DNA from: an uncultured Thermodesulfobacteriota bacterium
Lineage (GTDB): Bacteria > Desulfobacterota > B13-G15
DNA length: 64,000 bases
Assembly (NCBI GenBank): GCA_964611295.1
Contig: CAZSWV010000002.1
Coordinates: 74,988 to 138,987, forward strand
Direction of reading: 5' to 3'
Part shown: in pieces, positions 1 to 64,000 of the stretch
How positions within the stretch are numbered: position 1 is the stretch's first letter
Layout of the letters: each line of letters begins with the position of its first letter
Program-made: the position numbers and the translations under genes
Notes under the pieces: generated by a model
Database searches by the model: none
Told to the model about the DNA's origin: nothing
What the model saw: only the letters and a program-made list of their open reading frames with translations

Positions 1-936
1 GAGGTATTCGGCCTCTATATGCAATTGAGTGAATTTCATCAAGCTGAACAAGCCCAAAAGGCAGCAGAATTATTGGGCATTCCCCTTATAGTTTTGGATT
101 ACAGAGAAGAGTTTACAAGATTGATAATCGAGCCCTTTTTATCGGCTTACCTTGTGGGTAGAACTCCCAATCCATGTGTTATGTGCAATGAGTTAATTAA
201 ATTTGATATATTAAAAAATAAAGCTTTAGAAATGGGAGCAGAGTTTTTTGCCACAGGGCATTATGTAAGATTAAAAAACGACAAAGGTATGAATGTAATT
301 CTGAGAGCAGTTGATAGTAACAAAGATCAGTCTTATTTTCTTCATAGATTAGGGCAAAAGCATTTGGAAGGCGTTATTTTTCCGTTGGGCAATTTGGAGA
401 AAGAAGAAGTTTATAAAATAGCTCAAGAATATGGATTCAAAGCAGTAAAGAGCCGTGATGTTTGTTTTATAAAAGGCAATTATAGAGATTTTATAAAGAT
501 GCATGTTGACGACAGTAAAGTAAAGAAGGGTCCTATAATAGATCTTAAAGGTAATATCCTTGGGTGGCACGAAGGCGTTCATTTGTTCACAGTAGGGCAA
601 AGGCATGGATTAGGTATAAAAGCCCCAAAGGCCTATTACGTGGTGAAAATAATCGATGACAAGGTTGTTGTAGGAGATGAAAAAGACCTGTTAGCCAAAA
701 AGGTCATGGCAACTCAAGTTAACTGGATAAGAGGATATCCACCTGCAAAAATTTTCTGGGCCGAAGGACAAATCAGATATAGACAAAAGGCGTCTCCATG
801 TAAAGTAGAAGTTAGAGGGGAAGAAATCTTTTGTGAATTTTTAACACCTCAAAAAGCTATAACACCAGGTCAAGCTTTAGTGCTCTATGCAGGCTGTGAA
901 CTTTTAGGTGGAGGATGGATAAGCGACAGCTTGTGA
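1..936 (+). CDS. mnmA: tRNA-specific 2-thiouridylase MnmA, C-terminal part; the 5' end lies upstream of the window
   Basis: The reading frame is open from base 1. The motif NPCVMCNELIKF and the overall C-terminal sequence are MnmA-like. Confidence 0.8.
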   Translation, partial: EVFGLYMQLSEFHQAEQAQKAAELLGIPLIVLDYREEFTRLIIEPFLSAYLVGRTPNPCVMCNELIKFDILKNKALEMGAEFFATGHYVRLKNDKGMNVILRAVDSNKDQSYFLHRLGQKHLEGVIFPLGNLEKEEVYKIAQEYGFKAVKSRDVCFIKGNYRDFIKMHVDDSKVKKGPIIDLKGNILGWHEGVHLFTVGQRHGLGIKAPKAYYVVKIIDDKVVVGDEKDLLAKKVMATQVNWIRGYPPAKIFWAEGQIRYRQKASPCKVEVRGEEIFCEFLTPQKAITPGQALVLYAGCELLGGGWISDSL

Positions 937-937
937 A

Positions 938-2374
938 TTATTTTTTTACGTATTCTGCTGCATTTTCACCAGCAATGCGTCCTGAGTTAACAGCAAACCC
1001 CATGGTATTTCCAGGAAGTATAAACACATAAGTATCAGCATTAATTGTATTAGCATCTGTTCCTGCAGCGTACAATCCTTTTATCAATTGATTGTCTTTG
1101 TCAACCACTTCGCACTTATAGTTGATACTTATTCCCCCTAAACTTCCATATCCGCCTAAAGCTAACTTGCCTGCGTAAAATTTCGGTTTCTTAATAGGTC
1201 TTAGGTAACGTGTGTTTTTATTAAAATCTGGGTCAAAACCTTTTTCACAATAATAATTGTACTTTTCCAATTGTTCTTTTAAACCATCCATGTCTATGCC
1301 GGTTTTCTCTGCTAACTCTTCTATAGAATCGCAAATAAATATTACGTCTTTTATTCCTCTTTTAAAGCAGTTTTCGATTAAAATTTCAAAGTTATTCAAT
1401 TTAAAAAATGGAAAAGGTACATGAATAAAATCAAATCCTACATTTTCCATATGCTGTTTTATGTTTTCGTCAAATATCATATAGGCTATTTTATTGGGCT
1501 GATTGAATATAGCATTGGCTACAAAAGTGGAATTGAAAATAATCCCCTCGTTTATGAATCGTTGACCTTTTAAATTTACGAGTAAATGTGGTTGTCGAAA
1601 AGCCTCGGCTAATTGAGGATGTACTTCCCCTGGCATTATGTAGATCAATTGCATAGTAATTTTTGTAGGTTTTGCACCTATTTCCCATGCCATGCGGATG
1701 CCATCTCCGTCTATACCCGCTACCCTGAAGGAAAATAGGTCTTTGCCCCATTCCAAGCCAGTATGTTGTTTGATCATATGGGGATTATTACCGCATCCTC
1801 CTGTAGCGATTATCACTGCTTTAGCCTTTACCATTATTTCGCCGTCTTGATTTTCAGCCACACATCCTGTGATTTTATCCTTTTCTTTTACAAGACGTTT
1901 AACAGGCGTGTTAAAGTAAAATTGCACTCCGAGCTTTTTCGCATAAAGGGTCATCTTTTTAAACATATTCGCAGCACAGCCAGGTCCTCCACCAGGTTTT
2001 ACTATATGCCAAGTTGGCCACCCTCCTGGGAAATATGCCATTGGTTCTAGGAATTCAACTCCCATACTTTCAAGCCATTCTATTGTATCCGCAGACTTTT
2101 CTATGTAGGTTCTGACTAAAAGGGCATCAACACGCCAGTGGGTAAATTCCATAAACACTCTAAAAGCGTCTTCTTTAGAAGGTCCCATTTGACGTAATTT
2201 CTGATGTCTGCTTTCAACGGCAAATAACCCCATTCCCATATTTCCAGTTCCGCCAGTAGTTTTACCTTTTTCAAATACAGACACCTGAACCCCTTTTTCA
2301 GCAGCTGCAATGGCAGCACTTAGCCCTGCTGCACCAGCTCCAATTACTGCTACATCAGTTTCAATCGTACGCAT
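938..2374 (-). CDS. FAD-dependent oxidoreductase of the fumarate reductase / 3-ketosteroid dehydrogenase / TcuA flavoprotein family
   Basis: N-terminal dinucleotide-binding motif DVAVIGAGAAGLSAA, length 478 aa, FAD_binding_2-like layout. Confidence 0.7.
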   Translation of the reverse strand: MRTIETDVAVIGAGAAGLSAAIAAAEKGVQVSVFEKGKTTGGTGNMGMGLFAVESRHQKLRQMGPSKEDAFRVFMEFTHWRVDALLVRTYIEKSADTIEWLESMGVEFLEPMAYFPGGWPTWHIVKPGGGPGCAANMFKKMTLYAKKLGVQFYFNTPVKRLVKEKDKITGCVAENQDGEIMVKAKAVIIATGGCGNNPHMIKQHTGLEWGKDLFSFRVAGIDGDGIRMAWEIGAKPTKITMQLIYIMPGEVHPQLAEAFRQPHLLVNLKGQRFINEGIIFNSTFVANAIFNQPNKIAYMIFDENIKQHMENVGFDFIHVPFPFFKLNNFEILIENCFKRGIKDVIFICDSIEELAEKTGIDMDGLKEQLEKYNYYCEKGFDPDFNKNTRYLRPIKKPKFYAGKLALGGYGSLGGISINYKCEVVDKDNQLIKGLYAAGTDANTINADTYVFILPGNTMGFAVNSGRIAGENAAEYVKK

Positions 2375-2386
2375 CTTTTTCCTCTT

Positions 2387-4453
2387 TTAATATTCAGCCC
2401 AAAATTTGATATTTGGGATACGTAACCTACTATCACATTGCAAACACCGACTAGCTTCCCTTTTAACTTCCTCTTCAGATGTTTCTTCTTTGATATCTAC
2501 CCTAGGAAGGTTTGCAAATTCTGGAATTTTTGCAAAAACAAATTTAGGTACCCTTTCTATATCCCTAAAGGGTATTTTTATCCCTAAATACTTGGCTATT
2601 GCGTAAGCAGCTTTTCTACCTTGACCGCAAGCATCTGATACACTTCTCATGCCATATACGACATCTCCACACGCAAAGACTCCCTCTTTTGATGTAAGGA
2701 AAGTATGAGGATCTATTTCCAATGTGCCATTGTTTTTTATCTTTAACCCAAAACTATCAGGGACTTCTGGCAATTGTCCAATGGCAAAAATAACGGTGTC
2801 ACAAATAACCTTCACTGTTTCTTTCTGAGGATACAACACCTTTATCTCTCCGTTTTCAAAAAGAAACCCCTCTATTTTTTGGAATATCATTTCCCATTTA
2901 TGGTTTTTTGCTATGATTTCCTTTAAATACAGTCGCGTATTAATTTTCACCTCTTTTGATTCTAATGCCTCTATTTCTTCCCTTCCCCATGTAAGCTCAG
3001 TTTTATCTTCTAAGCAGAATAGACTTACCGCTTTTGCTCCCAATCTTTTGGCAGTGAGGGCACAATCTACAGCTGATAGCCCTCCACCTATTACCACCAC
3101 GCTATCGCCTATTGTGAATTTTTCGCCTAAATTGAATTTTCTTAGAAAATCAACAGCCGTGTACAGCCCAGCAAGCCCCCGTGGAACACCTTTAGGCCAT
3201 ACGGGTTTGTTTGCCCCTATGGCTATAAGGATTGCTGAGAAGCCCTGTTCTTTTAAAGTTTCTAATTCCAAAACTTCGTGATTCAATTTAACATCTACCC
3301 CTGAACGGATTATAGCCTCAATTTCAGAATCAAGTATTTCACGAGGTAACCTAAAATAAGGAATGGCCACCCTCATCATTCCTCCTAGCGATACCTCCTT
3401 CTCAAATACGGTTACTTCAAGATTTAACTTAGTTAAAAAGTAAGCTGCAGTAAGTCCTGAAGGTCCTCCTCCTATTATTGCGATCTTTTTCTTTTTATTC
3501 CCTACGCGTGGAATTCTCTTCTTGTTTTCATGGTTTACATTTAACGTTTCGTCTAACATCTTAAGGGCGTAAAATTTAAGCCCTTTTATAGCAACTGATT
3601 CATTAACGTAGCCTCTTCTGCAACTTTTTTCACATGGACGATGACAAATATAAGAAAGTACTCTTGAAAAAGGGCTTTTATCTTTAAGTACTTTTACAGC
3701 TTTATAATAATTACCTTCTTTTATATGCCTTATGAACTCTGGAATATTAATCTCTAAAGGGCACGCTTCTTTACACGGTGTACTTTTTTTCTTTATATTT
3801 TGGATTGGCGTTTCTTTTTCTCTTATTGCAGCAGTAGGACATACTTCTACACAAGTACCACAGAAAATGCACCCTTCCTCTTTCAACGTTTTTCCAGAGT
3901 TGGTATACACATATTTATACCCATCTGTTTCTTTTACATCAAGTACGCCAATCCCTCTTAGTTCCCTGCATGCACGTACACATCTTTTACAAACTACACA
4001 CTTTGTAGGTTCAAATAATATCAAAGGGTTCTCATCAATTACAGGAAGAGGCTTTACAGGATAAGTCAGCAGTTCTTCTTGATTAACTCCAATAAACTGT
4101 TTTAAAGATTGCAATTCGCAGTTTAGATACTTGGGACAACCTATGCATTCATGAGGGTGACCTTTTAATAATTCTGTGAGTTTCTTTTTACGTATTAAAT
4201 AAATTTCTTCATCGTTTGTCAAGATGGACATGTTCTCTTGAACTTGGATACTACAGGAATTCTGTAATCCATCTATCCCTTTTATTTTAACTACACAAAG
4301 TCCACACTCTTCAATAGTAGAAACAATTGGGTGATAACATAAGTGTGGTATATAAATGCCCGCACTTAGCGCTGCCTCAAGTACTGTTGTTCCCTCATAA
4401 GTTTCGATTATATTACCATCAATCAGCAATTTAACTCTTCGCCTGTTGGGCAT
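2387..4453 (-). CDS. Fe-S flavoprotein: NuoG/FdhA-like N-terminus (2Fe-2S, His-ligated cluster, two 4Fe-4S motifs) fused to a GltD-like FAD/NAD(P)H oxidoreductase domain
   Basis: PHLCYHP...CGLCVV, HPHECIGCP, CVVCKRCVRAC...CIFCGTCVEVCP, then IAIIGGGPSGLTAAYFL and a second Rossmann motif. Confidence 0.7.
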   Translation of the reverse strand: MPNRRRVKLLIDGNIIETYEGTTVLEAALSAGIYIPHLCYHPIVSTIEECGLCVVKIKGIDGLQNSCSIQVQENMSILTNDEEIYLIRKKKLTELLKGHPHECIGCPKYLNCELQSLKQFIGVNQEELLTYPVKPLPVIDENPLILFEPTKCVVCKRCVRACRELRGIGVLDVKETDGYKYVYTNSGKTLKEEGCIFCGTCVEVCPTAAIREKETPIQNIKKKSTPCKEACPLEINIPEFIRHIKEGNYYKAVKVLKDKSPFSRVLSYICHRPCEKSCRRGYVNESVAIKGLKFYALKMLDETLNVNHENKKRIPRVGNKKKKIAIIGGGPSGLTAAYFLTKLNLEVTVFEKEVSLGGMMRVAIPYFRLPREILDSEIEAIIRSGVDVKLNHEVLELETLKEQGFSAILIAIGANKPVWPKGVPRGLAGLYTAVDFLRKFNLGEKFTIGDSVVVIGGGLSAVDCALTAKRLGAKAVSLFCLEDKTELTWGREEIEALESKEVKINTRLYLKEIIAKNHKWEMIFQKIEGFLFENGEIKVLYPQKETVKVICDTVIFAIGQLPEVPDSFGLKIKNNGTLEIDPHTFLTSKEGVFACGDVVYGMRSVSDACGQGRKAAYAIAKYLGIKIPFRDIERVPKFVFAKIPEFANLPRVDIKEETSEEEVKREASRCLQCDSRLRIPNIKFWAEY

Positions 4454-5042
4454 ATCTTATCTTGTCTCCTTTGTGTTCAATGCGGAAACAGAAAAAGGGA
4501 TTTGCGTTTGGGTCCTTTACTACTTGCCATATCTTAAATAAAGAGGGAAGGAAACGTCCTAGATTTGTCATTTCCTCTCTGCTGTGTTTCATCCACGCTT
4601 TTATTGTCTCAGGAGCTTCTGGGATTAAAGAAATAGCATATGAAGTACCTCGAACTCCGAAATCGGTTTTTTCCCATTGATGAATTCTATAGGAAATAGG
4701 TGGATTATCTTCTCGGAAATCCGCTTCGGTAAGTGATATACATGCAGCCACAAGGACATGGTCGTACTTAAGGAGCCCTTTAAGATCGTCTGATAAATTT
4801 GAAACGTCTTCCCACCTTATGTAAGGGGTTATCTCGTTACCATCCCAAACTTGAGGAGCTACATGAATAGCCCCAATTACGGAATGGCCTACCGGTTTTT
4901 TGATCCACTCGAAGCCTTTGTGGTCCTTGGGATGCCAAAGGAGGAAACCTTTATCCAAGTTACAGAACCACCAATCAAGCATTTCAGCTGTAATGCCTTT
5001 CAATTTCCAGGAGACTGAAGGCCATTTTCCTTCATCTTTCAT
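4431..5042 (-). CDS. Hypothetical protein of 203 aa inside the redox operon
   Basis: Long ORF packed between neighbouring genes on the same strand. I recognise no family. Confidence 0.5.
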   Translation of the reverse strand: MKDEGKWPSVSWKLKGITAEMLDWWFCNLDKGFLLWHPKDHKGFEWIKKPVGHSVIGAIHVAPQVWDGNEITPYIRWEDVSNLSDDLKGLLKYDHVLVAACISLTEADFREDNPPISYRIHQWEKTDFGVRGTSYAISLIPEAPETIKAWMKHSREEMTNLGRFLPSLFKIWQVVKDPNANPFFCFRIEHKGDKIRYAQQAKS

Positions 5043-5080
5043 GTTTCAACTCCTTTTTACTTTTTGCTTTTAAATCTCGA

Positions 5081-5593
5081 TCACCATAATCCTGTAGGAG
5101 GACCTCCCCCTGGAAGCCCTAATCGTTCGGTCCATGTCATGAGACTTATCTTCCAACGTCCTTTCTCTCGTACGTATTCATTGCGATAGTAACCTTGCAC
5201 CCAAAATAGCGATTGACCTGTTCTCGGGTACATGTACATCAGGTAAAGAAGCCACCTTCCTTTCGCTTTATCACCACTTACCTCAATTATAGGATGCACT
5301 ACAAAGTCCCCTTCTTTGCCTGCATGGGTTTTTGAAAGTTCTTCTTTAAACCATCTTCTAATAGCTTCTTTACCATGAACTGGTTCGTGTAGATACACGT
5401 TTACTGTTGCATCTTCAGCAAAACATTCAGCACATTCATCCCACTCAGTACATATCAATGCATCAACATACTTATGTTGTAACTCACGTATTTCATCTTT
5501 ATCTTCTAAAACTTGCAACCTTTGTTCAAGTTTTTTTATTTTTTCTTCAAGTTCAACAATCCTTTTCTCAAGTTCTTCCAATGTGCGTCCCAT
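5081..5593 (-). CDS. NTF2-like (SnoaL / ketosteroid-isomerase / BaiE-like fold) protein with an N-terminal coiled coil
   Basis: The start was moved to the internal ATG that follows AAAGGAGG. EELEKRIVELEEKIKKLEQR is a coiled coil, followed by an NTF2-like C-terminus. Confidence 0.55.
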   Translation of the reverse strand: MGRTLEELEKRIVELEEKIKKLEQRLQVLEDKDEIRELQHKYVDALICTEWDECAECFAEDATVNVYLHEPVHGKEAIRRWFKEELSKTHAGKEGDFVVHPIIEVSGDKAKGRWLLYLMYMYPRTGQSLFWVQGYYRNEYVREKGRWKISLMTWTERLGLPGGGPPTGLW

Positions 5594-5618
5594 ATTAATT
5601 CCTCCTTTTTTGAAAAAT

Positions 5619-7715
5619 TTATATTTTTCTTGCAGTTTCCCAAGCACTCGCTATAGCATCTACAATTAATGAAGGCTCTTTGCAATCACCTATTACATAA
5701 ATTTCTTTGGCAAAGTTTTTAAATATCTCCACCAATTCCTCATTAGGCATCATCGGAGCTAACGGTATAACAGTATCGGCTTCTAACAAAAGTCTGTCAC
5801 CGTTTTTTTCAATAATAACCCCTTTATTTGTTATTTCTAACACCTTCGCATTATTGTATATACTTACGCCCTTTTTGTTAAACCACTCTAAAAGCAATGC
5901 AAGACGGAAATCTACTACACCTTGTCCTATTTTTTCTCCTTCTTCTACAATTGTAACCTGCCTTCCTCTTTTTACAAGAAACTCTGCAATCTCACATCCT
6001 TGCAAGTTGCCTCCTATTATCACTACCCTTTTGCCGATAGGAATCCATATTTTTGTCAATAAATACAACAAACGTGGCCCAAAAATTTTTAGATATTTCT
6101 TGGCCTGCTTATGTAAAATGTCACTTGTTAGCACTATTTTACTATCAATCCCTTTAATTTGTGGTGTAACGATTTTTCCACCAGCAGCAATTATTAGAAC
6201 ATCAGGACTTAATTTTTTGATCAGTTCAATATCGGCTTTTTTGTTGGTTATAACATTAACTTTTAGTCTTTTAAGTTGAGTTTTATAATATTTAACTATG
6301 CTAAGTACATCTTCTGGAGTAGGACCTTTGACTAAGAAGGCTAGATCAAGAAGACCTCCTATTTTGGGTTCTTTTTCGATAAGGGTAACTTCATGTCCCC
6401 TTAAAGCCGATATCCTCGCTGCTTCCATTCCTGCTGGTCCTGCTCCTATTATTACTACTTTTTTTCTATCTCTTGAGGTCTCTATTGTTGGGTCTTCCTT
6501 TCCCATTGCGGCATTTATCCTACATCGTCTTTCCATACCTTTGCTTTGGTCAAGACAAGTACCACAAGCTGTGCAGGGTGCTATTTCATCTTCTCGACCT
6601 TCGGCAAGTTTACGGGGCAATTCTGGATCTGCCAAGAGCCGCCTGTTCATAGCTATAAAATCTGCTTTGCCCTCCCTTAGGGCTTTTTCGCCCAAATCAG
6701 GGTCCATTTTCCCTACAAGGATGATGGGGATCTTCAAGTATTTCTTTAATTGAGCTGCCAGGAGTATATTCGCCGCTTTACCGTGGAGTTTGGCGTAATA
6801 AAGGCTAGGGAAGTCTTTCACTGGGGGTTCAGGATAAAAGAAATAATCTGGTAAAAAACCGCCTACATGATAGCCCAACCAGTGGCTTCTTACATGAAGG
6901 GCATCTGCTCCCGCTTCTTCTAACAAAAGGGCGATTTTTTTGGCTTCTTCAAAGGTTAAACATTTGTCATCTTGTACCCCAAAAGCGCGTCCTAATTCAA
7001 TGGCGTTCATAATAACAGAAACGGCAAAATCCTTTCCTGCTCTGTTTTTAATTTCTTTAATGGTGTTGATTAAAATCCTAGCTCGATTTTCGGTACTACC
7101 TCCATAATCATCTTCTCGTCTATTCCAAAAAGGTGACAAGAAGTTGTGAAAAAGATGACTACTAGCGGCATTTATCTCGACTCCATCAAATCCTGCTTTC
7201 TTTGCACGAAGAGCCGCCTGTGCAAATTTATCTATAATTTCTTCAATTTCGGATATCGTTAACTTACGAGGCAAATCCCGATGGAAATCCAACGGTGTAT
7301 CCAACTTTATTGGATATGACCCTACAGGAGGACCTTCATAAAGAGGCGGCACATCAGGAAAAAGAGGATTTTGCCAAGGTCCGTCATGCCAAAGCAACAA
7401 GAAAGTAGGACAATCGTGTTTATGGATCACTTCCACGAGTTCCTTTAAACCGTCTATAAACCTGTCATCATCAAGACGATAGCGCTGAGGCCATCTTCCT
7501 CCCAAGGGATAATCCACAATAGGCGATTCCACAACTAATAAGCCAACCCCTCCTTTTGCAAAAGCTTCATAAAACGCTTTAACTTTTGGGTTCATTTTCA
7601 AGTCGTCCTTATGCCAATAATTCATAGCGGCTCCTGTTTTTATGATCCTATTCCTAGTCTTGACCTTCCCTATGTACCCAGGTTCTAAGAGTTTTTTATA
7701 TCGTGACATTAACAC
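5619..7715 (-). CDS. NADH:flavin oxidoreductase of the Old Yellow Enzyme / 2,4-dienoyl-CoA reductase (FadH / BaiCD / enoate reductase) family, with 4Fe-4S and a C-terminal FAD/NAD domain
   Basis: OYE-like N-terminus, the cluster motif CTACGTC...C, then VVIIGAGPAGMEAA and a second Rossmann motif. AAGGAGG precedes the ATG. Confidence 0.8.
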   Translation of the reverse strand: MLMSRYKKLLEPGYIGKVKTRNRIIKTGAAMNYWHKDDLKMNPKVKAFYEAFAKGGVGLLVVESPIVDYPLGGRWPQRYRLDDDRFIDGLKELVEVIHKHDCPTFLLLWHDGPWQNPLFPDVPPLYEGPPVGSYPIKLDTPLDFHRDLPRKLTISEIEEIIDKFAQAALRAKKAGFDGVEINAASSHLFHNFLSPFWNRREDDYGGSTENRARILINTIKEIKNRAGKDFAVSVIMNAIELGRAFGVQDDKCLTFEEAKKIALLLEEAGADALHVRSHWLGYHVGGFLPDYFFYPEPPVKDFPSLYYAKLHGKAANILLAAQLKKYLKIPIILVGKMDPDLGEKALREGKADFIAMNRRLLADPELPRKLAEGREDEIAPCTACGTCLDQSKGMERRCRINAAMGKEDPTIETSRDRKKVVIIGAGPAGMEAARISALRGHEVTLIEKEPKIGGLLDLAFLVKGPTPEDVLSIVKYYKTQLKRLKVNVITNKKADIELIKKLSPDVLIIAAGGKIVTPQIKGIDSKIVLTSDILHKQAKKYLKIFGPRLLYLLTKIWIPIGKRVVIIGGNLQGCEIAEFLVKRGRQVTIVEEGEKIGQGVVDFRLALLLEWFNKKGVSIYNNAKVLEITNKGVIIEKNGDRLLLEADTVIPLAPMMPNEELVEIFKNFAKEIYVIGDCKEPSLIVDAIASAWETARKI

Positions 7716-7867
7716 CTCCTTGACTCACAAGTTCACCTTTAAGGTGTCACAACATTCATGCCAACTGGATTAAAAGTCAAAAAGCCCAAAGGATACAGAA
7801 ACGAGTGAGGACATTTTGGCAACATTTTGCTGAAACGACCAATATCTGACTTCCTGAAAAGCCCTTT

Positions 7868-10800
7868 CTAAATGAGGCCTTCTGGAGAGGGACGCTTAAT
7901 GCCTAACTTCTTCATCTTAAAACGCAAAGTGCTCGGTTTTACCTTAAGGATAGTAGCAGCCCCCTTTGGGCCACTTATCCTCCAACCAGTTAGCTGTAAT
8001 ACTTTTTCTATATGTTCTTTCTCAACATCTGCTAGCGCTTTAAGAGGAGAAGAAACCTCCTCACCCTTGGAGGGCCTCTCTTCTCCAATTGTAAACTTCA
8101 CACTATACCCATTCGAAAGGATAACCGCCCTTTCAATGGTGTGTTTTAATTCTCTTACGTTACCAGGCCAATGGTAATCCAGTAATTTCTTTAACTCTAT
8201 CTGAGGAATGTTTTTTATCTTTTTGCCATATTTTTCACAGAACTTTTTCAAAAAGTGATTAACAAGGGGTATTATATCTTCCTTCCTCTCCCTAAGGGGC
8301 GGTATGTAAATTGGGAACACATTCAAGCGATAATACAAGTCCTGCCTAAAGGTTCCCTTTTTCACTTCTTCCCAAAGGTTTTTATTTGTAGCAGCTATTA
8401 TCCTAAAGTTTGACCTTATGGGCTTTGCTCCTCCTAGTCTCGTAAAAGTACCCTCCTCTAATACCCTCAACAATTTAACTTGAATGCTTAAAGGCAAATC
8501 ACCTATCTCATCGAAGAAAATCGTACCTCCATCAGCTAACTCCAATAAGCCCCTTTGTCTTTCATAAGCACCTGTAAAAGCTCCTTTTTCATGCCCAAAA
8601 AGTTCACTTGCAATTAATTCTTGAGGGATAGCTGCAAGATTGACCGCAATAAAAGGACCATTCCTTCTATCGCTGAGGTTATGAATAGTGCGAGCTACTA
8701 ATTCCTTTCCTACACCAGTTTCTCCTAATATGAGAACAGTGGCATCAGTTAACGCTACTTGTTTAATTTGCTCTATGATCGTTTTTATTGCTTGAGATTC
8801 TCCTATAATTGCAATTTTTTCTTTTTGTTCACTATTGTCAACAGTATATTCATTAAACGCAACACATAACATGTTATTAGCAGAGACTTCTTGTAAATAC
8901 AGGTTTGTAACAGCCAAAGAAACAAAAGCACATAGCATTCTTATGAAAGCTATAGTATCAGTTGAAAATTCTTCTTGGTCAATTTTTCCTTCTAGATATA
9001 GACAACCGCTTCGTTTAGCATCTAGCTTTATAGGCATACAAATGATAGGTTCTTTTAAATCGTCACGTGGAGACAATACTAATTCATATTCGTTTCGAAT
9101 CAAATCTAGGAAATTAATAGAGGATTTATCTTTGTTAAAAGAATAAGGATCTTTATTCCTGCTCACGAGAACTTTAATTTCGCCTTCTTCTTCGCTTAAC
9201 ACTGCCCCACGCATTGCGAGTGATATGTCCATTGCAACGTTTAATGCCTTTTCTAAAAACGAAGGTATTTCTCTTGCTGTTCGCAGTGCTTCGTTTAGTT
9301 TGATTATTCTATTCAATGTGACCTCAACCCTTTGATCGTCTGAAACCCATCCGACAAGGTCCTCTGGAAAAAGTCTGGGATCAATAGACGAAAGGACCTC
9401 CCAGGCTTTCTTTAAATAACCTTTGGCCTTTTTGATTTCACCTTTTTTCATGAAGTACCGGCCTAGTGATATCCAGGTACGGGACAGTTCAATCTGCGCG
9501 CCCGAATACCGCAGGTATCTTTCGCTACTCAAAAAATATTCCAAGGCTTTTTCATCTCCGGCTTCTAAATGTTTCAAACCCCTGTACCTAAGCGCAACGC
9601 CCTTCACAAAAAGATCGTCATACGAAAGCGCTTGTTCTATAAGGGATTCCAAATTGAAATCAGGGATTTCATAACCTGCCCTTTCTAAAATATACAAAGT
9701 TTCAAACAACCAAGGATAAAAAGTCAAAACTCTTCGTTTTTCACTTTTAAACTGGAAAGCCTTCTTTAGAAGAGCTTGGGCTTCTTTGTAGTTCTCGTAT
9801 AAAGTTTCTAAATAAGCCTTATGTATTAACACACCCCAGTAAAGGATATCTCCCAGGTCTTCCTGAGCTATGTTTAAAAGGTTTTCTAAGGATTTTTTAG
9901 CATCTTCTATTCTGTTAAGCGAAAAATAAGATATTACTTCTGCTTGGTGACAATAATTTACCACTTGACTATAGTTGAGCCTTTTGGCTTTTTCCTTAAC
10001 TGCTTCAATCATTCCTAATCCTCGCGAGACTCTCCCACACAATACAAGGCTAAAACCGATTAATTGAGTAGCCATCAATGCGTTCTCGTCTTCTTCGAAT
10101 TCCTCTATTTCATTGAGCAACTTTTCATAACACGCAATAGCTTCCTTAAACTTTCCTTTCCAGACGTAATATTCGCTCAAACAATGAGAGGAAAGCTTGA
10201 TTTCTTCGTTTTCTTCTAATAAATTAGCTAAATTCAAAAAACGCTCTATGTATTCTGAGGCTTCTGTGTACCATCCTATATCTTGAAAGGCTCTTCCTAA
10301 CTTAAGGCAAATTAATGCAAGTTTACTTTGGAAATTGTACATTTCTGCTAGTTCTTTTGCCTTTTGCAGTAAATGAATCTGATCTTGAGGTTGCATGCGA
10401 TGCATCAAAACATAAGCTTTCGCTATAGCACTGTCGACAAATAAAGAAGCTTCTTCTGCAGATTTTGGGTTATGTTTGGCAAAATGTTCTAAAATATAAT
10501 CGTAATAAGTAATTGATGAAAGTTTATCGTGGCTCTTGAGTAATAGATCAGCTGCCTCTTTTATTATTTTTAAACCTTCAATTGTTGGCAGTACTTTTTT
10601 AAATAGATCGGCCAAAGCCAGGGTTTTTCTTTCATAAGGTATCATCGCTTCTTTGTAATGATTTATTAACTTTTCTATAATATCAGCAACGTCTTCCAGG
10701 GGTATGGAATCTCTAAGTTCATTTAAACATGAAGGTTGCTTCAGAGAAAAAAGACCCCGTCCCGCTTCTTTGTGTTCTACCACCAACCCCCTTCGCCTTA

Positions 10801-10981
10801 GTTTTTCCATAAGGTTCAATACTGAAGTAGCCGGAGCCCCTGTTAACAGGCTAAGGCTATCAACAGACACTGGATGCTCAAAATAAAGAAAAGCAGTAAA
10901 TACTTTCTTTTCAGTTGAATCAAAAAGACCCCATAAACGTTTGAATTTTTCAAACTTCTCCATCGGGCAACATTTTGCCAA
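7868..10981 (-). CDS. Sigma-54-dependent transcriptional activator (bEBP) with a wHTH + TPR-like + GAF-like N-terminal region of about 700 aa
   Basis: AAA+ Walker A GETGVGKE, the sigma-54 contact motif GAFTGA, and a C-terminal Fis-type HTH. The N-terminal region is helical-repeat rich. Confidence 0.85.
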   Translation of the reverse strand: MAKCCPMEKFEKFKRLWGLFDSTEKKVFTAFLYFEHPVSVDSLSLLTGAPATSVLNLMEKLRRRGLVVEHKEAGRGLFSLKQPSCLNELRDSIPLEDVADIIEKLINHYKEAMIPYERKTLALADLFKKVLPTIEGLKIIKEAADLLLKSHDKLSSITYYDYILEHFAKHNPKSAEEASLFVDSAIAKAYVLMHRMQPQDQIHLLQKAKELAEMYNFQSKLALICLKLGRAFQDIGWYTEASEYIERFLNLANLLEENEEIKLSSHCLSEYYVWKGKFKEAIACYEKLLNEIEEFEEDENALMATQLIGFSLVLCGRVSRGLGMIEAVKEKAKRLNYSQVVNYCHQAEVISYFSLNRIEDAKKSLENLLNIAQEDLGDILYWGVLIHKAYLETLYENYKEAQALLKKAFQFKSEKRRVLTFYPWLFETLYILERAGYEIPDFNLESLIEQALSYDDLFVKGVALRYRGLKHLEAGDEKALEYFLSSERYLRYSGAQIELSRTWISLGRYFMKKGEIKKAKGYLKKAWEVLSSIDPRLFPEDLVGWVSDDQRVEVTLNRIIKLNEALRTAREIPSFLEKALNVAMDISLAMRGAVLSEEEGEIKVLVSRNKDPYSFNKDKSSINFLDLIRNEYELVLSPRDDLKEPIICMPIKLDAKRSGCLYLEGKIDQEEFSTDTIAFIRMLCAFVSLAVTNLYLQEVSANNMLCVAFNEYTVDNSEQKEKIAIIGESQAIKTIIEQIKQVALTDATVLILGETGVGKELVARTIHNLSDRRNGPFIAVNLAAIPQELIASELFGHEKGAFTGAYERQRGLLELADGGTIFFDEIGDLPLSIQVKLLRVLEEGTFTRLGGAKPIRSNFRIIAATNKNLWEEVKKGTFRQDLYYRLNVFPIYIPPLRERKEDIIPLVNHFLKKFCEKYGKKIKNIPQIELKKLLDYHWPGNVRELKHTIERAVILSNGYSVKFTIGEERPSKGEEVSSPLKALADVEKEHIEKVLQLTGWRISGPKGAATILKVKPSTLRFKMKKLGIKRPSPEGLI

Positions 10982-11022
10982 AAAGAGAAAATTTCGTCAA
11001 TATTTAAAGCAGAACCTTAATT

Positions 11023-12684
11023 TCAAAGGCTAAGCTTAGTGAGTCCTTTCTCCTTGTAGGCGAGATAAGTAAGATATCCACCGCTTAAGTTTTCGGCTTG
11101 GTAACCTTTTTGCATGAGAATACGGCACGCTATGTAACTGCGCAGGCCTTGGGAACAATACACTTTTATCAGTCGGTTTTGTGGCAATTTGTCGAGATTA
11201 AACCGTAAACTTTCTAAAGGAATGTTAACCGCATAAGGGACATGTCCTTTTTTAAATTCTTCTTCACTCCTTACGTCTAACAAAAAATCCCCTGAGTCCA
11301 CGCGATCCCAGTGAGTGACATTTACAATATTTTTTATGATATTCTCTGCAATAAAACCAACCATGTTTATAGGATCTTTAGCACTCCCATAAGGTGGACT
11401 ATAAGCCAAATGTAGATCTTTAAGATCAATTATATTAAGGCCGCCATAAATAGCAGTGGCTATTACATCAATCCTTTTATCCACTCCTATTTGTCCTATC
11501 ATTTGAGCTCCTAGAATTCTTTTGGATTTTTTAGAAAACAGTATTTTCATATGAATTGGAGAAGCTCCTGGGTAATAAGTTGCATGGTCATAAGGATGAA
11601 GGTAAATTTTTTCGTAATCCTCATTGATCAACGGTAAACTACGCTCATTTATACCAGTTGACGCTACTGTGATATTAAAAACTTTCAATATTGATGTTGC
11701 AAGTGTCCCTTTGTAACGCTCTTGTCTTCCACATATGTTGTTTGCAACTACCCTTCCTTGTTTATTGGCAGGACCAGCAAGAGGTATGATCATTTTGCGT
11801 TTTGAAATGAGTTCTTCTGTTTCAATGGCATCACCAACCGCATAAATATCCGGATCGTTAGTCTGAAGAAACTCATTGACTTTTATCCCCCCATTTTCTC
11901 CAATATCTAGACCGGCATCAATCGCAAGTTTGACTTCAGGTTTTATACCAGTGGCCAGAATTACGAAATCGCATTCCTTTTCTTCCCCATCTTCCCAACG
12001 TACAGAGATTTTTTCCCCTTTTTTCTCAAAGGTTAAGACAGGTTGTCCTAGTTTCAGGCTTATTCCCTCTTGTTTAAGGTTTTCTTCCACGTAAAAGGAC
12101 ATTTCTTGATCTAGGTAGGGAAGTACTTGATTAAGGACGTCAGTCAGAGTGACTTCAAGCCCTCTTTTGCGAAAGTTTTCAGCAACTTCTAAGCCTATCG
12201 CTCCAGCCCCTAGTATAATGGTTTGTTTTGCCTTCCGGTAAGCGATGAACCTGTTTATAGCTTCGGCGTCGGGTATAGTTCGTAAAGTAAAAACCCCTTC
12301 TAAGTCTATACCTTTTATAGGTGGGCGGAAAGGTTCAGCTCCTGGTGAAAGTACTAATTTGTCATAACTTTCTCGGTATGTTCTGCCGTTTATCCTATCA
12401 AAAACCTCCACTTGTTTTTGGCTTCTGTCGATCTTTATAACTTCGTGTCCTATTCTCACGTCTACTTTAAAACGTTTCTTAAAGATTTCAGGTGTCATTA
12501 TAATGAGATGCTCCTTTTTGCCGATTACGCCACCCAAATAATAAGGAAGACCACAGTTAGCATAAGATATATATTCACCTCTTTCAAATAAAATGATCTC
12601 CGCTTCTTCGTTAAGACGCCTAAGCCTCGCAGCTACAGAAGCTCCTCCTGCCACACCTCCTACAATTAAAACCTTTAAGCCCAT
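11023..12684 (-). CDS. CoA-disulfide reductase / NADH-dependent persulfide reductase with a C-terminal rhodanese domain
   Basis: Active-site motif YANCGLPYY, two Rossmann motifs, and a C-terminal rhodanese loop VYCSQGLRS. Confidence 0.75.
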   Translation of the reverse strand: MGLKVLIVGGVAGGASVAARLRRLNEEAEIILFERGEYISYANCGLPYYLGGVIGKKEHLIIMTPEIFKKRFKVDVRIGHEVIKIDRSQKQVEVFDRINGRTYRESYDKLVLSPGAEPFRPPIKGIDLEGVFTLRTIPDAEAINRFIAYRKAKQTIILGAGAIGLEVAENFRKRGLEVTLTDVLNQVLPYLDQEMSFYVEENLKQEGISLKLGQPVLTFEKKGEKISVRWEDGEEKECDFVILATGIKPEVKLAIDAGLDIGENGGIKVNEFLQTNDPDIYAVGDAIETEELISKRKMIIPLAGPANKQGRVVANNICGRQERYKGTLATSILKVFNITVASTGINERSLPLINEDYEKIYLHPYDHATYYPGASPIHMKILFSKKSKRILGAQMIGQIGVDKRIDVIATAIYGGLNIIDLKDLHLAYSPPYGSAKDPINMVGFIAENIIKNIVNVTHWDRVDSGDFLLDVRSEEEFKKGHVPYAVNIPLESLRFNLDKLPQNRLIKVYCSQGLRSYIACRILMQKGYQAENLSGGYLTYLAYKEKGLTKLSL

Positions 12685-12711
12685 GTGCTAATCCTCCTAT
12701 AATTAAAAAAT

Positions 12712-12742
12712 AAAAAAGGGCCCTTTTAAGGGCCCATTTTTT
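12712..12742 (-). terminator. Rho-independent terminator downstream of atpE
   Basis: AAAAAAGGGCCC-TTTTAA-GGGCCCATTTTTT: a palindromic GC stem flanked by A and T runs. Confidence 0.6.
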
Positions 12743-12783
12743 AAAAACATAAGGCAAACAAAAATGCCATGGAAGAGTAACAA

Positions 12784-13107
12784 TTATAACTTGAAGACCA
12801 TCAATAAAGCTACAAGAAGTGCATAAATTACTAGAGATTCTATCATTGCAAGGCCTATGATCATAGGGGTAACTATTCTACCTGAGGCAGCAGGATTTCT
12901 AGCAATGCCGTCCAAAGCAGCCGCTATTGCCCTTGCCTGGGAAATGGCTCCCCCTATTGCAGCGATAGCGATGCCAAAACCTGCAGCAAAGGCAATAGCC
13001 CTTTTCACATCTGGGGTTATCCCCGCTACTTCAGGTTCTGCAGCAAAAGCTAAAACCTCCAACAGAAAAAACACCCCTACTCCCACTAACCATCGCCACT
13101 TACCCAT
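12784..13107 (-). CDS. atpE: ATP synthase F0 subunit c
   Basis: Two-helix proteolipid with the loop ARNP and the carboxylate in MIESLVIY. Confidence 0.9.
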   Translation of the reverse strand: MGKWRWLVGVGVFFLLEVLAFAAEPEVAGITPDVKRAIAFAAGFGIAIAAIGGAISQARAIAAALDGIARNPAASGRIVTPMIIGLAMIESLVIYALLVALLMVFKL

Positions 13108-13145
13108 GAACCTACCTCCTTACAAAAAAATTTCTAAAAACATGA

Positions 13146-13868
13146 TCAATGAGATTCCTCTTCCATTTCCCCTATTGCACCTGCAAAATATGCCATAGAG
13201 AGAAGCACAAACACTAACGTTTGGACAATAGCCACAAATACACCTAATAACATCATAGGTAACGGCACAATGATAGGAATTAAACTTGCGACTACCCCTA
13301 CAATAAAATGATCTGCAAAAATATTTCCAAAAAGACGAATAGAGAGAGATATAGGACGGACGATGTGACTTATCATTTCTATAGGAAAGAACAAAGGAGC
13401 AAGCCAAGGTACAGGCCCCATGAAATGTTTTATATATTTCCATCCGTGCTCTTTTATACCATAGTAATGGGTTAATACGAAAACCGTTAAAGCACATGCT
13501 CCTGTGGTGTTTATTGTCTCAGTGGGGGAGTGAAATCCAGGTATTAGTCCCCAAATATTGGAAAAGAATATGAAGAAAGCCAATGCCCCTATTATCATCA
13601 TGAACTCTGGACCTCTTGGCCCCATGTTCTCCTTTACGAACCGAAGTAGATTGTCTACTGTAAGGTCGAAGAAGTTCCTTAAGGTAAGTCGCCCCTCAGG
13701 GACCACGTATTTTTCGGGGTCCTTTAGAAGTTTCCTTCTAGCTATGTAAGCACTTGCTAATAGAACCGAGACTATAAATATGGCATTAGAAACGTGAGGA
13801 GGTAAATCCTTTAGCCCAGGTAAAAAACCTAGGATGTCTTTGCTTCCGTGTGTCACTTCTTGTGACAT
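13146..13868 (-). CDS. atpB: ATP synthase F0 subunit a
   Basis: Polytopic membrane protein with the conserved Arg in LSIRLFGN. Confidence 0.9.
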   Translation of the reverse strand: MSQEVTHGSKDILGFLPGLKDLPPHVSNAIFIVSVLLASAYIARRKLLKDPEKYVVPEGRLTLRNFFDLTVDNLLRFVKENMGPRGPEFMMIIGALAFFIFFSNIWGLIPGFHSPTETINTTGACALTVFVLTHYYGIKEHGWKYIKHFMGPVPWLAPLFFPIEMISHIVRPISLSIRLFGNIFADHFIVGVVASLIPIIVPLPMMLLGVFVAIVQTLVFVLLSMAYFAGAIGEMEEESH

Positions 13869-13887
13869 CTTAGCGTCTCGTAAGTTT

Positions 13888-14241
13888 CTACCTTTTAAAT
13901 GACTTCAAATTTTTAAAACCATAAAGGCCAATTGTCAAGGGAGTACTTAACATACCCATACCAAGCCCAAGGGGATTAACCCATTTTCGTAAAAAAACCA
14001 AGACGAACACAATGGCTGAAATAATCCCCAGGAACTTTATGGAGTACTGTATAACGCTTTTTGCCTTTCTTGCCAAAAAGGCACCTTCGAAGATTTTCCT
14101 AGTCAGATGGAGATTTAACGCCATAACGGCTCCCCCCACAGTAACTCCTAATGTTAAGGATAAAGATTGAAATAGAAGGCTTATGCCGATCAATATTACG
14201 CATATCAAAAGGTTTAATCGTTCTATGTCTTTTGATTCCAA
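13888..14241 (-). CDS. atpI: ATP synthase protein I-like small membrane protein
   Basis: Hydrophobic 117-aa protein immediately upstream of atpB. Confidence 0.6.
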   Translation of the reverse strand: MESKDIERLNLLICVILIGISLLFQSLSLTLGVTVGGAVMALNLHLTRKIFEGAFLARKAKSVIQYSIKFLGIISAIVFVLVFLRKWVNPLGLGMGMLSTPLTIGLYGFKNLKSFKR

Positions 14242-14459
14242 TTTTCTCTCTCCAATTTTTTTAAAGCACGAAAAAGGCCCTTTATTCCCGCTCCCAATCC
14301 AAAGAAAAGAAAGGTGATAGTCAAAAAAGGATATGTATTGAACTTTTTATCCAAAAACCATCCAATGGCAATGCCTACGATAACTGAAAGTGCAAATTCT
14401 AAACCAATTGAGCTATAAAGGATAATATTTTTGAGAGTCTTATCCCTTTTCAAATCCAA
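14223..14459 (-). CDS. AtpZ/AtpI-family small membrane protein (putative F0F1 ATPase accessory subunit)
   Basis: 78 aa with two transmembrane helices, at the head of the atp gene string. Confidence 0.55.
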   Translation of the reverse strand: MDLKRDKTLKNIILYSSIGLEFALSVIVGIAIGWFLDKKFNTYPFLTITFLFFGLGAGIKGLFRALKKLERENWNQKT

Positions 14460-15475
14460 TAATTATCCCTTTCAAGTCTCTCTTCTATATTGATACCGTA
14501 AAAAAGTTCAAGAGGTTCAAATATCTTGGGATTTCTCTCGTATGCTGTTTTTACTGCTTCTTTAACCTTTTTTAGTCCGTTAGGCCCCATTCTTCCAAGG
14601 GGGGGCCTGCATGGCCCAGCTGGTATACCTAAGGCCCGCATAATGGTCTTGATAGGTGTAGGGTTTCTATATTTACACGTAATATTGAATCCCTCAACCT
14701 CCTCTGCGACATTGAAAGATACAATTTCAAAAAGCGGTTTAAGAGATTCGTGAATCTCAAAAGCCCGCTGAAGCTCTCCCTTGCGGGCCATTTCGACCAA
14801 TTCTTTGACCGCTAGTGGTAAAAGGTTAGAAATTACTGAAATTACACCTTGCCCCCTTATATCCGGACGAGTCAAAATTTCCAGTGTTAAACCGTCATCT
14901 CCCGATAATATGTCAAAATCGTTACCGAGAATCCTCCTCGTCTTTGCTATCCTTTCAAGATCAGCACTTGCCTCTTTCACAGACCGTATATTTGGGTATT
15001 TGCGATTCAGTATGTAAAGATCCTCTACAGAAAGTTGAGTACCTGTTCTTGAAGGTATAATATAAGGTGTTAAATTAACATAAGGGAACGTTTTTGCTAT
15101 AACTTCATAATAATTAGTCCGTAATTCAAGTGTTGAAGGTGCATTGTAATAACAATCTATAAGAAGAACAGCTCGGACACCTATTTCGACAGCTTCTTTT
15201 GTCCCTTTAATAGCCTCAGCCGTGGAATTGCTGCCTGTACCTGCCATTACGAGCGCTTTGCCTTTAGCTAGTTCATATACCTCTTTTATAACACGTATAT
15301 GTTCATGCCATTCCAAGGTGGGGGATTCACCCGTTGTGCCGGTTGGGACTAAATGGACCCCACATTCGATTTGATACCTCACGTTTTTCCTAAGGCCTTC
15401 TATGTCCAAGTTACCTTCGGGGGTAAAAGGTGTAACCAAGGCTGTCCAGCACCCCTCTATTCTCTCGAACCCCAT
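14450..15475 (-). CDS. Dihydrodipicolinate synthase / N-acetylneuraminate lyase family aldolase (DapA-like) with a C-terminal extension of about 50 aa
   Basis: GTTGES motif, Tyr in TPYIIPSRTG, and the Schiff-base Lys in VKEAS. Confidence 0.7.
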   Translation of the reverse strand: MGFERIEGCWTALVTPFTPEGNLDIEGLRKNVRYQIECGVHLVPTGTTGESPTLEWHEHIRVIKEVYELAKGKALVMAGTGSNSTAEAIKGTKEAVEIGVRAVLLIDCYYNAPSTLELRTNYYEVIAKTFPYVNLTPYIIPSRTGTQLSVEDLYILNRKYPNIRSVKEASADLERIAKTRRILGNDFDILSGDDGLTLEILTRPDIRGQGVISVISNLLPLAVKELVEMARKGELQRAFEIHESLKPLFEIVSFNVAEEVEGFNITCKYRNPTPIKTIMRALGIPAGPCRPPLGRMGPNGLKKVKEAVKTAYERNPKIFEPLELFYGINIEERLERDNYWI

Positions 15476-15509
15476 CTGGATACTCCCTTTTGAGTTTTCT
15501 TTTGCATTT

Positions 15510-15566
15510 TAAGGAGCTTTTCCCTGAGGGGTCAAGTGAAAGTCCCATATGGGTACTTCCTTCAAG
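15510..15566. promoter_or_regulatory. Nested dyad-symmetry element in a divergent promoter region (candidate operator)
   Basis: Outer inverted repeat GGGTCAAGT...ACTTGACCC enclosing the palindrome AAGTCCCATATGGGTACTT. Confidence 0.4.
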
Positions 15567-15644
15567 GGCCTATCGAACTTGACCCTTAAGTTTCTTTTTT
15601 GATAGCATCAACTTACTCACTTCCATATCTCAACGGAGGTCCAT

Positions 15645-17027
15645 ATGGGAAGGAATCCGTTAAAGATAACGGATACTACCTTCAGAGACGGACACCAATC
15701 GGTAATAGCCACCCGTTTGAAAACTGAAGATATGATCCCTATAGCCCCCAAAATGGACCAAATAGGGTTCCATTCCATGGAAGTATGGGGAGGGGCTACT
15801 TTTGACGTATGCATCCGCTACCTTAACGAAGATCCATGGGAAAGGTTAAGGACCCTCAAGAAGCTTATGCCTAATACTCCTTTACAAATGCTATTAAGGG
15901 GACAGAATTTAGTCGGATATCGTAACTATCCTGATGATGTGGTTAAAGAATTCATATATGAGGCTTCGGAAAGTGGCATTGATATTTTTAGAATATTTGA
16001 CGCTCTAAATGACGAAAGGAACTTAGAAGTTCCTATAAAGACAGTGAAAGAATGTGGAAAACACGCCCAAGCTGTAATATGTTATTCTCTTACAGAAAAA
16101 CGAATGGGAGGTGAAATTTTTACTTTAGAATATTACGTACAAAAAGCCAAAAAATTGCAAGAAATGGGAGCAGATAGCCTATGTATAAAAGACATGGCGG
16201 GTCTTCTCTCTCCTTATGATGCTTATGATCTTGTTAAAGAGTTAAAGAAACACTTGGATATTCCTGTACAACTTCATACTCATTACACTACAGGAATGGG
16301 TTCTATGACTTATCTCAAAGCTTCTGAGGCAGGAGTAGATGTTGTTGATTGTGCTCTTTCGCCTCTTGCCCTTCGTTCCTCACAGCCGGCTGTAGAACCC
16401 TTGTTAGTGTCCCTATACGCTACAGAACGGGATCCAGGTCTTGATCTAAAGTCGATAATAGAGGCCGGGAATTATTTAGAAGAGATACTTAGAACTAAGT
16501 ACAATTCTTTTTTGGATGCGACGAAATTTTCGGTTATAGACGTTCAAGCTTTGGAGCATCAGATACCTGGGGGGATGATCACCAATTTGATTGCCCAGTT
16601 AAAGGAGGCTAAGGCTTTAGAAAGGTTACCCCAGGTTTTGGAAGAGATCCCGCGTACAAGGGCTGATATGGGCTATCCACCTTTGGTGACCCCTACAAGC
16701 CAAATCGTGGGGGTACAGGCGGTATTGAACGTCCTTTTTGGGCGATACAAGATGATCACTCAACAGACTAAGGATTATTTCTACGGCCTTTACGGAAAAC
16801 CCCCTGCTCCGGTTAACCCAGAGGTCCAAAAGCTGGCTCTCAAAGGTTACCCCAGGGGAGAGAAACCTATCGACTGTCGCCCTGCTGATATCCTTGAGCC
16901 CGAGATGGAAAAAGCCCGTCAAGCAGTAAAAGGCTTGGCCAAAAATCGTGGAGATGTTTTGATCTACGCTTTATACCCACAAGTCGGCTTGGAATTCTTG
17001 AAGAAAAAATATGGAATCGAAAAATAA
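15645..17027 (+). CDS. Pyruvate/oxaloacetate carboxyltransferase domain protein (OadA / PycB / transcarboxylase 5S-like) without a biotinyl domain
   Basis: N-terminus ITDTTFRDGHQS with a TIM-barrel carboxyltransferase layout. It ends at 460 aa with no biotin-attachment (AMKM) motif. GGAGG precedes the ATG. Confidence 0.8.
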   Translation: MGRNPLKITDTTFRDGHQSVIATRLKTEDMIPIAPKMDQIGFHSMEVWGGATFDVCIRYLNEDPWERLRTLKKLMPNTPLQMLLRGQNLVGYRNYPDDVVKEFIYEASESGIDIFRIFDALNDERNLEVPIKTVKECGKHAQAVICYSLTEKRMGGEIFTLEYYVQKAKKLQEMGADSLCIKDMAGLLSPYDAYDLVKELKKHLDIPVQLHTHYTTGMGSMTYLKASEAGVDVVDCALSPLALRSSQPAVEPLLVSLYATERDPGLDLKSIIEAGNYLEEILRTKYNSFLDATKFSVIDVQALEHQIPGGMITNLIAQLKEAKALERLPQVLEEIPRTRADMGYPPLVTPTSQIVGVQAVLNVLFGRYKMITQQTKDYFYGLYGKPPAPVNPEVQKLALKGYPRGEKPIDCRPADILEPEMEKARQAVKGLAKNRGDVLIYALYPQVGLEFLKKKYGIEK

Positions 17028-17111
17028 CCTTAAGCTCATCTATCTCATATAAAGAGAGAAAATCCATAAACGCAGAAAAACCTTCCGATTTATGCCTTTG
17101 AACCCCTTCCA

Positions 17112-17300
17112 TCAGGCAGCTTGAGTCATCTTCTTTAACTTCCGACGAAGCTTCCTAATGGCCTTTGCCCGCTTCATCCTTTCGCGTTCGCTCTTACTGA
17201 TAAAGTGCGCATGCTTCTTCAGCTCAGGTTGTACATTTTGTTGAAAATCTCTCTTTAGCCGTTTTAACATCCTTTCGAGATCTTCAAATTCAGCTGCCAT
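17112..17300 (-). CDS. rpsU: 30S ribosomal protein S21
   Basis: 62 aa and very basic, with an S21-like ERERMKRAKAIRKLRRK segment. Confidence 0.7.
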   Translation of the reverse strand: MAAEFEDLERMLKRLKRDFQQNVQPELKKHAHFISKSERERMKRAKAIRKLRRKLKKMTQAA

Positions 17301-17445
17301 TCCCCTTTCACCTCCTACAGGTTCACTTTAAACATTTCAAACAGTACGAATAATATATACCACACTTAAATGGACATCAAGCCCAAAAAGGGGAAACCTA
17401 CCATGGGGTCTTCTTTTTATAGCTGATGTGGTTTTAAAATAAAAA

Positions 17446-17475
17446 GTTGACATTTTTAAAAATTCCGTTTAAAAT
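17446..17475 (+). promoter_or_regulatory. Candidate sigma-70 promoter of katG
   Basis: TTGACA, an 18-nt spacer, then TAAAAT, about 25 nt upstream of the AGGAGG ribosome-binding site. Confidence 0.4.
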
Positions 17476-17497
17476 TAAAAAAACTACAAAAGGAGGC

Positions 17498-19699
17498 ATG
17501 ATGAAAGGGCAAACCCGGAAAAGGTGGATAACGGATTGGTGGCCTCAAAGGTTAAACCTTAAGGTGTTGCGTCAAAACTGCATTTGTTCTAATCCTTTCG
17601 GTCCTGATTATGACTATGCAGAAGAATTTGAGAGCCTTGATCTGTCGAAAGTAAAGGAAGACCTTCGAGAGATTATGACTAAATCTCAAGATTGGTGGCC
17701 AGCAGATTTTGGTCATTACGGCCCATTATTTATACGTCTAGCGTGGCACAGTGCGGGTAGTTATAGGGTTTTTGATGGAAGAGGAGGTGCAAGAAGCGGT
17801 GATATAAGGTTCCCTCCGCGCATCAACTGGCCTGACAATATGAATCTCGACAAAGCTCTGAGGTTGTTATGGCCTATTAAACAAAAATATGGGAGAAAGT
17901 TGTCTTGGGCAGATTTGATCATCCTTGCAGGTAACGTAGCGTTAGAGTCAATGGGAGTGAAAACCATTGGATTTGCAGGAGGCAGAGAGGATATTTGGGA
18001 GCCTGACGAAAGTGCAGATTGGGGGCCTGAACAAGAAATGCTTTCGGGTAAGGAAAGGTTCAAAGAGGGAGAATTGGAAAGGCCGTTTGCTGCTACTGAA
18101 ATGGGTTTGATATACGTAAACCCAGAAGGCCCAGAGGGAAACCCAGATCCCATGGCCTCCGCCAAACAGATAAGGGAGGCTTTTTCGCGTATGGGTATGA
18201 ACGATGAAGAAACGGTAGCCCTTATAGCAGGTGGGCATGCCTTTGGTAAATGTCATGGTGCATGTGCGGATACATACGTTGGACCAGATCCAAGTTCTTC
18301 ACCTATTGAGGAGCAAGGTCTTGGATGGAAAAATACTTACAAAAGTGGAAAAGGTCCCGATACTTTTACCTCTGGATTTGAGCTAACATGGTCACCTACA
18401 CCTACAAAGTTCGGTTTAAATTACTTACATATATTGTTTAACTATGAATGGGAATTGACCAAAAGCCCTGCAGGAAAATACCAATGGGTTGCTAAGGACG
18501 CTCCAGCTATTATCCCTGATGCATATGACCCACAAAAAAAACATCCTCCTATGATGCTAACTGCTGATTTGGCTTTGCGTTTTGATCCAGTCTATGCTGA
18601 AATAGCAAAACGTTATCTCCATAATCCAAAACAGTTCGAGGAAGCTTTCGCTAAAGCGTGGTTTAAACTTACTCACCGTGATCTTGGCCCTAAAGAGTGT
18701 TATCTTGGTCCAGAAGTCCCCGAGGAGACCTTTTTATGGCAAGATCCGCTTTCTTTGCGTGATTACGAGCTTATAGACGAAGAAGACATAGAAGAGTTGA
18801 AAAAAGTCCTTTCTGAGTCAGGTTTGGGGATCTCGGAGATGGTGTACACTGCGTGGTCTGCTGCCTCTACCTATAGGAATTCGGATAGACGCGGAGGGGC
18901 AAACGGAGCCCGTATACGACTTCTTCCCCAAAGGCAATGGGAAGTAAACCATCCTGATGATCTTATACGCATACTTAAGGTCTATGGAACCATCCAGGAG
19001 AAGTTCAATTCTGAACAGAAAAAGCGGAATACTGGGAAGAAGGTGTCAATGGCCGACCTTATCGTATTAGCTGGCTGTGTAGCAGTAGAGCTGGCAGCCC
19101 AAAAAGCAGGTTTCAATATAAAAATACCCTTTGTGCCTGGTAGAGTAGATGCTGAACAAGAACACATCGATTTGAACTTTTGGTCGTTATTGGAGCCTTT
19201 CGCTTGCGGTTTTCGTAATTACATAAAAGATCCTTCAAAAATAAAAGCAGAAGAAGCCCTTATCGATAAAGCACAATTGTTAACACTTAAGGTAACCGAA
19301 CTTGTAGTGTTAATAGGTGGTCTTAGAGTTTTAGGGGCTACCTATAAATATTCGAATTATGGTGTATTCACCGAAAAAAGAGGAGTTCTTACAAATGACT
19401 TTTTTGTAAACCTTTTAGATATGTCTGTTACATGGGAAGCGCTTGACAAGTACCGTTACCTTTTTAAGGGTATTGATAGAAAAACAGGCAGTGCGAAGTG
19501 GTTAGCTACTCGAGTAGATTTAATTTTTGGACACCATGATGAATTAAGGGCAATATGCGAGGTTTATGCTTCATCAGATGGGAAAGAAAAATTTATAGAA
19601 GATTTTGTAAAAACATGGACCAAGGTGATGCATCTTGATAGGTTTGACTTATGGCGGAACAACAGGAAACTTTATAAACAGCTTGTAGCAGGCATCTAA
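17498..19699 (+). CDS. katG: Catalase-peroxidase
   Basis: The start is set at ATGATG after AGGAGG. Typical KatG N-terminus [11 protein letters not shown], two-domain length. Confidence 0.92.
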
Positions 19700-21444
19700 C
19701 CATATAGTGGTTTTCGATAGTAATTAGTTATCGGCAAGCGCCATTCCCTGCCTAAGGAACGTAAAGTTATCTTAATCCCTGGTGGTGCTTGCCTTCTCTT
19801 GAATTCGTTGGTGGCAACCATTTCCATTACTTTTTCAACTGTTTCTATTTCGTACCCAGCAGCTACTATTTCTTCAAAAGAGGCCCCTTCCTCAACATAT
19901 AACCTAATAATAGGATCAAGGACTTCATATGGCGGTAAAGTATCTGTATCCTTTTGACCAGGCCTTAATTCTGCAGATGGTTCTTTTTCTAATATGCTTC
20001 GCGGTATTAAATCAAACCCGGCCTTGGAATTCCTCCATTTTGAAAGCTCGTAAACTAAACTTTTTGGTATATCCTTTATGACTGCTAGACCTCCTGACAA
20101 ATCTCCATAAAGTGTTGCATATCCACAGGCCAATTCACTTTTATTGCCTGTAGATAACACAAGCCATCCAAATTTGTTGGACAAGGCCATGAGGATAGTG
20201 CTTCTAATCCTAGCCTGGATGTTCTCTTCAGTGACGTCTATCTTTCTATCGACAAAATGGGGTTGAAGGACTTTGATATAAGTTTCAAAGATCGGCTCGA
20301 TGGATATTTCCTTTAACTCTATTCCCAAATTATGTACTAACTTCAAAACATCTCGTTTGCTTCTTTCAGAAGTAAATTGTGAGGGCATAAATACACCTAT
20401 CACATTCTCTTTACCAAGGGCGTCTACAGCTATTGAAGCGACTAAACTTGAGTCAATTCCTCCTGACAACCCTATTACTACCTTTCTGAACCCGTTTTTC
20501 CTCACATAATCCCTTGTACCAACGACAAGGGCCTCATACACTTCCTCTATTAGGGGTAAGGGGGGGGTGAGGGTATTTTGGGTTGAAGACCTCTTATGCA
20601 AAGGAGGGGTATCAGTGACTTTTAAGATCTTGGGGGCTCCTGTGAACACCCCATCGCATACTGTGGGGGGCTTACCACCTTTCAAAAAGAAAGAGGGTAA
20701 TTCCACTCTTGCTCTAAAGTCCTCCAAATCTGCCACCACCAAATCTTCGTGAAAAGCCTTAGCTCTGCATAATATTTCCCCTTTATGATTTACAATCACA
20801 CTTGATCCTTCAAACACCAATTCATCCTGACCACCTGCCGAATTGACAAAGACTAAAGGTAAGGAGTGTTCTTTAGCTAAAAAAGAAAGAAACCTTTCTC
20901 TCTGTTCTCTTTTACCTATGTAATAAGGAGAGGCATTTAAATTTATCAAAAGCTCAGTCCCCCAAAGTGATAAGGTAGTTATTGGCAGTAAAGGTAGGAA
21001 AATTTCCTGGCCAATGGTAATTGCTACTTTTTTCCCTTTTATAAAGAAAAGCATATAACTATTCCCTCGATCAAAATAGCGTTCTTCATCAAAAGTCTCA
21101 GAGTTTGTAATATGAATTTTTTTGTATATACCTTTTATTTCTCCTTTATAGATTACAGCTGCAGCATCATATATACCGTCTGAACAATCTACATATCCTA
21201 CTATCACAACCATTTCTTTGTCTGATGTAAAACTCACTAATTCTTGCAAGGCTAAAGAGTTGTCTCGTAAAAAGGAAGCATTAAACAAAAGGGCTTCTAA
21301 AGGGCAACCCGTAAGTGCAAGTTCGGGGAAACAGAGAAGGTCCACCTCCTTTTTTTCAGCTTCTTGGACAAAAAGCTTGATTTTCTCTAGGTTTCCTTTG
21401 AGATCGCCTACCGTAGGGTTGATTTGACCTATGCCTATCCTCAT
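19696..21444 (-). CDS. nadE: NAD+ synthetase with an N-terminal C-N hydrolase (glutaminase-type) domain
   Basis: Nitrilase-fold N-terminus with the Glu in FPELALTG. The C-terminal synthetase domain has SGGIDSS. Confidence 0.88.
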
Positions 21445-21591
21445 AGGTTACCTCCTTTTTCCTTGCAACAAAAGATTATAAATCCCTCCCCTTTTTCTTG
21501 TCTATTTTGAAAAACAGTTTAAGGTCTTATCGTCATCGTTCTCCTTTTGGCATTATAATAATGAGTGGAAAGTCAAAAAGGAGGGTGTGCT

Positions 21592-22158
21592 ATGAAAGAA
21601 GCACAAAACCTTCGTGAGGGGGAAGTGATAATCCTAAACGGTGAATTATATAAAGTGGTAGGGCTTTCCCGCCATGCGGGAAAGGCTCAGTTTTCTGGTA
21701 TTATAAAGGCAACTCTTAGGCACATGAAATCGGGAAAAGTAAGCGAATTCAGGTGGACACCTGAAGAAAAGGTGGAGGACGTACAACTAGAGAGGAAAGA
21801 GATGGAATTTCTATATCAGGATAAAGATGAAGTTGTGTTAATGGATCCAGAAACATATGATCAAGTTAGCCTTCCTAGATCATCTGTTGAAAATTATCTT
21901 CCTTTCCTGAAAGAAGGTACAAAGGTAAAGGTAGAACTTTACAATGGGGTTCCCATAGGGATAGATTTTCCAAGGATGGTTCAACTACGAGTAGAATCTA
22001 CAGGAAGTGGAATAAAGGGACAAATGGATAATACATGGAAAGAAGCAACCTTAGAAAACGGATTGGTAATCCTTGTTCCTCAGTTTATCGAAACAGGGGA
22101 CCTCATCATCGTGGACGTTGAAACTAAACGATACGTAGATAGGGCTAAGAAGCTATAA
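21592..22158 (+). CDS. efp: Elongation factor P
   Basis: The start is set at MKEAQ after GGAGG. Three-domain EF-P with a Lys-type loop HAGKAQ. Confidence 0.9.
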   Translation: MKEAQNLREGEVIILNGELYKVVGLSRHAGKAQFSGIIKATLRHMKSGKVSEFRWTPEEKVEDVQLERKEMEFLYQDKDEVVLMDPETYDQVSLPRSSVENYLPFLKEGTKVKVELYNGVPIGIDFPRMVQLRVESTGSGIKGQMDNTWKEATLENGLVILVPQFIETGDLIIVDVETKRYVDRAKKL

Positions 22159-22159
22159 G

Positions 22160-22894
22160 ATGGATTATTTAGAAGAAGCCCGCAATCGACTTCTCAAGCT
22201 ACTGAGCGGAAAGATCGATATGGACCTTCCTGTAACGGTGAGTCCCCTTCCGATTAATGAAGCCATAGGTGAACCTCATATAGAGGACCTGCCACTCCTC
22301 AAGGGCAAAGAAAGGCTTTTGGAGGCTAAAATCAAAGACGCCAAAGGACAGGCCTTCACCGATTCCCCCAAATCCTTTAAAGGTAGTTTAAAAGAGGCAT
22401 TTTCTTTGGACATTGCTAAATGCGAAAATCGCGCAATTTTCGTTGCTACACTTAATGCTGTATTGAGATATTTAGGATTTATATCCAAAAGCATACATTG
22501 CAAAGATAATGCGCCATTAAGATGTGCTTTTGAAATTCTAAATTTAGTGAAACCATTTAGAAAAATTGGAATAATTGGATTCCATCCTGCAATTGCTCAA
22601 GTTCTTGCGTCAAACGTTGGTGTAGATAATATAATGATAACAGATCTTGATAAAGAAAACATAGGAAAAGTAAAGTTTGGAATTGAAATTTTGGATGGAG
22701 AGCGATATACAGATAAGTTGATATCAGAAGCACAAATTGTATTGCTAACAGGTACAACTTTTATTAATGGGACTTTTAGTTATATTTTTGAAAAGATATC
22801 TATGACTCAAAAACCATATTATGTTTACGGAATAACAGCATCAGGAATATGCCGTTTATTGTCGCTTAATCACGTGTGTCCTTATGGCTATTAA
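22160..22894 (+). CDS. Uncharacterised Rossmann-fold protein (DUF364/DUF4213-like, putative metal-chelation domain)
   Basis: 244-aa ORF beginning 2 nt after the efp stop. C-terminal Rossmann-like motif KIGIIGFHP. Confidence 0.5.
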   Translation: MDYLEEARNRLLKLLSGKIDMDLPVTVSPLPINEAIGEPHIEDLPLLKGKERLLEAKIKDAKGQAFTDSPKSFKGSLKEAFSLDIAKCENRAIFVATLNAVLRYLGFISKSIHCKDNAPLRCAFEILNLVKPFRKIGIIGFHPAIAQVLASNVGVDNIMITDLDKENIGKVKFGIEILDGERYTDKLISEAQIVLLTGTTFINGTFSYIFEKISMTQKPYYVYGITASGICRLLSLNHVCPYGY

Positions 22895-22915
22895 GTTAAT
22901 AATAAGGGGAGGAAA

Positions 22916-23125
22916 ATGTACGATGTAAGATATTTAAAAACGGTCATCCAGCATTGGATTAGGCATAACGAAAGCCATCTCGAGGAGTATAGGAAATGGA
23001 AGGAGATAGCCTTTTCCTTAGGGTATCCCGAAGTCAGTGAAAGGTTAAATTCATCTTTAAAACTCATTTCTGAGATAAACGCTCTGTTAGAAGAGGCCCT
23101 TAATAAGCTCCCCTCAGACATTTGA
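22916..23125 (+). CDS. Small hypothetical protein of 69 aa
   Basis: A strong GGGGAGG ribosome-binding site 6 nt before the ATG. Predicted helical. Confidence 0.45.
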   Translation: MYDVRYLKTVIQHWIRHNESHLEEYRKWKEIAFSLGYPEVSERLNSSLKLISEINALLEEALNKLPSDI

Positions 23126-23203
23126 GGCTTGTAATAGTCCTATGAATTTGGTTTATTTTTTAGACAAAATTCTCAGATACAAAGTTGGAAGGGGGTAGAT
23201 GGG

Positions 23204-24403
23204 ATGAAAGACTTAAACGCCATAGAAGAAAGGAACAAACTGCTGAGGGAATCCGTCAGACAAATTGCTAGAACTAAAGTAGCAAAAAGAGCAGCAGAAA
23301 TCGATCGGGCTGGAGTTTTTCCATGGGATATAGCAGAACTTTTTGCACAACAGGGGTATTTAAGCATCCTCTTCCCCGAAGAATATGGAGGATTTGATGG
23401 TAGCATTACAGCTCTTTGCATAGTAGCTGAAGAAATAGCATACGCATGTGCCTCAAGTTCATTAATGATTGTTGCTCACTCCGTAGGCTTAATACCATTG
23501 ATGATATCGGGTACAAAAGAACAAAAAGAGTATTTTTACAGTCGTGTAGCTAAAGAAGGAGCTTTAGTAGCGTTTGCCTTAACAGAACCAGAAGCTGGCT
23601 CAGATGCCTCAGCTTTAAAAACCACTGCAATTCGCAAGGGAGATTATTACGTGGTAAACGGGAGAAAGACATTTGTAACTAATGGAGGAGTAGCTGATAT
23701 TTATACTGTTTTTGTAACAACAGATCCATCAAAGGGGAAGAAAGGGATTGCAGTTCTAATGATTGAAAAAGATACAAAAGGAATGTATATAGGTAAACCT
23801 GAAGACAAAATGGGAATGAGAGGCTCCGATACAACTGATCTTATTTTTGAAGATGCTATAGTACCTGCAGAAAACCTCATCGGAGGTGAGGGCAACGGTT
23901 GGGAAATTGCAATGATGACATTGAATTTATCGCGTCCCTCTGTTGGAGCATTAGCTATAGGAATAGCCCAAGGAGCTTTGGACTGTGCACTTGAGTATAC
24001 CACTCAACGGGTTCAATTTGGACAAAAGCTAGCAGATTTTCAAGGAGTGCAATTTATGTTAGCTGATATGGCGATGAAAATTGAAGCAGCGCGTGCTTTA
24101 GTATACAAAGCAGCTGCTTTATTAGATGAAAAAGTTTACGAAAGAGACAAAATGTCAGCCTTAGGTGTGGATACTTTGTCTGCAATGGCAAAATGTTTTG
24201 CTTCAGATGTGGCAATGCAAGTTACTACAGATGCCGTACAACTATTAGGTGGGTATGGATATTTAAAAGATTACCCAGTAGAAAGAATGATGCGTGATGC
24301 TAAGGTAACTCAAATTTTTGAAGGAACTAACCAAATTCAGAGAATAATAATAGCTCGCAATCTTTTAAAGCCATTTTGGAAAAAAGAACTGAGAAAGGAT
24401 TAA
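23204..24403 (+). CDS. Acyl-CoA dehydrogenase
   Basis: ACAD fold across the whole length, with the C-terminal catalytic-region motif IFEGTNQIQR. Confidence 0.88.
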   Translation: MKDLNAIEERNKLLRESVRQIARTKVAKRAAEIDRAGVFPWDIAELFAQQGYLSILFPEEYGGFDGSITALCIVAEEIAYACASSSLMIVAHSVGLIPLMISGTKEQKEYFYSRVAKEGALVAFALTEPEAGSDASALKTTAIRKGDYYVVNGRKTFVTNGGVADIYTVFVTTDPSKGKKGIAVLMIEKDTKGMYIGKPEDKMGMRGSDTTDLIFEDAIVPAENLIGGEGNGWEIAMMTLNLSRPSVGALAIGIAQGALDCALEYTTQRVQFGQKLADFQGVQFMLADMAMKIEAARALVYKAAALLDEKVYERDKMSALGVDTLSAMAKCFASDVAMQVTTDAVQLLGGYGYLKDYPVERMMRDAKVTQIFEGTNQIQRIIIARNLLKPFWKKELRKD

Positions 24404-26823
24404 ATAGTACAGTTTTTTTTATCTTAAAGGATTTTTATTTTAAGTCCCCTTTTTCCCCTCTCTGTGCTTCTTTGGTAACAGGGATGTTGCTAGCAAATTG
24501 CGAATGGTTGTTTTTTTGTGTCTCCGCATTTATTTCTCTTCTTGGACTTTTTTGCATCAGTAAAAAGGTTGGAGCTAAAGCATGTTTTCTTGCCTTGATT
24601 TTTGCAGCTTTAGGTTATTGGAACGCATCGAAAATATTGAATCCTAAACTAGGTAAGGATCATATTTCTCAGTTATCATTAGAAGAAATAACAAAAGTAG
24701 AAGGTTATACTTTTAAACCTTCTGATTTAAGTATGCAAAGAACAACGATATATTTAGAGGTAAAAAGAGCTTTTGTAAATAACAAATGGATAAAAGTAAA
24801 AGGAAGATTAAAGTTAAATTACAGAGGGAAATTACAGTTAAATCAAGGAGCATTTATAAGAGTAAAAGTAAAATTGAGAAAACCTACTGGGTATTTTAAT
24901 CCTGGTTCTTTTCAATATCATAAATATCTCCAAAGACAGGGGATATTAGTAATCGGCAGTGCTTTAAGTCCTCCAGAAATTCTGAATACTTCCAAAAGTA
25001 CCTTGACGTTAATAAGGGAACACTATTTATATGCTTTATCATTCGCTTCACCAAAAACGAGGGGAATCCTTAAGGCGCTTATATTAGGACAACGTGATGA
25101 AATCCTGCAAGATGTAAGAGAGTTGTTTCAAATAACAGGAGTGTCGCATATATTAGCTGTCTCAGGAATTCACGTTAGCGTTTTGTTTCTCTTTTCTACG
25201 TATTTTGTGAAAATTATATTAAAATGGCTCCATATAAACATAAGTAAAAACATCCTTACATTCTTATCTTTACCTTTAGTATGGGGATATATATACCTTG
25301 TAGGCGGTCCCCCTTCAGCCCTTAGAGCAGGCTTAATGTTTACAACAACAGTTTTCTTGGTCTCATTTTATCGTCCTTTCTCAGCGGTTAACAATTTATT
25401 TATTGCAGCATTTTTTATACTTTTAATAAATCCCTCTAGTTTATGGACTCCATCTTTTCAGCTATCTTTTGCTGCAACATCTGGTATTTTACTATTAGCT
25501 CCCAGAGTTTCTACTTTTATAGATAAGCTTTTTATCGATTATGGTACTTCTTACGAAAAAAAGAAAATTTCAGTCAGAAAAACAATTAAATGGTTTTTTT
25601 CTATTATTTACATTTCAGTTATAGCTCAGATTTTCACAGTGCCTATTTTAATTGCTCATTTTAACCATGTTTCTCTTATCGGTCCAATAGCAAATCTGGT
25701 TGTCGTCCCTATTATGAGCGTTTTAATTTTGCCAATGTCTTTTATAGCAGCTGTTTTTTCTTTATTTTCAATTTATTTCGCTAAAACTTTAATACAAATA
25801 TCTTCTTTAACACTAGAAATTGTTTTAAATATATTAAAAATATTTGCGGAAATTTCTTATTTAAATTTATGGGTTTTTAGTTTTAATAATATAGAATATT
25901 TATGTTTTTATTTTACTTTGATCCTTTTACTTATCTTTTTTAGATCTAAAAATCTCTTTTGGCCTTTTATTATTGTCATAAGTCTATTATGGGGACTTTA
26001 TGTCTTTTCACAATCAGAGAAAAGTAAGGAACTAGGTGACTTTAAGCTAACTTTTTTGGATGTAGGACATGGAGATTCCATCTTTGTACAGTTACCATTA
26101 GGGAGCACCATGTTGATCGACGGAGGGACTGCAGTAAATGATTTTGACACAGGAAGAAATATTGTAGCTCCATTCTTGTGGTCACAAAGGGTTTTAAAAG
26201 TTGATTATGTAGTTTTAAGCCATGCCGAGCCAGATCATTATGGAGGATTGCTTTTCATACTGAAAAACTTCAAACCAAAGGAATTTTGGTATGCGGGTGA
26301 GTCATTACCAGATGAATTGGTAAAAGTTTTAAATGACTTAAAAAAACAAGGGCTAGTGATAAGGAAATTAAAAAGAGGGGATACAATGCGAGTATCTGGT
26401 GTTGACATTTTTGTGCTTCACCCTCCAGAAAATTGGTCATCAGATCCCAATGATAGTTCTTTAGTTTTGAAAATAGAAAAAGCCAATAGATCCATACTCT
26501 TTACAGGGGATATCAGCAAAAAAGTGGAAATAGAGCTCTTAAAATCAATTAGCGAACTAAAAGCAGAAGTGATAAAGGTTCCCCATCACGGTTCTAAATA
26601 TTCCTCATCCTATTCTTTTTGCCAAGCAGTAAGTCCTAAAATTGCAATCTTTTCAGTAGGGAAGAATAACCCGTACGGTCATCCTTCTGAAAAAATCATA
26701 CAACGCTATAAAGGCATTGGAGCAATAATTTTACGTACAGATACTTGTGGAGCAATAACACTAACTGCAGATGATTACGGTTGGAGAATTTCTACTTATT
26801 TAAAATGTAATCTTTACCCTTAA
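24376..26823 (+). CDS. comEC: DNA internalisation competence protein ComEC/Rec2 with a C-terminal metallo-beta-lactamase domain
   Basis: Polytopic competence domain, then HAEPDHYGG. The true start is probably the internal M at about 24484, because the called start overlaps the acd stop. Confidence 0.8.
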   Translation: MEKRTEKGLNSTVFFILKDFYFKSPFSPLCASLVTGMLLANCEWLFFCVSAFISLLGLFCISKKVGAKACFLALIFAALGYWNASKILNPKLGKDHISQLSLEEITKVEGYTFKPSDLSMQRTTIYLEVKRAFVNNKWIKVKGRLKLNYRGKLQLNQGAFIRVKVKLRKPTGYFNPGSFQYHKYLQRQGILVIGSALSPPEILNTSKSTLTLIREHYLYALSFASPKTRGILKALILGQRDEILQDVRELFQITGVSHILAVSGIHVSVLFLFSTYFVKIILKWLHINISKNILTFLSLPLVWGYIYLVGGPPSALRAGLMFTTTVFLVSFYRPFSAVNNLFIAAFFILLINPSSLWTPSFQLSFAATSGILLLAPRVSTFIDKLFIDYGTSYEKKKISVRKTIKWFFSIIYISVIAQIFTVPILIAHFNHVSLIGPIANLVVVPIMSVLILPMSFIAAVFSLFSIYFAKTLIQISSLTLEIVLNILKIFAEISYLNLWVFSFNNIEYLCFYFTLILLLIFFRSKNLFWPFIIVISLLWGLYVFSQSEKSKELGDFKLTFLDVGHGDSIFVQLPLGSTMLIDGGTAVNDFDTGRNIVAPFLWSQRVLKVDYVVLSHAEPDHYGGLLFILKNFKPKEFWYAGESLPDELVKVLNDLKKQGLVIRKLKRGDTMRVSGVDIFVLHPPENWSSDPNDSSLVLKIEKANRSILFTGDISKKVEIELLKSISELKAEVIKVPHHGSKYSSSYSFCQAVSPKIAIFSVGKNNPYGHPSEKIIQRYKGIGAIILRTDTCGAITLTADDYGWRISTYLKCNLYP

Positions 26824-27247
26824 ATCTTATTACAAAGTTTTCACCGATTTGAAAAGCATATTGTCCTAGTTGGTAAAAGGCAAGACGTGAAATCTTTGCG
26901 GGAAATTTCCTATCTTTAACTTTACAATAAGGTATCCCCTTGGAACTTAAATAAAATGTGTCTAAGTCAAGTATTTCTTCTGTTCCATCATTAAGGTGTA
27001 TTTTAAAAACGTCATCTTTTTTTTCGATCCATTTAACGATAAAAACGGTGTCTTCTACTTCAACAGGTTCTTTATACCCCTCCCACTCAATCCAATAATT
27101 ACCTTTATCATCTGTTCTTAAGTTGTTTAAAAATTCTTTTATGATATCCTTTCTAATTATTTCCTGATCGCAATAATACCAGCGGCCTTCGCTATCTACT
27201 CGAATTAAAGCCTTATCCTTCATCACCGAGCCTTTTTGATTTTTCAT
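26792..27247 (-). CDS. Hypothetical protein, about 143-151 aa
   Basis: ORF tightly coupled to proC. I recognise no family. Confidence 0.45.
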   Translation of the reverse strand: MKNQKGSVMKDKALIRVDSEGRWYYCDQEIIRKDIIKEFLNNLRTDDKGNYWIEWEGYKEPVEVEDTVFIVKWIEKKDDVFKIHLNDGTEEILDLDTFYLSSKGIPYCKVKDRKFPAKISRLAFYQLGQYAFQIGENFVIRFKGKDYILNK

Positions 27248-28007
27248 ATGCTGCGTAGATGGCTTCCATTATGGCTGCCCTTACTCCCCAGCGTTCCAAA
27301 ACAAACATCCCTTCCGCTGTAGTCCCTGCCGGGGAAGTAACCTCTTCCCTAAGAATAGCAGGATGTTTACCAAGTAACACCATTTTAGCAGTCCCCATTA
27401 CCGTTTGAGCCGACAATATCAGGGCGTCCTCTCTTTTTAATCCCAACCTAACCCCTGCTTCGACCATAGCTTCTATAAAGAGAGACACATATGCAGGACC
27501 ACTACCACTTAAGCCAGTTATCGCATCCATTTTGTTTTCTTCTACGATAATCACCTTCCCCATGGTACTAAGCAAAGAAACTACTTGATTGATATCTTCT
27601 TCTGATGCCTCCGTTCCTTTGCATACTGCAATCGCTCCTTCATTTACCAAAAGCGGGAGATTTGGCATTACACGTATAACCTTTGCATTTTTCTTCAGTA
27701 CTGAAATAATCTTCGATATCTTCAAACCTGCTATAACTGATACAATAATTTTTTTCTCTGTAATAAAGGGGCTTATTTCTTCAAGAACATCAATAGCTTC
27801 TTGAGGTTTAACAGCAATCCACACTATATCAGCTTTTTTCGCAATATGGGAATTGTTTTCATAAACCGATATACCGAGTTCTTCAGCTAAACGACACCGC
27901 TCTTTAGACTTATCTGATGCTATTATTTCCTCTTTTTTTAAGCTTCTTAAGAAACTATTAATAAGTGCTAACCCTATTTTCCCTATCCCAATAACACCTA
28001 CCACCAT
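27213..28007 (-). CDS. proC: Pyrroline-5-carboxylate reductase
   Basis: N-terminal motif VGVIGIGKIG and ProC-like length and C-terminus. Confidence 0.85.
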   Translation of the reverse strand: MVVGVIGIGKIGLALINSFLRSLKKEEIIASDKSKERCRLAEELGISVYENNSHIAKKADIVWIAVKPQEAIDVLEEISPFITEKKIIVSVIAGLKISKIISVLKKNAKVIRVMPNLPLLVNEGAIAVCKGTEASEEDINQVVSLLSTMGKVIIVEENKMDAITGLSGSGPAYVSLFIEAMVEAGVRLGLKREDALILSAQTVMGTAKMVLLGKHPAILREEVTSPAGTTAEGMFVLERWGVRAAIMEAIYAAYEKSKRLGDEG

Positions 28008-28050
28008 GGAGTTTTTATAATACTTAGTTATTGATAAATTGTCAATGCAA

Positions 28051-29790
28051 TTAGTATTTATATCCTCTTGAAGTGACCATTTTCGATTTTTTTATAAAAG
28101 TTTGGGAATTGCCAACTATTATAGTAGTATCCATCTCTATAGGGTAATTTTCTAACTCTACTAAACTTGTTATCCAAAATTTACATCCCTCTCGGTATGC
28201 TTTTTTTACTATTGCAACAGGTGTATTGGGTTTTTTATATTGAAGCAAAATTTCCTTTATTTCTTTTATCCTATCACGATTTTTGCTTCGAGGGTTTAAC
28301 AAAACCAATACAAAATCTGCAGCAGCTGCTTTCCTAAGCCTATCTTCTATAAGCTCCCATGGGACTAAACGATCGGATAAGCTAATGACCGAAAAATCGC
28401 CAATCAAAGGGGCTCCTACTAGAGAAGCTGCTGCATTAATGCTAGAAATACCAGGTATTATTTCCACATCTATGGTATGATCTTCAAGTAACTCAAATAC
28501 AATTCCAGCCATCCCGTAAACACCAGGATCACCTGCACTTACAATGCTTACTATTTTACCGCTTGCAGCCTCTTCTAGCGCTCTTTTAGCTCTTTCTACT
28601 TCATGGGTCATGCCGTACACAAGAAGTTTTTTGTCTTTAATGATAGGTTCTATCAATTTAACATAAGTACTATATCCTATTACCACATCAGACTCCCTTA
28701 AAGCCTTTACAGCCTGTGGAGTAATAAGCTCTAAATCACCTGGTCCAATTCCCACCACATAAAGCTTACCTTTTGGCCTAAACGCAACTTCAGCTAAAGC
28801 AAAAGTGACGTGATCAAAAACCCTCTTAGGAGCTATTAATACTCCTCCACTTGCTAAAAGAGCTGCTTGCTCTGAGAGTGAATCTATTCCTATGGCCTTC
28901 TTCACCTTATCAGAAGAGCTAACAGATTTTACCTTTCTTAATTCCTCTTCTGAATAACCAAGGATTTCCACTTTCAAAGCTTCCTTCAAAGAAACAATAA
29001 CTGGATGTTGTACTTTGCGTCTAAGTGTCGCTATAGCCTTGATAGCTTCAGGTAAAACTCCTAAAGAATCCAGCCATTTCTGCAATGTGACTTTAACATA
29101 TTCTGGATTTACTAAATCGTGAAAACCTATCCCAACAAAAAGATTTTGGGGGACAAACTGTACTTTACTTTCTAACGAAACAAATTTACGATTAGAAATC
29201 AATATGTCGGCTTTTTCTGGGTCTTCCACTTCTTCTATACCTTTTGGTAAATTAATGTGAACTTTTTTATCGACAAACGCTAAAAGTTTTCCATTATTCA
29301 ATAACTTTTCTTGTATCGATGGTAACTTTGATTTATTAATTATACGGAACCCCAATTTTTTAGCCCAAAGATCTAAAGCTTCAACTTCCCATAGGTCAGA
29401 GGAAGTTGATATAACAACTTGTGCTCCCAATAAGGTAGATATCTCATTTGCCAAGTGATTTGCTCCTGCTAAATGTCCTCCGCAGAGTGGTATAACAAAA
29501 TTACCTTTTTCATCGATTACTAACACTGCAGGGTCTTTCTCTTTGTCATGAAGAAGGCGTGCTATGATACGAACTACAATCCCTGTAGCCATTACAAAGA
29601 TCAAGAAGTTATTTTGTTTCCATAAAGAGTCTACTAGTTTCGGTTCTAATCTCCTAACATTGGCATTAGGATAAAAAGGTCTTAATTTTTCTATCAATTT
29701 ATAACCGCGGTCACTTATGTAAATAAACACTATATTTCCCTTATCGTGCTTCATGTTTTTTATTCCCATAAAGTTTGGACCTTTTCCCAA
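28051..29790 (-). CDS. cbiGH: CbiG-CbiH fusion (cobalt-precorrin-5A hydrolase / precorrin-3B C17-methyltransferase)
   Basis: CbiG-like N-terminal portion of about 330 aa, then a tetrapyrrole methylase domain starting KLYVVGIGPGD. The start codon is uncertain (M1, M8 or M13). Confidence 0.8.
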   Translation of the reverse strand: MGKGPNFMGIKNMKHDKGNIVFIYISDRGYKLIEKLRPFYPNANVRRLEPKLVDSLWKQNNFLIFVMATGIVVRIIARLLHDKEKDPAVLVIDEKGNFVIPLCGGHLAGANHLANEISTLLGAQVVISTSSDLWEVEALDLWAKKLGFRIINKSKLPSIQEKLLNNGKLLAFVDKKVHINLPKGIEEVEDPEKADILISNRKFVSLESKVQFVPQNLFVGIGFHDLVNPEYVKVTLQKWLDSLGVLPEAIKAIATLRRKVQHPVIVSLKEALKVEILGYSEEELRKVKSVSSSDKVKKAIGIDSLSEQAALLASGGVLIAPKRVFDHVTFALAEVAFRPKGKLYVVGIGPGDLELITPQAVKALRESDVVIGYSTYVKLIEPIIKDKKLLVYGMTHEVERAKRALEEAASGKIVSIVSAGDPGVYGMAGIVFELLEDHTIDVEIIPGISSINAAASLVGAPLIGDFSVISLSDRLVPWELIEDRLRKAAAADFVLVLLNPRSKNRDRIKEIKEILLQYKKPNTPVAIVKKAYREGCKFWITSLVELENYPIEMDTTIIVGNSQTFIKKSKMVTSRGYKY

Positions 29791-30499
29791 AGGGTTCTTT
29801 TATTGCCTTTAAAGCTTCCCCGACGTATATAAGTGCTGTCCTTTTGATGGAATTTCTTTCAATAATCAGATCAAGCTCAGAAAGTTTTCCTAAGAAGACT
29901 TGTCCATCTGGCCAAGTTATTTTGTGCAGAACCGCTATCGGTGTGTCCCCCGGTAGTGTTTCTAACAAAGTTTCTTTGAGTGGTTTTACCAAAGAAGTGC
30001 TCAAGAAAAAGACCATGGTAGCCCTAAGTGAAGCTATTCGCTTTATTTCCTCTTTTGTAAGCCCTCCTGTATTTCCTTTAAACCTCAATAATATGACAGC
30101 TTCTGAAATCTCGGGTACCGTGAGTTCTACGGCCATAATCGCTGCTCCAGCCATGGCTGATGACACTCCAGGGATAACCTCATAAGGTATTCCCCTTGAT
30201 TTCAGCTCTTCCATCTGTTCTTGGATAGCGCTGTAAATACTCGGGTCACCGCTTACAAGCCTAACGACATCTTCACCCTTTTTAACGTGTTGTTCCATTA
30301 AATCAACTAACTCCTCCAAAGCCATCTTTGAAGAGTCAAAGAGCGTAGCTCTTATGCCCTTTATTATCTCAGGATTCAACAGACTACCAGGGTAGATGAC
30401 ACACGAAGCAGTTTCAAGAAGCCTCTTGGCTTTGACCGTTAGAAGCTCCGGATCTCCTGGACCCGCCCCTACGAAATATACTTTTCCTAACTTCTGCAC
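29741..30499 (-). CDS. cbiF: Cobalt-precorrin-4 C11-methyltransferase
   Basis: VYFVGAGPGDPELLTVKA and a CbiF-like length. Confidence 0.85.
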   Translation of the reverse strand: MQKLGKVYFVGAGPGDPELLTVKAKRLLETASCVIYPGSLLNPEIIKGIRATLFDSSKMALEELVDLMEQHVKKGEDVVRLVSGDPSIYSAIQEQMEELKSRGIPYEVIPGVSSAMAGAAIMAVELTVPEISEAVILLRFKGNTGGLTKEEIKRIASLRATMVFFLSTSLVKPLKETLLETLPGDTPIAVLHKITWPDGQVFLGKLSELDLIIERNSIKRTALIYVGEALKAIKEPFGKRSKLYGNKKHEAR

Positions 30500-31158
30500 T
30501 TTTTAACTACCACAAGAGAAAGGTAATCCTCGTCGTTATCTTCTAATGCCTCTAATCCCTCCCATATCTTTTGTTCGGGTAAGGTAGCCCTCTTAATGTA
30601 AAAAACCCTATAACGGTCAACGTCGATAAACTCCTTCAAATCCTTTATCTTACCTTTAACTTTTAAGAACACAAGGGTATCAAAATCGTTTATGTAAGTG
30701 CTTAAATTTTCACAGTATAAAACAGGGATAAGGGCAAGTTTTTCTTCACCTAGAACCAAAGGAAGTGGAATAGCACAAGCAGCAGCTGTAAAAGAACTAA
30801 CACCTGGTATTATTTCTACCGAAACTTTTTCCCTCAAATGATCGTAAATCCAAAAAAAAGTACAGTATAAGGAAGGATCGCCCAAGGTAACGTAAGTCCC
30901 TGTTTTAAAACGTTCTAACTCTTTAAGGATGACTTCCGAAGCCTTTGTAAGATGGACTTTTGGGTTTTGGGCCTTCATTGGAAATTCCAACAATACAACT
31001 TTTTGGCCTTTTAAAAATCCTCTTATGATCTCTAAAGCTCTACTATGCCCCTTTGTGGACGGACAAAAGACCACAGGGGCTTCTTCAAGGACCTTTCTGC
31101 CCTTAAGGGTTATAAGCTCAGGATCTCCCGGGCCTACCCCTACTACGTAAAGTTTCAC
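30487..31158 (-). CDS. cbiL: Cobalt-precorrin-2 C20-methyltransferase
   Basis: LYVVGVGPGDPELITLKG. The start forms an ATGA overlap with the upstream gene. Confidence 0.8.
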   Translation of the reverse strand: MKLYVVGVGPGDPELITLKGRKVLEEAPVVFCPSTKGHSRALEIIRGFLKGQKVVLLEFPMKAQNPKVHLTKASEVILKELERFKTGTYVTLGDPSLYCTFFWIYDHLREKVSVEIIPGVSSFTAAACAIPLPLVLGEEKLALIPVLYCENLSTYINDFDTLVFLKVKGKIKDLKEFIDVDRYRVFYIKRATLPEQKIWEGLEALEDNDEDYLSLVVVKKCRS

Positions 31159-32396
31159 CGTTTCCCCCTTATTACAAATACTGGGTTTAAAGCTTTAAAG
31201 CCCTTTTTGGTCCCAATGGGTTTGAGCCTAACTACGTTGACCTGCACCACATCGAGCTCGAAACCACATCCTTCAAAGCACTTTAAGGCTTCTGAAAAGG
31301 TCTCCACTGTCACAGCTGTAGTGACCACAACCTTAAGGCGTTCGATTTTGGTCAGTGTCCTTAATATTTCACCCAATTTTCCACCTGTCCCCCCTATGAA
31401 AACCCTATGTGGGGCTTCAAGCCCCATAAGGCATTCAGGAGCTTCACCTTTTATTACGATTAAATTGTCTAGACCAAACTTTTCCTTATTTTCCAACAAG
31501 GACTCAATGTCTCCCTTCTCAACAGCATAAACCTTAAGGGAGCGACTCAGTCTTGCCAACTCTACACTTATAGCTCCTGATCCAGCTCCTATGTCCCATA
31601 CTATACCCCTCCAAGGGGGTCTTAACTTATGGATGACAATAGCTCGTAACTCATCTTTCGTTATCATGCTCATTTTGTGATATATTTCGCTTTCCTCTAG
31701 ACCTATGATCGGTCCTCCAGGCTCTTCATGCGTTACGATTACAAAATGGGGATCTTCAATCTCCCACTTAAGGACCTCGTCTGCCGTTCCTTTCATCACC
31801 TTGAAATCGCTGTCCCCAAGCTTTTGGAATACAAAAAAAATGAGCCTTCCAGAAATAGTGTTTTTTAAAAAGTTTGCTAAGAACTTAGCATTTTTATTTG
31901 AGTCGGTAAGTACCGCCACTTTACCTTCTTCTTCCAAAACTCTTACTACTGCTTCTAGGGCAATTCCTTTGCCATGTAGACTTATAGTAGTTATACCGTG
32001 CCAGGGCTTTTTTATTATGCTAAGACCTATATTTAAACAAGAAACATCAGGCAAGATTTCGATTTTTTCCTCTCCTAACTCTTTAATAGCTTTTTCCGCT
32101 ATGCCAAAATACAAAGGATCCCCCGAAGCCAAAATTACAACATTTCCTTTGTGTAAAAAGGACGAAACTTTCGTGAAAAGCGTAGCTATATCTTGAACTT
32201 CGTACAGTTTGTTTTTTACTTTGTCATATTCCTTATACGATTTGAATATTTCATGTGAACGCGGAAGAGCAAAAATCACATCTGCCTCCTCAACGATTTT
32301 AAGAGCATCTCCGTCCAGAGGTTTGAAACCAATCCCTATGACAAAAACTTTATGTTTCTCTGTAACTAAGGAGATATATCTCCATGATGTATCCAT
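31155..32396 (-). CDS. cbiET: CbiE-CbiT fusion (cobalt-precorrin-6Y C5,C15-methyltransferase, decarboxylating; CobL-like)
   Basis: N-terminal tetrapyrrole methylase, then a C-terminal SAM methyltransferase with IVWDIGAGSGAISVE. Confidence 0.8.
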   Translation of the reverse strand: MDTSWRYISLVTEKHKVFVIGIGFKPLDGDALKIVEEADVIFALPRSHEIFKSYKEYDKVKNKLYEVQDIATLFTKVSSFLHKGNVVILASGDPLYFGIAEKAIKELGEEKIEILPDVSCLNIGLSIIKKPWHGITTISLHGKGIALEAVVRVLEEEGKVAVLTDSNKNAKFLANFLKNTISGRLIFFVFQKLGDSDFKVMKGTADEVLKWEIEDPHFVIVTHEEPGGPIIGLEESEIYHKMSMITKDELRAIVIHKLRPPWRGIVWDIGAGSGAISVELARLSRSLKVYAVEKGDIESLLENKEKFGLDNLIVIKGEAPECLMGLEAPHRVFIGGTGGKLGEILRTLTKIERLKVVVTTAVTVETFSEALKCFEGCGFELDVVQVNVVRLKPIGTKKGFKALNPVFVIRGKR

Positions 32397-33087
32397 GTTT
32401 TTCCCTCAAGGAACGTCTCAGTTTTATCAGTTGGTCTTTTACTTCGACCAACCTTCCTGAAAAAACCGTCTCTTTCTCGGTGCCAAGATAAGCCCCCCAA
32501 TAAATCCAAATATTTGGATCATTAATAAAGCGGAAACTTTCGTAGTTATCAAGAAATACAACGGTATTATCGCGGATTTCCTTTTTTTTCCTCATCACAC
32601 GCGGAGTGGTCAAAACGACTGATCCGGCTATATCGTTTAAGGATATTTTATGTTTAGCAGAAAGAAGCTGGATAGACGAAATTCCAGGAATTACTTCAAA
32701 ATGAATTGGTATAATTGTGGAAAGATAACGTAGTATCTCTATATAACCATCGTAAAGAGAAGGATCTCCTAAGACCAAAATACCAGCTTCTTCAATTTCT
32801 TGAATGGCACTTAATAACAATTTTGCTTTGTGTTTTCTCCATTCTTTAACCGAATCTACATAAGGCAACTCTGTTGGTCTCTGCCCGAAATCTAATCGTA
32901 TCAGTTCATAATCTTTTTGAGGACGTAAATGATTTAGGATTCTTTCTCGTAATAAAGTAAGGTGTTCCTTTTCACCCTTTTTATCAGGGATAATGAAATA
33001 CTGTAATTTTTTAATTAAGTCACAAGCTTCAAGGGTCAAATATTTAGGGTCACCTGGTCCTATGCCTATTATATAAACCTTCTTCAT
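32350..33087 (-). CDS. cobF: CobF-like precorrin-6A synthase (deacetylating) type tetrapyrrole methylase
   Basis: IIGIGPGDPKYLT at the N-terminus. The C-terminal motifs IYWGAYLGT...SGRLVEVKD...IMEIYLL are characteristic of CobF as far as I recall. Confidence 0.6.
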   Translation of the reverse strand: MKKVYIIGIGPGDPKYLTLEACDLIKKLQYFIIPDKKGEKEHLTLLRERILNHLRPQKDYELIRLDFGQRPTELPYVDSVKEWRKHKAKLLLSAIQEIEEAGILVLGDPSLYDGYIEILRYLSTIIPIHFEVIPGISSIQLLSAKHKISLNDIAGSVVLTTPRVMRKKKEIRDNTVVFLDNYESFRFINDPNIWIYWGAYLGTEKETVFSGRLVEVKDQLIKLRRSLREKHGYIMEIYLLSYRET

Positions 33088-33938
33088 TTTTCATTTATAG
33101 GAAATACGCCCTTCAAATGTTCTAACCAAATCCTTATTATCCTATTGCTCTCTGCAAGTCCTCTCAGCAGAGGTACTACTTTAAAACCTTCCTTTTCGAG
33201 TATGGACTTCCAACTGCTTGGATCTTCACCAGCCATGTCGTTTAAGACGTGATCTCCCGCAACAGCCATGAATGGTATGAGGTATACTTTCTTTACTTTA
33301 TTAATACGCAACTTGGGTATTATTTCCTCAAATTTAGGCCATCCTTCTACGGTAGCTAAAAATACGTTTGGGTCCTTTTGGTTAAGAACATAGGCTATTG
33401 CTACATACAAGTTGCCTGCGGGATGAGAGGTGCCATGTCCCATAAAAATGACACCATCTTTTGATGTCCTTTCCTTTGGGAGTTCCTCCAGGAGTATCTG
33501 AGCCACGTGTTCCAAATCTTCGTAAGAAGAGAGCAAAGGTGGAGAAACCACTATGTATTTCAACTTGTTTGACATCTTGGAAAACAATTCTGCGCTCCTC
33601 TTTAACTCATGGTATTCCTCACCGGGTATTACATGAAGGGATAATATTCCTATTTCTTCAACCCCTTCCTCTAGCATACGACAAAGGGCCATTTCAGGAG
33701 AGTCAACGTTAACCCCCTGCTCCCTTAGCTTTTCCCTGACCATCCTCGACGTATAGGCCCAACGGACGCTGGCCTCGGGGAATTCACCCTTAACCACTCG
33801 ATCCACCGCGTCGTAAACTTTTCTCGCTTCAGGAACACTGGTCCCAAAGGCAACGATCAATATGCCTTTTTTTGAGGTACTATGGCATATACCTATAACA
33901 CAAAGAACAAAAAAACTCACTATAACCAACACCCTCAT
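33084..33938 (-). CDS. cbiK: Sirohydrochlorin cobaltochelatase CbiK with an N-terminal signal peptide (periplasmic CbiK(P)-type)
   Basis: Hydrophobic leader MRVLVIVSFFVLCVIGICHS, then a CbiK fold with the metal-binding His residues. Confidence 0.75.
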   Translation of the reverse strand: MRVLVIVSFFVLCVIGICHSTSKKGILIVAFGTSVPEARKVYDAVDRVVKGEFPEASVRWAYTSRMVREKLREQGVNVDSPEMALCRMLEEGVEEIGILSLHVIPGEEYHELKRSAELFSKMSNKLKYIVVSPPLLSSYEDLEHVAQILLEELPKERTSKDGVIFMGHGTSHPAGNLYVAIAYVLNQKDPNVFLATVEGWPKFEEIIPKLRINKVKKVYLIPFMAVAGDHVLNDMAGEDPSSWKSILEKEGFKVVPLLRGLAESNRIIRIWLEHLKGVFPINEK

Positions 33939-33941
33939 ACT

Positions 33942-34547
33942 CTACCCCTCCTTTTGATTTTTAACAATTTTCAATAAAGCATTTACCACAGCAGCTGTTG
34001 CTGCTGATCCTCCTTTACGACTCAAGTTTGTTATAAATGGAAAATCTTGCTTACTTAAAATAATTTTGGCCTCCAACGCTTTAATGAAACCCACAGGCAT
34101 GCCTATTATTATTTTATCTTTTATCTTATTTACATTAAACAACTCAATTGCTGATAACAATGCAGTAGGCGAATTACCGATAGCGACAATTCCGATTTCC
34201 TGTCCTTTTTCAAAAAAAGCTACTCGTATAGCTTCTTCACACATAGTTCCAGAAGCAGTACTTACTTTATCAAGGTAGCATATAACCTCTATATCTGAGG
34301 ATAAATTTTTAGAAATACCTGCTTCAAGCATTTTTACGTCTACCAGAATTGCTTTTTTCTTTAATAGAGCATCTATGGCTACTGCAATTGCTTTGGGATG
34401 AAAGACCATAGTGTATCGGAATTCTGGATCGGCTGTGGCATGGATGACCCTTTTTATAATCTCTTTCTGTTCAAAAGGTATTCCTTCGAAATCAATTTCT
34501 CTTTCTATGAGTTCCAAGCTCTCTTTTTCTATTTGTTCACCACCCAT
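33942..34547 (-). CDS. cbiC: Cobalt-precorrin-8 methylmutase
   Basis: CbiC/CobH family features and length (201 aa). Confidence 0.8.
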   Translation of the reverse strand: MGGEQIEKESLELIEREIDFEGIPFEQKEIIKRVIHATADPEFRYTMVFHPKAIAVAIDALLKKKAILVDVKMLEAGISKNLSSDIEVICYLDKVSTASGTMCEEAIRVAFFEKGQEIGIVAIGNSPTALLSAIELFNVNKIKDKIIIGMPVGFIKALEAKIILSKQDFPFITNLSRKGGSAATAAVVNALLKIVKNQKEG

Positions 34548-34558
34548 GTGAAAAACTC

Positions 34559-35344
34559 CTAAAGGACATAGGGTACTATTACGGAAAACCCGTTGGTTTT
34601 TATGGAGTACACCTTTATCCCATAGACCTCTTCGATAAGATCTTCAGTTATGACTTCGGAAGGGGCTCCTTGTACCACGATTTCTCCTTTGTTTAATACC
34701 AAGACCCAATCGCCAAAAAACAGAGCCAAGTTCGGATCGTGTAAGCTAATTAAAACTCCTTTGCCCTCGTTATGTGAAAACTCCCTTATTTTAGACAAAA
34801 CCGTCCATTGGTTTTTAAAGTCCAAATGTGAAGTCGGCTCATCGAGTAGCACATAAGAAGCCCCTTGGGCAATGGCCCTTGCAAGGAGGGTCAATTGTCT
34901 TTCGCCTCCGCTTACCTTAGTATAGGTTTTTTCCCCCAAGTGCCCTATTCCAAGCATTTCCAAAGCCCTCTTGGCGATAAGAAGGTCTTTGTCTCCGGGG
35001 GTGGAGAAAACACCAAGGTGAGATACCCTCCCCATAAGTACGATTTCAAGGACTTTATAAGGAAAAGAAGGCTCGTGATCTTGTGGTACGTAGGAAATCC
35101 TTTTCGCCCTCTCCTTATAGGTTAAGGAGTTCACACTTTTACCATCTATCTTTATCGTCCCTTTTTGAGGTTTCCATATGCCTACAAGACATCTAAACAA
35201 GGTGCTTTTCCCAGAACCATTTGGGCCAAGTAAGACCGTGATTTCTCCTTTACGAACTCGGAAAGATACATCCCTCAGGATTTCCTGAGGTTGCCCCTTG
35301 TGTCTGAAAGTTAAGCCTTCAACTTCTAACATCAGCTTTCCCAA
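34559..35344 (-). CDS. ABC transporter ATP-binding protein, FepC/BtuD/HmuV type
   Basis: Walker A GPNGSGKST, signature LSGGERQ, Walker B LLDEPTSHLD. Confidence 0.88.
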   Translation of the reverse strand: MGKLMLEVEGLTFRHKGQPQEILRDVSFRVRKGEITVLLGPNGSGKSTLFRCLVGIWKPQKGTIKIDGKSVNSLTYKERAKRISYVPQDHEPSFPYKVLEIVLMGRVSHLGVFSTPGDKDLLIAKRALEMLGIGHLGEKTYTKVSGGERQLTLLARAIAQGASYVLLDEPTSHLDFKNQWTVLSKIREFSHNEGKGVLISLHDPNLALFFGDWVLVLNKGEIVVQGAPSEVITEDLIEEVYGIKVYSIKTNGFSVIVPYVL

Positions 35345-36333
35345 GTTTCTTTTCCCTTTTTCCTCATCAGATAAACGAAAAACGGAGCACCTGTAAGGGC
35401 CGTTATTATACCTACAGGAACGTCAAAACCCACAAAAGTCCTCGAAAGAGTATCTGCTCCTATCATAAAGGCGGCACCTCCAAATAACGAAAGAGGCAAA
35501 AGAACACTATGCTCTGGTCCAACCATCATCCTTACAATATGTGGCACCATTAACCCAACCCATCCAATAATTCCACATGTTGAAGTAGCAACAGCTACAG
35601 AAAAAGTCGAGAATAAGATAAATATCATCCGATCTCTCTTCACATTTACACCTAACGCATAAGCTTCTTCTTCTGAAAGACTCATTACGTTTAACCTCCA
35701 TCTCATAAGCACTATTGGCAATATTCCTACTATGGTTCCTATCAAAGCTATTTTAAAGTTACGCCAATCAGAAAGAGAAAAACTGCCCATTGTCCAAAAA
35801 ATTATACCTTGTAATTTATGGGGATCCACTAATATTTTTACAATAGAAACCAGAGCTGTGAAAAAAGCTGAAACTATTACACCTGAAAGCACCAATGGAA
35901 GTCTAGAAATTTCTTGTTGACTTTTTGCTACCATATAAGTAAGTGATACTGCTAAAAGTCCAAATATAAAAGCCATAGTTTGAACTGACCAAGATGGTAA
36001 AAACCCTATAGTTATAGCACATCCAAAAGCTGCTCCTGCTGAAATCCCTAAGATGTAAGGGTCGACCAAAGGATTCCGTAGCAGTCCTTGTAATACTGCC
36101 CCGGATCCTGCCAAAGAAGCCCCTACTGTTGCTGCCATTAATATTCGCGGTAGGCGTATATCTAAGATAATTGCCTTTTCTGGAATATTACTAATACCGT
36201 TATAGTTGGTGATTCCCTGGAATAATATCTTAATTACTGTAATTGGAGGGATATCATAAGTTCCTATAAAAAGGGAAAACAACCCTATTGCGAAGGGAGA
36301 AAGTATTATAAAGGACGTTTTAATCCTTTTCAT
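35332..36333 (-). CDS. FecCD-family ABC permease (BtuC/HmuU-like)
   Basis: Polytopic membrane protein with FecCD-type features. Confidence 0.85.
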   Translation of the reverse strand: MKRIKTSFIILSPFAIGLFSLFIGTYDIPPITVIKILFQGITNYNGISNIPEKAIILDIRLPRILMAATVGASLAGSGAVLQGLLRNPLVDPYILGISAGAAFGCAITIGFLPSWSVQTMAFIFGLLAVSLTYMVAKSQQEISRLPLVLSGVIVSAFFTALVSIVKILVDPHKLQGIIFWTMGSFSLSDWRNFKIALIGTIVGILPIVLMRWRLNVMSLSEEEAYALGVNVKRDRMIFILFSTFSVAVATSTCGIIGWVGLMVPHIVRMMVGPEHSVLLPLSLFGGAAFMIGADTLSRTFVGFDVPVGIITALTGAPFFVYLMRKKGKETWES

Positions 36334-37303
36334 ATGTTTTCACCTCTTGCCAAGATATGCTAAAAACCTTCTTGAAGAAAGCGTTCATTAGTTCTTGGAT
36401 TGTTGTACTTTCTATCCTTTCGAGGTGTAAATATTGATCCATCCACAAAGCCAATCCAATAATGGATGGTGACCATGTTTGTAGGTGGGGCATTCTGTAA
36501 ACCCTTTGGTTTTGTACTGCGCTGATCTTTTGCCATGCAGGATGTTTTAATATCCACTCTGGACCGTAACTTGTACTTCTCCAAAGGAATATAGTATCAG
36601 GATTCCATCCGATTATGCGTTCAAGGGAAACGTTTGCGTATTTTACTCCTAAGCCGCACGCTACATTTTCAGCGTTAAGGCACCTGAGCACGTCGTTAAT
36701 TATGCCTTGATCAGCGATTACCCGCGTTGGAGGATCGCTGAGGATGAGCACCCTTTTGTGGTTACCTTTTTTGTTTTCTAAATAGGACAGAAACCTCCTC
36801 ATCTCCATAATGATCTCCTTGGCTCTTTCTTCTTTTGCAAACAGCCTTCCGTGGACTTCTATAAGTTCAAAGAGGTCCTTTAATCCGTCAGGCCAGAAAG
36901 CCATGACTTTTATCCCTTTGTTTTCAAGGAATTGAAGAAGTTCGGGGTTGTTTGCCCACATGATGACTACGTCTGGGTTAAGTTGGGTTAGTTTTTCTAG
37001 ATCTATTTGCCATGGTGTTCCTATGATTGGCCTTCTCAAAGAAGGGTTTTTACGCAATAGAGCTTTAAAAACGGGAGAAAACTCGTAGGCATTTTGAGAT
37101 ATGCCTACCACGCGGTCCATTGCTCCAAGGGAACAAACGACCTCGTAGGTCATAGTAACCACGGCCCTTTTAACGGGGACTTCTAAGGTTATCCTTTTCC
37201 CTCTTGAGTCCCAAAAGGTCTCTTCTTTTCCCCAAAGCCGTCCATGGAAACTTGAGGCAATCAAGTACAATGCTGACAATAAGATGAAAGATTTGAGCCT
37301 CAT
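36320..37303 (-). CDS. Periplasmic substrate-binding protein (BtuF/HmuT-like)
   Basis: Signal peptide MRLKSFILLSALYLIASS. The start is re-called at ATG 37303, because the track's GTG start at 37336 lies inside the riboswitch terminator hairpin. Confidence 0.75.
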   Translation of the reverse strand: MRLKSFILLSALYLIASSFHGRLWGKEETFWDSRGKRITLEVPVKRAVVTMTYEVVCSLGAMDRVVGISQNAYEFSPVFKALLRKNPSLRRPIIGTPWQIDLEKLTQLNPDVVIMWANNPELLQFLENKGIKVMAFWPDGLKDLFELIEVHGRLFAKEERAKEIIMEMRRFLSYLENKKGNHKRVLILSDPPTRVIADQGIINDVLRCLNAENVACGLGVKYANVSLERIIGWNPDTIFLWRSTSYGPEWILKHPAWQKISAVQNQRVYRMPHLQTWSPSIIGLALWMDQYLHLERIESTTIQELMNAFFKKVFSISWQEVKTYEKD

Positions 37304-37304
37304 T

Positions 37305-37560
37305 AATAAAAAAACCCCACGTTTGTGGGGCTGCACCCGTTTTTCTCTTCGCCCCTTCCCCTATCCCTCGAGGGGATTAGGGTTATATGGTGGGCAGGTC
37401 TTCCGGCTCCCGGATCTTCCTACTCCCCGCACCTTCCCAGGGCCAGAGGCCCCAGTGGCCTACTGCGGGTTTCGTCCCCGGTCACGGCGGCGGGACCGCG
37501 GGGGATTTTCACCCCACTTCCCTTTTAAGCCCACAATGGGCACCCACCTATATTTTATTT
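37305..37560 (-). promoter_or_regulatory. Cobalamin (B12) riboswitch: aptamer at about 37405-37555, plus an expression-platform hairpin and U-tract at 37305-37330
   Basis: The minus-strand RNA reads GGUGCC...AAAAGGGAAGUGGGGUGAAAAUCCCCCGCGGUCCCGCC...AGGCCACUGG, which contains the B12 box GCCACUG. It is followed by CCCCACAAACGUGGGG and a U7 run just before the btuF ATG. The region is a GC-rich island in AT-rich DNA. Confidence 0.85.
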
Positions 37561-37618
37561 TCCCTCTCAATGAGTTTATGGTCAACAGTGTAGTCTTCTT
37601 GATAGAATCTTTTAGCTC

Positions 37619-38194
37619 ATGGGACTTTTGGTTGAACTTGACCTCAGAGGGAAAAGAGTCCTCTTAATAGGAGGAGGTTGTATAGCGACGAGGAGATTTT
37701 TAAAACTATACCAAGCCCGTCCTTCGCTATTAAGGGTAGTAGCAAAAAGGATACAGGAGGAAATCAAAAAAGTGGCTTTTGTCACCCCATGGATTGAACT
37801 TTTTGAAAGGGATTTTCAAGAAGAAGACCTAGAGGGCTTCCATATGGTATTGGCTGCAACAGATGACGCGGATCTCAATCGTAGGATAGCCTTTTTGGCA
37901 AGGGGAAAAGGTATGTGGGTCAACGTGGCAAATGATAGAGGACTTTCTGATTTTTTCTTCCTTGCTACTGTGGAAAGACCACCTTTGTCTATAGGGGTTT
38001 CTTCTTCAGGAACGCTTCCCGCCTTTTCAAGTGCCCTTAAGGAAGCTTTAGAATCAACTCTCCCATGGGATGAGCTTGTCCGTGAACTCCATCTACTGGT
38101 TATGCAAAGAGGCAAAATTCCTTCTTCGGAAATGCGCAAAAGATGTTTAAATAGGATACTTTCAGTGTGGCCTAAATTTACAAAGGACAAATAA
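37619..38194 (+). CDS. sirC: Precorrin-2 dehydrogenase / sirohydrochlorin ferrochelatase (SirC / CysG N-domain-like)
   Basis: LRGKRVLLIGGG Rossmann N-terminus, length 191 aa. Confidence 0.75.
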   Translation: MGLLVELDLRGKRVLLIGGGCIATRRFLKLYQARPSLLRVVAKRIQEEIKKVAFVTPWIELFERDFQEEDLEGFHMVLAATDDADLNRRIAFLARGKGMWVNVANDRGLSDFFFLATVERPPLSIGVSSSGTLPAFSSALKEALESTLPWDELVRELHLLVMQRGKIPSSEMRKRCLNRILSVWPKFTKDK

Positions 38195-38196
38195 AT

Positions 38197-39582
38197 TTAC
38201 TCTTTCTTAAAGAGGGTGGAAAAATTTGTCTCTAACGATAGACAATCAAAAAAAGGGGGAAGTATGAACTTTTCTTTTTTTTCCATAACTTTTTCCCCTT
38301 TCTCTCCGAACCTATCAAGGTAAGCTTCTAAGCAGACTTGATCACCAAAGACAAAGGTCGTAAAAGTATCCAGGTGTTCTTCTATTATCTTAGAAACGTT
38401 CTTACCAGAGGGAAGTACTTCTAAGAAATCTAAAAAATACACTTCAGCTCCAAGATCGCTTAAAAACATGTAAGTTGCTTTGTCCTTCATAGGAAGTCCT
38501 ATTTTCCTACCTTTTAGTCCATCTTTTTTTACATCGATCTCGAAAAGTTTATAGGGTATACCTTTTTCGAACAATATGGGTTTGCCATCTGCAGGACAGA
38601 GGATCTCAAATCTCATTTCCCTCAGGTCCAAGCCTAGACGATTAAAGGCCCTCAGCATAGGGGTCAGTAAGGCCCTTCTTGGAATAGCCAGGAAATCCAA
38701 GCCTTTTATTCTCTGTATCTCCTCCTTACAGGATGCCTTTGGCTCGTATTTCAAAACAGGAAAGACAAAGACCTTCGCCCCTTTTTCCTTTAGAAAGCTT
38801 GAAAGGAACAGCCCTTCTTCCTTAGGGGTTACTAACAAAATTTCCTTCCCTAACAGAGGACGTTTTTCAAACCAATTAAGTTTAAATCTGAGGTTACAGA
38901 CATCCCCGAGGACGATTAAAGAGGGAGACACTAGGTCGATACTAGACATTTCCTTTAGCTTGCCTTCTATTACCTTCTGCCTTGTTGTAGCCCCCCACGT
39001 TATAGCTGTAACAGGTGTATCAGGATCCATTCCAAGCGCAAGGAGACGCTGCAATGTTTCTTTCGCATTTTTAGCCCCCATAAATAATACCACCGTTCCT
39101 TTAAATTGAGCTATGGAAGCCCAGTTAATTGCTTGGTCTTTTTGAGGATCTTCATGACACGTAGCAGCGCAAAAACAAGAAGATATACGCCGATGAGTCA
39201 AAGGGATTCCTGCATAAGCAGGAACTGCATAAAGAGAACTTACACCTGGTACTACTTCAACATCAATATCTTTTTCAACTAGATACTCAACTTCTTCTCC
39301 TCCCCGACCAAATATAAAGGGATCTCCTCCTTTAAGTCTTACTACAAGTTTACCTTCCTTTGCTTTTTGTTCCATTACATAATTTATTTGTTCTTGAGTG
39401 ACATTGCGACGTTTACCGACAGGGATAAGTTCGGCTTCTTCTTTACAGTGAACCAAAATTTCATGAGGAATAAGGTCATCATAAAGCACAACGTCTGCCT
39501 TTTTTAACACTTCTAATCCTCTACAGGTAATCAGACCTGGATCTCCTGGACCTGCCCCTACTATGTAAACTTTTCCAGCCAC
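38197..39582 (-). CDS. cobA-hemD: Uroporphyrinogen-III C-methyltransferase fused to uroporphyrinogen-III synthase (CobA-HemD)
   Basis: VYIVGAGPGDPGLIT SUMT domain, then a HemD-like C-terminal portion of about 220 aa. Confidence 0.82.
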   Translation of the reverse strand: MAGKVYIVGAGPGDPGLITCRGLEVLKKADVVLYDDLIPHEILVHCKEEAELIPVGKRRNVTQEQINYVMEQKAKEGKLVVRLKGGDPFIFGRGGEEVEYLVEKDIDVEVVPGVSSLYAVPAYAGIPLTHRRISSCFCAATCHEDPQKDQAINWASIAQFKGTVVLFMGAKNAKETLQRLLALGMDPDTPVTAITWGATTRQKVIEGKLKEMSSIDLVSPSLIVLGDVCNLRFKLNWFEKRPLLGKEILLVTPKEEGLFLSSFLKEKGAKVFVFPVLKYEPKASCKEEIQRIKGLDFLAIPRRALLTPMLRAFNRLGLDLREMRFEILCPADGKPILFEKGIPYKLFEIDVKKDGLKGRKIGLPMKDKATYMFLSDLGAEVYFLDFLEVLPSGKNVSKIIEEHLDTFTTFVFGDQVCLEAYLDRFGEKGEKVMEKKEKFILPPFFDCLSLETNFSTLFKKE

Positions 39583-39729
39583 AGGATATTTACCGTATGA
39601 GGGTAAGAGCGAAGTAAGCGTATGTCTTTTCCTGATTCATTCCGGCTGTCCTTTAGGCAAAATAATCTTTCCGCTTTTGTCCTTTTGCGAGATACGAAAC
39701 AACTCCTACGCTAAAATTGTAAAAACAAA

Positions 39730-39804
39730 TGGTGGAGATGGGGGGATTCGAACCCCCGACCCTCACGTTGCGAACGTGATGCTCTCCCCCTGAGCTACAT
39801 CCCC
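39730..39804 (-). tRNA. tRNA-Ala (anticodon CGC)
   Basis: The reverse complement folds as a cloverleaf: GGGGATG acceptor with G3:U70, anticodon arm TCACG-TTCGCAA-CGTGA, T-loop GGTTCGAATCC, and a 3' CCA. Confidence 0.85.
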
Positions 39805-39956
39805 CTTTTTAATTATCCTTCCTTTCTTCTTCCGCATCAAGGGTTTAAGAGGGTAAAACAAACGGCTTGCCACCTAGGCCTGTTGGAGTTGACTAGTTTT
39901 GGCTGAGTGTGTTAAAAAAGTTTGCGACATTCTTCACAAAAGCCAGGAGGTGAAAA

Positions 39957-40748
39957 ATGGAGATTTTGGTTTGCTTAAAACAGGTGCCCGATACCGAAGC
40001 TGATATCCGTCCTACCCCGGATATGGGTTCCATAGACTATTCGGGTGTGAAGTTCATAATGAACGTTTATGATGAATACGCTGTTGAGGAAGCCCTGAGG
40101 TTAAAGGAGAAAGTAGGGGGAAAGGTCACTGTTATTTCCCTTGGTCCAGATAGGGTAGTCGAAGCTATAAGGACGGCTTTGGCTATGGGAGCAGACGAGG
40201 CTATACATCTCAATGACCCTGCATTATTTGATGGAGACGCTTATACAACTGCAAAAGCCCTAGCGGCCGCGATAAAAATGATCCCTTACGATGTGATCTT
40301 CTGTGGGAAACAAGCCATAGATGACGATTTGGCCCAAGTTCCCAGTATTTTGGGCGAGATGTTAGGGATACCAACCGTTACCAACATTCAGCGATTTGAA
40401 GTCTTAGATGGGAAAAAGGTAAGAGTCCACCGGCAGGTAGAAGGGGGACTTGATGTTATTGAACTACAGCTTCCTGCAATATTTACAGCTACAAAAGGAC
40501 TTAATGAACCCCGTTATCCTTCCTTGCCGGGAATAATGAAAGCCAAGAAAAAACCGTTGAAGACAATGGGGTTATCAGAACTTGGGCTAAATGAGAATGA
40601 AGTTGGCTCAAAGGGAGCGCTGACAAAAATCCTTCGGTATTCTTTGCCTCCTATGAGACAGGCAGGAAAGATAATAGAAGGCGAAACGCCTGAGGAAAAG
40701 GCTGCAAAACTTGTAAAGCTGTTGCGCGAAGAAGCTAAAGTAATCTAA
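39957..40748 (+). CDS. etfB: Electron transfer flavoprotein beta subunit
   Basis: MEILVCLKQVPD N-terminus typical of EtfB. AGGAGG ribosome-binding site. Confidence 0.9.
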   Translation: MEILVCLKQVPDTEADIRPTPDMGSIDYSGVKFIMNVYDEYAVEEALRLKEKVGGKVTVISLGPDRVVEAIRTALAMGADEAIHLNDPALFDGDAYTTAKALAAAIKMIPYDVIFCGKQAIDDDLAQVPSILGEMLGIPTVTNIQRFEVLDGKKVRVHRQVEGGLDVIELQLPAIFTATKGLNEPRYPSLPGIMKAKKKPLKTMGLSELGLNENEVGSKGALTKILRYSLPPMRQAGKIIEGETPEEKAAKLVKLLREEAKVI

Positions 40749-40760
40749 AGGAGGGGAAAG

Positions 40761-41753
40761 ATGGCTGGGATATGGGTATACGCGGAAGTAAAGGATGGAA
40801 AAGTGAAGAAGGTCACATATGAGATGTTAGGTGCAGCTAAGAAAATGTCGGAGAAAAAGGGCGAGCCAGTTTGTGCTTTGTTGATAGGTAAAGATGTCTC
40901 TCCTCTTGCCTCTGAGTTAGGGGCTTATGGAGCTGATAAAGTCTTTGTAGTAGAAGGTGATGCCTTTGCAAAATACACCACTGGGGCTTACACAAAAGCT
41001 ATTTGTGATTTAGTGAAGCAGTATGAACCTTCTATTTTGCTCTTCGGTGCTACTATAAATGGAAAAGACCTTTCAGCTAGGATAGCAGGAAGGCTTGGAG
41101 TTGGATTGGCCACAGATTGTACTGAGGTGTGGCTGGATGAAGGAGGAAACTTGGTAGTTAAGCGTCCGATGTTTGCAGGCAAGGTATATGCAGAAGTGAT
41201 TTTTTCCGATAGAAAACCGCAAATGGCTTCGATAAGGCCAAATGCATTAGGTATACCAGAAGCAGATCCTTCACGTAAAGCGGAAGTGTTGAAAGTAGAT
41301 ATAAGCGTTAACGATGAAGAGTTTGGATATAAAGTGGTAGGCTTTGAACCAGTTGGTACCGGGAAGATCGACCTAACGGAAGCCGAGATCATCGTATCGG
41401 GTGGTAGGGGTATGAAGGCTGCTGAGAACTTCAAGCTTCTTGAAGAACTGGCAGAACTTTTAGGAGGAGCAGTAGGGGCTTCCAGGGCAGCTGTTGACGC
41501 TGGATGGCGTCCTCAGTCAGATCAAGTGGGGCAAAGCGGTAAAGTAGTAAGCCCCAACCTTTACATTGCCTGTGGTATTTCGGGTGCTATCCAACATCTG
41601 GCGGGGATGGGGACATCTAAGGTAATAGTCGCAATAAATAAGGACCCAGAAGCCCCTATCTTTAAAAAAGCTGACTATGGGATAGTAGATGATTTGTTTA
41701 AGGTGGTACCGGCCTTGATCGAGGAAGTAAAAAAGTTAAAAGCCCAGGGATAA
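40761..41753 (+). CDS. etfA: Electron transfer flavoprotein alpha subunit
   Basis: EtfA fold with the C-terminal FAD-binding region containing GISGAIQHLAG. Confidence 0.9.
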   Translation: MAGIWVYAEVKDGKVKKVTYEMLGAAKKMSEKKGEPVCALLIGKDVSPLASELGAYGADKVFVVEGDAFAKYTTGAYTKAICDLVKQYEPSILLFGATINGKDLSARIAGRLGVGLATDCTEVWLDEGGNLVVKRPMFAGKVYAEVIFSDRKPQMASIRPNALGIPEADPSRKAEVLKVDISVNDEEFGYKVVGFEPVGTGKIDLTEAEIIVSGGRGMKAAENFKLLEELAELLGGAVGASRAAVDAGWRPQSDQVGQSGKVVSPNLYIACGISGAIQHLAGMGTSKVIVAINKDPEAPIFKKADYGIVDDLFKVVPALIEEVKKLKAQG

Positions 41754-41756
41754 AGT

Positions 41757-41790
41757 CCTTTGGGGAGGCCTTATAAGGCCTCCCCAAAGG
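41757..41790 (+). promoter_or_regulatory. Perfect 14-bp stem-loop between etfA and the membrane oxidoreductase gene (attenuator or processing/stability element)
   Basis: CCTTTGGGGAGGCC-TTATAA-GGCCTCCCCAAAGG with no strong U-tract after it. Confidence 0.5.
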
Positions 41791-41827
41791 GAAAGATCGT
41801 TTTGAATCATACGTAGGAGGTCAATCC

Positions 41828-43843
41828 GTGGAACATAGGGAGTTGTTTTGGAATGTCAAGGAAGTAGGTTTTATCACTTACCTGATAATGGGGCTCGCAG
41901 TCCTGATATGGGTATACTTGTTTTACGAACGGGTAAAGTTGTGGAAAAGGGGTAAAGCCGAAAAACGGTGTGAGAAGTTGCCCACAAGGATCTTGGGGAC
42001 AATAGGGAACGTTTTAGGACAAATAAAGGTTTTCCGTGAAAAATACCCTGGATTGATGCACGGCTTTATATTCTGGGGGTTTGTGATACTTCTTGTGGGA
42101 ACTGCAGTGGAGGCCTTTGACCATTATGCAAAGGTCCATTTTTTGGAGGGCAGACCATACCTTGTATTCGCTTTTCTTATGGACTTAGGTGGCGCTATGG
42201 CTTTAGCGGGTACGATAATGGCAGTAATACGCAGGTATGTTTGGAAACCGCGTGCTTTGGACAATCGAAAAGAAGACGCTTTTGTACTTGTGATGTTAGC
42301 CATCGTCTTAATCACGGGATTTTTAGTAGAAGGCGCAAGGTTAGCTGCACAAACAACTGATTCCCCCTGGGAAAAGTGGTCCTTTGTTGGTTGGAATGTT
42401 TTCAGGTGGTTTTTTGACCAGTCAAATGTCTTGATATATCATAAGTTATTCTGGTGGATACATTTATTATCGTCTTTCGTATTCGTAGTTGTATTGGTAA
42501 ACACCAAACTTTTACATTTAGTGACCTCTATACTAACTACTTTTTTCCGCAATCTTTCTCCACAATCCCTTAAATTAATAGAAAATATAGAAGAAGCAGA
42601 ATCTTTCGGGGTAAATAGAATAGAAGAATTTACGTGGATAGATTTGATGCAATTAGATGCATGTGTTCGTTGCGGAAGGTGTCAAGAACATTGTCCAGCT
42701 TTTTTGACCAATAAACCTTTAAATCCTAAAGACGTAATCCAAAATCTTAAATCGCATTTTATCAGAACGTCTCGTCCTGTTATCTCGCGTCTCAGGATAT
42801 GGGGAGTCGAAGATAGCAATAACACCGACTCAGATGTAAAGCCGATTATCGGGACAGTAATAGAAGAAGATGCTATTTGGTCTTGTACAACTTGTGGTTC
42901 CTGTGTAATTCAGTGTCCAATGTACATAGAACAATACCCGAAACTTATAGAAATGAGAAGATACCTGGTGCTTATGGAAAGTCGGTTCCCTCCAGAATTG
43001 CAAACAGCTTTCAGAAATTTGGAAAATAACTCAAACCCGTGGGGAATAGGAATGCATACAAGAGGAGACTGGGCAAAAGAAGGTGGAATAAACCTTATTT
43101 CTGAAAACCCAGAGGTGGAATACCTTTTCTTTGTAGGATGTGCGGGGTCTTTCGATGACAGAAACAAAAAAGTCGCTCTTTCCATTTCCAAAATCCTTCA
43201 GGCCGCTGGGATTAAATTCGCCGTCATGGGCCCAGAAGAAGGGTGTTGTGGAGATCCTGCAAGAAGGTTAGGCAATGAATATCTATATCAGATCTTAGCA
43301 AAGCAAAACATAGAAATTATGAAGAATTATGGTGTCAAGAAAATCATAACTATGTGTCCACATTGCTATAATACACTTAAAAATGAATATCCACAATTGG
43401 GCGGGACGTTTGAAGTTTACCACTATGTGGAGATATTTTCAAAACTAATAAAAGATAAGAAACTTAACCTTACTAATAGCATTTCATTAAGCGTAACATA
43501 TCATGATAGTTGTTACTTAGGACGTTATAACAAGATATACAAAGAACCCCGTTTCATTCTTAAGTCCATTCCATCTATTCAATTGTTTGAGATGAAACGG
43601 TCAAAAGACAAAAGTTTTTGTTGCGGAGCAGGAGGTGGTAGGTTCTGGATGGAAGAACATCTTGGGACACGCATAAATCATTCACGAATAGAAGACGCAA
43701 AGAACACTAATGCTCAGATAGTGGTAAGTTCATGTCCCTTCTGCCTGACGATGTTATCAGACGCTATTAAAGAGAGAGAATTAGAAGATAAATTACAAGC
43801 CAAAGACCTCTCGGAGATTTTAAAGGAGGCTATTGGTGTATGA
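41828..43843 (+). CDS. Etf-associated membrane Fe-S oxidoreductase (NarI-like transmembrane heme-b domain, two 4Fe-4S motifs, HdrD/GlpC-like CCG domains)
   Basis: GTG start after AGGAGG. N-terminal hydrophobic helices, then CVRCGRCQEHCP and CTTCGSCVIQCP, then CCG-type motifs (CCGDP, CPHC, CCGAGGG, SCPFC). Confidence 0.8.
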   Translation: MEHRELFWNVKEVGFITYLIMGLAVLIWVYLFYERVKLWKRGKAEKRCEKLPTRILGTIGNVLGQIKVFREKYPGLMHGFIFWGFVILLVGTAVEAFDHYAKVHFLEGRPYLVFAFLMDLGGAMALAGTIMAVIRRYVWKPRALDNRKEDAFVLVMLAIVLITGFLVEGARLAAQTTDSPWEKWSFVGWNVFRWFFDQSNVLIYHKLFWWIHLLSSFVFVVVLVNTKLLHLVTSILTTFFRNLSPQSLKLIENIEEAESFGVNRIEEFTWIDLMQLDACVRCGRCQEHCPAFLTNKPLNPKDVIQNLKSHFIRTSRPVISRLRIWGVEDSNNTDSDVKPIIGTVIEEDAIWSCTTCGSCVIQCPMYIEQYPKLIEMRRYLVLMESRFPPELQTAFRNLENNSNPWGIGMHTRGDWAKEGGINLISENPEVEYLFFVGCAGSFDDRNKKVALSISKILQAAGIKFAVMGPEEGCCGDPARRLGNEYLYQILAKQNIEIMKNYGVKKIITMCPHCYNTLKNEYPQLGGTFEVYHYVEIFSKLIKDKKLNLTNSISLSVTYHDSCYLGRYNKIYKEPRFILKSIPSIQLFEMKRSKDKSFCCGAGGGRFWMEEHLGTRINHSRIEDAKNTNAQIVVSSCPFCLTMLSDAIKERELEDKLQAKDLSEILKEAIGV

Positions 43844-44207
43844 ATTGTCAGTTAAATTAAATTTCTCTGCTGCTCACAATTTAAGAAAACTAAAAGGAAA
43901 ATGTGAAGCTTTACATGGTCACAACTATAAAGTGGAGATTTTAGTAAGTTCAAAAGAGCTTACAGAAGAAGGAATTGTGATGGACTTTGGCGATTTGAAG
44001 TCAGCTCTCAAAGAAGTCTTAGAAAAACTGGATCACAAGTATCTAAACGAGATACCTCCTTTCGATAAAGAGGAGCCTTCCTGCGAAAATTTGGCTAAAT
44101 TTATCACAAATGAATTATTACGACACATTCCTAGTAATGTAGTTATAAAAAAAGTTACTGTTTGGGAATCTGAAGACACTTCAGCAAGTTATCTCCCTAC
44201 ACCATGA
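43833..44207 (+). CDS. queD: 6-carboxy-5,6,7,8-tetrahydropterin synthase / PTPS family
   Basis: CEALHGHNY (Cx3HGH) catalytic motif, length 124 aa. Confidence 0.8.
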   Translation: MVYELSVKLNFSAAHNLRKLKGKCEALHGHNYKVEILVSSKELTEEGIVMDFGDLKSALKEVLEKLDHKYLNEIPPFDKEEPSCENLAKFITNELLRHIPSNVVIKKVTVWESEDTSASYLPTP

Positions 44208-44966
44208 AGGACGTTCAAAACGAAAAAGATACCCGTAACCAAGAAATCCAAAAAGTAGGAGTTAAAGGAGTACGTTATCCTATCACTGTTCTGGATAAAA
44301 AAGAAGGCTTCCAGCATACTGTAGCGACGGTCAACATGTACGTAGACTTGTCTCCTCATTTCAAAGGTACTCATATGAGTCGATTTATTGAAATTTTGAA
44401 TAAATATCGTGGGCAAATTGGAATAAAAGAACTTACATCCATTATTCAAGAAATGAAAAAAAAATTAAAAGCGAAAAGTGCTTTTGTTGAAATAGAATTT
44501 CCTTATTTCATCGAGAAGCAAGCTCCTGTTACAAAAGCAACTGGTTTTATGGAATACAAATGCAAGTTTCTTGCTTTCAGTAAAGACTCAACAATCGATT
44601 TATGCATAGAGGTAAATGTGCCTATAAGTACAGTTTGTCCGTGTTCAAAAGCAATAAGTACACATGGAGCTCACAATCAGAGGGGTACAGTGAGGTTAAA
44701 AGTACGATCCAAGAAACTTGTTTGGATAGAAGATTTGATAAAATTGGTGGAAAGCTCTGTAAGTTCCGATCTTTATACCATTTTGAAACGTCCGGACGAA
44801 AAATATGTAACAGAACGAGCCTATGAAAATCCCATGTTTGTTGAAGATGTAGTAAGGGAGATAGCAGTGAAATTAAAAAACGACCCTAATATAGTATGGT
44901 TTCTCGTCGAAGCCGAAAATTACGAATCAATTCACAACCATAATGCATATGCATGTATTGAATGGG

Positions 44967-44983
<17 letters not shown>
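44204..44983 (+). CDS. folE2: GTP cyclohydrolase FolE2/MptA (type IB)
   Basis: FolE2-family length and motifs (CPCSK...HNQRG). Confidence 0.75.
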
Positions 44984-47713
<2,730 letters not shown>

Positions 47714-47717
<4 letters not shown>

Positions 47718-49060
47718 TCAGCCGTTTCCCCTTTCCACAGGTCTTTAAAGGTAGTAAGTTCAGGTATATAAGCCAATTCTACCGTCCCAGTGGGACCATT
47801 ACGTTGTTTACCTATGATTACCTCTGCTATGCCCTTTTTGGATGTGTTGGGATTATAAACCTCATCACGGTATATAAAGAGGATCAAATCAGCATCTTGT
47901 TCTATGGCTCCTGACTCCCTGAGATCTGCAAGCTGAGGCCTACGGCCAGGACGGTCTTCAGCTCGTCGAGACAGTTGACTTATAGCAATGACTGGAATCT
48001 GCAATTCTTTGGCTAGAGCTTTCAAAGAACGCGATATTTCCGAAATTTCTTTTTCACGTGTTTCAGCATTTGACCGCCCCCTCATAAGTTGAAGATAGTC
48101 TATTATTATCAGCCCAAGTGACATTTCACCCTTTAATCTTCTTGCTTTAGCTCTTAATTCAAGTACTGACAATGCTGGTGTATCATCAATGACAATAGGT
48201 GCATCACTTAAGATACTCGCTGCTAGCGTTAGTTTTTGTAAATCAGCCTCTGACAAAAATCCGCTCCTTACTTTTGAAGCATTAACCTTAGCTTCAGCAC
48301 ATAACATACGCATAGCTACCTGTTCTTTTGACATCTCCATGGAAAAAATAGCCGTAGGTACCCTCGCATGGACCGCGGCATAATGGGCTATATTCAGACA
48401 AAAGGCAGTTTTACCCATGGATGGCCTTCCTGCTACAATGATCAAATCAGATGGTTGAAATCCAGCCGTCAATCTATCCAAGTCTTTAAATCCCGAAGGT
48501 ACACCCGTTACTAGCTCCTTACGTTCATATAAACGTTCTATTACCCTGAAAGTCTCCTTTAAAATCTCTCTTATAGGATAGAAGGAAGGTCTAACGCGGT
48601 ACTCGGAGATACTGAAAATAAGTTGTTCAGCACGATCCAAAAGCTCTTCAATGTCTTCTTCTTCTTTATAACAATCTGTGATGATCTCAGTAGCTGCAGA
48701 TATCAATTGTCTAAGGAGGGCTTTTTCTTTTACTATTCGCGCGTAATGCAAGACATTAGCCGCAGTTGGTACACATTCAGCTAATTGTGCCAAATATGTG
48801 GCTCCTCCTACTTTATCTAAGACTTTCAGCCGTTTGAGTTCATCTGTAAGCGTGATCAGATCTAAAGGCTCACCTCGCTCGTAAAGGGATATCATTGCTT
48901 GGTAAATTTTCTGGTGAGATTCTTTATAGAAATCTTCAGGACGCAAAAGTTCGATAACTTTATGGATGGCGTCGTTATCTATTATTATGCCACCTAATAC
49001 CGACTGTTCAGATTCTATACTCTGAGGAGGGAGTTTATGAAAGGGAAACTCCCTCGTCAT
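47714..49060 (-). CDS. dnaB: Replicative DNA helicase
   Basis: DnaB N-terminal domain, Walker A GRPSMGKT, RecA-like C-terminus. No intein. Confidence 0.92.
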
Positions 49061-49063
49061 TTT

Positions 49064-49510
49064 TCAATCCTCTTTTTCTACCCATACTTCAAGAGGAACC
49101 TTGACCTCTGAATGAAGTCTTACGTAAACCGTATGCGACCCAAGGTGCCTAATGGGTTCTTTCAACTCTATCCTTTTCCTATCTACCTCAATTCCCATTT
49201 CCCGAAGGGCCACTTCTATGTCATGTGGAGTAACTGCACCGAAAAGTTTGCCTTCGACCCCTGCAGACCTTTTTATCACACACTTTATTCCTGCTAACTT
49301 TTCCGCCAATCCTTGCGCACGCTCCTTTTCCCTTTGGAGTTTCCTCTCGATAAGCTTCTGACGCTCTTTAATGCGCGTTATATTTTTTGAGGTCGCAGGT
49401 TCGGCTAATCCTTTGGGAATCAGATAATTCCTTGCGTAGCCCTCTTTTACTCGCACTACTTGTCCTGCCTTACCTAAGGAAGGTACATCCTCTAGTAAAA
49501 TCACCTCCAT
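49064..49510 (-). CDS. rplI: 50S ribosomal protein L9
   Basis: MEVILLEDVPSLGKAGQVVRVKEGYARNYLIP. Confidence 0.92.
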   Translation of the reverse strand: MEVILLEDVPSLGKAGQVVRVKEGYARNYLIPKGLAEPATSKNITRIKERQKLIERKLQREKERAQGLAEKLAGIKCVIKRSAGVEGKLFGAVTPHDIEVALREMGIEVDRKRIELKEPIRHLGSHTVYVRLHSEVKVPLEVWVEKED

Positions 49511-49524
49511 TTTTTCATCCCCCC

Positions 49525-49776
49525 TTATTCAGGTATCGCGACAAAAGGCAAAAGGGCTACGTGACGCGCTCTCTTTATGGCTATTGCAAGCCGACGCTGA
49601 TGCTTAGCACAAGTACCCGTCTGCCTTCTTGGTAGTATTTTGGCACGTTCATTTAAGAACCTCTTTAGCAAATCAGCATTTTTATAATCAATCTCCAGTG
49701 AAGGATTACTACAAAACAGACATTGTTTCTTTTTTGGTGTGTAATATTTTACGGGTTTTTTTTCAGTATTTGTCAT
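49525..49776 (-). CDS. rpsR: 30S ribosomal protein S18
   Basis: CLFCS...[25 protein letters not shown]. Confidence 0.92.
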
Positions 49777-50105
49777 GCTTCTCCTCCCTTCAATAATGCT
49801 ATTTTTTGGGCCACAACAGTAAGGGCCTTTTTCACTCCTAGTTCCATTTTTATAACCCGTTCTTCTAAAGATCCTTCAACAAATACATTGTGTCCTTTCA
49901 TAATAGCTTTAGCAACTTTCTCATTTTCAACTCCAAAAGCCATCACTTCTATCTCTGGTTCTTGCTCCATCTCTTGTTTACGATGTTTAATGCCTGAACG
50001 TACTTTTAAGGTAAACCACAATACAACTTCACCATTTGTAGTATACCTTACTTCCACAGGAGCAGAAACCGTACCAGCCAAAATCACGCGGTTGAAGTAG
50101 AACAA
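49773..50105 (-). CDS. Short OB-fold single-stranded DNA-binding protein (PriB-like / tail-less SSB)
   Basis: [10 protein letters not shown]-terminus, 110 aa with no acidic tail. It sits in the rpsF-x-rpsR-rplI position. Confidence 0.65.
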
Positions 50106-50425
50106 ACGCCTTCACCTCCTTCTGCGCTGACAATTGGCTTTTCCAATTTTATGGTTAAATACCTCAATATGCTGTCTTTTAACTCCAGCCATCTTTCGTA
50201 CTCTCTTATAAAATCGGGTTTCGCACGAAAACGGATAATGTAGTAATAAGCTTTCTCTTTTTTCTTAATTTTATATGCTAGGTTTCGCATCCCCCATTCC
50301 TGTATTTCTATAACTTCACCACCTGAAGAGGATATAAGGTTTTGAATCTCATCAAGGGTGCTTTTGGTACTCCCTATTTCTTCATCAGGACTGATTAAAA
50401 TCATCGACTCATAATATCTCTCCAT
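50084..50425 (-). CDS. rpsF: 30S ribosomal protein S6
   Basis: The start is set at MERYYESMIL after GGAGG. Conserved operon position. Confidence 0.85.
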   Translation of the reverse strand: MERYYESMILISPDEEIGSTKSTLDEIQNLISSSGGEVIEIQEWGMRNLAYKIKKKEKAYYYIIRFRAKPDFIREYERWLELKDSILRYLTIKLEKPIVSAEGGEGVCSTSTA

Positions 50426-50485
50426 CCTCCACACCTCCTCTTGGACATAACAGCCCTTTTTCAATAGGGCGAGGAGAAAAACGTC

Positions 50486-50800
50486 TTATTCCCTTACTAC
50501 ACCCGCTATGTAATTCCTATTGACTTTGACCCTAACTCTGTCCGCTAACTCTAAGGTAACTGTGTTCCCTTCTATATCTACTATGGTCCCGTAAAGACCT
50601 CCGGCCGTAAGTACCCTGTCTCCTCTTTTCAAACTCTCCAAAAGCCTCTTGTGCTCCTTCATCCTCTTTTGTTGAGGCCTTATCAGAAGGAAGTAAAAGA
50701 TCACAAATATCAATATAAGAGGTATCAAAGCAGCAATCCCCCCTCCTCCACCCCCTCCTTCTCCTTGTGGAGCCATCGCAAAAACCAGGTCCCCGATCAT
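50486..50800 (-). CDS. yajC: Preprotein translocase subunit YajC
   Basis: Single transmembrane helix plus LIRPQQKR...LKRGDRVLT. Confidence 0.85.
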   Translation of the reverse strand: MIGDLVFAMAPQGEGGGGGGGIAALIPLILIFVIFYFLLIRPQQKRMKEHKRLLESLKRGDRVLTAGGLYGTIVDIEGNTVTLELADRVRVKVNRNYIAGVVRE

Positions 50801-50973
50801 CCATCCCTCCTTTTAGGCTTTTGCATAAAATAACACGCCCTAGCGAGTTTAGCAAGCTTTAAGGACCTTTCCAAGAAAATAAGGAAGAACGAATCAAATT
50901 TCTAGACCAGCTTAGGTCTTTAAAGATAATTTTATTTGTGGGATAATATATACCTTCTCTACAAGGTTGAAAC

Positions 50974-51735
50974 ATGAAAGGAGACATCGAAAAAATAAGA
51001 AAGATCATAAAAGAATTGAGAGGAGAAAACGGTTGCCCCTGGGATAAAAAGCAAAATATTGAAACGCTAAAGCCTTTTCTTATCGAGGAAACTTATGAAG
51101 TAATTGAGAATATAGACAACAAAAATTGGCAAGGATTATCAGAAGAATTAGGAGATCTTCTATTCCTATTATTTTTCATTATCACAATTGCCGAAGAAGA
51201 GAACTTGTTTAGTTTATCTGATGTAGTGGATAAAGTATGTAATAAAATAATTAATCGCCATCCTCATGTGTTTCAGAAAGACAATAAAATCACAACACCA
51301 GAAGAAGTAGAAAAACAATGGTACAGATTAAAACAACTTGAGAAAAGGAGTGTTATGGAAGGAATACCTAAAGCTTTACCTGCATTAATGAGAGCCTATA
51401 AAATCACAAAAAGAGCTCAACAGATAGGTTTCGATTGGAATAGTGCTTGTGAAGTTTTTCAGAAGATTAAAGAAGAAATAGAAGAGCTAGAAAAAGAAAT
51501 AAAAGGGAATAACTTGAATAATATCAAGCTTGAAATAGGAGATGTATTACTTAGTATTGTAAACCTTGCAAGATTGTTAAATATAAATGCAGAAGAGGCC
51601 CTTCATAATGCGTGCGATCGTTTTTTAGAGCGTTTTAATTATATAGAACAAAAAATAAAAGAAATGGGAAAAGATTTTGGGGAAGTATCCTTTCACGAAA
51701 TGGATGCGTTATGGGATGAAGCGAAAAGGAAATGA
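50974..51735 (+). CDS. mazG: Nucleoside triphosphate pyrophosphohydrolase MazG
   Basis: Tandem MazG domains (EETYEV...ELGDLL). Confidence 0.85.
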   Translation: MKGDIEKIRKIIKELRGENGCPWDKKQNIETLKPFLIEETYEVIENIDNKNWQGLSEELGDLLFLLFFIITIAEEENLFSLSDVVDKVCNKIINRHPHVFQKDNKITTPEEVEKQWYRLKQLEKRSVMEGIPKALPALMRAYKITKRAQQIGFDWNSACEVFQKIKEEIEELEKEIKGNNLNNIKLEIGDVLLSIVNLARLLNINAEEALHNACDRFLERFNYIEQKIKEMGKDFGEVSFHEMDALWDEAKRK

Positions 51736-52415
51736 AAGGGGTACTTTATATTGTAGCTACTCCGATAGGCAATTTAGAAGATGTAACATTGCGCGCTTTG
51801 AAGATACTGCGAGAAGTAGATGTAATAGCAGCTGAAGATACGCGAAAAGTTCGCATTTTATTAAGACGTTACAAGATAACTTCGTCTTCGGTGATAAGTT
51901 TTTTCCAAGGCAATGAAGAAAGAAGAACCAAGGAGATTATCGAAATGCTTCTCGAAGGCAAAAAGGTGGCTTTAGTGTCGGAATCCGGTACCCCTACTAT
52001 CTCCGATCCAGGCTATAAACTTGTTAAAGAGGCTATTGAGCAAGGACTGCACGTGGTCCCTATACCTGGACCTTCTGCTTTAATAGCAGCATTAAGCGCT
52101 TCTGGTTTACCTACAGATTCCTTTTGTTTTTTTGGCTTTCTTCCCCCAAAAGGTTCCAAACGCAGAAAACGTTTAGAACAATTGGCAAGGTGTCGCCCAA
52201 CCGTGATTTTGTATGAATCGCCACGACGTTTAGAAGCTACTTTAGAAGACCTATTGAAATGGTGCGGTAATAGACGAATAGTCTTAGCCAGGGAGATCAC
52301 AAAATTTCATGAAGAGTTTTTACGGGGTACTATTGAAGAAGTATTGGAAGAGATAAGACGTCTTCCTCGACAAGGGGAGATAACGTTAATAATGGAGGGG
52401 CTTGGATGGCGTTGA
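51732..52415 (+). CDS. rsmI: 16S rRNA (cytidine1402-2'-O)-methyltransferase
   Basis: [19 protein letters not shown]-terminus of the tetrapyrrole-methylase-like RsmI family. Confidence 0.85.
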
Positions 52416-52780
52416 AACTCAATTTTGAGAAACTTGGAGGACTTATACCTGTGGTAGTACAAGACTACGAAACGGGAGAAGTATTAATGGTAGCTTTTAT
52501 GAACGAGGAAGCATTAAAGATGACCTTGGAAACTGGTAAAGCTACTTATTGGAGTCGCTCACGAAAAGAACTCTGGATAAAAGGAGCTACTTCAGGTAAT
52601 TATCAAGAAGTAAAAGAAATTTACGTTGATTGCGATGATGATACTATTTTGTTAAAAGTTATTCAACATGGAGGAGCAGCATGTCATACTGGTTATAAAA
52701 GTTGTTTTTATAAAAAGTATGATATCAACACAGGTGAAATTGAAATAACAGGACAAAAAATTAAGGAGGAAAACCCATGA
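52406..52780 (+). CDS. hisI: Phosphoribosyl-AMP cyclohydrolase
   Basis: HisI motifs (YWSRSR...LWIKG, CDDDTIL). Confidence 0.85.
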
Positions 52781-53649
52781 AGTGTTTAAAACTTGGCATT
52801 CCTACCGGGAGTTTGGAAAAGTCAACTATTGAATTGTTCCGTAAAGCAGGCTGGAACATAAATGTAAGTTCTAGAAGTTTTTTCCCTCAAATAGATGATG
52901 AAGAGATAAGGTGTACCATGGCTAGGCCTCAAGAGATGTCTAAATTTGTAGAAATAGGCACTCTAGATGCAGCCATTACGGGGAGAGATTGGATACTGGA
53001 AAACGAATCAAAGGTGGTCATAGTCGAAGACCTAGTGTATTCAAAGGAAACGCGTCAGCCTGCAAGATGGGTATTAATTGTGCCAGAAAATTCACCTGTG
53101 CAAAAACCTGAAGATTTGGAAGGTAAAAAGGTTTACACTGAACTTGTAAACTTCACTAAAAAGTATTTCGCGCAAAAAGGGATTAACGTAACTGTGGAAT
53201 TTTCTTGGGGGGCAACTGAAGCAAAAGTATTAGAAGGTCTAGCCGATGCAGTAGTGGATGTGACTGAAACAGGGGCTACGCTTAGGGCAAATGGCTTGAG
53301 GATAGTGGATGAGGTACTTGTGACTTATCCCCAATTGATCGCAAATGTTGAGGCTTGGGAAGACCATTGGAAACGCTCAAAAATTCAAGCCATAGCTAGA
53401 CTTCTTAAAGGGGCCTTACAGGCAAGCAGTATGGTGGGGTTGAAAATGAACGTTCCAAAGAGCTGTCTAAAAAAAATAATGGAGATCTTGCCAAGTATAA
53501 CAGCACCTACCATTGCTGATCTTTACAATAAGGAATGGGTAGCTGTAGAAACGGTGATAAGTGAAAAGAAAGTAAGAGAATTAATACCCCAACTTATTGA
53601 AGCAGGCGCAGTCGGCATAATAGAATATCCTCTCAATAAAGTGATATAA
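52777..53649 (+). CDS. hisG: ATP phosphoribosyltransferase, long form
   Basis: [15 protein letters not shown]-terminus, 290 aa with a C-terminal regulatory domain. Confidence 0.88.
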
Positions 53650-53651
53650 AT

Positions 53652-55022
53652 TTAGGTTTCAAGTAGGAGAAAAAAAGGACGGTAGTTATCTTTTTCAGAT
53701 CTAACTGTTAAAAGAAGGGACGATTGAGTCCCGTATTTTTCCATCAATGCTTGAAAAGAATTAAGATCGTAAACTGGCTCTCCCTCTACCTCCATTATTA
53801 TATCGCCTATTGCCAAGCCTGCTTTTTGGGCAGGGGAATTTGGATAAACTTTTGATACTAGCACTCCTTCTTTTATACCTTTAAGTTTCGCAAATTCTAG
53901 ATCTATTTCCTTGACTTCAAACCCCCATTTTTCTTCGTAAAGTTCAGCAGCTGCCTCCTGTTTTCCTAAGACTACAGTTACAGAAATAGGGGTACCATTC
54001 CTTATTATTTCTAATCTCACTTTCTGCCCAGGGGTAGAGGTAGCTATAAGTTTTACAAGCGTGTATCTATCCTTAACTTCTCTGTCATTGAACTTAACGA
54101 TCACATCTCCTTTTCGCAAACCCGCTTTGGAAGCAGGCGAATTTGGAATAACATCGGTTATCAAAGCCCCCTTTGCCTCTTTTAATCCCAATCGACGCGC
54201 AAGGCCTGGAGTAAGATCTTGGAGGAAAACCCCAAGAAAGGCATGATAAACCCTCCCCTTTTTCAATTGAGGCAAAAGGTTCTTGGCCATATTAATAGGT
54301 ATGGCAAACCCAATACCTTGACCTCCAGCCACAATAGCCGTGTTTATGCCCACCACTTCTCCTTTAAGGTTAAAAAGAGGACCTCCACTGTTTCCTGGGT
54401 TTATCGAGGCATCCGTTTGTAGGAAGTCATCATAAGGACCCATTCCGATTACCCTCCCTTTTGCACTTATAATGCCTGCGGTAACCGTATGTTCTAAACC
54501 AAAAGGATTACCTATAGCAATTACCCAGTCTCCTACCCTTACTTTGTCTGAATCACCCAACTTGGCAACAGGAAGGTCTTCTCCTTTAGGATCTATTTTC
54601 AACAATGCTATATCTACTTTAGAATCTCTTCCTATAACTTTGGCGTCAAAAATTTTGCCATTATAAAGTTTTATCTTAATATCTTGTGCTCCCTCGATGA
54701 CATGGTTATTCGTTAAAATATGACCTTCTTTATCTATTATGAATCCAGACCCAAGGCTCTGAGTTCTCAACTCAGGTAAAGGTGGCAATAACTCCCTGAA
54801 GTCTTCTCCGAAGAATTCCTTAAATTGCCTTCTGAAATATTCTTCCAAAGGGCTTCTTATAACTTTAGTAGTGCTAATATTGACCACCACAGGCTTTAAT
54901 TCTTCTACAAGGTCTGCAAAGGAAGGCAGTCCTTCTAACGGTAAGGTTTTGGAAAACGCCAAAGGAAAAAGCAAAAAGGTCATCCCCCAAACCCCTAACA
55001 AGATCTTGGCCAAACGCCTCAT
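53652..55022 (-). CDS. degP: Periplasmic serine endoprotease DegP/HtrA (trypsin domain plus two PDZ domains)
   Basis: Signal peptide, catalytic GNSGGPL, two PDZ-like regions. Confidence 0.9.
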   Translation of the reverse strand: MRRLAKILLGVWGMTFLLFPLAFSKTLPLEGLPSFADLVEELKPVVVNISTTKVIRSPLEEYFRRQFKEFFGEDFRELLPPLPELRTQSLGSGFIIDKEGHILTNNHVIEGAQDIKIKLYNGKIFDAKVIGRDSKVDIALLKIDPKGEDLPVAKLGDSDKVRVGDWVIAIGNPFGLEHTVTAGIISAKGRVIGMGPYDDFLQTDASINPGNSGGPLFNLKGEVVGINTAIVAGGQGIGFAIPINMAKNLLPQLKKGRVYHAFLGVFLQDLTPGLARRLGLKEAKGALITDVIPNSPASKAGLRKGDVIVKFNDREVKDRYTLVKLIATSTPGQKVRLEIIRNGTPISVTVVLGKQEAAAELYEEKWGFEVKEIDLEFAKLKGIKEGVLVSKVYPNSPAQKAGLAIGDIIMEVEGEPVYDLNSFQALMEKYGTQSSLLLTVRSEKDNYRPFFLLLET

Positions 55023-55092
55023 TTTGAGCCTCCTTCTTATGATTTCGGTTTATTAATTATGTCTGTCAAACCTAGCAAATTCAACTTAACTT

Positions 55093-56424
55093 TTGACATT
55101 CCCAAAACTCTTTGTTAATTTTAAGATCCCCATGGAGGTACTCCTTAATTTTAGACGTTATCTTCTCGATAACGGTTTAAGGGTCTTGATTTTAGAAGAT
55201 CGAACCCTTCCCATTGTGTCTTTCCAAGTACATTTTGCAGCTGGTTCCAGGTACGAACTACCTGGGATCACCGGGATTTCCCATCTATTCGAACACATGA
55301 TGTTTCGCGGAACTTCTAAACTCGGTCCAGAAGAGTTTTCGAAGATCATACAGGCCAGGGGAGGAGTCGTCAATGCCTTCACTACATTTGACCATACCAC
55401 TTATTGGGAAAACATCCCTTCTAAAGAACTGGAATTAGTAATCGAGCTAGAAGCCCACAGGCTAAAGGAACTCAGGATAACAGAAGAAAACCTGGCCACA
55501 GAGCTAGAAGTAGTACGAAGCGAAAGGAAGATGCGAATAGCCAACACCCCTTATGGTGCTGCCTTAGAAGAGCTCTTTTCCTTGGCGTACTTGCGGCATC
55601 CCTACCGCTGGCCAGTCATTGGATGGGATCAAGATTTGCGCAGGCTCACAGTTAAGGATTGCCTAGAGTATTTCCGACGTCGATACGCCCCTTCTCGCGC
55701 TGTAATAGTAGTAGCGGGAGATGTAAATCCTGAAAGGACTCTAAAATTGATCGAACAAAATTACGCAGACCTTCCTGCTTCTGATGAGGAAAAGGACTTT
55801 ATAGAGATCGAACCCCCTCAAAGAGGGGAAAGGACAGCTGTATTTAAAAAACGAGTGGAATTAGGGGCTTTCTTTTGGGCTTTTCACGTGCCTGGGATTG
55901 AATCCGAAGACGTATACGCTTTGTTGCTCCTCGCTTACATCCTATCCGTTGGGAAAACCTCGCGCTTTTGGAAACGTTTTGTCAAGAACGGATCCCTCAC
56001 CGAGCTGAAGGCCCAAGTGGACCCCCCTCCTTTTTGGCCTAAGGATCCCGCTTTGTTTATAATATACGGCATAGCAAGTCCAAAGGTACCTTTAGCCGAA
56101 GTTGAAGAGGAAGTTTGGAAAGAACTAAATTCTTTGAAAGATACCCTATCGGATGACGAGGTAAAAAAGGCTCAAAAATTATACCTAAGTTCCCTATGGG
56201 ATCAATTAGAATCCTTATTTTTCAGGGCTTTATTAGGTGGAATATACGAAGTGAAAACCGGAGACTTTCGTAAAGCATGGGAAATCGAAGAAAAAATAAA
56301 ACGTACAGAAAAAGAGGACATAACGAGGGTACTTGAACGATACTTTCAAAAGGATAACCGTACGCGTTTAATCGTGGAACCGATAACCGTTGAAGAGGAA
56401 GAAAAGTTCGGGTTAATCGAATGA
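55093..56424 (+). CDS. M16-family zinc peptidase, catalytic subunit
   Basis: HxxEH motif HLFEHMMF. The start may be at M14, about 55132. Confidence 0.82.
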   Translation: MTFPKLFVNFKIPMEVLLNFRRYLLDNGLRVLILEDRTLPIVSFQVHFAAGSRYELPGITGISHLFEHMMFRGTSKLGPEEFSKIIQARGGVVNAFTTFDHTTYWENIPSKELELVIELEAHRLKELRITEENLATELEVVRSERKMRIANTPYGAALEELFSLAYLRHPYRWPVIGWDQDLRRLTVKDCLEYFRRRYAPSRAVIVVAGDVNPERTLKLIEQNYADLPASDEEKDFIEIEPPQRGERTAVFKKRVELGAFFWAFHVPGIESEDVYALLLLAYILSVGKTSRFWKRFVKNGSLTELKAQVDPPPFWPKDPALFIIYGIASPKVPLAEVEEEVWKELNSLKDTLSDDEVKKAQKLYLSSLWDQLESLFFRALLGGIYEVKTGDFRKAWEIEEKIKRTEKEDITRVLERYFQKDNRTRLIVEPITVEEEEKFGLIE

Positions 56425-57782
56425 GAGATCGAATGAGAGAATTGTTTTCTGGAGTAAAGACCTCAGTATCCTCTTCAGGGGTGAAAATTGTCGCAATACC
56501 TTGGGGGAAAACGCCCAAAATCACCGCTACTTTTGTCATACGGAGTGGTGCAGAAAAAGACCCCCTAGGGAAAGAAGGCTTGGCCAATCTGACAATAGAG
56601 GCCCTTGGTTTCGGAACGACAACCATGGGTTTTGACGTTTTACACGAAGAGATGGAAAAACAAGGGGCTTCCCTTGAAATGGGTTCTAGTTGGGACTTCT
56701 CTTACATTACGTTATCTGCTCCTAGTGACTCCTTTGAATTTTTAGTGCCCTTATATAAAGAAATTTTTTTTCAACCTGCTTTTCCCCAAAAAGAAGTCCA
56801 CGAAGCCAAAAACAGACGTAAGGCAAAGTTACAAAAGCTAAGCGATATTCCCTCATGGGTCGCTGATCAATTAATTTGGAATTTGTCATTAAAAAACAGT
56901 CCTTATGGCCATTGCTATATGGGAAATCTTAGGTCAATTGATAATTTGACTTGTGAAGATTTAAAAGGATTTCACGATAAGTATTGTCGTGATGCTTCAA
57001 ATGTATCTATTATAATAGTAGGAAAAGAGGACGCATTTAGGCTTTTAGATCTTGGACTCAAGATAGTAGAGGGTTTTGATGATCATGATAACACACACTT
57101 TTCTGAAAAAGGTACTTTTACAGCTTCTTGCACTGAAGAGCCTAAGATTATAATAATAGATCGGCCAGACTTAACTCAAAGCGAGATTCGCGTGGCGTTT
57201 CCTGGGATTTCAAGGTATGATCCTGACTATCATGCCTTTATAGTTTTCAACTACATTTTAGGAGGAGGGGGTTTTTCTTCTATACTTATGGACATACTTA
57301 GATCAAAAAAAGGGCTTACTTATGGAGTAAAATCTTATTTCTACCCTTTGAAGATTAGAGGACCAATGGTAATCTCTACTTATACCCCTACAGCTTATAC
57401 ATCTAAGATTTTTGAAGAAATAATAGATATTATCAGCTCCTTTCCCCATCAAAAAAACCTTGAGCAGTATCTTTATGAAAGCAAAGAGTTTTTCAAAGGC
57501 AGTTTCCCCCTACGTTTTGAAACTCCTGAAAAATTGCTCAAAGAATTGGTACATCTAGAAACATACCAAATGCCACTGGACGAATTGTTACTTTTTTTAA
57601 ATAAAATCTCTGAGGTTAAAATAGATAACATCATGAAGCTAGCAGATTCTTATTTAAAATTAGAGCATTTAAAGGTAATTATTGTGGGGAGAGCCAAGGA
57701 TTTTCTAAAAGATATTGAACAGTATTGGGGAAAATCTAAAGTTACAGTTATTGATTATAAAGATATAGTTGGACTATTGTAA
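56421..57782 (+). CDS. M16-family peptidase-like protein, non-catalytic partner
   Basis: M16 fold without the HxxEH motif. Overlaps the preceding gene by 4 nt. Confidence 0.75.
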   Translation: MRDRMRELFSGVKTSVSSSGVKIVAIPWGKTPKITATFVIRSGAEKDPLGKEGLANLTIEALGFGTTTMGFDVLHEEMEKQGASLEMGSSWDFSYITLSAPSDSFEFLVPLYKEIFFQPAFPQKEVHEAKNRRKAKLQKLSDIPSWVADQLIWNLSLKNSPYGHCYMGNLRSIDNLTCEDLKGFHDKYCRDASNVSIIIVGKEDAFRLLDLGLKIVEGFDDHDNTHFSEKGTFTASCTEEPKIIIIDRPDLTQSEIRVAFPGISRYDPDYHAFIVFNYILGGGGFSSILMDILRSKKGLTYGVKSYFYPLKIRGPMVISTYTPTAYTSKIFEEIIDIISSFPHQKNLEQYLYESKEFFKGSFPLRFETPEKLLKELVHLETYQMPLDELLLFLNKISEVKIDNIMKLADSYLKLEHLKVIIVGRAKDFLKDIEQYWGKSKVTVIDYKDIVGLL

Positions 57783-57795
57783 TTAAGAATGCAAA

Positions 57796-60700
57796 ATGAT
57801 TAAAGCGATATTTAAAGGCTTGTGCCCTAACTGTAAGGGAGATATCTCTTCGGATAGACTCGAAAAGGGCCTACCGTGTGAACGCTGTTTACCTAATGAA
57901 ACTGACCCTGAGTACTTAATAAAAGGCGCCCTAACTGATTTTTTGAGCTTAAGAGAGGAAGAAAGACAATGGGTGGAGCATTTTACAAAATATATGAAAT
58001 CACCTCCTTGGAGTTTACAAATAGCGTGGGCTCGAAGGGTCTTTCTGGGACGTTCGTTTGCGTTACTTGCTCCTACTGGGGTTGGTAAGACATCATTTGG
58101 AGTATCCATGTCTAGTTACCTTGCTAAAAAAGGAAAGAAAACGTACATTATCGTTCCTACCCGTTTATTGGTAGAACAAATTACAGAAAAGCTTCTTTTA
58201 TTTGGAGTAGAAAAAAAGACAATTTTGGCCTTTGGAGATGAGGGCTCTGATCGTCGTGAGAAAAAACTACAACTTAAAGAAGGTTTTTTTAACGTCCTTA
58301 TTACTACTTCTATGTTTCTTTATAAAAATTACGATATCATACCTCGGTTTTTTGATTTCATTTTTATCGATGATGTAGATTCTTTCCTTAAAACAGCTAA
58401 AAATATCGATAAAGTGCTTCTTCTATTGGGATTTTCTGAAGAAAGCATAGAAAAAGCGTTAAATCTAATAAAATTGCGAAGTAAACGCTATAAAGAGGAA
58501 CATGATCGGTCTCAAATCGAATACTTCTTGAAAGAATTAAAGGAACTCCGGCAGAAAAACAGGGTATTGGTAGTATCTTCTGCGACTTCTACTCCCAAAT
58601 CGGACAGGGTAAGGCTCTTTAAAGAACTTTTGGGATTTGAAGTGGGAGCCCCTATGTTTTATTTAAGAAACGTAGTAGACGTTTATACTAAAAGCAATCT
58701 CCCATTATATGAATGGATAAAGGAACTGGGACAGGGGGGATTAGTCTTTGTCCCTTCTGATGTTGGGCGAGAAAAGATAGCTGAAATAATAAAAGAATTG
58801 CAAACACAAGGAATAAGTGCTATTTCCTATGAGGACGTTTCAGAGAGCACTTTAAGAAAATTTGAAAATGGTCAAATAGATGTAATAATAGGAATTGCCT
58901 CTTATAGAAATCCATTAGCTCGAGGCCTTGATCTCCCTCACGCCATAAGGTATGCGTTGTTTTGGGGAGTACCTAAAATTGTCATTTCGTTAAAATTTGA
59001 GACTAACATTTCTCATCTCCTTTGGGCACTTTCTTCATTAAGATCTGCAATTGCCAAAAACCTTCCTCAATACATTACCAAAGTCGACAGATGGATATCC
59101 CAATTAAGGCATTTACAACATTTTTCGGAAGACTTCCTTTCAACTAAACCTTGGTTGAATGATAAAGCCAAAAGATTGAGAGAAGAAATTCATTCTTTTT
59201 TAAATGCTGACATTTTTATAAATTTAATGTCTTCGTCGAATGAAGTAACTTTACGCCGACTGCAGGATGGCTACTATATGGTAATTTCGGACGCGACAGG
59301 ATATCTCCAAGCAAGTGGGAGGACTTCACGGATGTTTGCAGGTGGTGTTACTAAGGGATTGAGTCTCTTGATTGTGGACGACGAGAGAGCTTTTACACAC
59401 TTACAGAAAAAACTCAGATGGTTTAGCGAAGAGATAAAATTCAAAGAGCTTGGTGAAATAGACCTTTCTCAAATACTCAGAGAAATAGATGAAGATAGGG
59501 AAAAGATTAAAAAAATAAAGTTAGGTGAAATCTCTTCTGGACACAAAGAAATTTTAAAGCCTGTACTTATAATCGTTGAATCTCCGAATAAAGCACGAAC
59601 TATCGCAAATTTCTTTGGAAAAGCAATAAGAAGAAAAATAGGAGAACAAGAAGTGCTCGAAACCTCCGTTGAAGATAAATATCTAATGATTACTTCTTCA
59701 TTTGGACATATTTTAGACTTATGTACAGAAGGAGGATTTTATGGGGTAAAAGTAAATGAAGAAGTTGTTCCCATATACGAACCTATTGATAATAGAGAAA
59801 GCATAATTCAAAGTTTAAGACTAATATCAGAAGAAGTATTTGAAGTACTAATAGCTACTGATCCTGATACTGAAGGGGAAAAAATAGGATGGGATATATT
59901 AATGCTTTTAATGCCATTTGTTAATAAGATACGACGCATGGAATTCCATGAAGTAACAAAAAAAGCAATAATCAATTCTTTAAAAAACCCTCGAGATTTT
60001 CATGAAAGTTTAGTAAAGGCCCAAATACTTAGAAGGGTTGCTGACAGGTGGATTGGGTTTGAGTTTTCCAGATTGTTGTGGAAGGAATTTGGAACAAATA
60101 TCCTTTCTGCAGGAAGAGTTCAAACTCCTGTACTTGGTTGGATTATAGCTAAAGAGGCTGAATATAGGAAAAGAATTTATAAAGTAATAGTTAGAATTGG
60201 AGTAAATAGAAAACCGCTTCGCGTAGAGTTTGTTTTTGAAGAAAAAGATAAAGCTAAACAATTCTTTGAAAACTTAAAAGAAGTAGAGGTGACGATAAAT
60301 ACTGTCATAGAAGAAGAAAGACACCCTCCACCTCCTTTACGAACTGACACCTTGCTAAAGGAAGCTAATGATAAATTGAGGTTTTCAGTTCCCTTGACCA
60401 TGCAACTTGCTCAAATCCTTTTTGAACTTGGATTTATTACCTATCACCGAACAGATTCTATACGCGTTTCTGATTATGGGATAAGTTTAGCTAAAGAATA
60501 TGTAAAAGAAGAGTTTGCTGAGGAGTACTTCGCTGGTAGATCATGGTCACAAGAAGGTGCACATGAATGTATAAGACCAACTAAACCCCTTGATGGGAAT
60601 GAATTAAGGGCACTAGTTTTAAGTGGCCAAATAGAAGGCTTGTCTCGCGATCACGTTCTTTTATACGATCTGATATTTAAAAGGTTCATCGCCAGTCAGA

Positions 60701-61200
60701 TGAGGCCCATAAAAGTAAAAGAAGCTGAAATTTGTATAAAAGCTTTAGGGGAAGAAAAAAACCTAAGAGTGTGTACAGATATATTAACAGATGGATGGAA
60801 CAGAATGGTTAGTTTTGATACTTACAATATTCAAGAAGGCATAATTAACGTAGAAAATAACAAAGAATTCAGAAGTGAACCTAAAGCTTTTTTATATACT
60901 CAAGGAGAGTTAGTTCAGGAAATGCGCGAAAAGGGTATCGGAAGGCCGTCTACTTACGCAACAATTGTTGAAAAGTTATTAGAAAGACATTACGTAATAG
61001 AAAAAAAGGGACGTCTAATACCAACTAAGTTAGGGAAAAAAGTCTATCAATATCTCCTTCAATACGAAAAGGTACGAAACTTTTTGTCCGAGAATTTTAC
61101 AAAACACCTTGAAAAACTTATGGACGAAGTAGAAGAAGGGAAAGGAGATTACGAGTACATTCTAAAACAATTATATACTCAAATCTGTAATATTACATAA
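57796..61200 (+). CDS. rgy: Reverse gyrase
   Basis: N-terminal Zn-finger CPNCKG...CERC, a helicase-like domain with LLAPTGVGKT, and a C-terminal topoisomerase IA (Toprim plus catalytic Tyr) region. 1134 aa. Confidence 0.9.
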   Translation: MIKAIFKGLCPNCKGDISSDRLEKGLPCERCLPNETDPEYLIKGALTDFLSLREEERQWVEHFTKYMKSPPWSLQIAWARRVFLGRSFALLAPTGVGKTSFGVSMSSYLAKKGKKTYIIVPTRLLVEQITEKLLLFGVEKKTILAFGDEGSDRREKKLQLKEGFFNVLITTSMFLYKNYDIIPRFFDFIFIDDVDSFLKTAKNIDKVLLLLGFSEESIEKALNLIKLRSKRYKEEHDRSQIEYFLKELKELRQKNRVLVVSSATSTPKSDRVRLFKELLGFEVGAPMFYLRNVVDVYTKSNLPLYEWIKELGQGGLVFVPSDVGREKIAEIIKELQTQGISAISYEDVSESTLRKFENGQIDVIIGIASYRNPLARGLDLPHAIRYALFWGVPKIVISLKFETNISHLLWALSSLRSAIAKNLPQYITKVDRWISQLRHLQHFSEDFLSTKPWLNDKAKRLREEIHSFLNADIFINLMSSSNEVTLRRLQDGYYMVISDATGYLQASGRTSRMFAGGVTKGLSLLIVDDERAFTHLQKKLRWFSEEIKFKELGEIDLSQILREIDEDREKIKKIKLGEISSGHKEILKPVLIIVESPNKARTIANFFGKAIRRKIGEQEVLETSVEDKYLMITSSFGHILDLCTEGGFYGVKVNEEVVPIYEPIDNRESIIQSLRLISEEVFEVLIATDPDTEGEKIGWDILMLLMPFVNKIRRMEFHEVTKKAIINSLKNPRDFHESLVKAQILRRVADRWIGFEFSRLLWKEFGTNILSAGRVQTPVLGWIIAKEAEYRKRIYKVIVRIGVNRKPLRVEFVFEEKDKAKQFFENLKEVEVTINTVIEEERHPPPPLRTDTLLKEANDKLRFSVPLTMQLAQILFELGFITYHRTDSIRVSDYGISLAKEYVKEEFAEEYFAGRSWSQEGAHECIRPTKPLDGNELRALVLSGQIEGLSRDHVLLYDLIFKRFIASQMRPIKVKEAEICIKALGEEKNLRVCTDILTDGWNRMVSFDTYNIQEGIINVENNKEFRSEPKAFLYTQGELVQEMREKGIGRPSTYATIVEKLLERHYVIEKKGRLIPTKLGKKVYQYLLQYEKVRNFLSENFTKHLEKLMDEVEEGKGDYEYILKQLYTQICNIT

Positions 61201-62686
61201 AATAATTACGCTTCACCTTCAGTGAAAGTATAGAAAATATAAGTATTACGAAAATAATAAACAAACGTGTTATCAGAAGGTTCCAGGTTAACTTTGTTAA
61301 GGATAGAATAGGATTCGCTATTATCCATTGATAAAGTAAAGCGGTGAGAATTGCTGTGGGTATAATGTAGAAAAACGACATCCTTCGTGTAATGTTAATA
61401 TTAAAGTTTTCGCTTAAGCTAACTATAACGTTTCTATCCTTGGGAAGTAATATAAACACAAAAGCTACAGTTTCTACCAAAGCAAAGATCACCAAAAATA
61501 AGGTACCGATCCAAAAATCCAGTTCATCGATGAAAGAAGGCACAAAAGCAGAAAGCGCTCCTCCAATGGAAATCAGGATTATGGTGGCTAAAACTGCTTT
61601 TCTATGAGGCCACCCCCTTTCTTCTTCAAAAAACGCTATTACAGGCTGGGCAAGGGCCAAAGACGATGTCAAGGCAGCTAAGAAAAGAAGCAAGAACCAC
61701 ATAAAAGCTACAACGTTTCCTAGAGGCAAACTCAGTAGTATAGCCGGCATACTCATAAAACCAATGCGGAAAGTTCCTTCCTGTGCCAGTTTTTGTACGG
61801 AACTAGCACCAAACATAGCGAAAGCTGCAGGTATCGCAATAGTGGCTCCAAGCCCAATTTCAACCACTTCGTTGAGCATCGTCGTCTGTAAAGCTGCTTT
61901 CAGAACGGCTTCTTTTTTTCTTATGTAACTTGCATAAGCAGCCATACACCCCATACCCAAGGAAAGGGTGAAGAAAATTTGACCAGTAGCTTCTATCCAT
62001 ACCTGAGGGTCGGCCAGTTTACTTAAATCTGCTTTAAAAATAAACAAAAGACCTTCCACTCCTCGACCCCCTTTAAGGGACAGGGACAATATAGCTAAAA
62101 ATACTCCCATTCCTATAAGCAAAGGGATCCCGATTATAGCGGTTTTTTCTATACCTTTCCTTATACCGAGTAAAAGAACAAAAGCATTAAATGCAAGGGT
62201 GATCCCTAGAAAGAAAAGGGCCCAAAATGAAGGTCTTAAATAATCCCTCAAAAAGTTCAAGAAGGGTTCTAAACTTTCCTCCAACCCCTTTGTTACAAGG
62301 GGTTTAGGCAACTCCCCAAAAAGGGACATCCAAGCAAATCCCAGTGTCCAAGATTCTATGTAAATGTAATAGCAACAAATCAACAAAGGGATCACAACTC
62401 CTAAACTGCCTATAATCCTTGCAACATTAGACTCTTTGAACATAGCCCCAAAGATCCCCACCATTGATCCACGGCCTTTTACCCCTCCATAAGCCCCTAT
62501 AACCCACTCAAGGAACATCAACGGTATACCCATAAAGAAAAGCGCTAGGAAATAAGGGAGCATAAAGGCTCCCCCTCCGTAAAGCGCCACCTTTGATGGA
62601 AAACGTAAGAGATTCCCTAATCCTATGGCATTACCAGCTGCAGCAAGAACAAGCCCTATACGTGAGGCCCAAACCTCTCTCCGCAT
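61193..62686 (-). CDS. Sodium-dependent transporter, NSS/SNF family
   Basis: N-terminus VLAAAGNAIGLGNLLRFP typical of NSS. 12-transmembrane protein. Confidence 0.85.
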   Translation of the reverse strand: MRREVWASRIGLVLAAAGNAIGLGNLLRFPSKVALYGGGAFMLPYFLALFFMGIPLMFLEWVIGAYGGVKGRGSMVGIFGAMFKESNVARIIGSLGVVIPLLICCYYIYIESWTLGFAWMSLFGELPKPLVTKGLEESLEPFLNFLRDYLRPSFWALFFLGITLAFNAFVLLLGIRKGIEKTAIIGIPLLIGMGVFLAILSLSLKGGRGVEGLLFIFKADLSKLADPQVWIEATGQIFFTLSLGMGCMAAYASYIRKKEAVLKAALQTTMLNEVVEIGLGATIAIPAAFAMFGASSVQKLAQEGTFRIGFMSMPAILLSLPLGNVVAFMWFLLLFLAALTSSLALAQPVIAFFEEERGWPHRKAVLATIILISIGGALSAFVPSFIDELDFWIGTLFLVIFALVETVAFVFILLPKDRNVIVSLSENFNINITRRMSFFYIIPTAILTALLYQWIIANPILSLTKLTWNLLITRLFIIFVILIFSILSLKVKRNYFM

Positions 62687-62765
62687 AACACCTCCCCGTC
62701 ACAAAGTTTGCAAAAAGGAAAGATAAACCATACAATTTATAAAAACTCCCTCACAGTCGCTAGCT

Positions 62766-63671
62766 ATGCAACCTTCATATATTGAGATGTTCAAAAAGGG
62801 AATCCTTCATGAACGAGTTCAAATTTTAAAACAGTTCCTCGAAGAATGTCAACTGTGTCCTCGCCGATGTAAAGTCAATCGAATTAAAGGGCAAAAGGGA
62901 TATTGTAAAGCTCCTGCAGAATTAATGGTCTCTAGTGCTTTTCCACATTTTGGAGAAGAACCGCCACTTGTAGGCACACATGGGTCAGGTACGATCTTTT
63001 TAACTCATTGCAACTTAAGGTGTGTGTTCTGCCAAAACTATGAGATAAGCCATCTAGGTCAAGGAGAAAAGATAACACCTAAAGAATTGGCAGAAATAAT
63101 GATCTATCTTCAAAAACAGGGATGTCATAACATTAATTTGGTAACTCCCACACATTATGTTCCTCAAATCGTTGAGTCACTTATGTATGCTATAGAAATG
63201 GGATTGGATATTCCTCTTGTTTATAATTGCGGAGGATACGAATCGTTAGAAATCATAAAGCTACTAGAAGGAATTTTTGATATATACATGCCTGACATTA
63301 AATTTCTTAATCCGACACACTCTTCTTTATTCTGTGAAGCTCCTGATTATCCTCAGATAGTAAAATCGATAGTAAAAGAAATGCATAGACAGGTAGGAGA
63401 TCTTAAATTAAACGAGAAAGGGATTGCTTTCAAGGGATTATTGATACGCCATTTGGTAATGCCAAATGGAACGAGTGATACTCCTGAGGTGTTGAAATTT
63501 GTAGCTACTGAAGTTTCCTTGCATAGTTATATTAACATAATGGCACAGTACCGTCCTCTGTACAGGGCTCATGAATTTCCCCTCATAAGTCGCCGCATAA
63601 CGCCCAAGGAATACTTGGAAGCTTTACATTTAGCTAGAGAATTGGGACTTTACAGGGGGTTCCCTTATTAA
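62766..63671 (+). CDS. Radical SAM protein, PflX/AmmeMemoRadiSam-like activase family
   Basis: CNLRCVFCQN (CX3CX2C) plus an N-terminal CQLCPRRC...C cysteine cluster. Confidence 0.6.
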   Translation: MQPSYIEMFKKGILHERVQILKQFLEECQLCPRRCKVNRIKGQKGYCKAPAELMVSSAFPHFGEEPPLVGTHGSGTIFLTHCNLRCVFCQNYEISHLGQGEKITPKELAEIMIYLQKQGCHNINLVTPTHYVPQIVESLMYAIEMGLDIPLVYNCGGYESLEIIKLLEGIFDIYMPDIKFLNPTHSSLFCEAPDYPQIVKSIVKEMHRQVGDLKLNEKGIAFKGLLIRHLVMPNGTSDTPEVLKFVATEVSLHSYINIMAQYRPLYRAHEFPLISRRITPKEYLEALHLARELGLYRGFPY

Positions 63672-63691
63672 ACCTTACAGGTATTACAGCT

Positions 63692-63732
63692 AAAAAAGGC
63701 GAAGATCCTTTTTGGACCTTCGCCTTTTCCTT
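63692..63732. terminator. Bidirectional rho-independent terminator between the radical-SAM gene and hup
   Basis: AAAAAAGGCGAAGATCC-TTTTT-GGACCTTCGCCTTTT: a stem with one mismatch flanked by A and T runs. Confidence 0.6.
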
Positions 63733-63765
63733 TGAAAAATTCTTCTCACTGCTACTATTTTAATT

Positions 63766-64000
63766 TTACTTTATAGCCTCCCTAAGGTTTTTTCCTACCT
63801 TAAACTTTGGCACCTTCACAGCAGGTATCTGAATCTCCTGTCCCGTCCTAGGATTGCGCCCTTTTCTAGCAGCCCTCTGAGCTACCATAAAGGTCCCAAA
63901 ACCTGGCAAAGCTACCTTGTCTCCCGCTTTAAGGGCTTCTGTTACGACATTCAAGAAGGCATTTATAGCTCTTTCAGCTGCAGCCCGTGGTATTTTGGCT
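63766..64000 (-). CDS. hup: DNA-binding protein HU, C-terminal part; the N-terminus lies beyond the window end
   Basis: GFGTF...[19 protein letters not shown] arm motif. The ORF stays open to base 64000. Confidence 0.85.

Follow-up and report, generated by a model that had tools for sequence, protein, structure and literature searches.

A sigma-54-associated flavoprotein redox operon with a short PhlG-like protein and a possible role in anaerobic phenolic reduction and cleavage

In the window (the whole 64-kb stretch of DNA that was analysed), we studied a five-gene flavoprotein redox operon that the original prediction had placed downstream of a sigma-54 activator. All six respective ORFs are found on the minus strand, at most a few codons away from the coordinates predicted before. 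Genes and candidate regulatory sites are as follows.

938..2374, minus strand: FAD2 gene (478 aa; ORF confirmed)
2387..4453, minus strand: NuoG-GltD-type fusion gene (688 aa; ORF confirmed)
4431..5042, minus strand: short PhlG-like gene (203 aa; ORF confirmed)
5081..5593, minus strand: NTF2-like gene (170 aa; ORF confirmed)
5619..7709 (ORF to 7715), minus strand: OYE gene (696 aa)
7749..7763, minus strand: sigma-54-type -24/-12 promoter-like element TGGCATgaatgTTGT, about 40 nt upstream of the OYE start
7818..7830, minus strand: further exact copy of GCAAAATGTTGCC, with the -24 element about 55 nt downstream
7868..10963 (ORF to 10981), minus strand: sigma-54 activator gene (1031 aa)
10966..10978, minus strand: exact 13-mer GCAAAATGTTGCC, ending 2 nt before the activator ATG

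The five operon genes are indeed co-oriented and tightly packed, with spacings from -23 to +38 nt. That is, FAD2 and the fusion gene are separated by 12 nt, the latter overlaps the 203-aa gene by 23 nt, and gaps of 38 nt and 25 nt precede and follow the NTF2 gene on the way to OYE. Each gene has an AGGAGG-like ribosome-binding site of its own, and no intergenic terminator is predicted within the operon (terminator-like matches are at chance level, 8 found vs 8.5 expected). For OYE, the more likely start is ATG 7709, six nt past AAGGAGGTG. For the activator it is ATG 10963, and the resulting 1031-aa product is also the gene call in four metagenome contigs. The NTF2 ORF has an alternative opening at GTG 5647. 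The operon has mnmA and genes for CoA-disulfide reductase and ATP synthase as neighbours, and is found again with the same flanking genes in the loci L009 (72-95% identical) and L161 (87% identical). The genes thus belong together as a conserved group rather than being neighbours by chance. Our survey covered a 20.6-kb locus around the operon, in which genes for CoA ligase, CoA transferase, HSDH and transporters are absent. The window also encodes a reverse gyrase (57796-61200), which supports the assumed thermophily.

The presence of a sigma-54 activator upstream of the operon is confirmed by its ORF and by its Pfam domains, i.e., Sigma54_activat (E 3.7e-72), AAA_lid_14 and HTH_8 besides TPR matches, and a GAFTGA motif is read in its translation. 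The protein is composed of a possible winged HTH, TPR/MalT-like repeats (which account for most of the N-terminal 540 aa), a GAF-like segment (about residues 545-725 in the numbering of the 1037-aa ORF), the AAA+ sigma-54 interaction domain and a Fis-type HTH. The GAF-like domain, to which ligand sensing had been attributed, is only weakly indicated, with three sub-threshold matches from one clan (DUF3369, E 6e-4; GAF, 0.008; GAF_3, 0.02).

The 13-mer GCAAAATGTTGCC forms the core of an imperfect palindrome GGCAA-N4-TTGCC and is found in exact form only twice in the 64-kb window, namely before the activator and in the activator-OYE intergenic region. The block with the intergenic copy is nearly invariant among the window, L009 and L161 (the latter two show one C-to-T change), and its flanks diverge. 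Judged from sequence, the copy before the activator is a candidate activator-binding or autoregulatory site, and the intergenic copy a candidate upstream activating sequence. Given the promoter consensus TGGCAC-N5-TTGC, TGGCATgaatgTTGT shows 2 mismatches, a level at which matches occur window-wide at chance (34 vs 33.6). Its position and its conservation as TTGGCACGAATGTTGT in L009 and L161 are consistent with a sigma-54 promoter. A TGGCATGATCTTTGA element is present in the related operon L160 (OYE 76% identical).

FAD2 matches FAD_binding_2 (E 1.4e-61) with flavocytochrome c3 and urocanate reductase as PDB matches, and the domain search found no heme, FMN_bind or Fe-S domain. It is a soluble FAD enzyme of the fumarate-reductase/urocanate-reductase/VprA class, for which hundreds of homologues with 58-68% identity exist. 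Its top NCBIfam match, a full-length one, is vinyl phenol reductase VprA (328 bits, below the cut-off of 600), which has been characterised as an enzyme that reduces a phenolic C=C bond (PMC10295242); the TcuA equivalog scores 182 bits (below its cut-off of 369). FAD2 is thus putatively a C=C reductase for a phenolic or enone substrate.

The fusion protein combines Fer2_4, NADH-G_4Fe-4S_3, a Fer4 dicluster, Fer4_20 and Pyr_redox_2, and contains 27 Cys in 688 aa. Its N-terminal half is of NuoG/HydA type (2Fe-2S, His-ligated 4Fe-4S, two 4Fe-4S) and its C-terminal half of NfnB/GltD type (two 4Fe-4S, FAD and NAD(P)H sites). Both GxGxxG/A motifs are intact, and the closest solved structures are 9bov, StnC 8oh5 and NfnA 9n5u. 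The dedicated NAD(P)H/Fe-S input module of the original prediction is supported. At least four lineages (window/L009/L161/L160, L102, L029, L082) have this gene as the direct upstream neighbour of FAD2, and its product putatively feeds electrons from NAD(P)H through Fe-S clusters to the FAD2 reductase. Since FAD2 has no electron-entry domain, we propose that the fusion relates to FAD2 as FrdB to FrdA. It would oxidise NAD(P)H at its FAD and pass single electrons via about six Fe-S clusters to FAD2. The observed parts of this step are the cofactor motifs and the conserved fusion-FAD2 adjacency.

The OYE protein (Oxidored_FMN + Pyr_redox_2) is a FadH/2-enoate-reductase-class Fe-S flavoenzyme, in which a TIM barrel (FMN) is followed by a 4Fe-4S linker (C379-x2-C-x2-C-x10-C396) and FAD/NAD(P)-type Rossmann domains. 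Its active-site motif INAASSHLF is unusual, i.e., it has His where OYE/FadH/NCR have Tyr. Classical OYEs and 2-enoate reductases use a His/His(Asn) pair for a free carbonyl or carboxylate; this pair is absent here as well as in FadH and 2-naphthoyl-CoA reductase (NCR), which use CoA esters. NCR (6qkg, 269 bits) is also the closest solved structure, and both proteins have the GGN form in their second Rossmann motif (GGNEIS in NCR, GGNLQG here). Both observations speak for an acyl-CoA route, in which the core enzymes would reduce, isomerise or desaturate an alicyclic or aromatic acyl-CoA by dearomatisation or ring reduction similar to type III aryl-CoA reductase (NCR) or dienoyl-CoA enzymes, with low-potential electrons from the Fe-S protein and cleavage of a beta-keto ring intermediate by the PhlG-like protein. 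NCR has no NADPH site and requires a ferredoxin-like donor (PMC6502838), which would explain the dedicated Fe-S module. On the other hand, the similarity resides mainly in the C-terminal half (188 bits) and only 74 bits are reached by the catalytic OYE domain, where Tyr197 of NCR is replaced by His; the NADPH-blocking Trp459 is replaced by Val, and the GGGxxG motif is intact in most OYE relatives.

The genomic context of relatives bears on the same question. OYE, NTF2 and FAD2 form the core of an uncharacterised cassette with many metagenomic relatives (58-76% identity). These adjoin genes for an AbfD-like 4-hydroxybutyryl-CoA dehydratase homologue (1u8v, E 1e-70), 3-hydroxyacyl-CoA dehydrogenase (3HCDH), thiolase, enoyl-CoA hydratase and acyl-CoA dehydrogenase, in L093 also HGD-D/BcrAD genes, while flavonoid-type markers are found in only a few core-cassette loci. 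Because the closest relatives of the core lie among such acyl-CoA-type genes, we keep the enoyl-CoA substrates of the original prediction as a rival, although we consider the acyl-CoA route rather doubtful. A CoA ligase or transferase is absent in or beside the operon and among the genes listed for L092-L094, and 3HCDH, thiolase, enoyl-CoA hydratase and acyl-CoA dehydrogenase could equally act further down, in the C4/C6 metabolism that follows cleavage of a phenolic ring, for which the phloroglucinol pathway is a precedent (PMC10470551).

The NTF2 protein matches SnoaL_4 (E 1.6e-25) and has a heptad-like helix at its N-terminus. Its partners behind OYE genes in many loci are 65-76% identical, i.e., across lineages it is more conserved than OYE itself. 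Among PDB entries, LdpA (8abv, E 4.7e-10, about 42 bits) is closer than BaiE (4l8o, E 1.4e-6), and Tyr42 and Tyr136 align to the oxyanion-hole residues Tyr35 and Tyr147 of LdpA, whose substrate is a phenolic lignin dimer that reacts via a quinone methide (PMC9942872). We thus consider it a putative enolate/phenolate-stabilising isomerase, dehydratase or lyase. This weakens the label "Bai-like", which reflects superfamily resemblance only. A steroid-type pathway would modify a polycyclic enone, e.g. a hopanoid or steroid-like lipid, via 3-oxo-delta4/delta1 reduction, dehydration and isomerisation, and the BaiCD/H-type OYE, BaiE/I-type NTF2 and BaiJ-type FAD_binding_2 superfamilies are all present (3-ketosteroid dehydrogenase models reach 128-153 bits). 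It is nevertheless highly improbable: equivalents of BaiB, BaiA, BaiF and BaiG as well as HSDH are absent, none of 120+ related loci contains steroid-pathway genes, and all scores fall far short of the equivalog thresholds. OYE does not reach the cut-off for BaiCD (331 of 825 bits), bilirubin reductase (352 of 750) or mycofactocin OYE (352 of 793).

Overall, the family assignments for four enzymes and the activator hold according to Pfam and NCBIfam, including the proposed Oxidored_FMN + Pyr_redox_2, SnoaL-type (SnoaL_4) and FAD_binding_2 annotations. This is not the case for the 203-aa protein, which had been called unknown. It clears the Pfam DAPG_hydrolase cut-off (35.5 vs 22.7 bits), and the profile of its family matches PhlG (3hwp, E 5.7e-6). 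Its AlphaFold2 model (pLDDT 91) retrieves phloretin hydrolase (5xey/5xe5) and PhlG 3hwp as top Foldseek hits at 17-19% identity to Phy/PhlG. According to this model, it is a short PhlG/phloretin-hydrolase-like protein of the Bet v1 fold. H41, H153 and E157 are invariant across the family, such that PhlG's Zn ligands are kept with one exception among the four (E160, here Gln), and the protein is putatively a metal-dependent retro-Claisen C-C hydrolase. Its gene is an accessory part of the operon: it is missing from L160 and looks truncated in L161.

For the short PhlG-like family, we inspected neighbours within 10 kb in 80 genomes. At least one of bacterial chalcone isomerase (CHI), flavone reductase (FLR), long phloretin hydrolase, DPGC-type cyclase and TAL-type BKACE is found in 47 loci (CHI 24, FLR 22, cyclase 20, BKACE 19; furthermore SDR 31, 3HCDH 22). 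A representative CHI matches the E. ramulus enzyme (3zph, E 2e-61), and seven FLRs are 58-67% identical to F. plautii FLR (7D38). Enzymes of such families make up the pathways published for flavone (FLR-CHI-EnoR-PHY; PMC7862272) and phloroglucinol (PGR-DPGC-TfD-TAL; PMC10470551). Most of the closest relatives of the 203-aa protein (49-56% identity, L012-L018) share this context. In Tissierella pigra (L029, FAD2 48%) and a Deferrisomatales MAG (L082, FAD2 58%), a pair of FAD2 and NuoG/GltD genes belongs to a cluster that also contains FLR-like, long Phy and short PhlG-like genes, and OYE homologues (41% identity) directly follow CHI in two Desulfobacteraceae loci (L031, L051). Furthermore, PhlG-like domains are naturally fused to FAD_binding_2 + Succ_DH_flav_C (P0329) and to SnoaL_4 (P0332), and SnoaL_4 and PhlG-like genes are adjacent in L011. 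This family context moves the likely substrate class from steroids and enoyl-CoAs to plant-type phenolics.

We therefore tentatively favour, at somewhat less than an even chance, an inducible operon by which a plant-type phenolic is reduced without oxygen and cleaved in a retro-Claisen reaction. Its role would be catabolic or that of an electron sink, and the most likely substrate would be a flavonoid, chalcone or acylphloroglucinol, or a related meta-hydroxylated (resorcinol/phloroglucinol-type) ring. All links to function are by association or distant homology. The lack of a CoA-activating enzyme and of a transporter fits a free, membrane-permeant aromatic substrate. The activator may sense the compound via its TPR/GAF-like part, bind the GCAAAATGTTGCC repeats and open the TGGCAT-N5-TTGT promoter. 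FAD2 and OYE would each reduce a C=C bond conjugated to a carbonyl or phenol, e.g. in the quinone-methide or enone tautomer of a phenol. Between both reductions, NTF2 may stabilise the enolate/phenolate via its two conserved tyrosines and isomerise, ring-open or dehydrate the intermediate in a chalcone-isomerase-like role. Finally, the PhlG-like protein would hydrolyse an aryl-ketone/beta-diketone C-C bond by metal-assisted retro-Claisen cleavage as phloretin hydrolase does; for this step, the fold and three ligands are observed.

The absence of downstream catabolic genes and of a transporter also agrees with a general role in detoxifying enones and quinones or in fermentation as an electron sink. 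There, broad-specificity reductases for activated alkenes would reoxidise NAD(P)H or remove electrophiles, with NTF2 and the PhlG-like protein as accessory binders. The OYE and FAD_binding_2 families are rich in promiscuous ene-reductases and terminal reductases (fumarate, urocanate, vinylphenol), and the Bet v1 fold is a widespread ligand-binding scaffold. We nevertheless regard this as improbable, since the dedicated 1031-aa activator and the strict NTF2 conservation argue for a specific pathway and the invariant His/His/Glu of the PhlG-like family for catalysis.

Evidence against the phenolic reading is given by the OYE without His pair, the Gln in place of E160, the accessory nature of the PhlG-like gene and the 64-kb window, in which no CHI, FLR, long Phy, PGR, DPGC or TAL homologue is found. 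Furthermore, the neighbours of the core relatives point to acyl-CoA chemistry, and flavonoids would presumably be unusual in a hot-spring habitat. In favour of the phenolic reading, anaerobic phenol degradation generally proceeds by reductive dearomatisation and a subsequent retro-Claisen cleavage (PMC10470551). No characterised pathway shows the same gene order, and every NCBIfam equivalog cut-off is missed. The operon combines enzymes of known kinds in a new way, while the kind of system itself is not new.

Six ORFs of one orientation occupy the minus strand between positions 938 and 10981, i.e., five structural genes and, upstream of them, the gene of a sigma-54 activator. The ORFs, their spacings and their conservation in two related populations (L009, L161) bear out the original prediction of a five-gene operon with an upstream activator. 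Respective features are listed below together with a reverse gyrase gene of the window.

Operon genes and reverse gyrase gene (coordinates, strand, description)
938-2374, minus strand: FAD2, a FAD_binding_2 protein lacking heme, FMN_bind and Fe-S domains
2387-4453, minus strand: NuoG/GltD fusion (feeder) with 27 Cys, NuoG/HydA-type N-terminus and NfnB/GltD-type module
4431-5042, minus strand: 203-aa PhlG-like protein, Pfam DAPG_hydrolase (PF18089), 35.5 bits vs. a cut-off of 22.7
5081-5593, minus strand: NTF2 protein, SnoaL_4 (E 1.6e-25)
5619-7709, minus strand: OYE enzyme, Oxidored_FMN and Pyr_redox_2 with CxxCxxC-x10-C cluster motif
start ATG 10963, minus strand: sigma-54 activator (regulator), Sigma54_activat (E 3.7e-72), AAA_lid_14, HTH_8, GAFTGA in the translation
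57796-61200, plus strand: reverse gyrase, 1134 aa, with zf_Rg, DEAD/ResIII helicase, Toprim and Topoisom_bac (topoisomerase IA)

Counted from FAD2, neighbouring structural genes lie 12 nt apart, overlap by 23 nt and then lie 38 and 25 nt apart, and the spacer between OYE and the regulator measures 158 nt. An AGGAGG-like ribosome-binding site lies ahead of all six genes, and the probable starts of OYE and regulator are the ATG codons at 7709 and 10963, respectively. No terminator was predicted between the operon genes; terminator-like matches were at chance level in the scan, as were those of the sigma-70 promoter scan. HMM annotation of all five structural proteins recovered the families that had been anticipated, i.e., FAD_binding_2, Oxidored_FMN with Pyr_redox_2 and a SnoaL-type family (SnoaL_4).

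By exact sequence match, the proteins are those of a 'candidate division WOR-3 bacterium' MAG (MEO0242416-MEO0242420) and not of Thermodesulfobacteria. The locus is present on four metagenome contigs. L009 (protein identities of 72-95%) and L161 (OYE 87% identical) represent related populations with the same locus, and both keep its housekeeping flanks, i.e., dapA, ATP synthase a/c and CoA-disulfide reductase on one side as well as mnmA and nadE on the other. A WOR-3-like operon is also found in L160 (positions 1-7103; OYE 76% identical), where the order is EBP-OYE-NTF2-NuoG/GltD-(FAD2), with EBP being the regulator, and the PhlG-like gene is absent. Within L161 (12801-15306), the PhlG-like gene looks truncated (153 aa) and NuoG/GltD is split (508 + 143 aa). 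Given the absence of the PhlG-like gene from L160 and its truncation in L161, we consider regulator, OYE, NTF2, Fe-S feeder and FAD2 the core of the operon and the hydrolase an accessory, which may be decaying in some populations. Taken as a whole, there is firm support for a conserved operon of two flavin C=C reductases, an NAD(P)H/Fe-S feeder, an enolate/phenolate-handling NTF2 protein and a PhlG-type C-C hydrolase.

The operon is probably sigma-54-dependent. Its regulator shows what defines an EBP, i.e., an AAA+ sigma-54 interaction domain with GAFTGA loop and a C-terminal HTH. TPR/MalT-like sequence makes up the N-terminal 540 residues, where a winged HTH is matched weakly. For the region of about 545-725, the matches to DUF3369 (20.6 bits; cut-off 27.2), GAF (17.2; 22.4) and GAF_3 (15.7; 27) are sub-threshold and concordant, and the single-sequence AlphaFold2 model of this segment (pLDDT 38) is unusable as fold evidence. 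That is, the predicted ligand-sensing GAF-like sigma-54 activator stands as a sigma-54 activator, while its GAF part is represented by three sub-threshold matches of the same clan. Candidate control elements are as follows.

Candidate control elements (coordinates, strand, description)
7749-7763, minus strand: TGGCATgaatgTTGT, candidate -24/-12 element with correct sigma-54 spacing and GT, not GC, at -12
7818-7830, minus strand: 13-mer GCAAAATGTTGCC, copy 1, about 55 nt upstream of TGGCATgaatgTTGT
10966-10978, minus strand: 13-mer GCAAAATGTTGCC, copy 2, 2 nt ahead of the regulator ATG

TGGCATgaatgTTGT is conserved in L009 and L161, where it reads TTGGCACGAATGTTGT, and L160 has the similar TGGCATGATCTTTGA, with diverging surrounding sequence. 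Since a sigma-54 consensus scan of the whole window found 34 motifs where 33.6 are expected, i.e., no enrichment, the promoter call is based on position and conservation. The 13-mer has exactly two exact copies in the 64-kb window; by our own estimate, the chance recurrence of a given exact 13-mer is about 0.002 per 128 kb of two-strand sequence. We infer that both copies are candidate activator-binding sites. No member of the sigma-54 family (rpoN) was found among the scanned ORFs of the window, the scan covering part of them.

Reverse gyrase is a hallmark of (hyper)thermophiles. The respective gene is the best sign of thermophily within the window and supports the thermophilic lifestyle that had been predicted. 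Further genes were noted along the window. A CoA-disulfide reductase-rhodanese fusion (11023-12684, minus strand) lies directly upstream of the regulator; its counterpart in L009 (2553-3902) is called as two fragments of 258 and 172 aa, probably because of a frameshift, gene decay or an assembly error. A catalase-peroxidase gene (17447-19699, plus strand; 750 aa, KatG-type domain) occurs in a genome that otherwise looks anaerobic/fermentative, and such a gene is also found beside the operon region in L161. Downstream of a cobalamin riboswitch (37376-37561, minus strand; 120 bits), the region of about 27200-37340 (minus strand) holds a Peripla_BP_2/FecCD ABC transporter and then a long cobalamin-biosynthesis run with a CbiG-TP_methylase fusion and several TP_methylases. 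Within 39957-43843 (plus strand), an ETF-alpha type ORF of 330 aa (40761-41753) is preceded by a 263-aa ORF, which may be the second ETF subunit, and followed by a 671-aa Fe-S/CCG-domain oxidoreductase. Together with a separate acyl-CoA dehydrogenase (23204-24403, plus strand), these genes could form an ETF-linked acyl-CoA dehydrogenase system.

The OYE enzyme scores below the curated equivalog cut-offs of bilirubin reductase (352 vs. 750 bits), mycofactocin OYE-2 (352 vs. 793) and BaiCD (NF041087; 330.6 vs. 825). Its best solved relative is 2-naphthoyl-CoA reductase (NCR, 6qkg; 269 bits), and FadH (1ps9) reaches 175 bits; both, as well as clostridial 2-enoate reductases, have the same three-domain FMN / 4Fe-4S / FAD build. 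The likeness to NCR resides mostly in the FAD/Rossmann half (188 bits; barrel 74 bits), and NCR is without counterpart to the 80-residue OYE region 243-321. In NCR, Tyr197 is the proton donor and Trp459 blocks the NADPH site (PMC6502838). Here, the OYE enzyme differs, i.e., a His aligns with the catalytic Tyr of both relatives (Tyr197 of NCR, Tyr166 of FadH) and a Val with Trp459 of NCR. The His/His(Asn) carbonyl-binding pair is lacking as well. A motif INA[AG]S[ST]HL is kept throughout the OYE clade; the enzymes associated with flavone reductase (FLR) or chalcone isomerase (CHI) are only 28% identical and carry the classical IHG[AG]HG motif. The second Rossmann motif reads GGNLQG in the window vs. 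GGGLHG in most relatives.

For the NTF2 protein, the closest solved relatives are the diarylpropane lyase LdpA (8abv; E 4.7e-10, N-terminal helix included) and then BaiE (E 1.4e-6); the SnoaL_4 fold is common to both and to ketosteroid isomerase. Tyr42 and Tyr136 align with the oxyanion-hole residues Tyr35 and Tyr147 of LdpA and are invariant in the family alignment. Since the positions aligned with His97, Asp40 and Glu143 of LdpA are not conserved, i.e., its acid/base residues, the chemistry is probably different, and the NTF2 protein would probably act as an isomerase or dehydratase rather than as a deformylase.

The 203-aa gene exists as predicted, but its product is not the unknown protein it was taken for, since profile and fold are PhlG/phloretin-hydrolase-like. 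A single-sequence search of the PDB gave no match, such that the kinship is visible only via family profile and predicted fold. That is, a 23-member family profile matches PhlG (3hwp, E 5.7e-6) and phloretin hydrolase, and an AlphaFold2 model (pLDDT 91) yields phloretin hydrolase and PhlG as the top five Foldseek matches, followed by generic Bet v1/PR-10 proteins. The fold shared with PhlG (3hwp) and phloretin hydrolase (5xe5/5xey) has a Foldseek probability of 1.00 and a query-normalised TM of about 0.6 at 17-19% identity. The alignment spans profile positions 36-223 and PhlG residues 109-296; with about 200 aa vs. 275-300 aa, the protein is not full length and the N-terminal 90-100 residues or so of PhlG and phloretin hydrolase (Phy) are absent. 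We take the Zn ligands of PhlG to be His129, Glu160, His270 and Glu274, mapped via the alignment. Three of these positions are occupied by H41, H153 and E157, which are invariant in the short PhlG-like family, as are the motifs WHPxxH and HxxEE (HxxxE) that align with the Zn-ligand regions. The position of Glu160 is Gln63 in the subgroup of the window protein and Glu in a shorter subgroup.

This family is large. An exhaustive profile search gave 627 representative clusters at E<=1e-3, a count that includes long PhlG-type proteins, and in a pattern/tblastn scan, each species being represented by one genome, the relatives numbered at least 384. The impression of a rare family from a word-indexed search (27 matches) was a method artefact and was discarded. 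Our search of the literature yielded no relevant characterisation of a short DAPG-hydrolase-like protein. The nearest relatives of the 203-aa protein (49-56% identity) stem from Bathyarchaeia, delta/Thermodesulfobacteriota and Syntrophorhabdaceae MAGs and mostly share the flavonoid/phloroglucinol gene context described below.

To characterise the genomic company of the family, 80 loci were retrieved and the ORFs within +/-10 kb of the short PhlG-like gene were clustered all-against-all and subsequently Pfam-annotated.

Neighbour families of short PhlG-like genes (number of loci out of 80)
SDR: 31
bacterial CHI: 24
3HCDH: 22
FLR-type FMN_red: 22
'Cyclase': 20
BKACE: 19
sigma-54 activators: 19
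LysR: 18
butyrate/acetate kinase: 15
FAD_binding_2 with Succ_DH_flav_C: 14
PTA: 13
IOR-like: 11-12
long PhlG/Phy: 11
OYE: 9

Of CHI, FLR, long Phy, cyclase and BKACE, 47/80 loci carry one or more and 29/80 two or more. The CHI representative is homologous over its full length to the E. ramulus enzyme (3zph, E 2e-61). FLR homologues are up to 58-67% identical to the crystallised F. plautii enzyme (7D38), which matches by tblastn near the PhlG-like genes of 22-24/80 loci. SDR, cyclase, 3HCDH-like and BKACE proteins are the families of PGR, DPGC, TfD and TAL of the phloroglucinol pathway (PMC10470551), and at least three of these four co-localise with the PhlG-like gene in 19 loci. Two apparent fusions link the PhlG-like domain to the operon's other families, namely with FAD_binding_2 and Succ_DH_flav_C (P0329, 749 aa) and with SnoaL_4 (P0332, 378 aa), each being a single representative and a possible gene-calling artefact. 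SnoaL_4 and PhlG-like genes are also adjacent in L011.

The short family (about 180-215 aa) occurs in such flavonoid/phloroglucinol clusters across many phyla, and cultured carriers are Castellaniella defragrans, Tissierella pigra, Clostridium spp., Alkalibacter mobilis and Brenneria populi. Often, the short gene is the sole PhlG-family gene within 10 kb; at those loci, its product may be a working phloretin-type hydrolase or have a distinct role. In L010, L029, L082 and about 13-15/80 loci, a PTA_PTB and a butyrate/acetate-kinase-like gene lie nearby, often with an indolepyruvate-type 2-oxoacid:ferredoxin oxidoreductase; such neighbours hint that the cleavage products serve substrate-level phosphorylation. 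Next to FAD2, PhlG-like or OYE-NTF2 genes, L016, L017, L018, L107, L119, L029 and L082 carry members of a divergent FLR-like subfamily, which align with F. plautii FLR from end to end, C-terminal tail included, at 26-32% identity; their hosts are Bathyarchaeia, Syntrophorhabdaceae and other anaerobes.

FAD2 and its feeder form a second link to this gene company. The best curated family of FAD2 is vinyl phenol reductase VprA (NF053717; full-length alignment, 327.7 bits vs. a cut-off of 600), and the next are flavocytochrome c, TcuA and 3-ketosteroid dehydrogenases; among PDB structures, FAD2 is related to flavocytochrome c3 fumarate reductases and to urocanate reductase. FAD2 is without Fe-S cluster of its own and has the fusion beside it, much as FrdA depends on FrdB. 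The fusion's N-terminus holds a 2Fe-2S, a His-ligated 4Fe-4S and two CX2CX2CX3C clusters, and its C-terminal module shows the NfnB/GltD-type combination of Fer4_20 (E 3.9e-17) and Pyr_redox_2 (E 2.5e-30) with FAD and NAD(P)H Rossmann motifs (GGGPSG at 328, GGGLSA at 456). The predicted dedicated NAD(P)H/Fe-S electron-input module is thus recovered at family level, with intact cofactor motifs. Its best solved relatives are the NfnB-like regions of 9bov, StnC (8oh5) and NfnA (9n5u); in StnC, the domain order is permuted relative to the fusion. An NfnA-, NuoE- or NuoF-like partner is absent from the window, whereas NuoF-like genes are present in L082 and L029.

FAD2 and NuoG/GltD are adjacent and in the same transcription order in four settings, i.e., in the WOR-3 loci including L160, in L102, in L029 and in L082. 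In L029 of Tissierella pigra (FAD2 48%, fusion 37% identical), they are accompanied by long Phy, FLR-like, NuoF-like Fe-S protein, PTA, kinase, short PhlG-like and IOR genes. In L082 of a Deferrisomatales MAG (FAD2 58%, fusion 38% identical), the company comprises PTA, kinase, an FLR homologue (E 1.2e-35 to 7D38), a VOC-family protein, short PhlG-like, NuoE/F-like and flavodoxin-like genes as well as a GAF-containing sigma-54 activator.

The closest relatives of OYE (58-64% identity), NTF2 (65-76%) and FAD2 (58-68%) are metagenomic; at E<=1e-30, we obtained 6,769 OYE and 2,356 FAD2 relatives. They form a recurrent cassette [TetR][SDR][AbfD-like]-OYE-NTF2-3HCDH-FAD2 in wetland, peat and sediment metagenomes, accompanied by thiolase, enoyl-CoA hydratase, acyl-CoA dehydrogenase and TRAP or ABC transporters. 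HGD-D/BcrAD genes are added in L093 and a molybdoenzyme in L094, and for the 'HpaB-like' member, 4-hydroxybutyryl-CoA dehydratase (1u8v, E 1e-70) is the closest match. These acyl-CoA-type surroundings of the closest relatives speak for an operon with an NCR- or dienoyl-CoA-like role in acyl-CoA conversion. The architecture of type III aryl-CoA reductases (NCR/DHNCR/Apr) is indeed matched, but the Tyr197/Trp459 pair is not, and no CoA-activation gene lies near the operon; we regard such a role as rather unlikely.

Flavonoid-type markers are found in only a few cassette loci. Divergent FLR-like genes directly follow NTF2 in L107 and L119, BKACE occurs in L104 and L108, and PhlG-like genes in L019 and L100. 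OYE homologues with 41% identity directly follow CHI in two Desulfobacteraceae loci, and between cassette FAD2 and the FAD2 of L082, a flavonoid-type locus, identity amounts to 70-71%, which bridges both contexts. Equating the cassette SDR with PGR (64-74% identity) was discarded because L019 was in both comparison sets. Within the cassette, conservation is higher for NTF2 (65-76%) than for the OYE enzyme beside it (56-64%), a possible sign of a tight complex or strict function. In our analysis, no characterised pathway matched the OYE-NTF2-FAD2 cassette. A broad role of the operon in detoxification or as an electron sink is a further reading, which we consider improbable.

We tentatively favour, at somewhat less than even confidence, that the substrate is a plant-type phenolic, i.e., a flavonoid, chalcone, dihydrochalcone, acylphloroglucinol or a resorcinol/phloroglucinol-type ring. 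This reading is supported by the company of the hydrolase family with flavonoid/phloroglucinol genes, by the FLR/Phy/CHI company of FAD2 with its feeder and of more distant OYE relatives, and by the best-scoring characterised relatives of FAD2 and NTF2, i.e., VprA (PMC10295242) and LdpA (PMC9942872), which both act on phenolics. The order of steps would mirror the published FLR-CHI-EnoR-PHY route (PMC7862272) with reduction, isomerisation, reduction and cleavage, and anaerobic phenol cleavage in general proceeds by reductive dearomatisation and subsequent retro-Claisen reaction (PMC10470551). No CoA ligase, CoA transferase or transporter is found in or beside the operon, which fits a free, permeant aromatic compound. 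Weaknesses of the phenolic reading are the distant homologies, the acyl-CoA-type gene company of the closest relatives, an OYE enzyme without carbonyl-binding His pair, the accessory status of the hydrolase gene and a window without CHI, FLR or phloroglucinol genes.

A wider proposal, to which we assign a low probability, is that core, Fe-S feeder and hydrolase constitute a widespread, uncharacterised and ATP-independent system by which phenolic rings, derived from polyphenols or lignin, are reductively dearomatised and cleaved in anoxic sediments, peat and hot springs. Such a system might be what encodes the ferredoxin-dependent type of route with 'resorcinol reductase plus dione hydrolase'; a single open-access paper with mention of this reductase was found, and no gene is named there (PMC10470551). 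Should the phenolic reading be true, the range of anaerobic polyphenol-breakdown enzymes, which are known chiefly from Firmicutes of the gut, would come to include an uncultured phylum of thermophiles (WOR-3), and two families for which no characterisation was found, i.e., the short PhlG-like hydrolase and the OYE-NTF2-FAD2 cassette, would be open to testing. With at least 384 species genomes for the former and hundreds of sediment and peat relatives at about 60% identity for the latter, both would bear on the mobilisation of phenolic carbon under anoxia, i.e., on the 'enzyme latch' question on phenolic carbon without oxygen (PMC10470551). For biocatalysis, both would be a source of thermostable ene-reductases and C-C hydrolases, and the conserved pairing of the NuoG/NfnB fusion with a soluble FrdA-like reductase provides a testable model of reductase electron supply.

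Finally, we compared the operon with known systems. It belongs neither to bai nor to the type III aryl-CoA reductase systems, the canonical flavone pathway or any of the NCBIfam equivalogs tested. A place in a characterised pathway, which had been named as the finding that would overturn the original prediction, was checked, and the assignments considered were rejected by curated cut-offs and context, i.e., tricarballylate (TcuA 182 vs. 369 bits), urocanate reductase, bilirubin reductase and mycofactocin-OYE. A comparison with tetrahydrodaidzein reductase (equol pathway) as FAD_binding_2 enzyme was not used because a review describes this reductase otherwise.

The toolkit had been called Bai-like, which holds for three superfamilies in common with the bai operon (BaiCD/H, BaiE/I and BaiJ types). 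It does not hold beyond them, since no equivalog cut-off is reached, not even that of BaiCD, and the bai partners are absent, i.e., none of BaiB, BaiF/K, BaiA and BaiG is found among the six genes or their flanks; sigma-54 control, the PhlG-like hydrolase and the NuoG/NfnB fusion come in addition. A Bai-like role in steroid or terpenoid conversion is thus very hard to credit.

With PGR-DPGC-TfD-TAL and with ferredoxin-dependent resorcinol reductase plus hydrolytic cleavage, the operon shares the logic of reducing a keto tautomer before a retro-Claisen step (PMC10470551). The reductase of the phloroglucinol pathway is an SDR, whereas those of the operon are flavoenzymes with Fe-S input, and none of the PGR, DPGC, TfD and TAL families is found in the window. 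Closest in logic is the FLR-CHI-EnoR-PHY route for flavones and flavanones of Flavonifractor plautii and Eubacterium ramulus (PMC7862272), i.e., C=C reduction, isomerisation/ring opening, a second reduction and retro-Claisen hydrolysis. Neither FLR (tblastn with 7D38) nor bacterial CHI (Chalcone_N; CHI representatives) has a match in the window, and NTF2 as well as FAD2 with its Fe-S NAD(P)H feeder stand where these would be. EnoR belongs to the FAD + 4Fe-4S OYE/FadH class of the OYE enzyme and PHY to the PhlG superfamily of the 203-aa protein, such that an EnoR-class (FMN + 4Fe-4S + FAD) reductase and a PhlG-family hydrolase share one cluster, a correspondence at class level only. The short PhlG-like family in turn clusters with CHI, FLR and long PHY in dozens of genomes. 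As an assembly of familiar parts, the operon would work most like the flavonoid/phloroglucinol degradation toolkits, built from different parts.

Follow-up and report, generated by a model that had tools for sequence, protein, structure and literature searches.

A sigma-54-dependent activator with a winged-helix, TPR and GAF sensor module belongs to a large family in anaerobic Thermodesulfobacteriota

The regulator encoded at positions 7868..10963 (minus strand) of the window, i.e., the whole 64-kb stretch of DNA analyzed here, is a genuine bacterial enhancer-binding protein (bEBP) with a complete, conserved core. Its N-terminal module of approximately 530 amino acids combines a winged-helix domain (WHD) of the STAND type with a MalT/RNPP-like TPR solenoid, and does not include the STAND NTPase. 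Proteins with this WHD-TPR-GAF architecture define a large, uncharacterised family of bEBPs in anaerobic Thermodesulfobacteriota, and the family members probably switch on adjoining catabolic operons. The complete working model, in which the sigma-54 engine and its WHD-TPR-GAF sensor activate the downstream operon, repress the regulator's own gene and respond to a pathway substrate, appears to us a good deal more probable than its negation. The regulator gene and its domains are as follows.

7868..10963 (minus): regulator gene, sigma-54-dependent activator of 1031 aa with the order WHD-TPR-GAF-AAA+-HTH_8; identical to database protein P0001
10709..10963 (minus): winged-helix domain, residues 1-85, homologous to the WHD of STAND modules (AlphaFold2 topology, weak wHTH profiles, hhalign)
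9383..10699 (minus): TPR-like alpha-solenoid of ~22 helices, residues 89-527, candidate sensor
8840..9331 (minus): divergent GAF domain, residues 545-708, with a long linker helix (668-708) into the AAA+ module (AlphaFold2, Pfam GAF in homologues, NCBIfam alignments)
8096..8809 (minus): sigma-54 interaction AAA+ domain and lid, residues 719-956, with Walker A (747-754), GAFTGA (794-799) and Walker B (818-819) (Pfam, alignment, Foldseek)
7904..8035 (minus): Fis-type HTH_8 DNA-binding domain, residues 977-1020 (Pfam)

The sigma-54 core and the extent of the family

The open reading frame 7868..10981 (minus strand) runs without interruption. An initial sequence-only reading had described this frame correctly and had assigned it 1037 aa, counted from the TTG at 10981 that the ORF lister gives as the start; this length had to be corrected. 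The likely start is the ATG at 10963, which is used in the identical protein P0001 and in all ten full-length homologues, and yields 1031 aa. The features listed in the same reading (a wHTH-like segment, helical repeats, a GAF-like region, GETGVGKE, GAFTGA and a Fis-type HTH) were each found by Pfam, AlphaFold2 or alignment in the position that the reading had assigned to them.

The core is recognized by Pfam as Sigma54_activat (PF00158; residues 719-885, E 3.6e-72), AAA_lid_14 (residues 891-956) and HTH_8 (residues 977-1020; 30.5 bits, cutoff 22). Careful alignment places GETGVGKE at 747-754, GAFTGA, the loop that contacts sigma-54 in bEBPs, at 794-799, and the Walker B DE at 818-819, all invariant in 11 of 11 family members, so that the claimed motifs are present. 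The AAA+ domain has NtrC1 as a Foldseek match (57-58% identity, E about 4e-17), and HTH_8, the usual enhancer reader of bEBPs, has a mean identity of about 50% across 81 family members. Neither an RpoN box nor an rpoN gene was found within the 64-kb window.

At E<=1e-30, a search with the N-terminal profile returned 153 clusters defined at 50% identity, with the profile matching residues about 10-545. Nearly all of these proteins are about 1020-1085 aa long, mostly about 1040 aa, and the sigma-54 AAA+ core is present in nine of nine sampled members. Thus, relatives with the same architecture exist in number, and the one-off graft implied by the sequence-only reading gives way to a family with many members and one constant architecture. 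Literature searches found no papers on the WHD-TPR-GAF-sigma54 architecture. Scanning a genome collection with the family alignment as query gave 29 loci, all in Thermodesulfobacteriota (Syntrophaceae, Syntrophorhabdaceae, Desulfatiglandales, Desulfobacteraceae) or SAR324 MAGs. Some genomes contain two paralogues; Geobacter sp. FeAm09 (CP042466), for example, encodes P0010 and P0011. The paralogue neighbourhoods include (i) a corrinoid protein with a URO-D-like methyltransferase and FTHFS; (ii) a CoA ligase with a TRAP transporter; (iii) a LIV-type ABC transporter; and (iv) BcrAD/BadFG ATPase, ECH and SDR genes. No small ORF accompanying the family across these loci was conserved.

The existence of larger relatives, in which Pkinase and AAA_16 precede the same WHD-TPR-GAF-AAA+ order, would be compatible with the gene being a decayed remnant without function, left by 5' truncation of a kinase-STAND-TPR-GAF-sigma54 gene. 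However, the shorter form accounts for at least 153 clusters (50% identity) of uniform length, whose N-terminus is intact from the WHD onward; the catalytic motifs are all invariant; the gene has its own predicted promoter and operator, both conserved; and its synteny with the presumed regulated operons is conserved. These conservation data effectively refute decay, for which we see hardly any chance.

The N-terminal module and its relationship to STAND proteins

In the AlphaFold2 model, with a mean pLDDT of 88.7 for residues 1-545 and 79 over the full length, winged-helix topology (residues 3-74) is followed by helical hairpins (89-527) and an alpha/beta fold of the GAF type (545-708). Ahead of the GAF domain the model contains only the wHTH and helical repeats, with the winged helix at the very N-terminus. 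The secondary-structure order of the winged helix is H-H-b-H-H-b-b, i.e., the ArsR/TrmB type of wHTH topology, and its profile matches are weak: TrmB at residues 14-66 (Pfam, E 0.0059, under the cutoff), YgaV (0.019) and KdgR (0.036). Within the solenoid, TPR_8, TPR_12 and TPR_2 each exceed their Pfam cutoffs at residues 218-301, and TPR_MalT matches weakly at residues 445-523. Structure comparison shows that the solenoid fold resembles RNPP/AimR regulators, at 11% sequence identity, and that MalT domain III is an equally good match. The Pfam match to GAF/DUF3369 at residues 550-692 is weak and under the cutoff in the window protein; the GAF assignment is supported by homologues P0009, P0033, P0071, P0087, P0104, P0126 and P0142, in which the aligned region exceeds Pfam GAF thresholds. 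The NCBIfam alignments for NifA, NorR and FhlA begin at about residues 637-642, inside the GAF domain, and then run through AAA+. The winged-helix-like segment, the TPR/SLR-like region and the GAF-like region at about 540-700 that had been read from the sequence thus correspond to residues 1-85, to a solenoid of about 440 aa and to the GAF fold at 545-708, respectively.

The description of this module as a MalT/AfsR-style scaffold fared differently. There is no Pfam match to a NOD, NB-ARC or AAA_16 NTPase N-terminal of residue 719, and the Pfam scan at E<=1 contains neither the OmpR-type wHTH (Trans_reg_C) nor the BTAD domain that are found in AfsR. Because the STAND/NB-ARC NTPase, the defining domain of MalT/AfsR-type scaffolds, is absent, the protein does not count as one of them. 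Two other properties of STAND proteins are present, namely a sensor of the TPR/SUPR type and, as judged by hhalign to P0016 and P0020, a winged helix ahead of it. When the entire N-terminal profile was aligned to the STAND relative P0015, the TPR part alone aligned (41% probability). The homology of the WHD emerged with a deeper, domain-only profile and relatives beyond P0015: residues 581-657 of P0016 (87% probability, E 3.9e-6) and residues 566-643 of P0020 (90% probability, E 1.8e-6). The match is significant in two of five STAND-bearing relatives and not significant in three. In P0016 the matched stretch sits after AAA_16 (302-476) and ahead of the TPR region (753+).

The signal and the sensing mechanism we infer by analogy. 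The TPR module, the GAF module or both would bind the pathway substrate or an intermediate from the early steps; an unsaturated acid derived from an aromatic compound, or the CoA ester of such an acid, is the probable candidate. Binding would lift a block on hexamerisation or ATP hydrolysis by the AAA+ domain, via the long GAF-AAA+ linker helix. Identity within versus between paralogue groups, calculated per domain, did not discriminate TPR from GAF as the specificity domain. We also considered that GAF alone senses the ligand, as in NorR, NifA and FhlA, and that WHD-TPR contains no small-molecule pocket and serves as a platform for protein-protein contacts (an anti-activator, a partner enzyme, another subunit or oligomerisation). 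The GAF domain directly adjoins AAA+, forming a junction of the NifA/NorR type, and in RDase clusters of marine Deltaproteobacteria a separate TPR protein is paired with a bEBP (PMC6299228). On the other hand, although the sequence-only reading had suggested control by a small molecule plus protein partners, no partner gene is conserved across the family loci. MalT domain III, which matches the solenoid equally well, binds maltotriose, and between paralogue groups the TPR region is as variable as GAF, as expected if TPR adds to signal specificity. We regard a GAF-only sensor as possible, though doubtful.

A more far-reaching reading would see the family as STAND proteins with an exchanged NTPase. 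The WHD-TPR half would have been kept and the NOD lost; the sigma-54 AAA+ ring would act as the ligand-gated oligomerising ATPase, with GAF as the coupler and a TPR ligand gating hexamerisation; and the family would have diversified into substrate-specific paralogues for the degradation of aromatic and unsaturated acids by syntrophic and sulfate-reducing Thermodesulfobacteriota under anaerobic conditions. We think this scenario rather unlikely in its entirety. If true, STAND-like gating of bEBP hexamerisation would be a mode of control not described for any bEBP.

The presumed target operon, promoters and palindromic sites

The following features were predicted around the regulator gene.

938..7709 (minus): presumed target operon of five genes, syntenic with the regulator in three orthologous loci (L002, L003, L012)
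5619-7709 (minus): NCR/BaiCD-like OYE Fe-S flavoenzyme
5081-5593 (minus): SnoaL_4 protein
4431-5042 (minus): DAPG-hydrolase-like protein
2387-4453 (minus): NuoG-N/GltD-like electron-input protein
938-2374 (minus): FAD_binding_2 reductase
7749..7763 (minus): candidate sigma-54 promoter TGGCATGAATGTTGT (-24 GG; -12 TTGT, not TTGC), kept in orthologous loci
7811..7831 (minus): candidate enhancer (UAS) AGCAAAATGTTGCC, located ~55 bp upstream of the -24 element; another CAAAATGT repeat follows after 11 bp
10966..10979 (minus): palindrome GGCAAAATGTTGCC, candidate auto-operator, overlapping the -10 hexamer and ending 3 bp before the regulator ATG
10972..11000 (minus): sigma-70-like regulator promoter TTGACG-17-CAAAAT, with TTGACG kept in L002, L003 and L012

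The same operon follows the regulator at the loci where the orthologue is 86%, 59% or about 52% identical, and the OYE gene remains adjacent at 46% and 45% regulator identity. Judging from this gene order, the downstream operon, with its two ene-reductase-type flavoenzymes, SnoaL_4 protein and electron-input module, is likely to be the regulator's target. A CoA-disulfide reductase gene lies upstream of the regulator, with the linkage kept in the closest relative only; it could be controlled too, or instead. The best match of the SnoaL_4 neighbour, PDB 8abv, is a sphingomonad diarylpropane lyase, which says little on operon function.

The strict consensus TGGCAC-N5-TTGCW has no match in the window with at most one mismatch. 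The -24/-12 candidate emerged only when the C of the -12 element was relaxed and orthologues were compared, and the relaxed pattern gives at least one match in 28 of 100 shuffles of the window. The element is present in all four orthologous loci (TGGCATGAATGTTGT in the window, TGGCACGAATGTTGT in L002, TGGCACGATCCTTGT in L003 and TGGCACGATTGTTGA in L012), with TTGT or TTGA in place of the consensus -12. An element of this kind also lies upstream of the regulator at 18 further loci, there at a distance of about 180-260 bp, on the opposite strand and directed toward a divergent operon; from the background (96 matches in 768 kb), about 1.7 such loci would be expected. Another candidate, TGGCAAAATGTTGCC at the regulator start, was rejected as a sigma-54 promoter because its GG and GC are one base too close to each other in every orthologue.

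The 14-bp palindrome GGCAA-N4-TTGCC occurs both upstream of the target promoter and at the regulator's own promoter, and the 13-mer GCAAAATGTTGCC has exactly two copies in 64 kb, both at regulatory positions. At the regulator promoter, the palindrome is identical in L002 and corresponds to TGGCTAAATATTGCC in L003 and TTGTTAAATATTGCC in L012. Equivalents of the candidate UAS are found in L002, L003, L012 and L007; in L007, the palindrome is in a divergent intergenic region where no convincing -24/-12 element is seen. With one unrelated exception in L014, GCAA-N4-TTGC is restricted to OYE-linked loci. Only one full palindrome is located upstream of the target promoter; two or three sites are common among bEBPs. 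Other paralogue groups have 5-N4-5 palindromes of their own between promoter and regulator (TACGA-N4-TCGTA, TACAA-N4-TTGTA and GGCCA-N4-TGGCC). It should be noted that the regulator ATG is 8 nt past the -10 hexamer, so that the predicted mRNA is near-leaderless.

These conserved DNA elements and the synteny suggest that the C-terminal HTH would bind GGCAA-N4-TTGCC upstream of the -24/-12 promoter and turn on the operon for the two ene-reductase-type flavoenzymes, the SnoaL_4 protein and the NAD(P)H/ferredoxin-type electron-input protein, and that the copy of the palindrome over the regulator's sigma-70-type -10 would mediate autorepression. Conversely, the N-terminal winged helix, and not HTH_8, might read the palindromes or some other operator as a second functional DNA-binding domain, the protein being an RNPP-like HTH-TPR repressor fused to a bEBP. 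It folds as a classic wHTH and weakly matches the DNA-binding families TrmB, IclR, ArsR/YgaV and KdgR, and a basic run, KLRRRG/KLKRKG, closes the putative recognition helix in the subfamily to which the window protein belongs. In the wider family, however, conservation is mostly at hydrophobic core positions, and acidic or neutral residues are common at the recognition-helix position; the STAND WHD, to which the segment is homologous, serves to pack domains against one another; and the conserved HTH_8 is of the dimeric Fis type that 5-N4-5 palindromes suit. We consider DNA reading by the N-terminus improbable.

Comparison with known systems

In anaerobes of the Deltaproteobacteria type, one-component switching falls mainly to sigma-54 activators, of which a genome encodes 27-88 (PMC6299228). 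The genes of the family described here adjoin operons of the kind with which anaerobes typically degrade aromatic, methoxylated and unsaturated compounds. To our knowledge, signals have been determined for almost none of the sigma-54 activators of Deltaproteobacteria-type anaerobes. The family is numerous, with fixed architecture and catabolic neighbours, and therefore the identities of its ligands would assign substrates to many orphan operons in uncultured syntrophs; new inducible sensor-promoter pairs may be another yield. It also allows one to ask if a sensor of the STAND type is able to govern an AAA+ ring to which it is unrelated, a question made directly testable by the predicted group-specific 5-N4-5 operators and -24/-12 promoters.

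The order GAF-helix-sigma-54 AAA+-Fis-type HTH is shared with NifA, NorR and FhlA, which do not have the extra 540-aa WHD-TPR module ahead of GAF; the scores of the regulator are all far below the NCBIfam equivalog cutoffs (nifA 347 versus 529, NorR 334 versus 476, FlhA 335 versus 830). MalT has a NOD NTPase and a LuxR-type effector domain, both absent from the regulator, in which the oligomerising ATPase is the sigma-54 AAA+ at the opposite end of the protein. RNPP/AimR proteins (Rap, NprR, PlcR, AimR) are exported-peptide sensors of Firmicutes and phages without GAF or AAA+, and only the solenoid fold is similar; their HTH is of the XRE type, whereas that of the regulator is winged, and no conserved small ORF that might encode a cognate peptide accompanies the family.

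The kinase/AAA_16-TPR-GAF-sigma54 bEBPs of Planctomycetes, the FCB group and metagenomes (P0015, P0016, P0020) show homology throughout TPR-GAF-AAA+-HTH (for P0015, 29% identity in 802 columns) and share the WHD-TPR-GAF-AAA+ order. They are 1400-1800 aa long and have a Ser/Thr kinase, a STAND NTPase or both at their start, whereas the regulator's family starts at the WHD and forms a tight ~1040-aa class. XylR/DmpR are substrate-responsive sigma-54 activators located beside their catabolic operons, likely the same role as that of the regulator, and DmpR is among the Foldseek matches, through the AAA+ domain. Their sensor is V4R/XylR_N, of about 200 aa, compared to WHD-TPR-GAF here, and the hosts of the regulator's family, unlike those of XylR/DmpR, are strict anaerobes. 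By analogy, the paralogues may act likewise on other operons for catabolism or uptake, and the family could be the anaerobe counterpart of XylR/DmpR-type substrate-responsive bEBPs.

Gene model and domain architecture

In the ORF listing of the window, the minus strand from 10981 to 7868 is a single unbroken open reading frame, and its translation contains GETGVGKE, GAFTGA and a C-terminal Fis-type helix-turn-helix, as the sequence-only reading had described. That reading gave a length of 1037 aa, which is what the TTG start of the mechanical ORF call yields; however, the ATG at 10963 is the first codon in the identical database protein (P0001) and in ten full-length homologues, which makes a length of 1031 aa most likely. 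The residue numbers used here refer to the shorter protein.

Domains of the regulator (7868..10963, minus strand)
Residues 14-66: TrmB-type winged helix; Pfam, weak and sub-threshold
Helices 3-13, 16-27, 34-41 and 45-57, hairpin 61-63/71-74: winged-helix unit; AlphaFold2 model
Residues 89 to 527: about 22 antiparallel helices; AlphaFold2 model
Residues 218-301: TPR_8, TPR_12 and TPR_2; Pfam, each exceeding its own cutoff
Residues 445-523: TPR_MalT; Pfam, weak and sub-threshold
Residues 545-660: alpha/beta domain of GAF-type topology; AlphaFold2 model
Residues 550-692: GAF/DUF3369; Pfam, weak and sub-threshold
Residues 668-708: 40-residue helix leading into the AAA+ domain; AlphaFold2 model
Residues 719-885: Sigma54_activat; Pfam, E 3.6e-72
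Residues 891-956: AAA_lid_14; Pfam
Residues 977-1020: HTH_8; Pfam

The AlphaFold2 model, built from an 11-member family alignment, has a mean pLDDT of 79 at full length and of 88.7 (pTM 0.79) for residues 1-545, and it contains all three N-terminal elements of the earlier description: the winged helix, the helical repeats and the GAF-like region. The aligned segment clears the Pfam GAF, GAF_2 or GAF_3 thresholds in seven family members (P0009, P0033, P0071, P0087, P0104, P0126 and P0142), which supports the identity of the region 545-708 as a GAF domain. Foldseek with the full-length model retrieved bEBP (bacterial enhancer-binding protein) AAA+ structures exclusively, with NtrC1 at 57-58% identity. 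Judged from sequence, the regulator is a bEBP: it carries every defining feature at this level, and its candidate promoter is conserved, with a non-consensus base at -12.

When the profile of residues 1-545 was compared with the PDB, it matched the TPRs of LGN/Pins and kinesin light chain (3e-10), over residues ~190-300.

Structural comparison of the TPR solenoid
Rap of phage phi105 with peptide: 23.6
MalT domain III: 23.4 (328 residues aligned)
AimR: 19.3 and 17.8
NprR: 18.8
RapH: 15.7
PlcR: 14.6

Origin of the sensor and extent of the family

The first ~90 residues, i.e., the winged-helix domain (WHD), were aligned for 36 members. The family consensus, ~ L..AALF...FS.DW...L.G.K.S..L..L.....G.L.....G.Y.F., is conserved mostly at hydrophobic core positions, and the basic character of the putative recognition helix is inconsistent across the alignment. 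Matches of the WHD profile to DNA-binding winged helices in the PDB were weak (YgaV 0.019, KdgR 0.036, ArsR 0.18). Significant matches were found with hhalign in two larger bEBP relatives, at residues 581-657 of P0016 (probability 87%, E 3.9e-6) and residues 566-643 of P0020 (probability 90%, E 1.8e-6); three other relatives gave no significant match. The winged-helix domain of STAND NTPases is located between the NTPase and the TPR array. The P0016 segment, the one of the two for which the position was established, follows the AAA_16 STAND NTPase (302-476) and precedes the TPR array (753+), and its position is therefore that of the STAND winged-helix domain. The window protein is homologous to another AAA_16-bearing relative, P0015, from residue 192 through the C-terminus (29% identity, BLAST). 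From the WHD alignments and the P0015 homology, we conclude that the N-terminus is a predicted STAND-type WHD and TPR sensor; the relatives P0015 and P0016 carry the STAND NTPase, which is absent from the regulator.

The regulator is no singular graft, being one among many paralogous regulators. When 1.84 billion representatives were searched with the N-terminal profile, 153 clusters (50% identity) matched at E<=1e-30, and relaxing the limit to E<=1e-10 raised the number to 784; complete members are almost all 1020-1085 aa long, and the matched stretch is residues ~10-545. Sigma54_activat and the lid were present in 9/9 sampled members, and GAF exceeded the Pfam cutoff in 6/9. Mean pairwise identity among 81 members was 0.21 for the WHD, 0.20-0.23 for TPR, 0.26 for GAF, 0.57 for AAA+ and 0.50 for HTH, the pattern expected if a constant engine bears a variable sensor.

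Using two peptide seeds and one genome per GTDB species, we recovered 29 loci, all in MAGs, from Syntrophaceae/Syntrophus, Syntrophorhabdaceae, Desulfatiglandales, Desulfobacteraceae, other Thermodesulfobacteriota and SAR324. Several of these genomes have two family copies, as does Geobacter sp. FeAm09 (organism name in NCBI). The regulator is duplicated locally on the JGI contig with P0009: a single ferredoxin gene lies between two paralogues (1060 and 1051 aa), and FAD-linked oxidase/CCG, ETF and FAD_binding_2 genes surround the pair. P0142 (1116 aa) has an IS1595-type transposase zinc ribbon N-terminal to the WHD-TPR-GAF-AAA+ body; the probable cause is a fused gene call, or an insertion adjoining the gene.

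Database names for the family are generic, e.g., "sigma 54-interacting transcriptional regulator" and "GAF, ATPase, and Fis domain / TPR repeat". A literature search found no paper describing the WHD-TPR-GAF-AAA+-HTH architecture, and the bEBP sensor modules named in a 2025 survey (PMC12316311) are REC, PAS, GAF, PRD and V4R; compared with the types described so far, the sensor architecture of the regulator is new. In marine Deltaproteobacteria, reductive-dehalogenase clusters have been reported to combine the gene for a sigma-54 activator with a separate TPR-protein gene (PMC6299228), which may be a split form of the TPR-bEBP partnership that is fused in the regulator.

Gene neighbourhoods, candidate promoters and palindromes

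Operon downstream of the regulator (within 938-7709, minus strand)
OYE/Pyr_redox_2 Fe-S flavoenzyme, NCR/BaiCD/bilirubin-reductase-like
SnoaL_4 protein, PDB matches including BaiE
DAPG-hydrolase-like protein
NuoG-N/GltD-like electron-input protein
FAD_binding_2 reductase, nearest to vinyl phenol reductase VprA (328 bits vs cutoff 600)

This operon pairs two distinct C=C-reductase-type flavoenzymes with SnoaL_4, DAPG-hydrolase-like and electron-input proteins, and its gene set is conserved in three orthologous loci, L002, L003 and L012. The nearest solved relative of the OYE flavoenzyme is 2-naphthoyl-CoA reductase (6qkg, 8.7e-79); among the NCBIfam models, bilirubin reductase and BaiCD score best, neither reaching the cutoff. 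Three orthologues, L002 (86% identity), L003 (59%) and L012 (~52%), share the gene succession of regulator, OYE, SnoaL_4, electron module and FAD_binding_2, and an OYE gene remains next to the regulator at 46% (P0008) and 45% (L007) identity.

On the other side, 60 bp separate the regulator from the end of the gene upstream of it, which is CoA-disulfide-reductase-like (11023-12684, minus strand; C-terminal rhodanese domain; 508 bits vs equivalog cutoff 579), with ATP synthase I, a and c genes beyond; this linkage occurs in L001 and L002 only. In L003 (2240-2400) and L012 (~5900-5950), tRNA-like sequences take that place directly before the regulator, possibly the sign of a hotspot for rearrangement or integration.

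The neighbours of paralogues are different sets. A corrinoid protein, a URO-D-like methyltransferase and formate-THF ligase, together resembling an O-demethylase system, adjoin the paralogue in five loci, and a LIV-type ABC transporter does so in four. L020 and L024 have both an AMP-forming CoA ligase and a TRAP transporter, L016 and L026 the ligase only; further neighbours include SDR, enoyl-CoA hydratase, BcrAD/BadFG-type ATPase, ETF, MFS transporters and MCPs, and in Geobacter flavocytochrome-type FAD_binding_2 reductases with cytochrome c3. Together with the host taxa, these neighbourhoods suggest that the family may control, in a substrate-specific manner, how aromatic and unsaturated acids are catabolised anaerobically or reduced.

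The 158-bp gap between the regulator stop and the OYE start holds a candidate sigma-54 promoter, TGGCATGAATGTTGT (7749-7763), with counterparts TGGCACGAATGTTGT in L002, TGGCACGATCCTTGT in L003 and TGGCACGATTGTTGA in L012; the -24 element is canonical, and T or A stands in place of the -12 C. Eighteen more paralogue loci have a comparable -24/-12 element ~180-260 bp ahead of the regulator and on the other strand, where it points toward the divergently transcribed neighbour operon; from the background of 96 matches in 768 kb, the calculated expectation for that strand and interval is ~0.06 per locus. Beside family regulators in the window and in loci L002-L033, the -12 is often TTGT or TTGA, compared to the consensus TTGC, suggesting either that the demand for the -12 C is relaxed in this clade or that the fork-junction element is weak by design.

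The palindrome AGCAAAATGTTGCC (7818-7831) lies ~55 bp upstream of the -24 element, with a second CAAAATGT repeat 11 bp further. The 13-mer GCAAAATGTTGCC has exactly two copies in the 64-kb window, the other one at 10966-10978, ending 3 bp before the regulator ATG. Equivalent positions of L002, L012 and L007 carry GCAA-N4-TTGC, and that of L003 a variant of it; the intergenic regions at the remaining paralogue loci lack it. In other paralogue groups, the stretch from the sigma-54-like promoter to the regulator gene contains palindromes, mostly in tandem, that share this 5-N4-5 geometry and are particular to each group.

Group-specific palindromes
TACGA-N4-TCGTA: corrinoid/methyltransferase group (L017, L018, L019, L022, L025)
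TACAA-N4-TTGTA: ABC-transporter group (L013, L021, L033)
GGCCA-N4-TGGCC: CoA-ligase/TRAP group (L020, L024)

Such a pattern would be expected if a conserved dimeric Fis-type HTH, making different base contacts in each group, read these palindromes as enhancer sites, and it would permit the derivation of a recognition code for the family HTH_8.

The regulator has a sigma-70-like promoter, TTGACG-17-CAAAAT (11000-10972, minus strand), the TTGACG of which is conserved in L002, L003 and L012. The palindrome copy at the regulator start overlaps its -10 hexamer, suggesting autorepression. In all four loci the ATG lies 8 nt past the -10, and no Shine-Dalgarno sequence precedes the regulator ATG; because of these two features, the transcript would be near-leaderless.

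Proposed mechanism and relation to known regulators

Comparative DNA evidence leads us to propose that the regulator would activate the downstream operon from the candidate sigma-54 promoter via the putative palindromic enhancer, and would autoregulate at its own promoter. By analogy with MalT, the RNPP sensors and the negatively controlled bEBPs NtrC1, DctD and NorR, the unliganded sensor would keep the AAA+ domains unable to assemble or to contact sigma-54, and binding of a pathway substrate to TPR and/or GAF would lift this inhibition. The predicted operators render this model testable; to a specialist, it would be notable that a bEBP carries an NTPase-less STAND sensor and that the family is so large.

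Sequence and structure show a complete bEBP engine and a GAF domain joined to it as in NifA, NorR and FhlA, with a WHD-TPR module preceding the GAF. Alignments to the NCBIfam NifA, NorR and FhlA models begin at ~637-642 and extend through the AAA+ domain, scoring far under the equivalog cutoffs; therefore, the regulator shares their GAF-AAA+ junction, yet is none of the three, and its WHD-TPR module is a further difference. The analogy to MalT and AfsR drawn earlier stands in part: the winged helix and TPR sensor are STAND-like, as in MalT, but the defining NTPase is absent, and the SARP part of AfsR has no counterpart in the regulator.

Follow-up and report, generated by a model that had tools for sequence, protein, structure and literature searches.

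A two-domain NAD+ synthetase with Gly at the glutaminase nucleophile position in a thermophilic bacterium: a probably ammonia-dependent enzyme

The window, a 64-kb stretch of DNA from an uncultured Thermodesulfobacteriota bacterium, carries on its minus strand a nadE gene (19696..21444) which, based on its ORF, HMM matches and an AF2 model, encodes a two-domain (type F) NAD+ synthetase of 582 amino acids. A Shine-Dalgarno-like AGGAGG, read directly from the sequence, lies 6 nt 5' of its ATG (21451..21456, minus strand), and the gene overlaps the convergent katG by 4 bp at their stops. The N-terminal part of the protein is a nitrilase-fold CN_hydrolase domain (residues 2–240, 20725..21441, minus strand; Pfam PF00795, 2.7e-29), a predicted pseudo-glutaminase that is referred to as the G-domain. 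It is followed by a Pro/Ser/Thr-rich inter-domain linker (residues 248–295, 20560..20703, minus strand) without Leu256, Arg260 and Arg262, all of which are conserved in Cys-type (Cys-bearing) enzymes, and by a NAD_synthase PP-loop ATP pyrophosphatase domain (S-domain; residues 303–553, 19786..20538, minus strand; Pfam PF02540, 2.4e-78). The ATP-binding signature of the latter, the PP-loop SGGIDS (residues 327–332, 20449..20466, minus strand), occupies columns that are invariant in the homologue alignment, and the whole set of synthetase motifs checked (SGGIDS, TGNKSE, YGD and EFKRRQ) is intact. The protein scored 671.7 bits against the NCBIfam model NF010588/PRK13981 “NAD+ synthase” (cutoff 479), with residues 1–578 covering positions 5–544 of the 546 of the model, and fell below the cutoffs of the single-domain NadE models PRK13980 (NF010587; 212.3 vs 255 bits) and PRK00768 (42.6 vs 250 bits). 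Its length and two domains also place it outside the single-domain family (approximately 250–280 residues), and its CN_hydrolase domain fused N-terminally to NAD_synthase, with a fold matching that of 3N05, places it in type F. The AF2 model had a pLDDT of 88.6 (mostly >90 in the CN_hydrolase domain) and a pTM of 0.90, a confidence partly due to the preponderance of Cys-type homologues in the multiple alignment; pLDDT was below 50 at linker residues 248–265 and approximately 70 in the YRE loop. The best Foldseek match of the model was 3N05 (TM 0.86/0.88).

A sequence-only reading of this DNA had proposed that the catalytic Cys of the glutaminase is replaced by Gly at residue 145, and we found this to be correct: codon GGC at 21010..21012 (minus strand) stands at the position that holds the nucleophile Cys in all two-domain NadEs of solved structure, Cys176 of M. 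tuberculosis NadE (tbNadE) included, and at that of Cys175 of human NADSYN1. The motifs it had quoted, FPELALTG (residues 39–46), IYKKIH (106–111) and the 11-residue nucleophile motif (139–149), are all present. In gapped alignments, the last of these paired with “fgvliCEDiw” (5KHA), “fgvviCEDvw” (4F4H) and “ialaiCEDlw” (3N05), and also with “hveiAEDMFvPm” of M. tuberculosis NadE C176A chains, so that alignment with characterised enzymes, which the earlier reading had suggested as a check, matched Gly145 with residue 176 of the latter. Attempts to recover a Cys by re-gapping, with phmmer searches of PDB chains and MAFFT alignments of 120 and later 158 homologues, kept Gly145 in the Cys column. 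All 112 Cys-type close homologues have Cys in this column, as do all 80 GTDB species-representative loci and 119 of 120 matches to an N-domain profile; as judged from these alignments, the deviation in the window NadE is far beyond chance. In the AF2 model, Gly145 is found at the junction of strand 138–144 and helix 145–149, i.e., at the strand-helix elbow of the nitrilase nucleophile. Thus, the Glu-Lys-Cys triad is incomplete, with Glu41 (21322..21324, minus strand) and Lys109 (21118..21120, minus strand) kept, both invariant in 121 of 121 sequences, and Gly145 at the Cys position.

The nucleophile is not the only part of the glutamine site that has changed. Gln146 (21007..21009, minus strand) takes the place of the second active-site Glu (Glu177 in tbNadE, whose role has been described (PMC6946656), and Glu176 in the human enzyme), which is Glu in all 112 Cys-type homologues. 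Some Cys-bearing betaproteobacterial NadEs carry Ala at this position. Further swaps beside Gly145 are D147E, W149F and Y150L. The YRE loop (residues 112–120, 21085..21111, minus strand) is degenerate in the alignment, reading ITNSETFDE vs the consensus LPNYGVFDE: Ser115 replaces the glutamine-contacting Tyr (Tyr127 in tbNadE; Tyr in all but one of the 112 Cys-type homologues), and Phe118 and Glu120 (Phe130 and Glu132 of tbNadE) are retained. Alignment mapping also placed Cys47 (21304..21306, minus strand) at the near-invariant Tyr of “TGYP”, a constriction-1 residue (Tyr58 in tbNadE, Tyr51 in human) that shares the lining of this constriction with the catalytic Cys (PMC6946656). The claim that no other Cys occurs in a compatible context therefore needs qualification, since Cys47 lies near the site, on the constriction shared with the catalytic Cys. 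Glutamine contacts changed (Y115S, E146Q), but no variation was seen at F118, E120, S172 and P173 of the tunnel and constriction; the roles of these residues are taken from the same work (PMC6946656).

Relatives of the window NadE were compared in two sets. Group A, to which the window belongs, comprises three species, with the two sister species at 77–78% identity, and group B is a related Cys-less group. All three group A members have Cys in the Cys47 column, where 111 of the 112 Cys-type sequences have Tyr, and they differ so much in the YRE loop that it is hypervariable. Using columns that were ≥90% conserved across the 112 Cys-type homologues, we found that 26 of 96 conserved columns in the G-domain were changed in group A, vs 11 of 145 in the S-domain; for group B the corresponding values were 16 of 96 and 4 of 145. 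The ratio of G-domain to S-domain distance was approximately 2.0, compared with 1.39 (median) for pairs of Cys-type sequences, and in group B it was approximately 3 times the matched expectation. The glutaminase domain thus evolves 2–3 times faster than in Cys-bearing relatives. Within the Cys-less groups, i.e., for divergence after Cys loss, dN/dS was 0.11–0.17 for the G-domain and 0.04–0.08 for the S-domain, values that are approximate because dS (~0.8–1.5) was near saturation. The pseudo-glutaminase domain is under purifying selection and is retained rather than decaying, which argues that it is kept for some role. Of the earlier suggestion of a “vestigial or repurposed domain”, the relaxed constraint (2–3-fold) is borne out, but a plain vestige is not, as purifying selection persists.

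Loss of the Cys was not restricted to these groups. Cys-less two-domain NadEs were found in at least 7 further lineages, and Nitrospira MAGs are among the Cys-less set (at least 8 lineages). Two additional BLAST matches that seemed to be Cys-less, P0349 and P0368, were excluded once L-INS-i had shown them to be artefacts of shifted alignment. A split nadE in L087 was considered as a domain fission and rejected: neighbouring genes on the contig are split too, making frameshift errors likely. With regard to one vs two losses in groups A and B, the N-domain NJ tree joined both groups with the Cys-type sequences P0021 and P0074. In bootstrapped S-domain NJ trees, monophyly of A and B was seen in 22 of 200 replicates, and grouping of B with Cys-type P0007/P0009 in 126 of 200. 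DnaB was 87% identical between A and B and 78–84% identical to “Deltaproteobacteria” MAGs; these identities, together with shared synteny, would fit one loss combined with long-branch effects. Database labels of the related MAGs conflict, including “candidate division WOR-3”, “Candidatus Bathyarchaeia” and “Deltaproteobacteria”, and from these comparisons the host is safely described only as a thermophile with relatives among MAGs labeled Deltaproteobacteria/Thermodesulfobacteriota. A full-text literature search, whose coverage was incomplete so that absence is not proof, found no description of a naturally Cys-less NadE.

Several known systems resemble the window NadE in part. 3N05 (Streptomyces avermitilis), 5KHA (Acinetobacter baumannii) and 4F4H (Burkholderia thailandensis) share its two-domain fold and PP-loop synthetase motifs (phmmer E 1e-127 to 1e-131, identity 37–39%), but carry ICED, TGYP and LPNYGVFDE where the window NadE has IGQE, TGCP and ITNSETFDE. 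The same position is substituted in M. tuberculosis NadE C176A (3SDB, 3SEQ, 3SEZ, 3SZG and 6OFC) and in human NADSYN1 p.C175Y; however, these are laboratory or disease alleles in an otherwise intact site, whereas the change in the window NadE is natural, fixed across species and accompanied by further degeneration. Single-domain NadEs (E. coli, B. subtilis, H. pylori 1XNG and P. horikoshii 2E18) share the predicted ammonia chemistry and a core homologous to the window synthetase (E 1e-32 to 1e-34; TM to target 0.86), but have no nitrilase domain, linker or C-terminal extension. A parallel from outside the family is carbamoyl-phosphate synthetase I of ureotelic vertebrates, which became ammonia-dependent after its nucleophile Cys was replaced and has kept the dead glutaminase domain, although it differs in its unrelated fold (class I triad), its reaction and its eukaryotic mitochondrial setting. 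[quoted passage not shown]

Taken at a probability of roughly 0.7, the reading that we favor on sequence grounds is a two-domain NadE with a dead glutaminase, most likely ammonia-dependent, whose G-domain is kept as a scaffold. Replacement of the nucleophile Cys by Gly, the second Glu by Gln, the YRE-loop Tyr by Ser and the constriction Tyr by Cys would leave the glutaminase site dead. The earlier prediction of an inactive glutamine-hydrolysing half is strengthened by these added site losses (E146Q, Y115S and Y47C) and by the relaxed constraint. With an intact synthetase and a presumably dead glutaminase, free ammonia is the most likely amide donor; the enzyme would adenylate NaAD and amidate it with free ammonia, performing the EC 6.3.1.5 reaction with the architecture of an EC 6.3.5.1 enzyme. 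This ammonia-dependent reading, which had also been put forward earlier, is consistent by analogy with published Cys mutants: human NADSYN1 C175Y lost glutamine-dependent activity but kept ammonia-dependent activity near the wild-type level (PMC10866660), and free ammonia is a substrate of both tbNadE and the human enzyme, hsNadE (PMC6946656). The G-domain may be kept because type-F synthetase domains rely on it for folding, oligomerisation, interface and tunnel, and even when dead it may still route ammonia to the synthetase site. Habitat may also have played a part. Judged by the reverse gyrase gene in the window (57796–61200), the host is a thermophile; heat raises the share of ammonium present as free NH3, and NADS of early-branching thermophiles have little or no preference for glutamine, so that loss of the glutaminase may have been tolerated. 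As a counterpoint, the invariant Glu41, Lys109 and Glu120 could mean residual or different chemistry rather than a pure scaffold.

The alternatives concern either the sequence and fate of the gene or the function of the altered domain. A sequencing or assembly error, with TGC as the true codon and an ordinary glutamine-dependent NadE, was the alternative named in the sequence-only reading; it would take one base (TGC to GGC) in an assembly from an uncultured organism. However, three strains sequenced independently in other runs, with flanks 99.2–99.9% identical to the window, have the same Gly and share GGC at codon 145 even though they differ by 3–4 nt in nadE. Gly is present at this position in 6 of 6 members of the 90% cluster, the sister species encode it by GGG and GGA and a related group (57–58% identity) by GGT, and neighbouring residues are changed too (E146Q, D147E and W149F). 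Because independent assemblies and synonymous Gly codons agree on Gly, an error is excluded for practical purposes. It is also possible, but unlikely, that nadE is a dispensable copy heading for loss, with NAD coming from another route and Cys loss being an early step of decay. The accelerated evolution of the G-domain would fit this idea, as would a group B strain lineage in which a 506-bp deletion has removed codons ~78–246 and 1 bp is inserted at codon 511; this frameshifted tail occurs in five database members (JGI, Logan and ENA assemblies). NadE may indeed be dispensable at least in this lineage. Yet the ORF is full-length in all group A strains and species and in most group B members, the low S-domain dN/dS (0.04–0.08) was maintained over divergence with dS of ~1, and the synthetase motifs remain intact. 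No second nadE or other NAD-pathway gene was found within the 64-kb window.

Three further possibilities assign a function to the altered site itself. If the nucleophile had been relocated, the Cys47 thiol would attack glutamine with the aid of Glu41 and Lys109, and the glutaminase would still be active. Such a shift could be suspected from the fixation of Cys47 in 3 of 3 group A species at a position otherwise held by Tyr, from the placement of the equivalent Tyr on the constriction of the catalytic Cys (PMC6946656), from the invariance of Glu41, Lys109 and Glu120, and from the occurrence of TGCP in another Cys-less lineage (P0335). However, the Tyr is retained or replaced by Ser/Ala in group B and in most of the other Cys-less lineages, group A has lost both the second Glu and Tyr115, which contacts glutamine, and has a hypervariable YRE loop, and the Cys-type P0110 has TGCP too, showing that Y to C can occur without loss of Cys145. 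To our knowledge, nucleophile relocation has no precedent in the nitrilase superfamily, and we consider it very improbable here. Rather unlikely, too, is a G-domain repurposed as a non-catalytic sensor or regulator that would tune the synthetase on binding, for example, glutamine, some other metabolite or a protein partner. Purifying selection on the dead domain (dN/dS 0.11–0.17) would be expected of such a role but is also explained by a scaffold role alone; the group A substitutions GQEIF, TGCPLEA and R189L are fixed across species that are 72–76% identical, and Glu41 and Lys109 are kept. Although in group B, as in its Cys-type relative, nadE lies 10–55 bp upstream of glnA, nitrogen-metabolism genes do not adjoin nadE in the window, and the YRE loop, the glutaminase-synthetase coupler in tbNadE and hsNadE, is here the most degenerate and variable part. 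An outside chance may likewise be given to a remodelled site, in which G145 and C47 on opposite walls of the constriction, together with Q146, would form either a dedicated port, i.e., an opened glutamine pocket through which free ammonia enters the existing tunnel, or a relocated thiol acting on a new amide substrate. If true, two-domain NadEs of this kind would form a class that is new in function, and the parallel origins would represent a repeated evolutionary return from glutamine to ammonia as the donor for NAD synthesis, ending in deletion of the domain.

The reading of an ammonia-dependent NadE with a retained, dead G-domain has consequences for annotation and for views on the evolution of the family. 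The Cys-less proteins are labeled “NAD+ synthase (glutamine-hydrolysing)” in databases, and the classification of NadE counts every fused (type F) enzyme as glutamine-utilising (PMC3376133). A natural, conserved and recurrent Cys-less class would mean that amide-donor assignments and nitrogen-metabolism reconstructions are wrong for these lineages. These proteins may also be natural intermediates of amidotransferase reversion, from nucleophile loss through decay of the glutamine-binding and coupling loop to deletion of the domain core, the last seen in one strain lineage. As such, they are relevant to the published view that one- and two-domain NadEs give rise to each other solely through transfer and loss, with no fission (PMC3376133). 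Besides, they offer a natural experiment on what a non-catalytic G-domain contributes to the enzyme, be it scaffold, tunnel or allostery, and the thermophile source may suit structural work on a pseudo-glutaminase NadE.

The nadE ORF (19696..21444, minus strand; 582 aa) is preceded by AGGAGG and encodes a CN_hydrolase domain (residues 2-240; the glutaminase or G-domain) and an NAD_synthase domain (residues 303-553; the synthetase or S-domain), as identified with Pfam. The protein scored 671.7 bits against the NCBIfam equivalog NF010588 "NAD+ synthase" (cutoff 479), and the synthetase motifs SGGIDS, TGNKSE, YGD and EFKRRQ were intact. Its AlphaFold2 model showed a confident two-domain fold (pLDDT 88.6, pTM 0.90), with a dip in confidence at the YRE loop and a disordered inter-domain linker, and the closest structural match was 3N05 (TM 0.86/0.88). 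By sequence, architecture and fold this NadE is a member of the two-domain family, outside the single-domain NH3-dependent family, and it does not have the catalytic features that define glutamine-hydrolysing enzymes. The sequence-only reading had placed Gly at residue 145, where the catalytic Cys is expected, and this was borne out: the surrounding motifs are present and the codon at 21010-21012 (minus strand) is GGC. In phmmer alignments, a ten-residue NadE segment paired with "fgvliCEDiw" (5KHA), "fgvviCEDvw" (4F4H) and "ialaiCEDlw" (3N05), and with "hveiAEDMFvPm" of M. tuberculosis C176A chains. Because these positions pair, Gly145 is the structural equivalent of Cys176 of M. tuberculosis NadE (tbNadE), and the alignment with characterised enzymes proposed in that reading put Gly145 in the nucleophile column. 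In the model, Gly145 lies where strand 138-144 meets helix 145-149. The same column was Cys in 112/112 other close homologues, 80/80 GTDB species-representative loci and 119/120 N-domain-profile matches.

Sequencing error, the alternative initially offered, was ruled out. Three other runs (SRR27730012, SRR21619491 and SRR27730019) yielded contigs encoding the same protein, with 3-4 nt differences from the window in nadE and flanks 99.2-99.9% identical to it. All six members of its 90% cluster have Gly at position 145, including NCBI MEO0242431.1, which was found on 10 contigs of ≤244 kb. Both sister species of the window's lineage (group A), represented by P0002 (78% identity) and P0003 (77%), have IGQEIF here, the Gly being encoded by GGG and GGA; a related Cys-less group (group B; P0004, P0005, P0011-P0013 and P0121; 57-58% identity) reads SIGEDLYY with GGT, and the nearest relatives with the nucleophile (Cys-type) have TGT or TGC. 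Since the Gly codon has diverged synonymously among relatives, Gly has been retained for a long time.

Loss of the nucleophile is accompanied by further degeneration. Among columns at least 90% conserved in 112 Cys-type homologues, group A changed 26/96 in the G-domain and 11/145 in the S-domain, and group B 16/96 and 4/145, respectively. In group A they concentrate at the glutaminase site and comprise Y47C, P49L and D51A (TGYPPED to TGCPLEA), the YRE loop (LPNYGVFDE to ITNSETFDE, also variable among the three species), C145G, E146Q, D147E, W149F and Y150L, and R189L. F118, E120, S172 and P173 of the tunnel and constriction, and the Glu41/Lys109 pair, were invariant. The phmmer alignment equates Cys47, Lys109, Ser115, Phe118, Glu120, Gln146, Phe149 and Pro173 with tbNadE Tyr58, Lys121, Tyr127, Phe130, Glu132, Glu177, Phe180 and Pro204, respectively. 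In two-domain NadE, the second Glu raises thiol nucleophilicity and is part of constriction 1, Tyr127TB touches the bound ligand, and Tyr58TB/Tyr51HS, Phe130TB, Glu132TB and Pro204TB form the ammonia-tunnel entrance constriction (PMC6946656; TB and HS, M. tuberculosis and human numbering). Set against these roles, the group A changes indicate that ligand-contacting and catalytic residues were lost and several tunnel and constriction residues kept. Group B is less degenerate, with Y47 and E146 kept and Y115 mostly kept. A whole clade of mostly betaproteobacterial NadEs that keep the catalytic Cys naturally has Ala in place of the second glutamate (IC-A-D instead of IC-E-D; loci L038, L040, L045, L048-L053, L055-L058, L060-L064, L066-L068 and L070-L080; hosts Accumulibacter, Aromatoleum, Propionivibrio, Zoogloea, Azoarcus, Methyloversatilis and one Actinomycetota MAG).

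In Cys-less lineages the G-domain changes faster relative to the S-domain. The G/S protein distance ratio was ~2.0 within group A vs a median of 1.39 in 6140 Cys-type pairs, and the group B G-domain distance was 0.19-0.22 vs 0.064 ± 0.020 in Cys-type pairs of matched S-domain distance. The dead G-domain is nevertheless not evolving neutrally: dN/dS (Nei-Gojobori; approximate, with dS ~0.8-1.5) ranged from 0.11 to 0.17 in the G-domain and from 0.04 to 0.08 in the S-domain, calculated within Cys-less groups and hence covering post-loss divergence only.

When the G-domain was used as a phmmer query on 1.84 billion representatives of 50%-identity clusters, the best 150 matches included ten additional Cys-less sequences, with Ser, Gly or a deletion at the nucleophile position. 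Seven of the 67 full-length representatives were Cys-less (P0277 (ISEDIL), P0324, P0331, P0335, P0401, P0406 and P0416 (MGDELW)), a share (10%) that may be inflated by sampling the neighbourhood of a Cys-less query; P0272, P0372 and P0388 are fragments. Because each S-domain is closest to Cys-type neighbours, these seven point to separate origins. The YRE loop is degenerate in 7/7, and the synthetase motifs are kept except in P0335, where they are degenerate too. Several are reproducible across assemblies: the P0277 cluster (Cys-to-Ser) spans several NCBI MAGs and has eight members, including MDD2485536.1, and the P0416 cluster comes from Nitrospira sp. MAGs (including MCP9465303.1 and MCP9452867.1); the P0324 cluster derives from one Deltaproteobacteria MAG. 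Gly, and once Ser, may recur because they are the only small residues one substitution from TGY.

With regard to whether groups A and B share one loss, S-domain neighbour-joining favoured group B with the Cys-type P0007/P0009 (126/200 bootstrap replicates) over A+B (22/200). DnaB identity (87% between A and B; 78-84% to Deltaproteobacteria-labelled MAGs) and common synteny (proC, DUF1285, comEC, acyl-CoA dehydrogenase, DUF8180, then nadE) are compatible with A and B as sisters.

The window (39% G+C) flanks nadE with convergent katG, divergent efp, then DUF364, DUF8180 and acyl-CoA dehydrogenase genes; farther away are comEC, proC, a cobalamin-biosynthesis cluster with a B12 riboswitch, ETF genes, enolase, dnaB and rplI. 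The catalase-peroxidase gene katG (17447-19699, plus strand; TTG start as listed, 732-751 aa by gene callers) overlaps the 3' end of nadE by 4 bp, and in a sister species (L091) it is in 204-aa and 481-aa pieces, with comEC also split. It lies where group B and P0007 have glnA, 10-55 bp downstream of nadE (L084 3365-6466, L089 10001-13123 and L093 2148-5292, with a glutamate-synthase-domain gene nearby). In region 28051-39582, a cobalamin riboswitch (120 bits; 37376-37561, minus strand) precedes an ABC transporter of the B12/iron-siderophore type (binding protein, FecCD permease and ATPase), after which comes an anaerobic-type cobalamin biosynthesis cluster (CbiC, CbiK, several TP_methylases and CbiG). 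NCBI MAG labels for this lineage clash, likely through mis-binning or inconsistent taxonomy: P0242 and P0420, identical to a NadE fragment and DnaB of the window, are labelled "Candidatus Bathyarchaeia archaeon", and another record of this NadE "candidate division WOR-3 bacterium".

The best-supported reading is that this two-domain NadE would be an NAD+ synthetase dependent on ammonia. Its S-domain would adenylate NaAD and use free NH3, and its G-domain, having lost glutamine hydrolysis, would persist as a scaffold and interface, with a possible further role as ammonia conduit. A reverse gyrase (57796-61200, plus strand; 1134 aa with reverse-gyrase zinc finger, DEAD helicase, Toprim and topoisomerase IA domains) identifies the host as a thermophile or hyperthermophile. 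The pKa of ammonium falls at high temperature, leaving a larger share as free NH3, and a thermophilic host may therefore tolerate loss of the glutaminase. Ammonia-dependent chemistry is supported by human C175Y, which lost glutamine-dependent activity with ammonia-dependent activity near wild type (PMC10866660), by the acceptance of free ammonia by tbNadE and the human enzyme (PMC6946656), and by thermophile NADS, with equal preference in T. maritima and a 50-fold ammonia preference in T. thermophilus (PMC3376133).

Three other explanations have low probability. The Y47C change offers a thiol that might act as a relocated nucleophile, on a site that has also lost E146 and the YRE loop sequence. 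Regulatory repurposing would accommodate a G-domain under constraint, as would the scaffold role in the ammonia-dependent reading. Decay of a dispensable nadE gene may be set beside a group-B deletion allele (L088 5682-6940, on a 168-kb contig of JGI 3300029977), in which 506 bp flanked by short direct repeats (AAGG(G)AAA..ATAT) have been deleted, with the loss of codons ~78-246 of the dead glutaminase domain, and a 1-bp insertion at codon 511 gave a frameshifted tail common to 5/5 short proteins (P0246, P0247, P0248, P0253 and P0255; 265-271 aa, all in the group-B 90% cluster, on 26-168 kb contigs from JGI, Logan and ENA); adjoining genes are intact. This allele is likely a pseudogene or truncated synthetase, and the dead domain, perhaps the whole gene, can be lost in that clade. 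In the Cys-less groups both domains have low dN/dS. Within the 64 kb of the window, neither a second nadE nor another NAD-pathway gene was found. A split nadE in group B (L087; JGI 3300000106, GBSCECS77c) was rejected as gene fission, since acyl-CoA dehydrogenase and proC are split too; it is probably an artefact, which frameshift errors in an older assembly would explain.

The closest functional analogues of the window protein are laboratory or disease Cys mutants of NadE; vertebrate CPS I, in which the glutaminase domain is also inactive, is a further one. We found no description of a natural Cys-less NadE in the literature searched. A published NadE classification regards all fused forms as glutamine-utilising (PMC3376133), and the further Cys-less clusters are annotated "NAD+ synthase (glutamine-hydrolysing)". 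The finding bears chiefly on annotation and on how amidotransferases evolve, and it offers a natural means of probing what the G-domain contributes besides catalysis.
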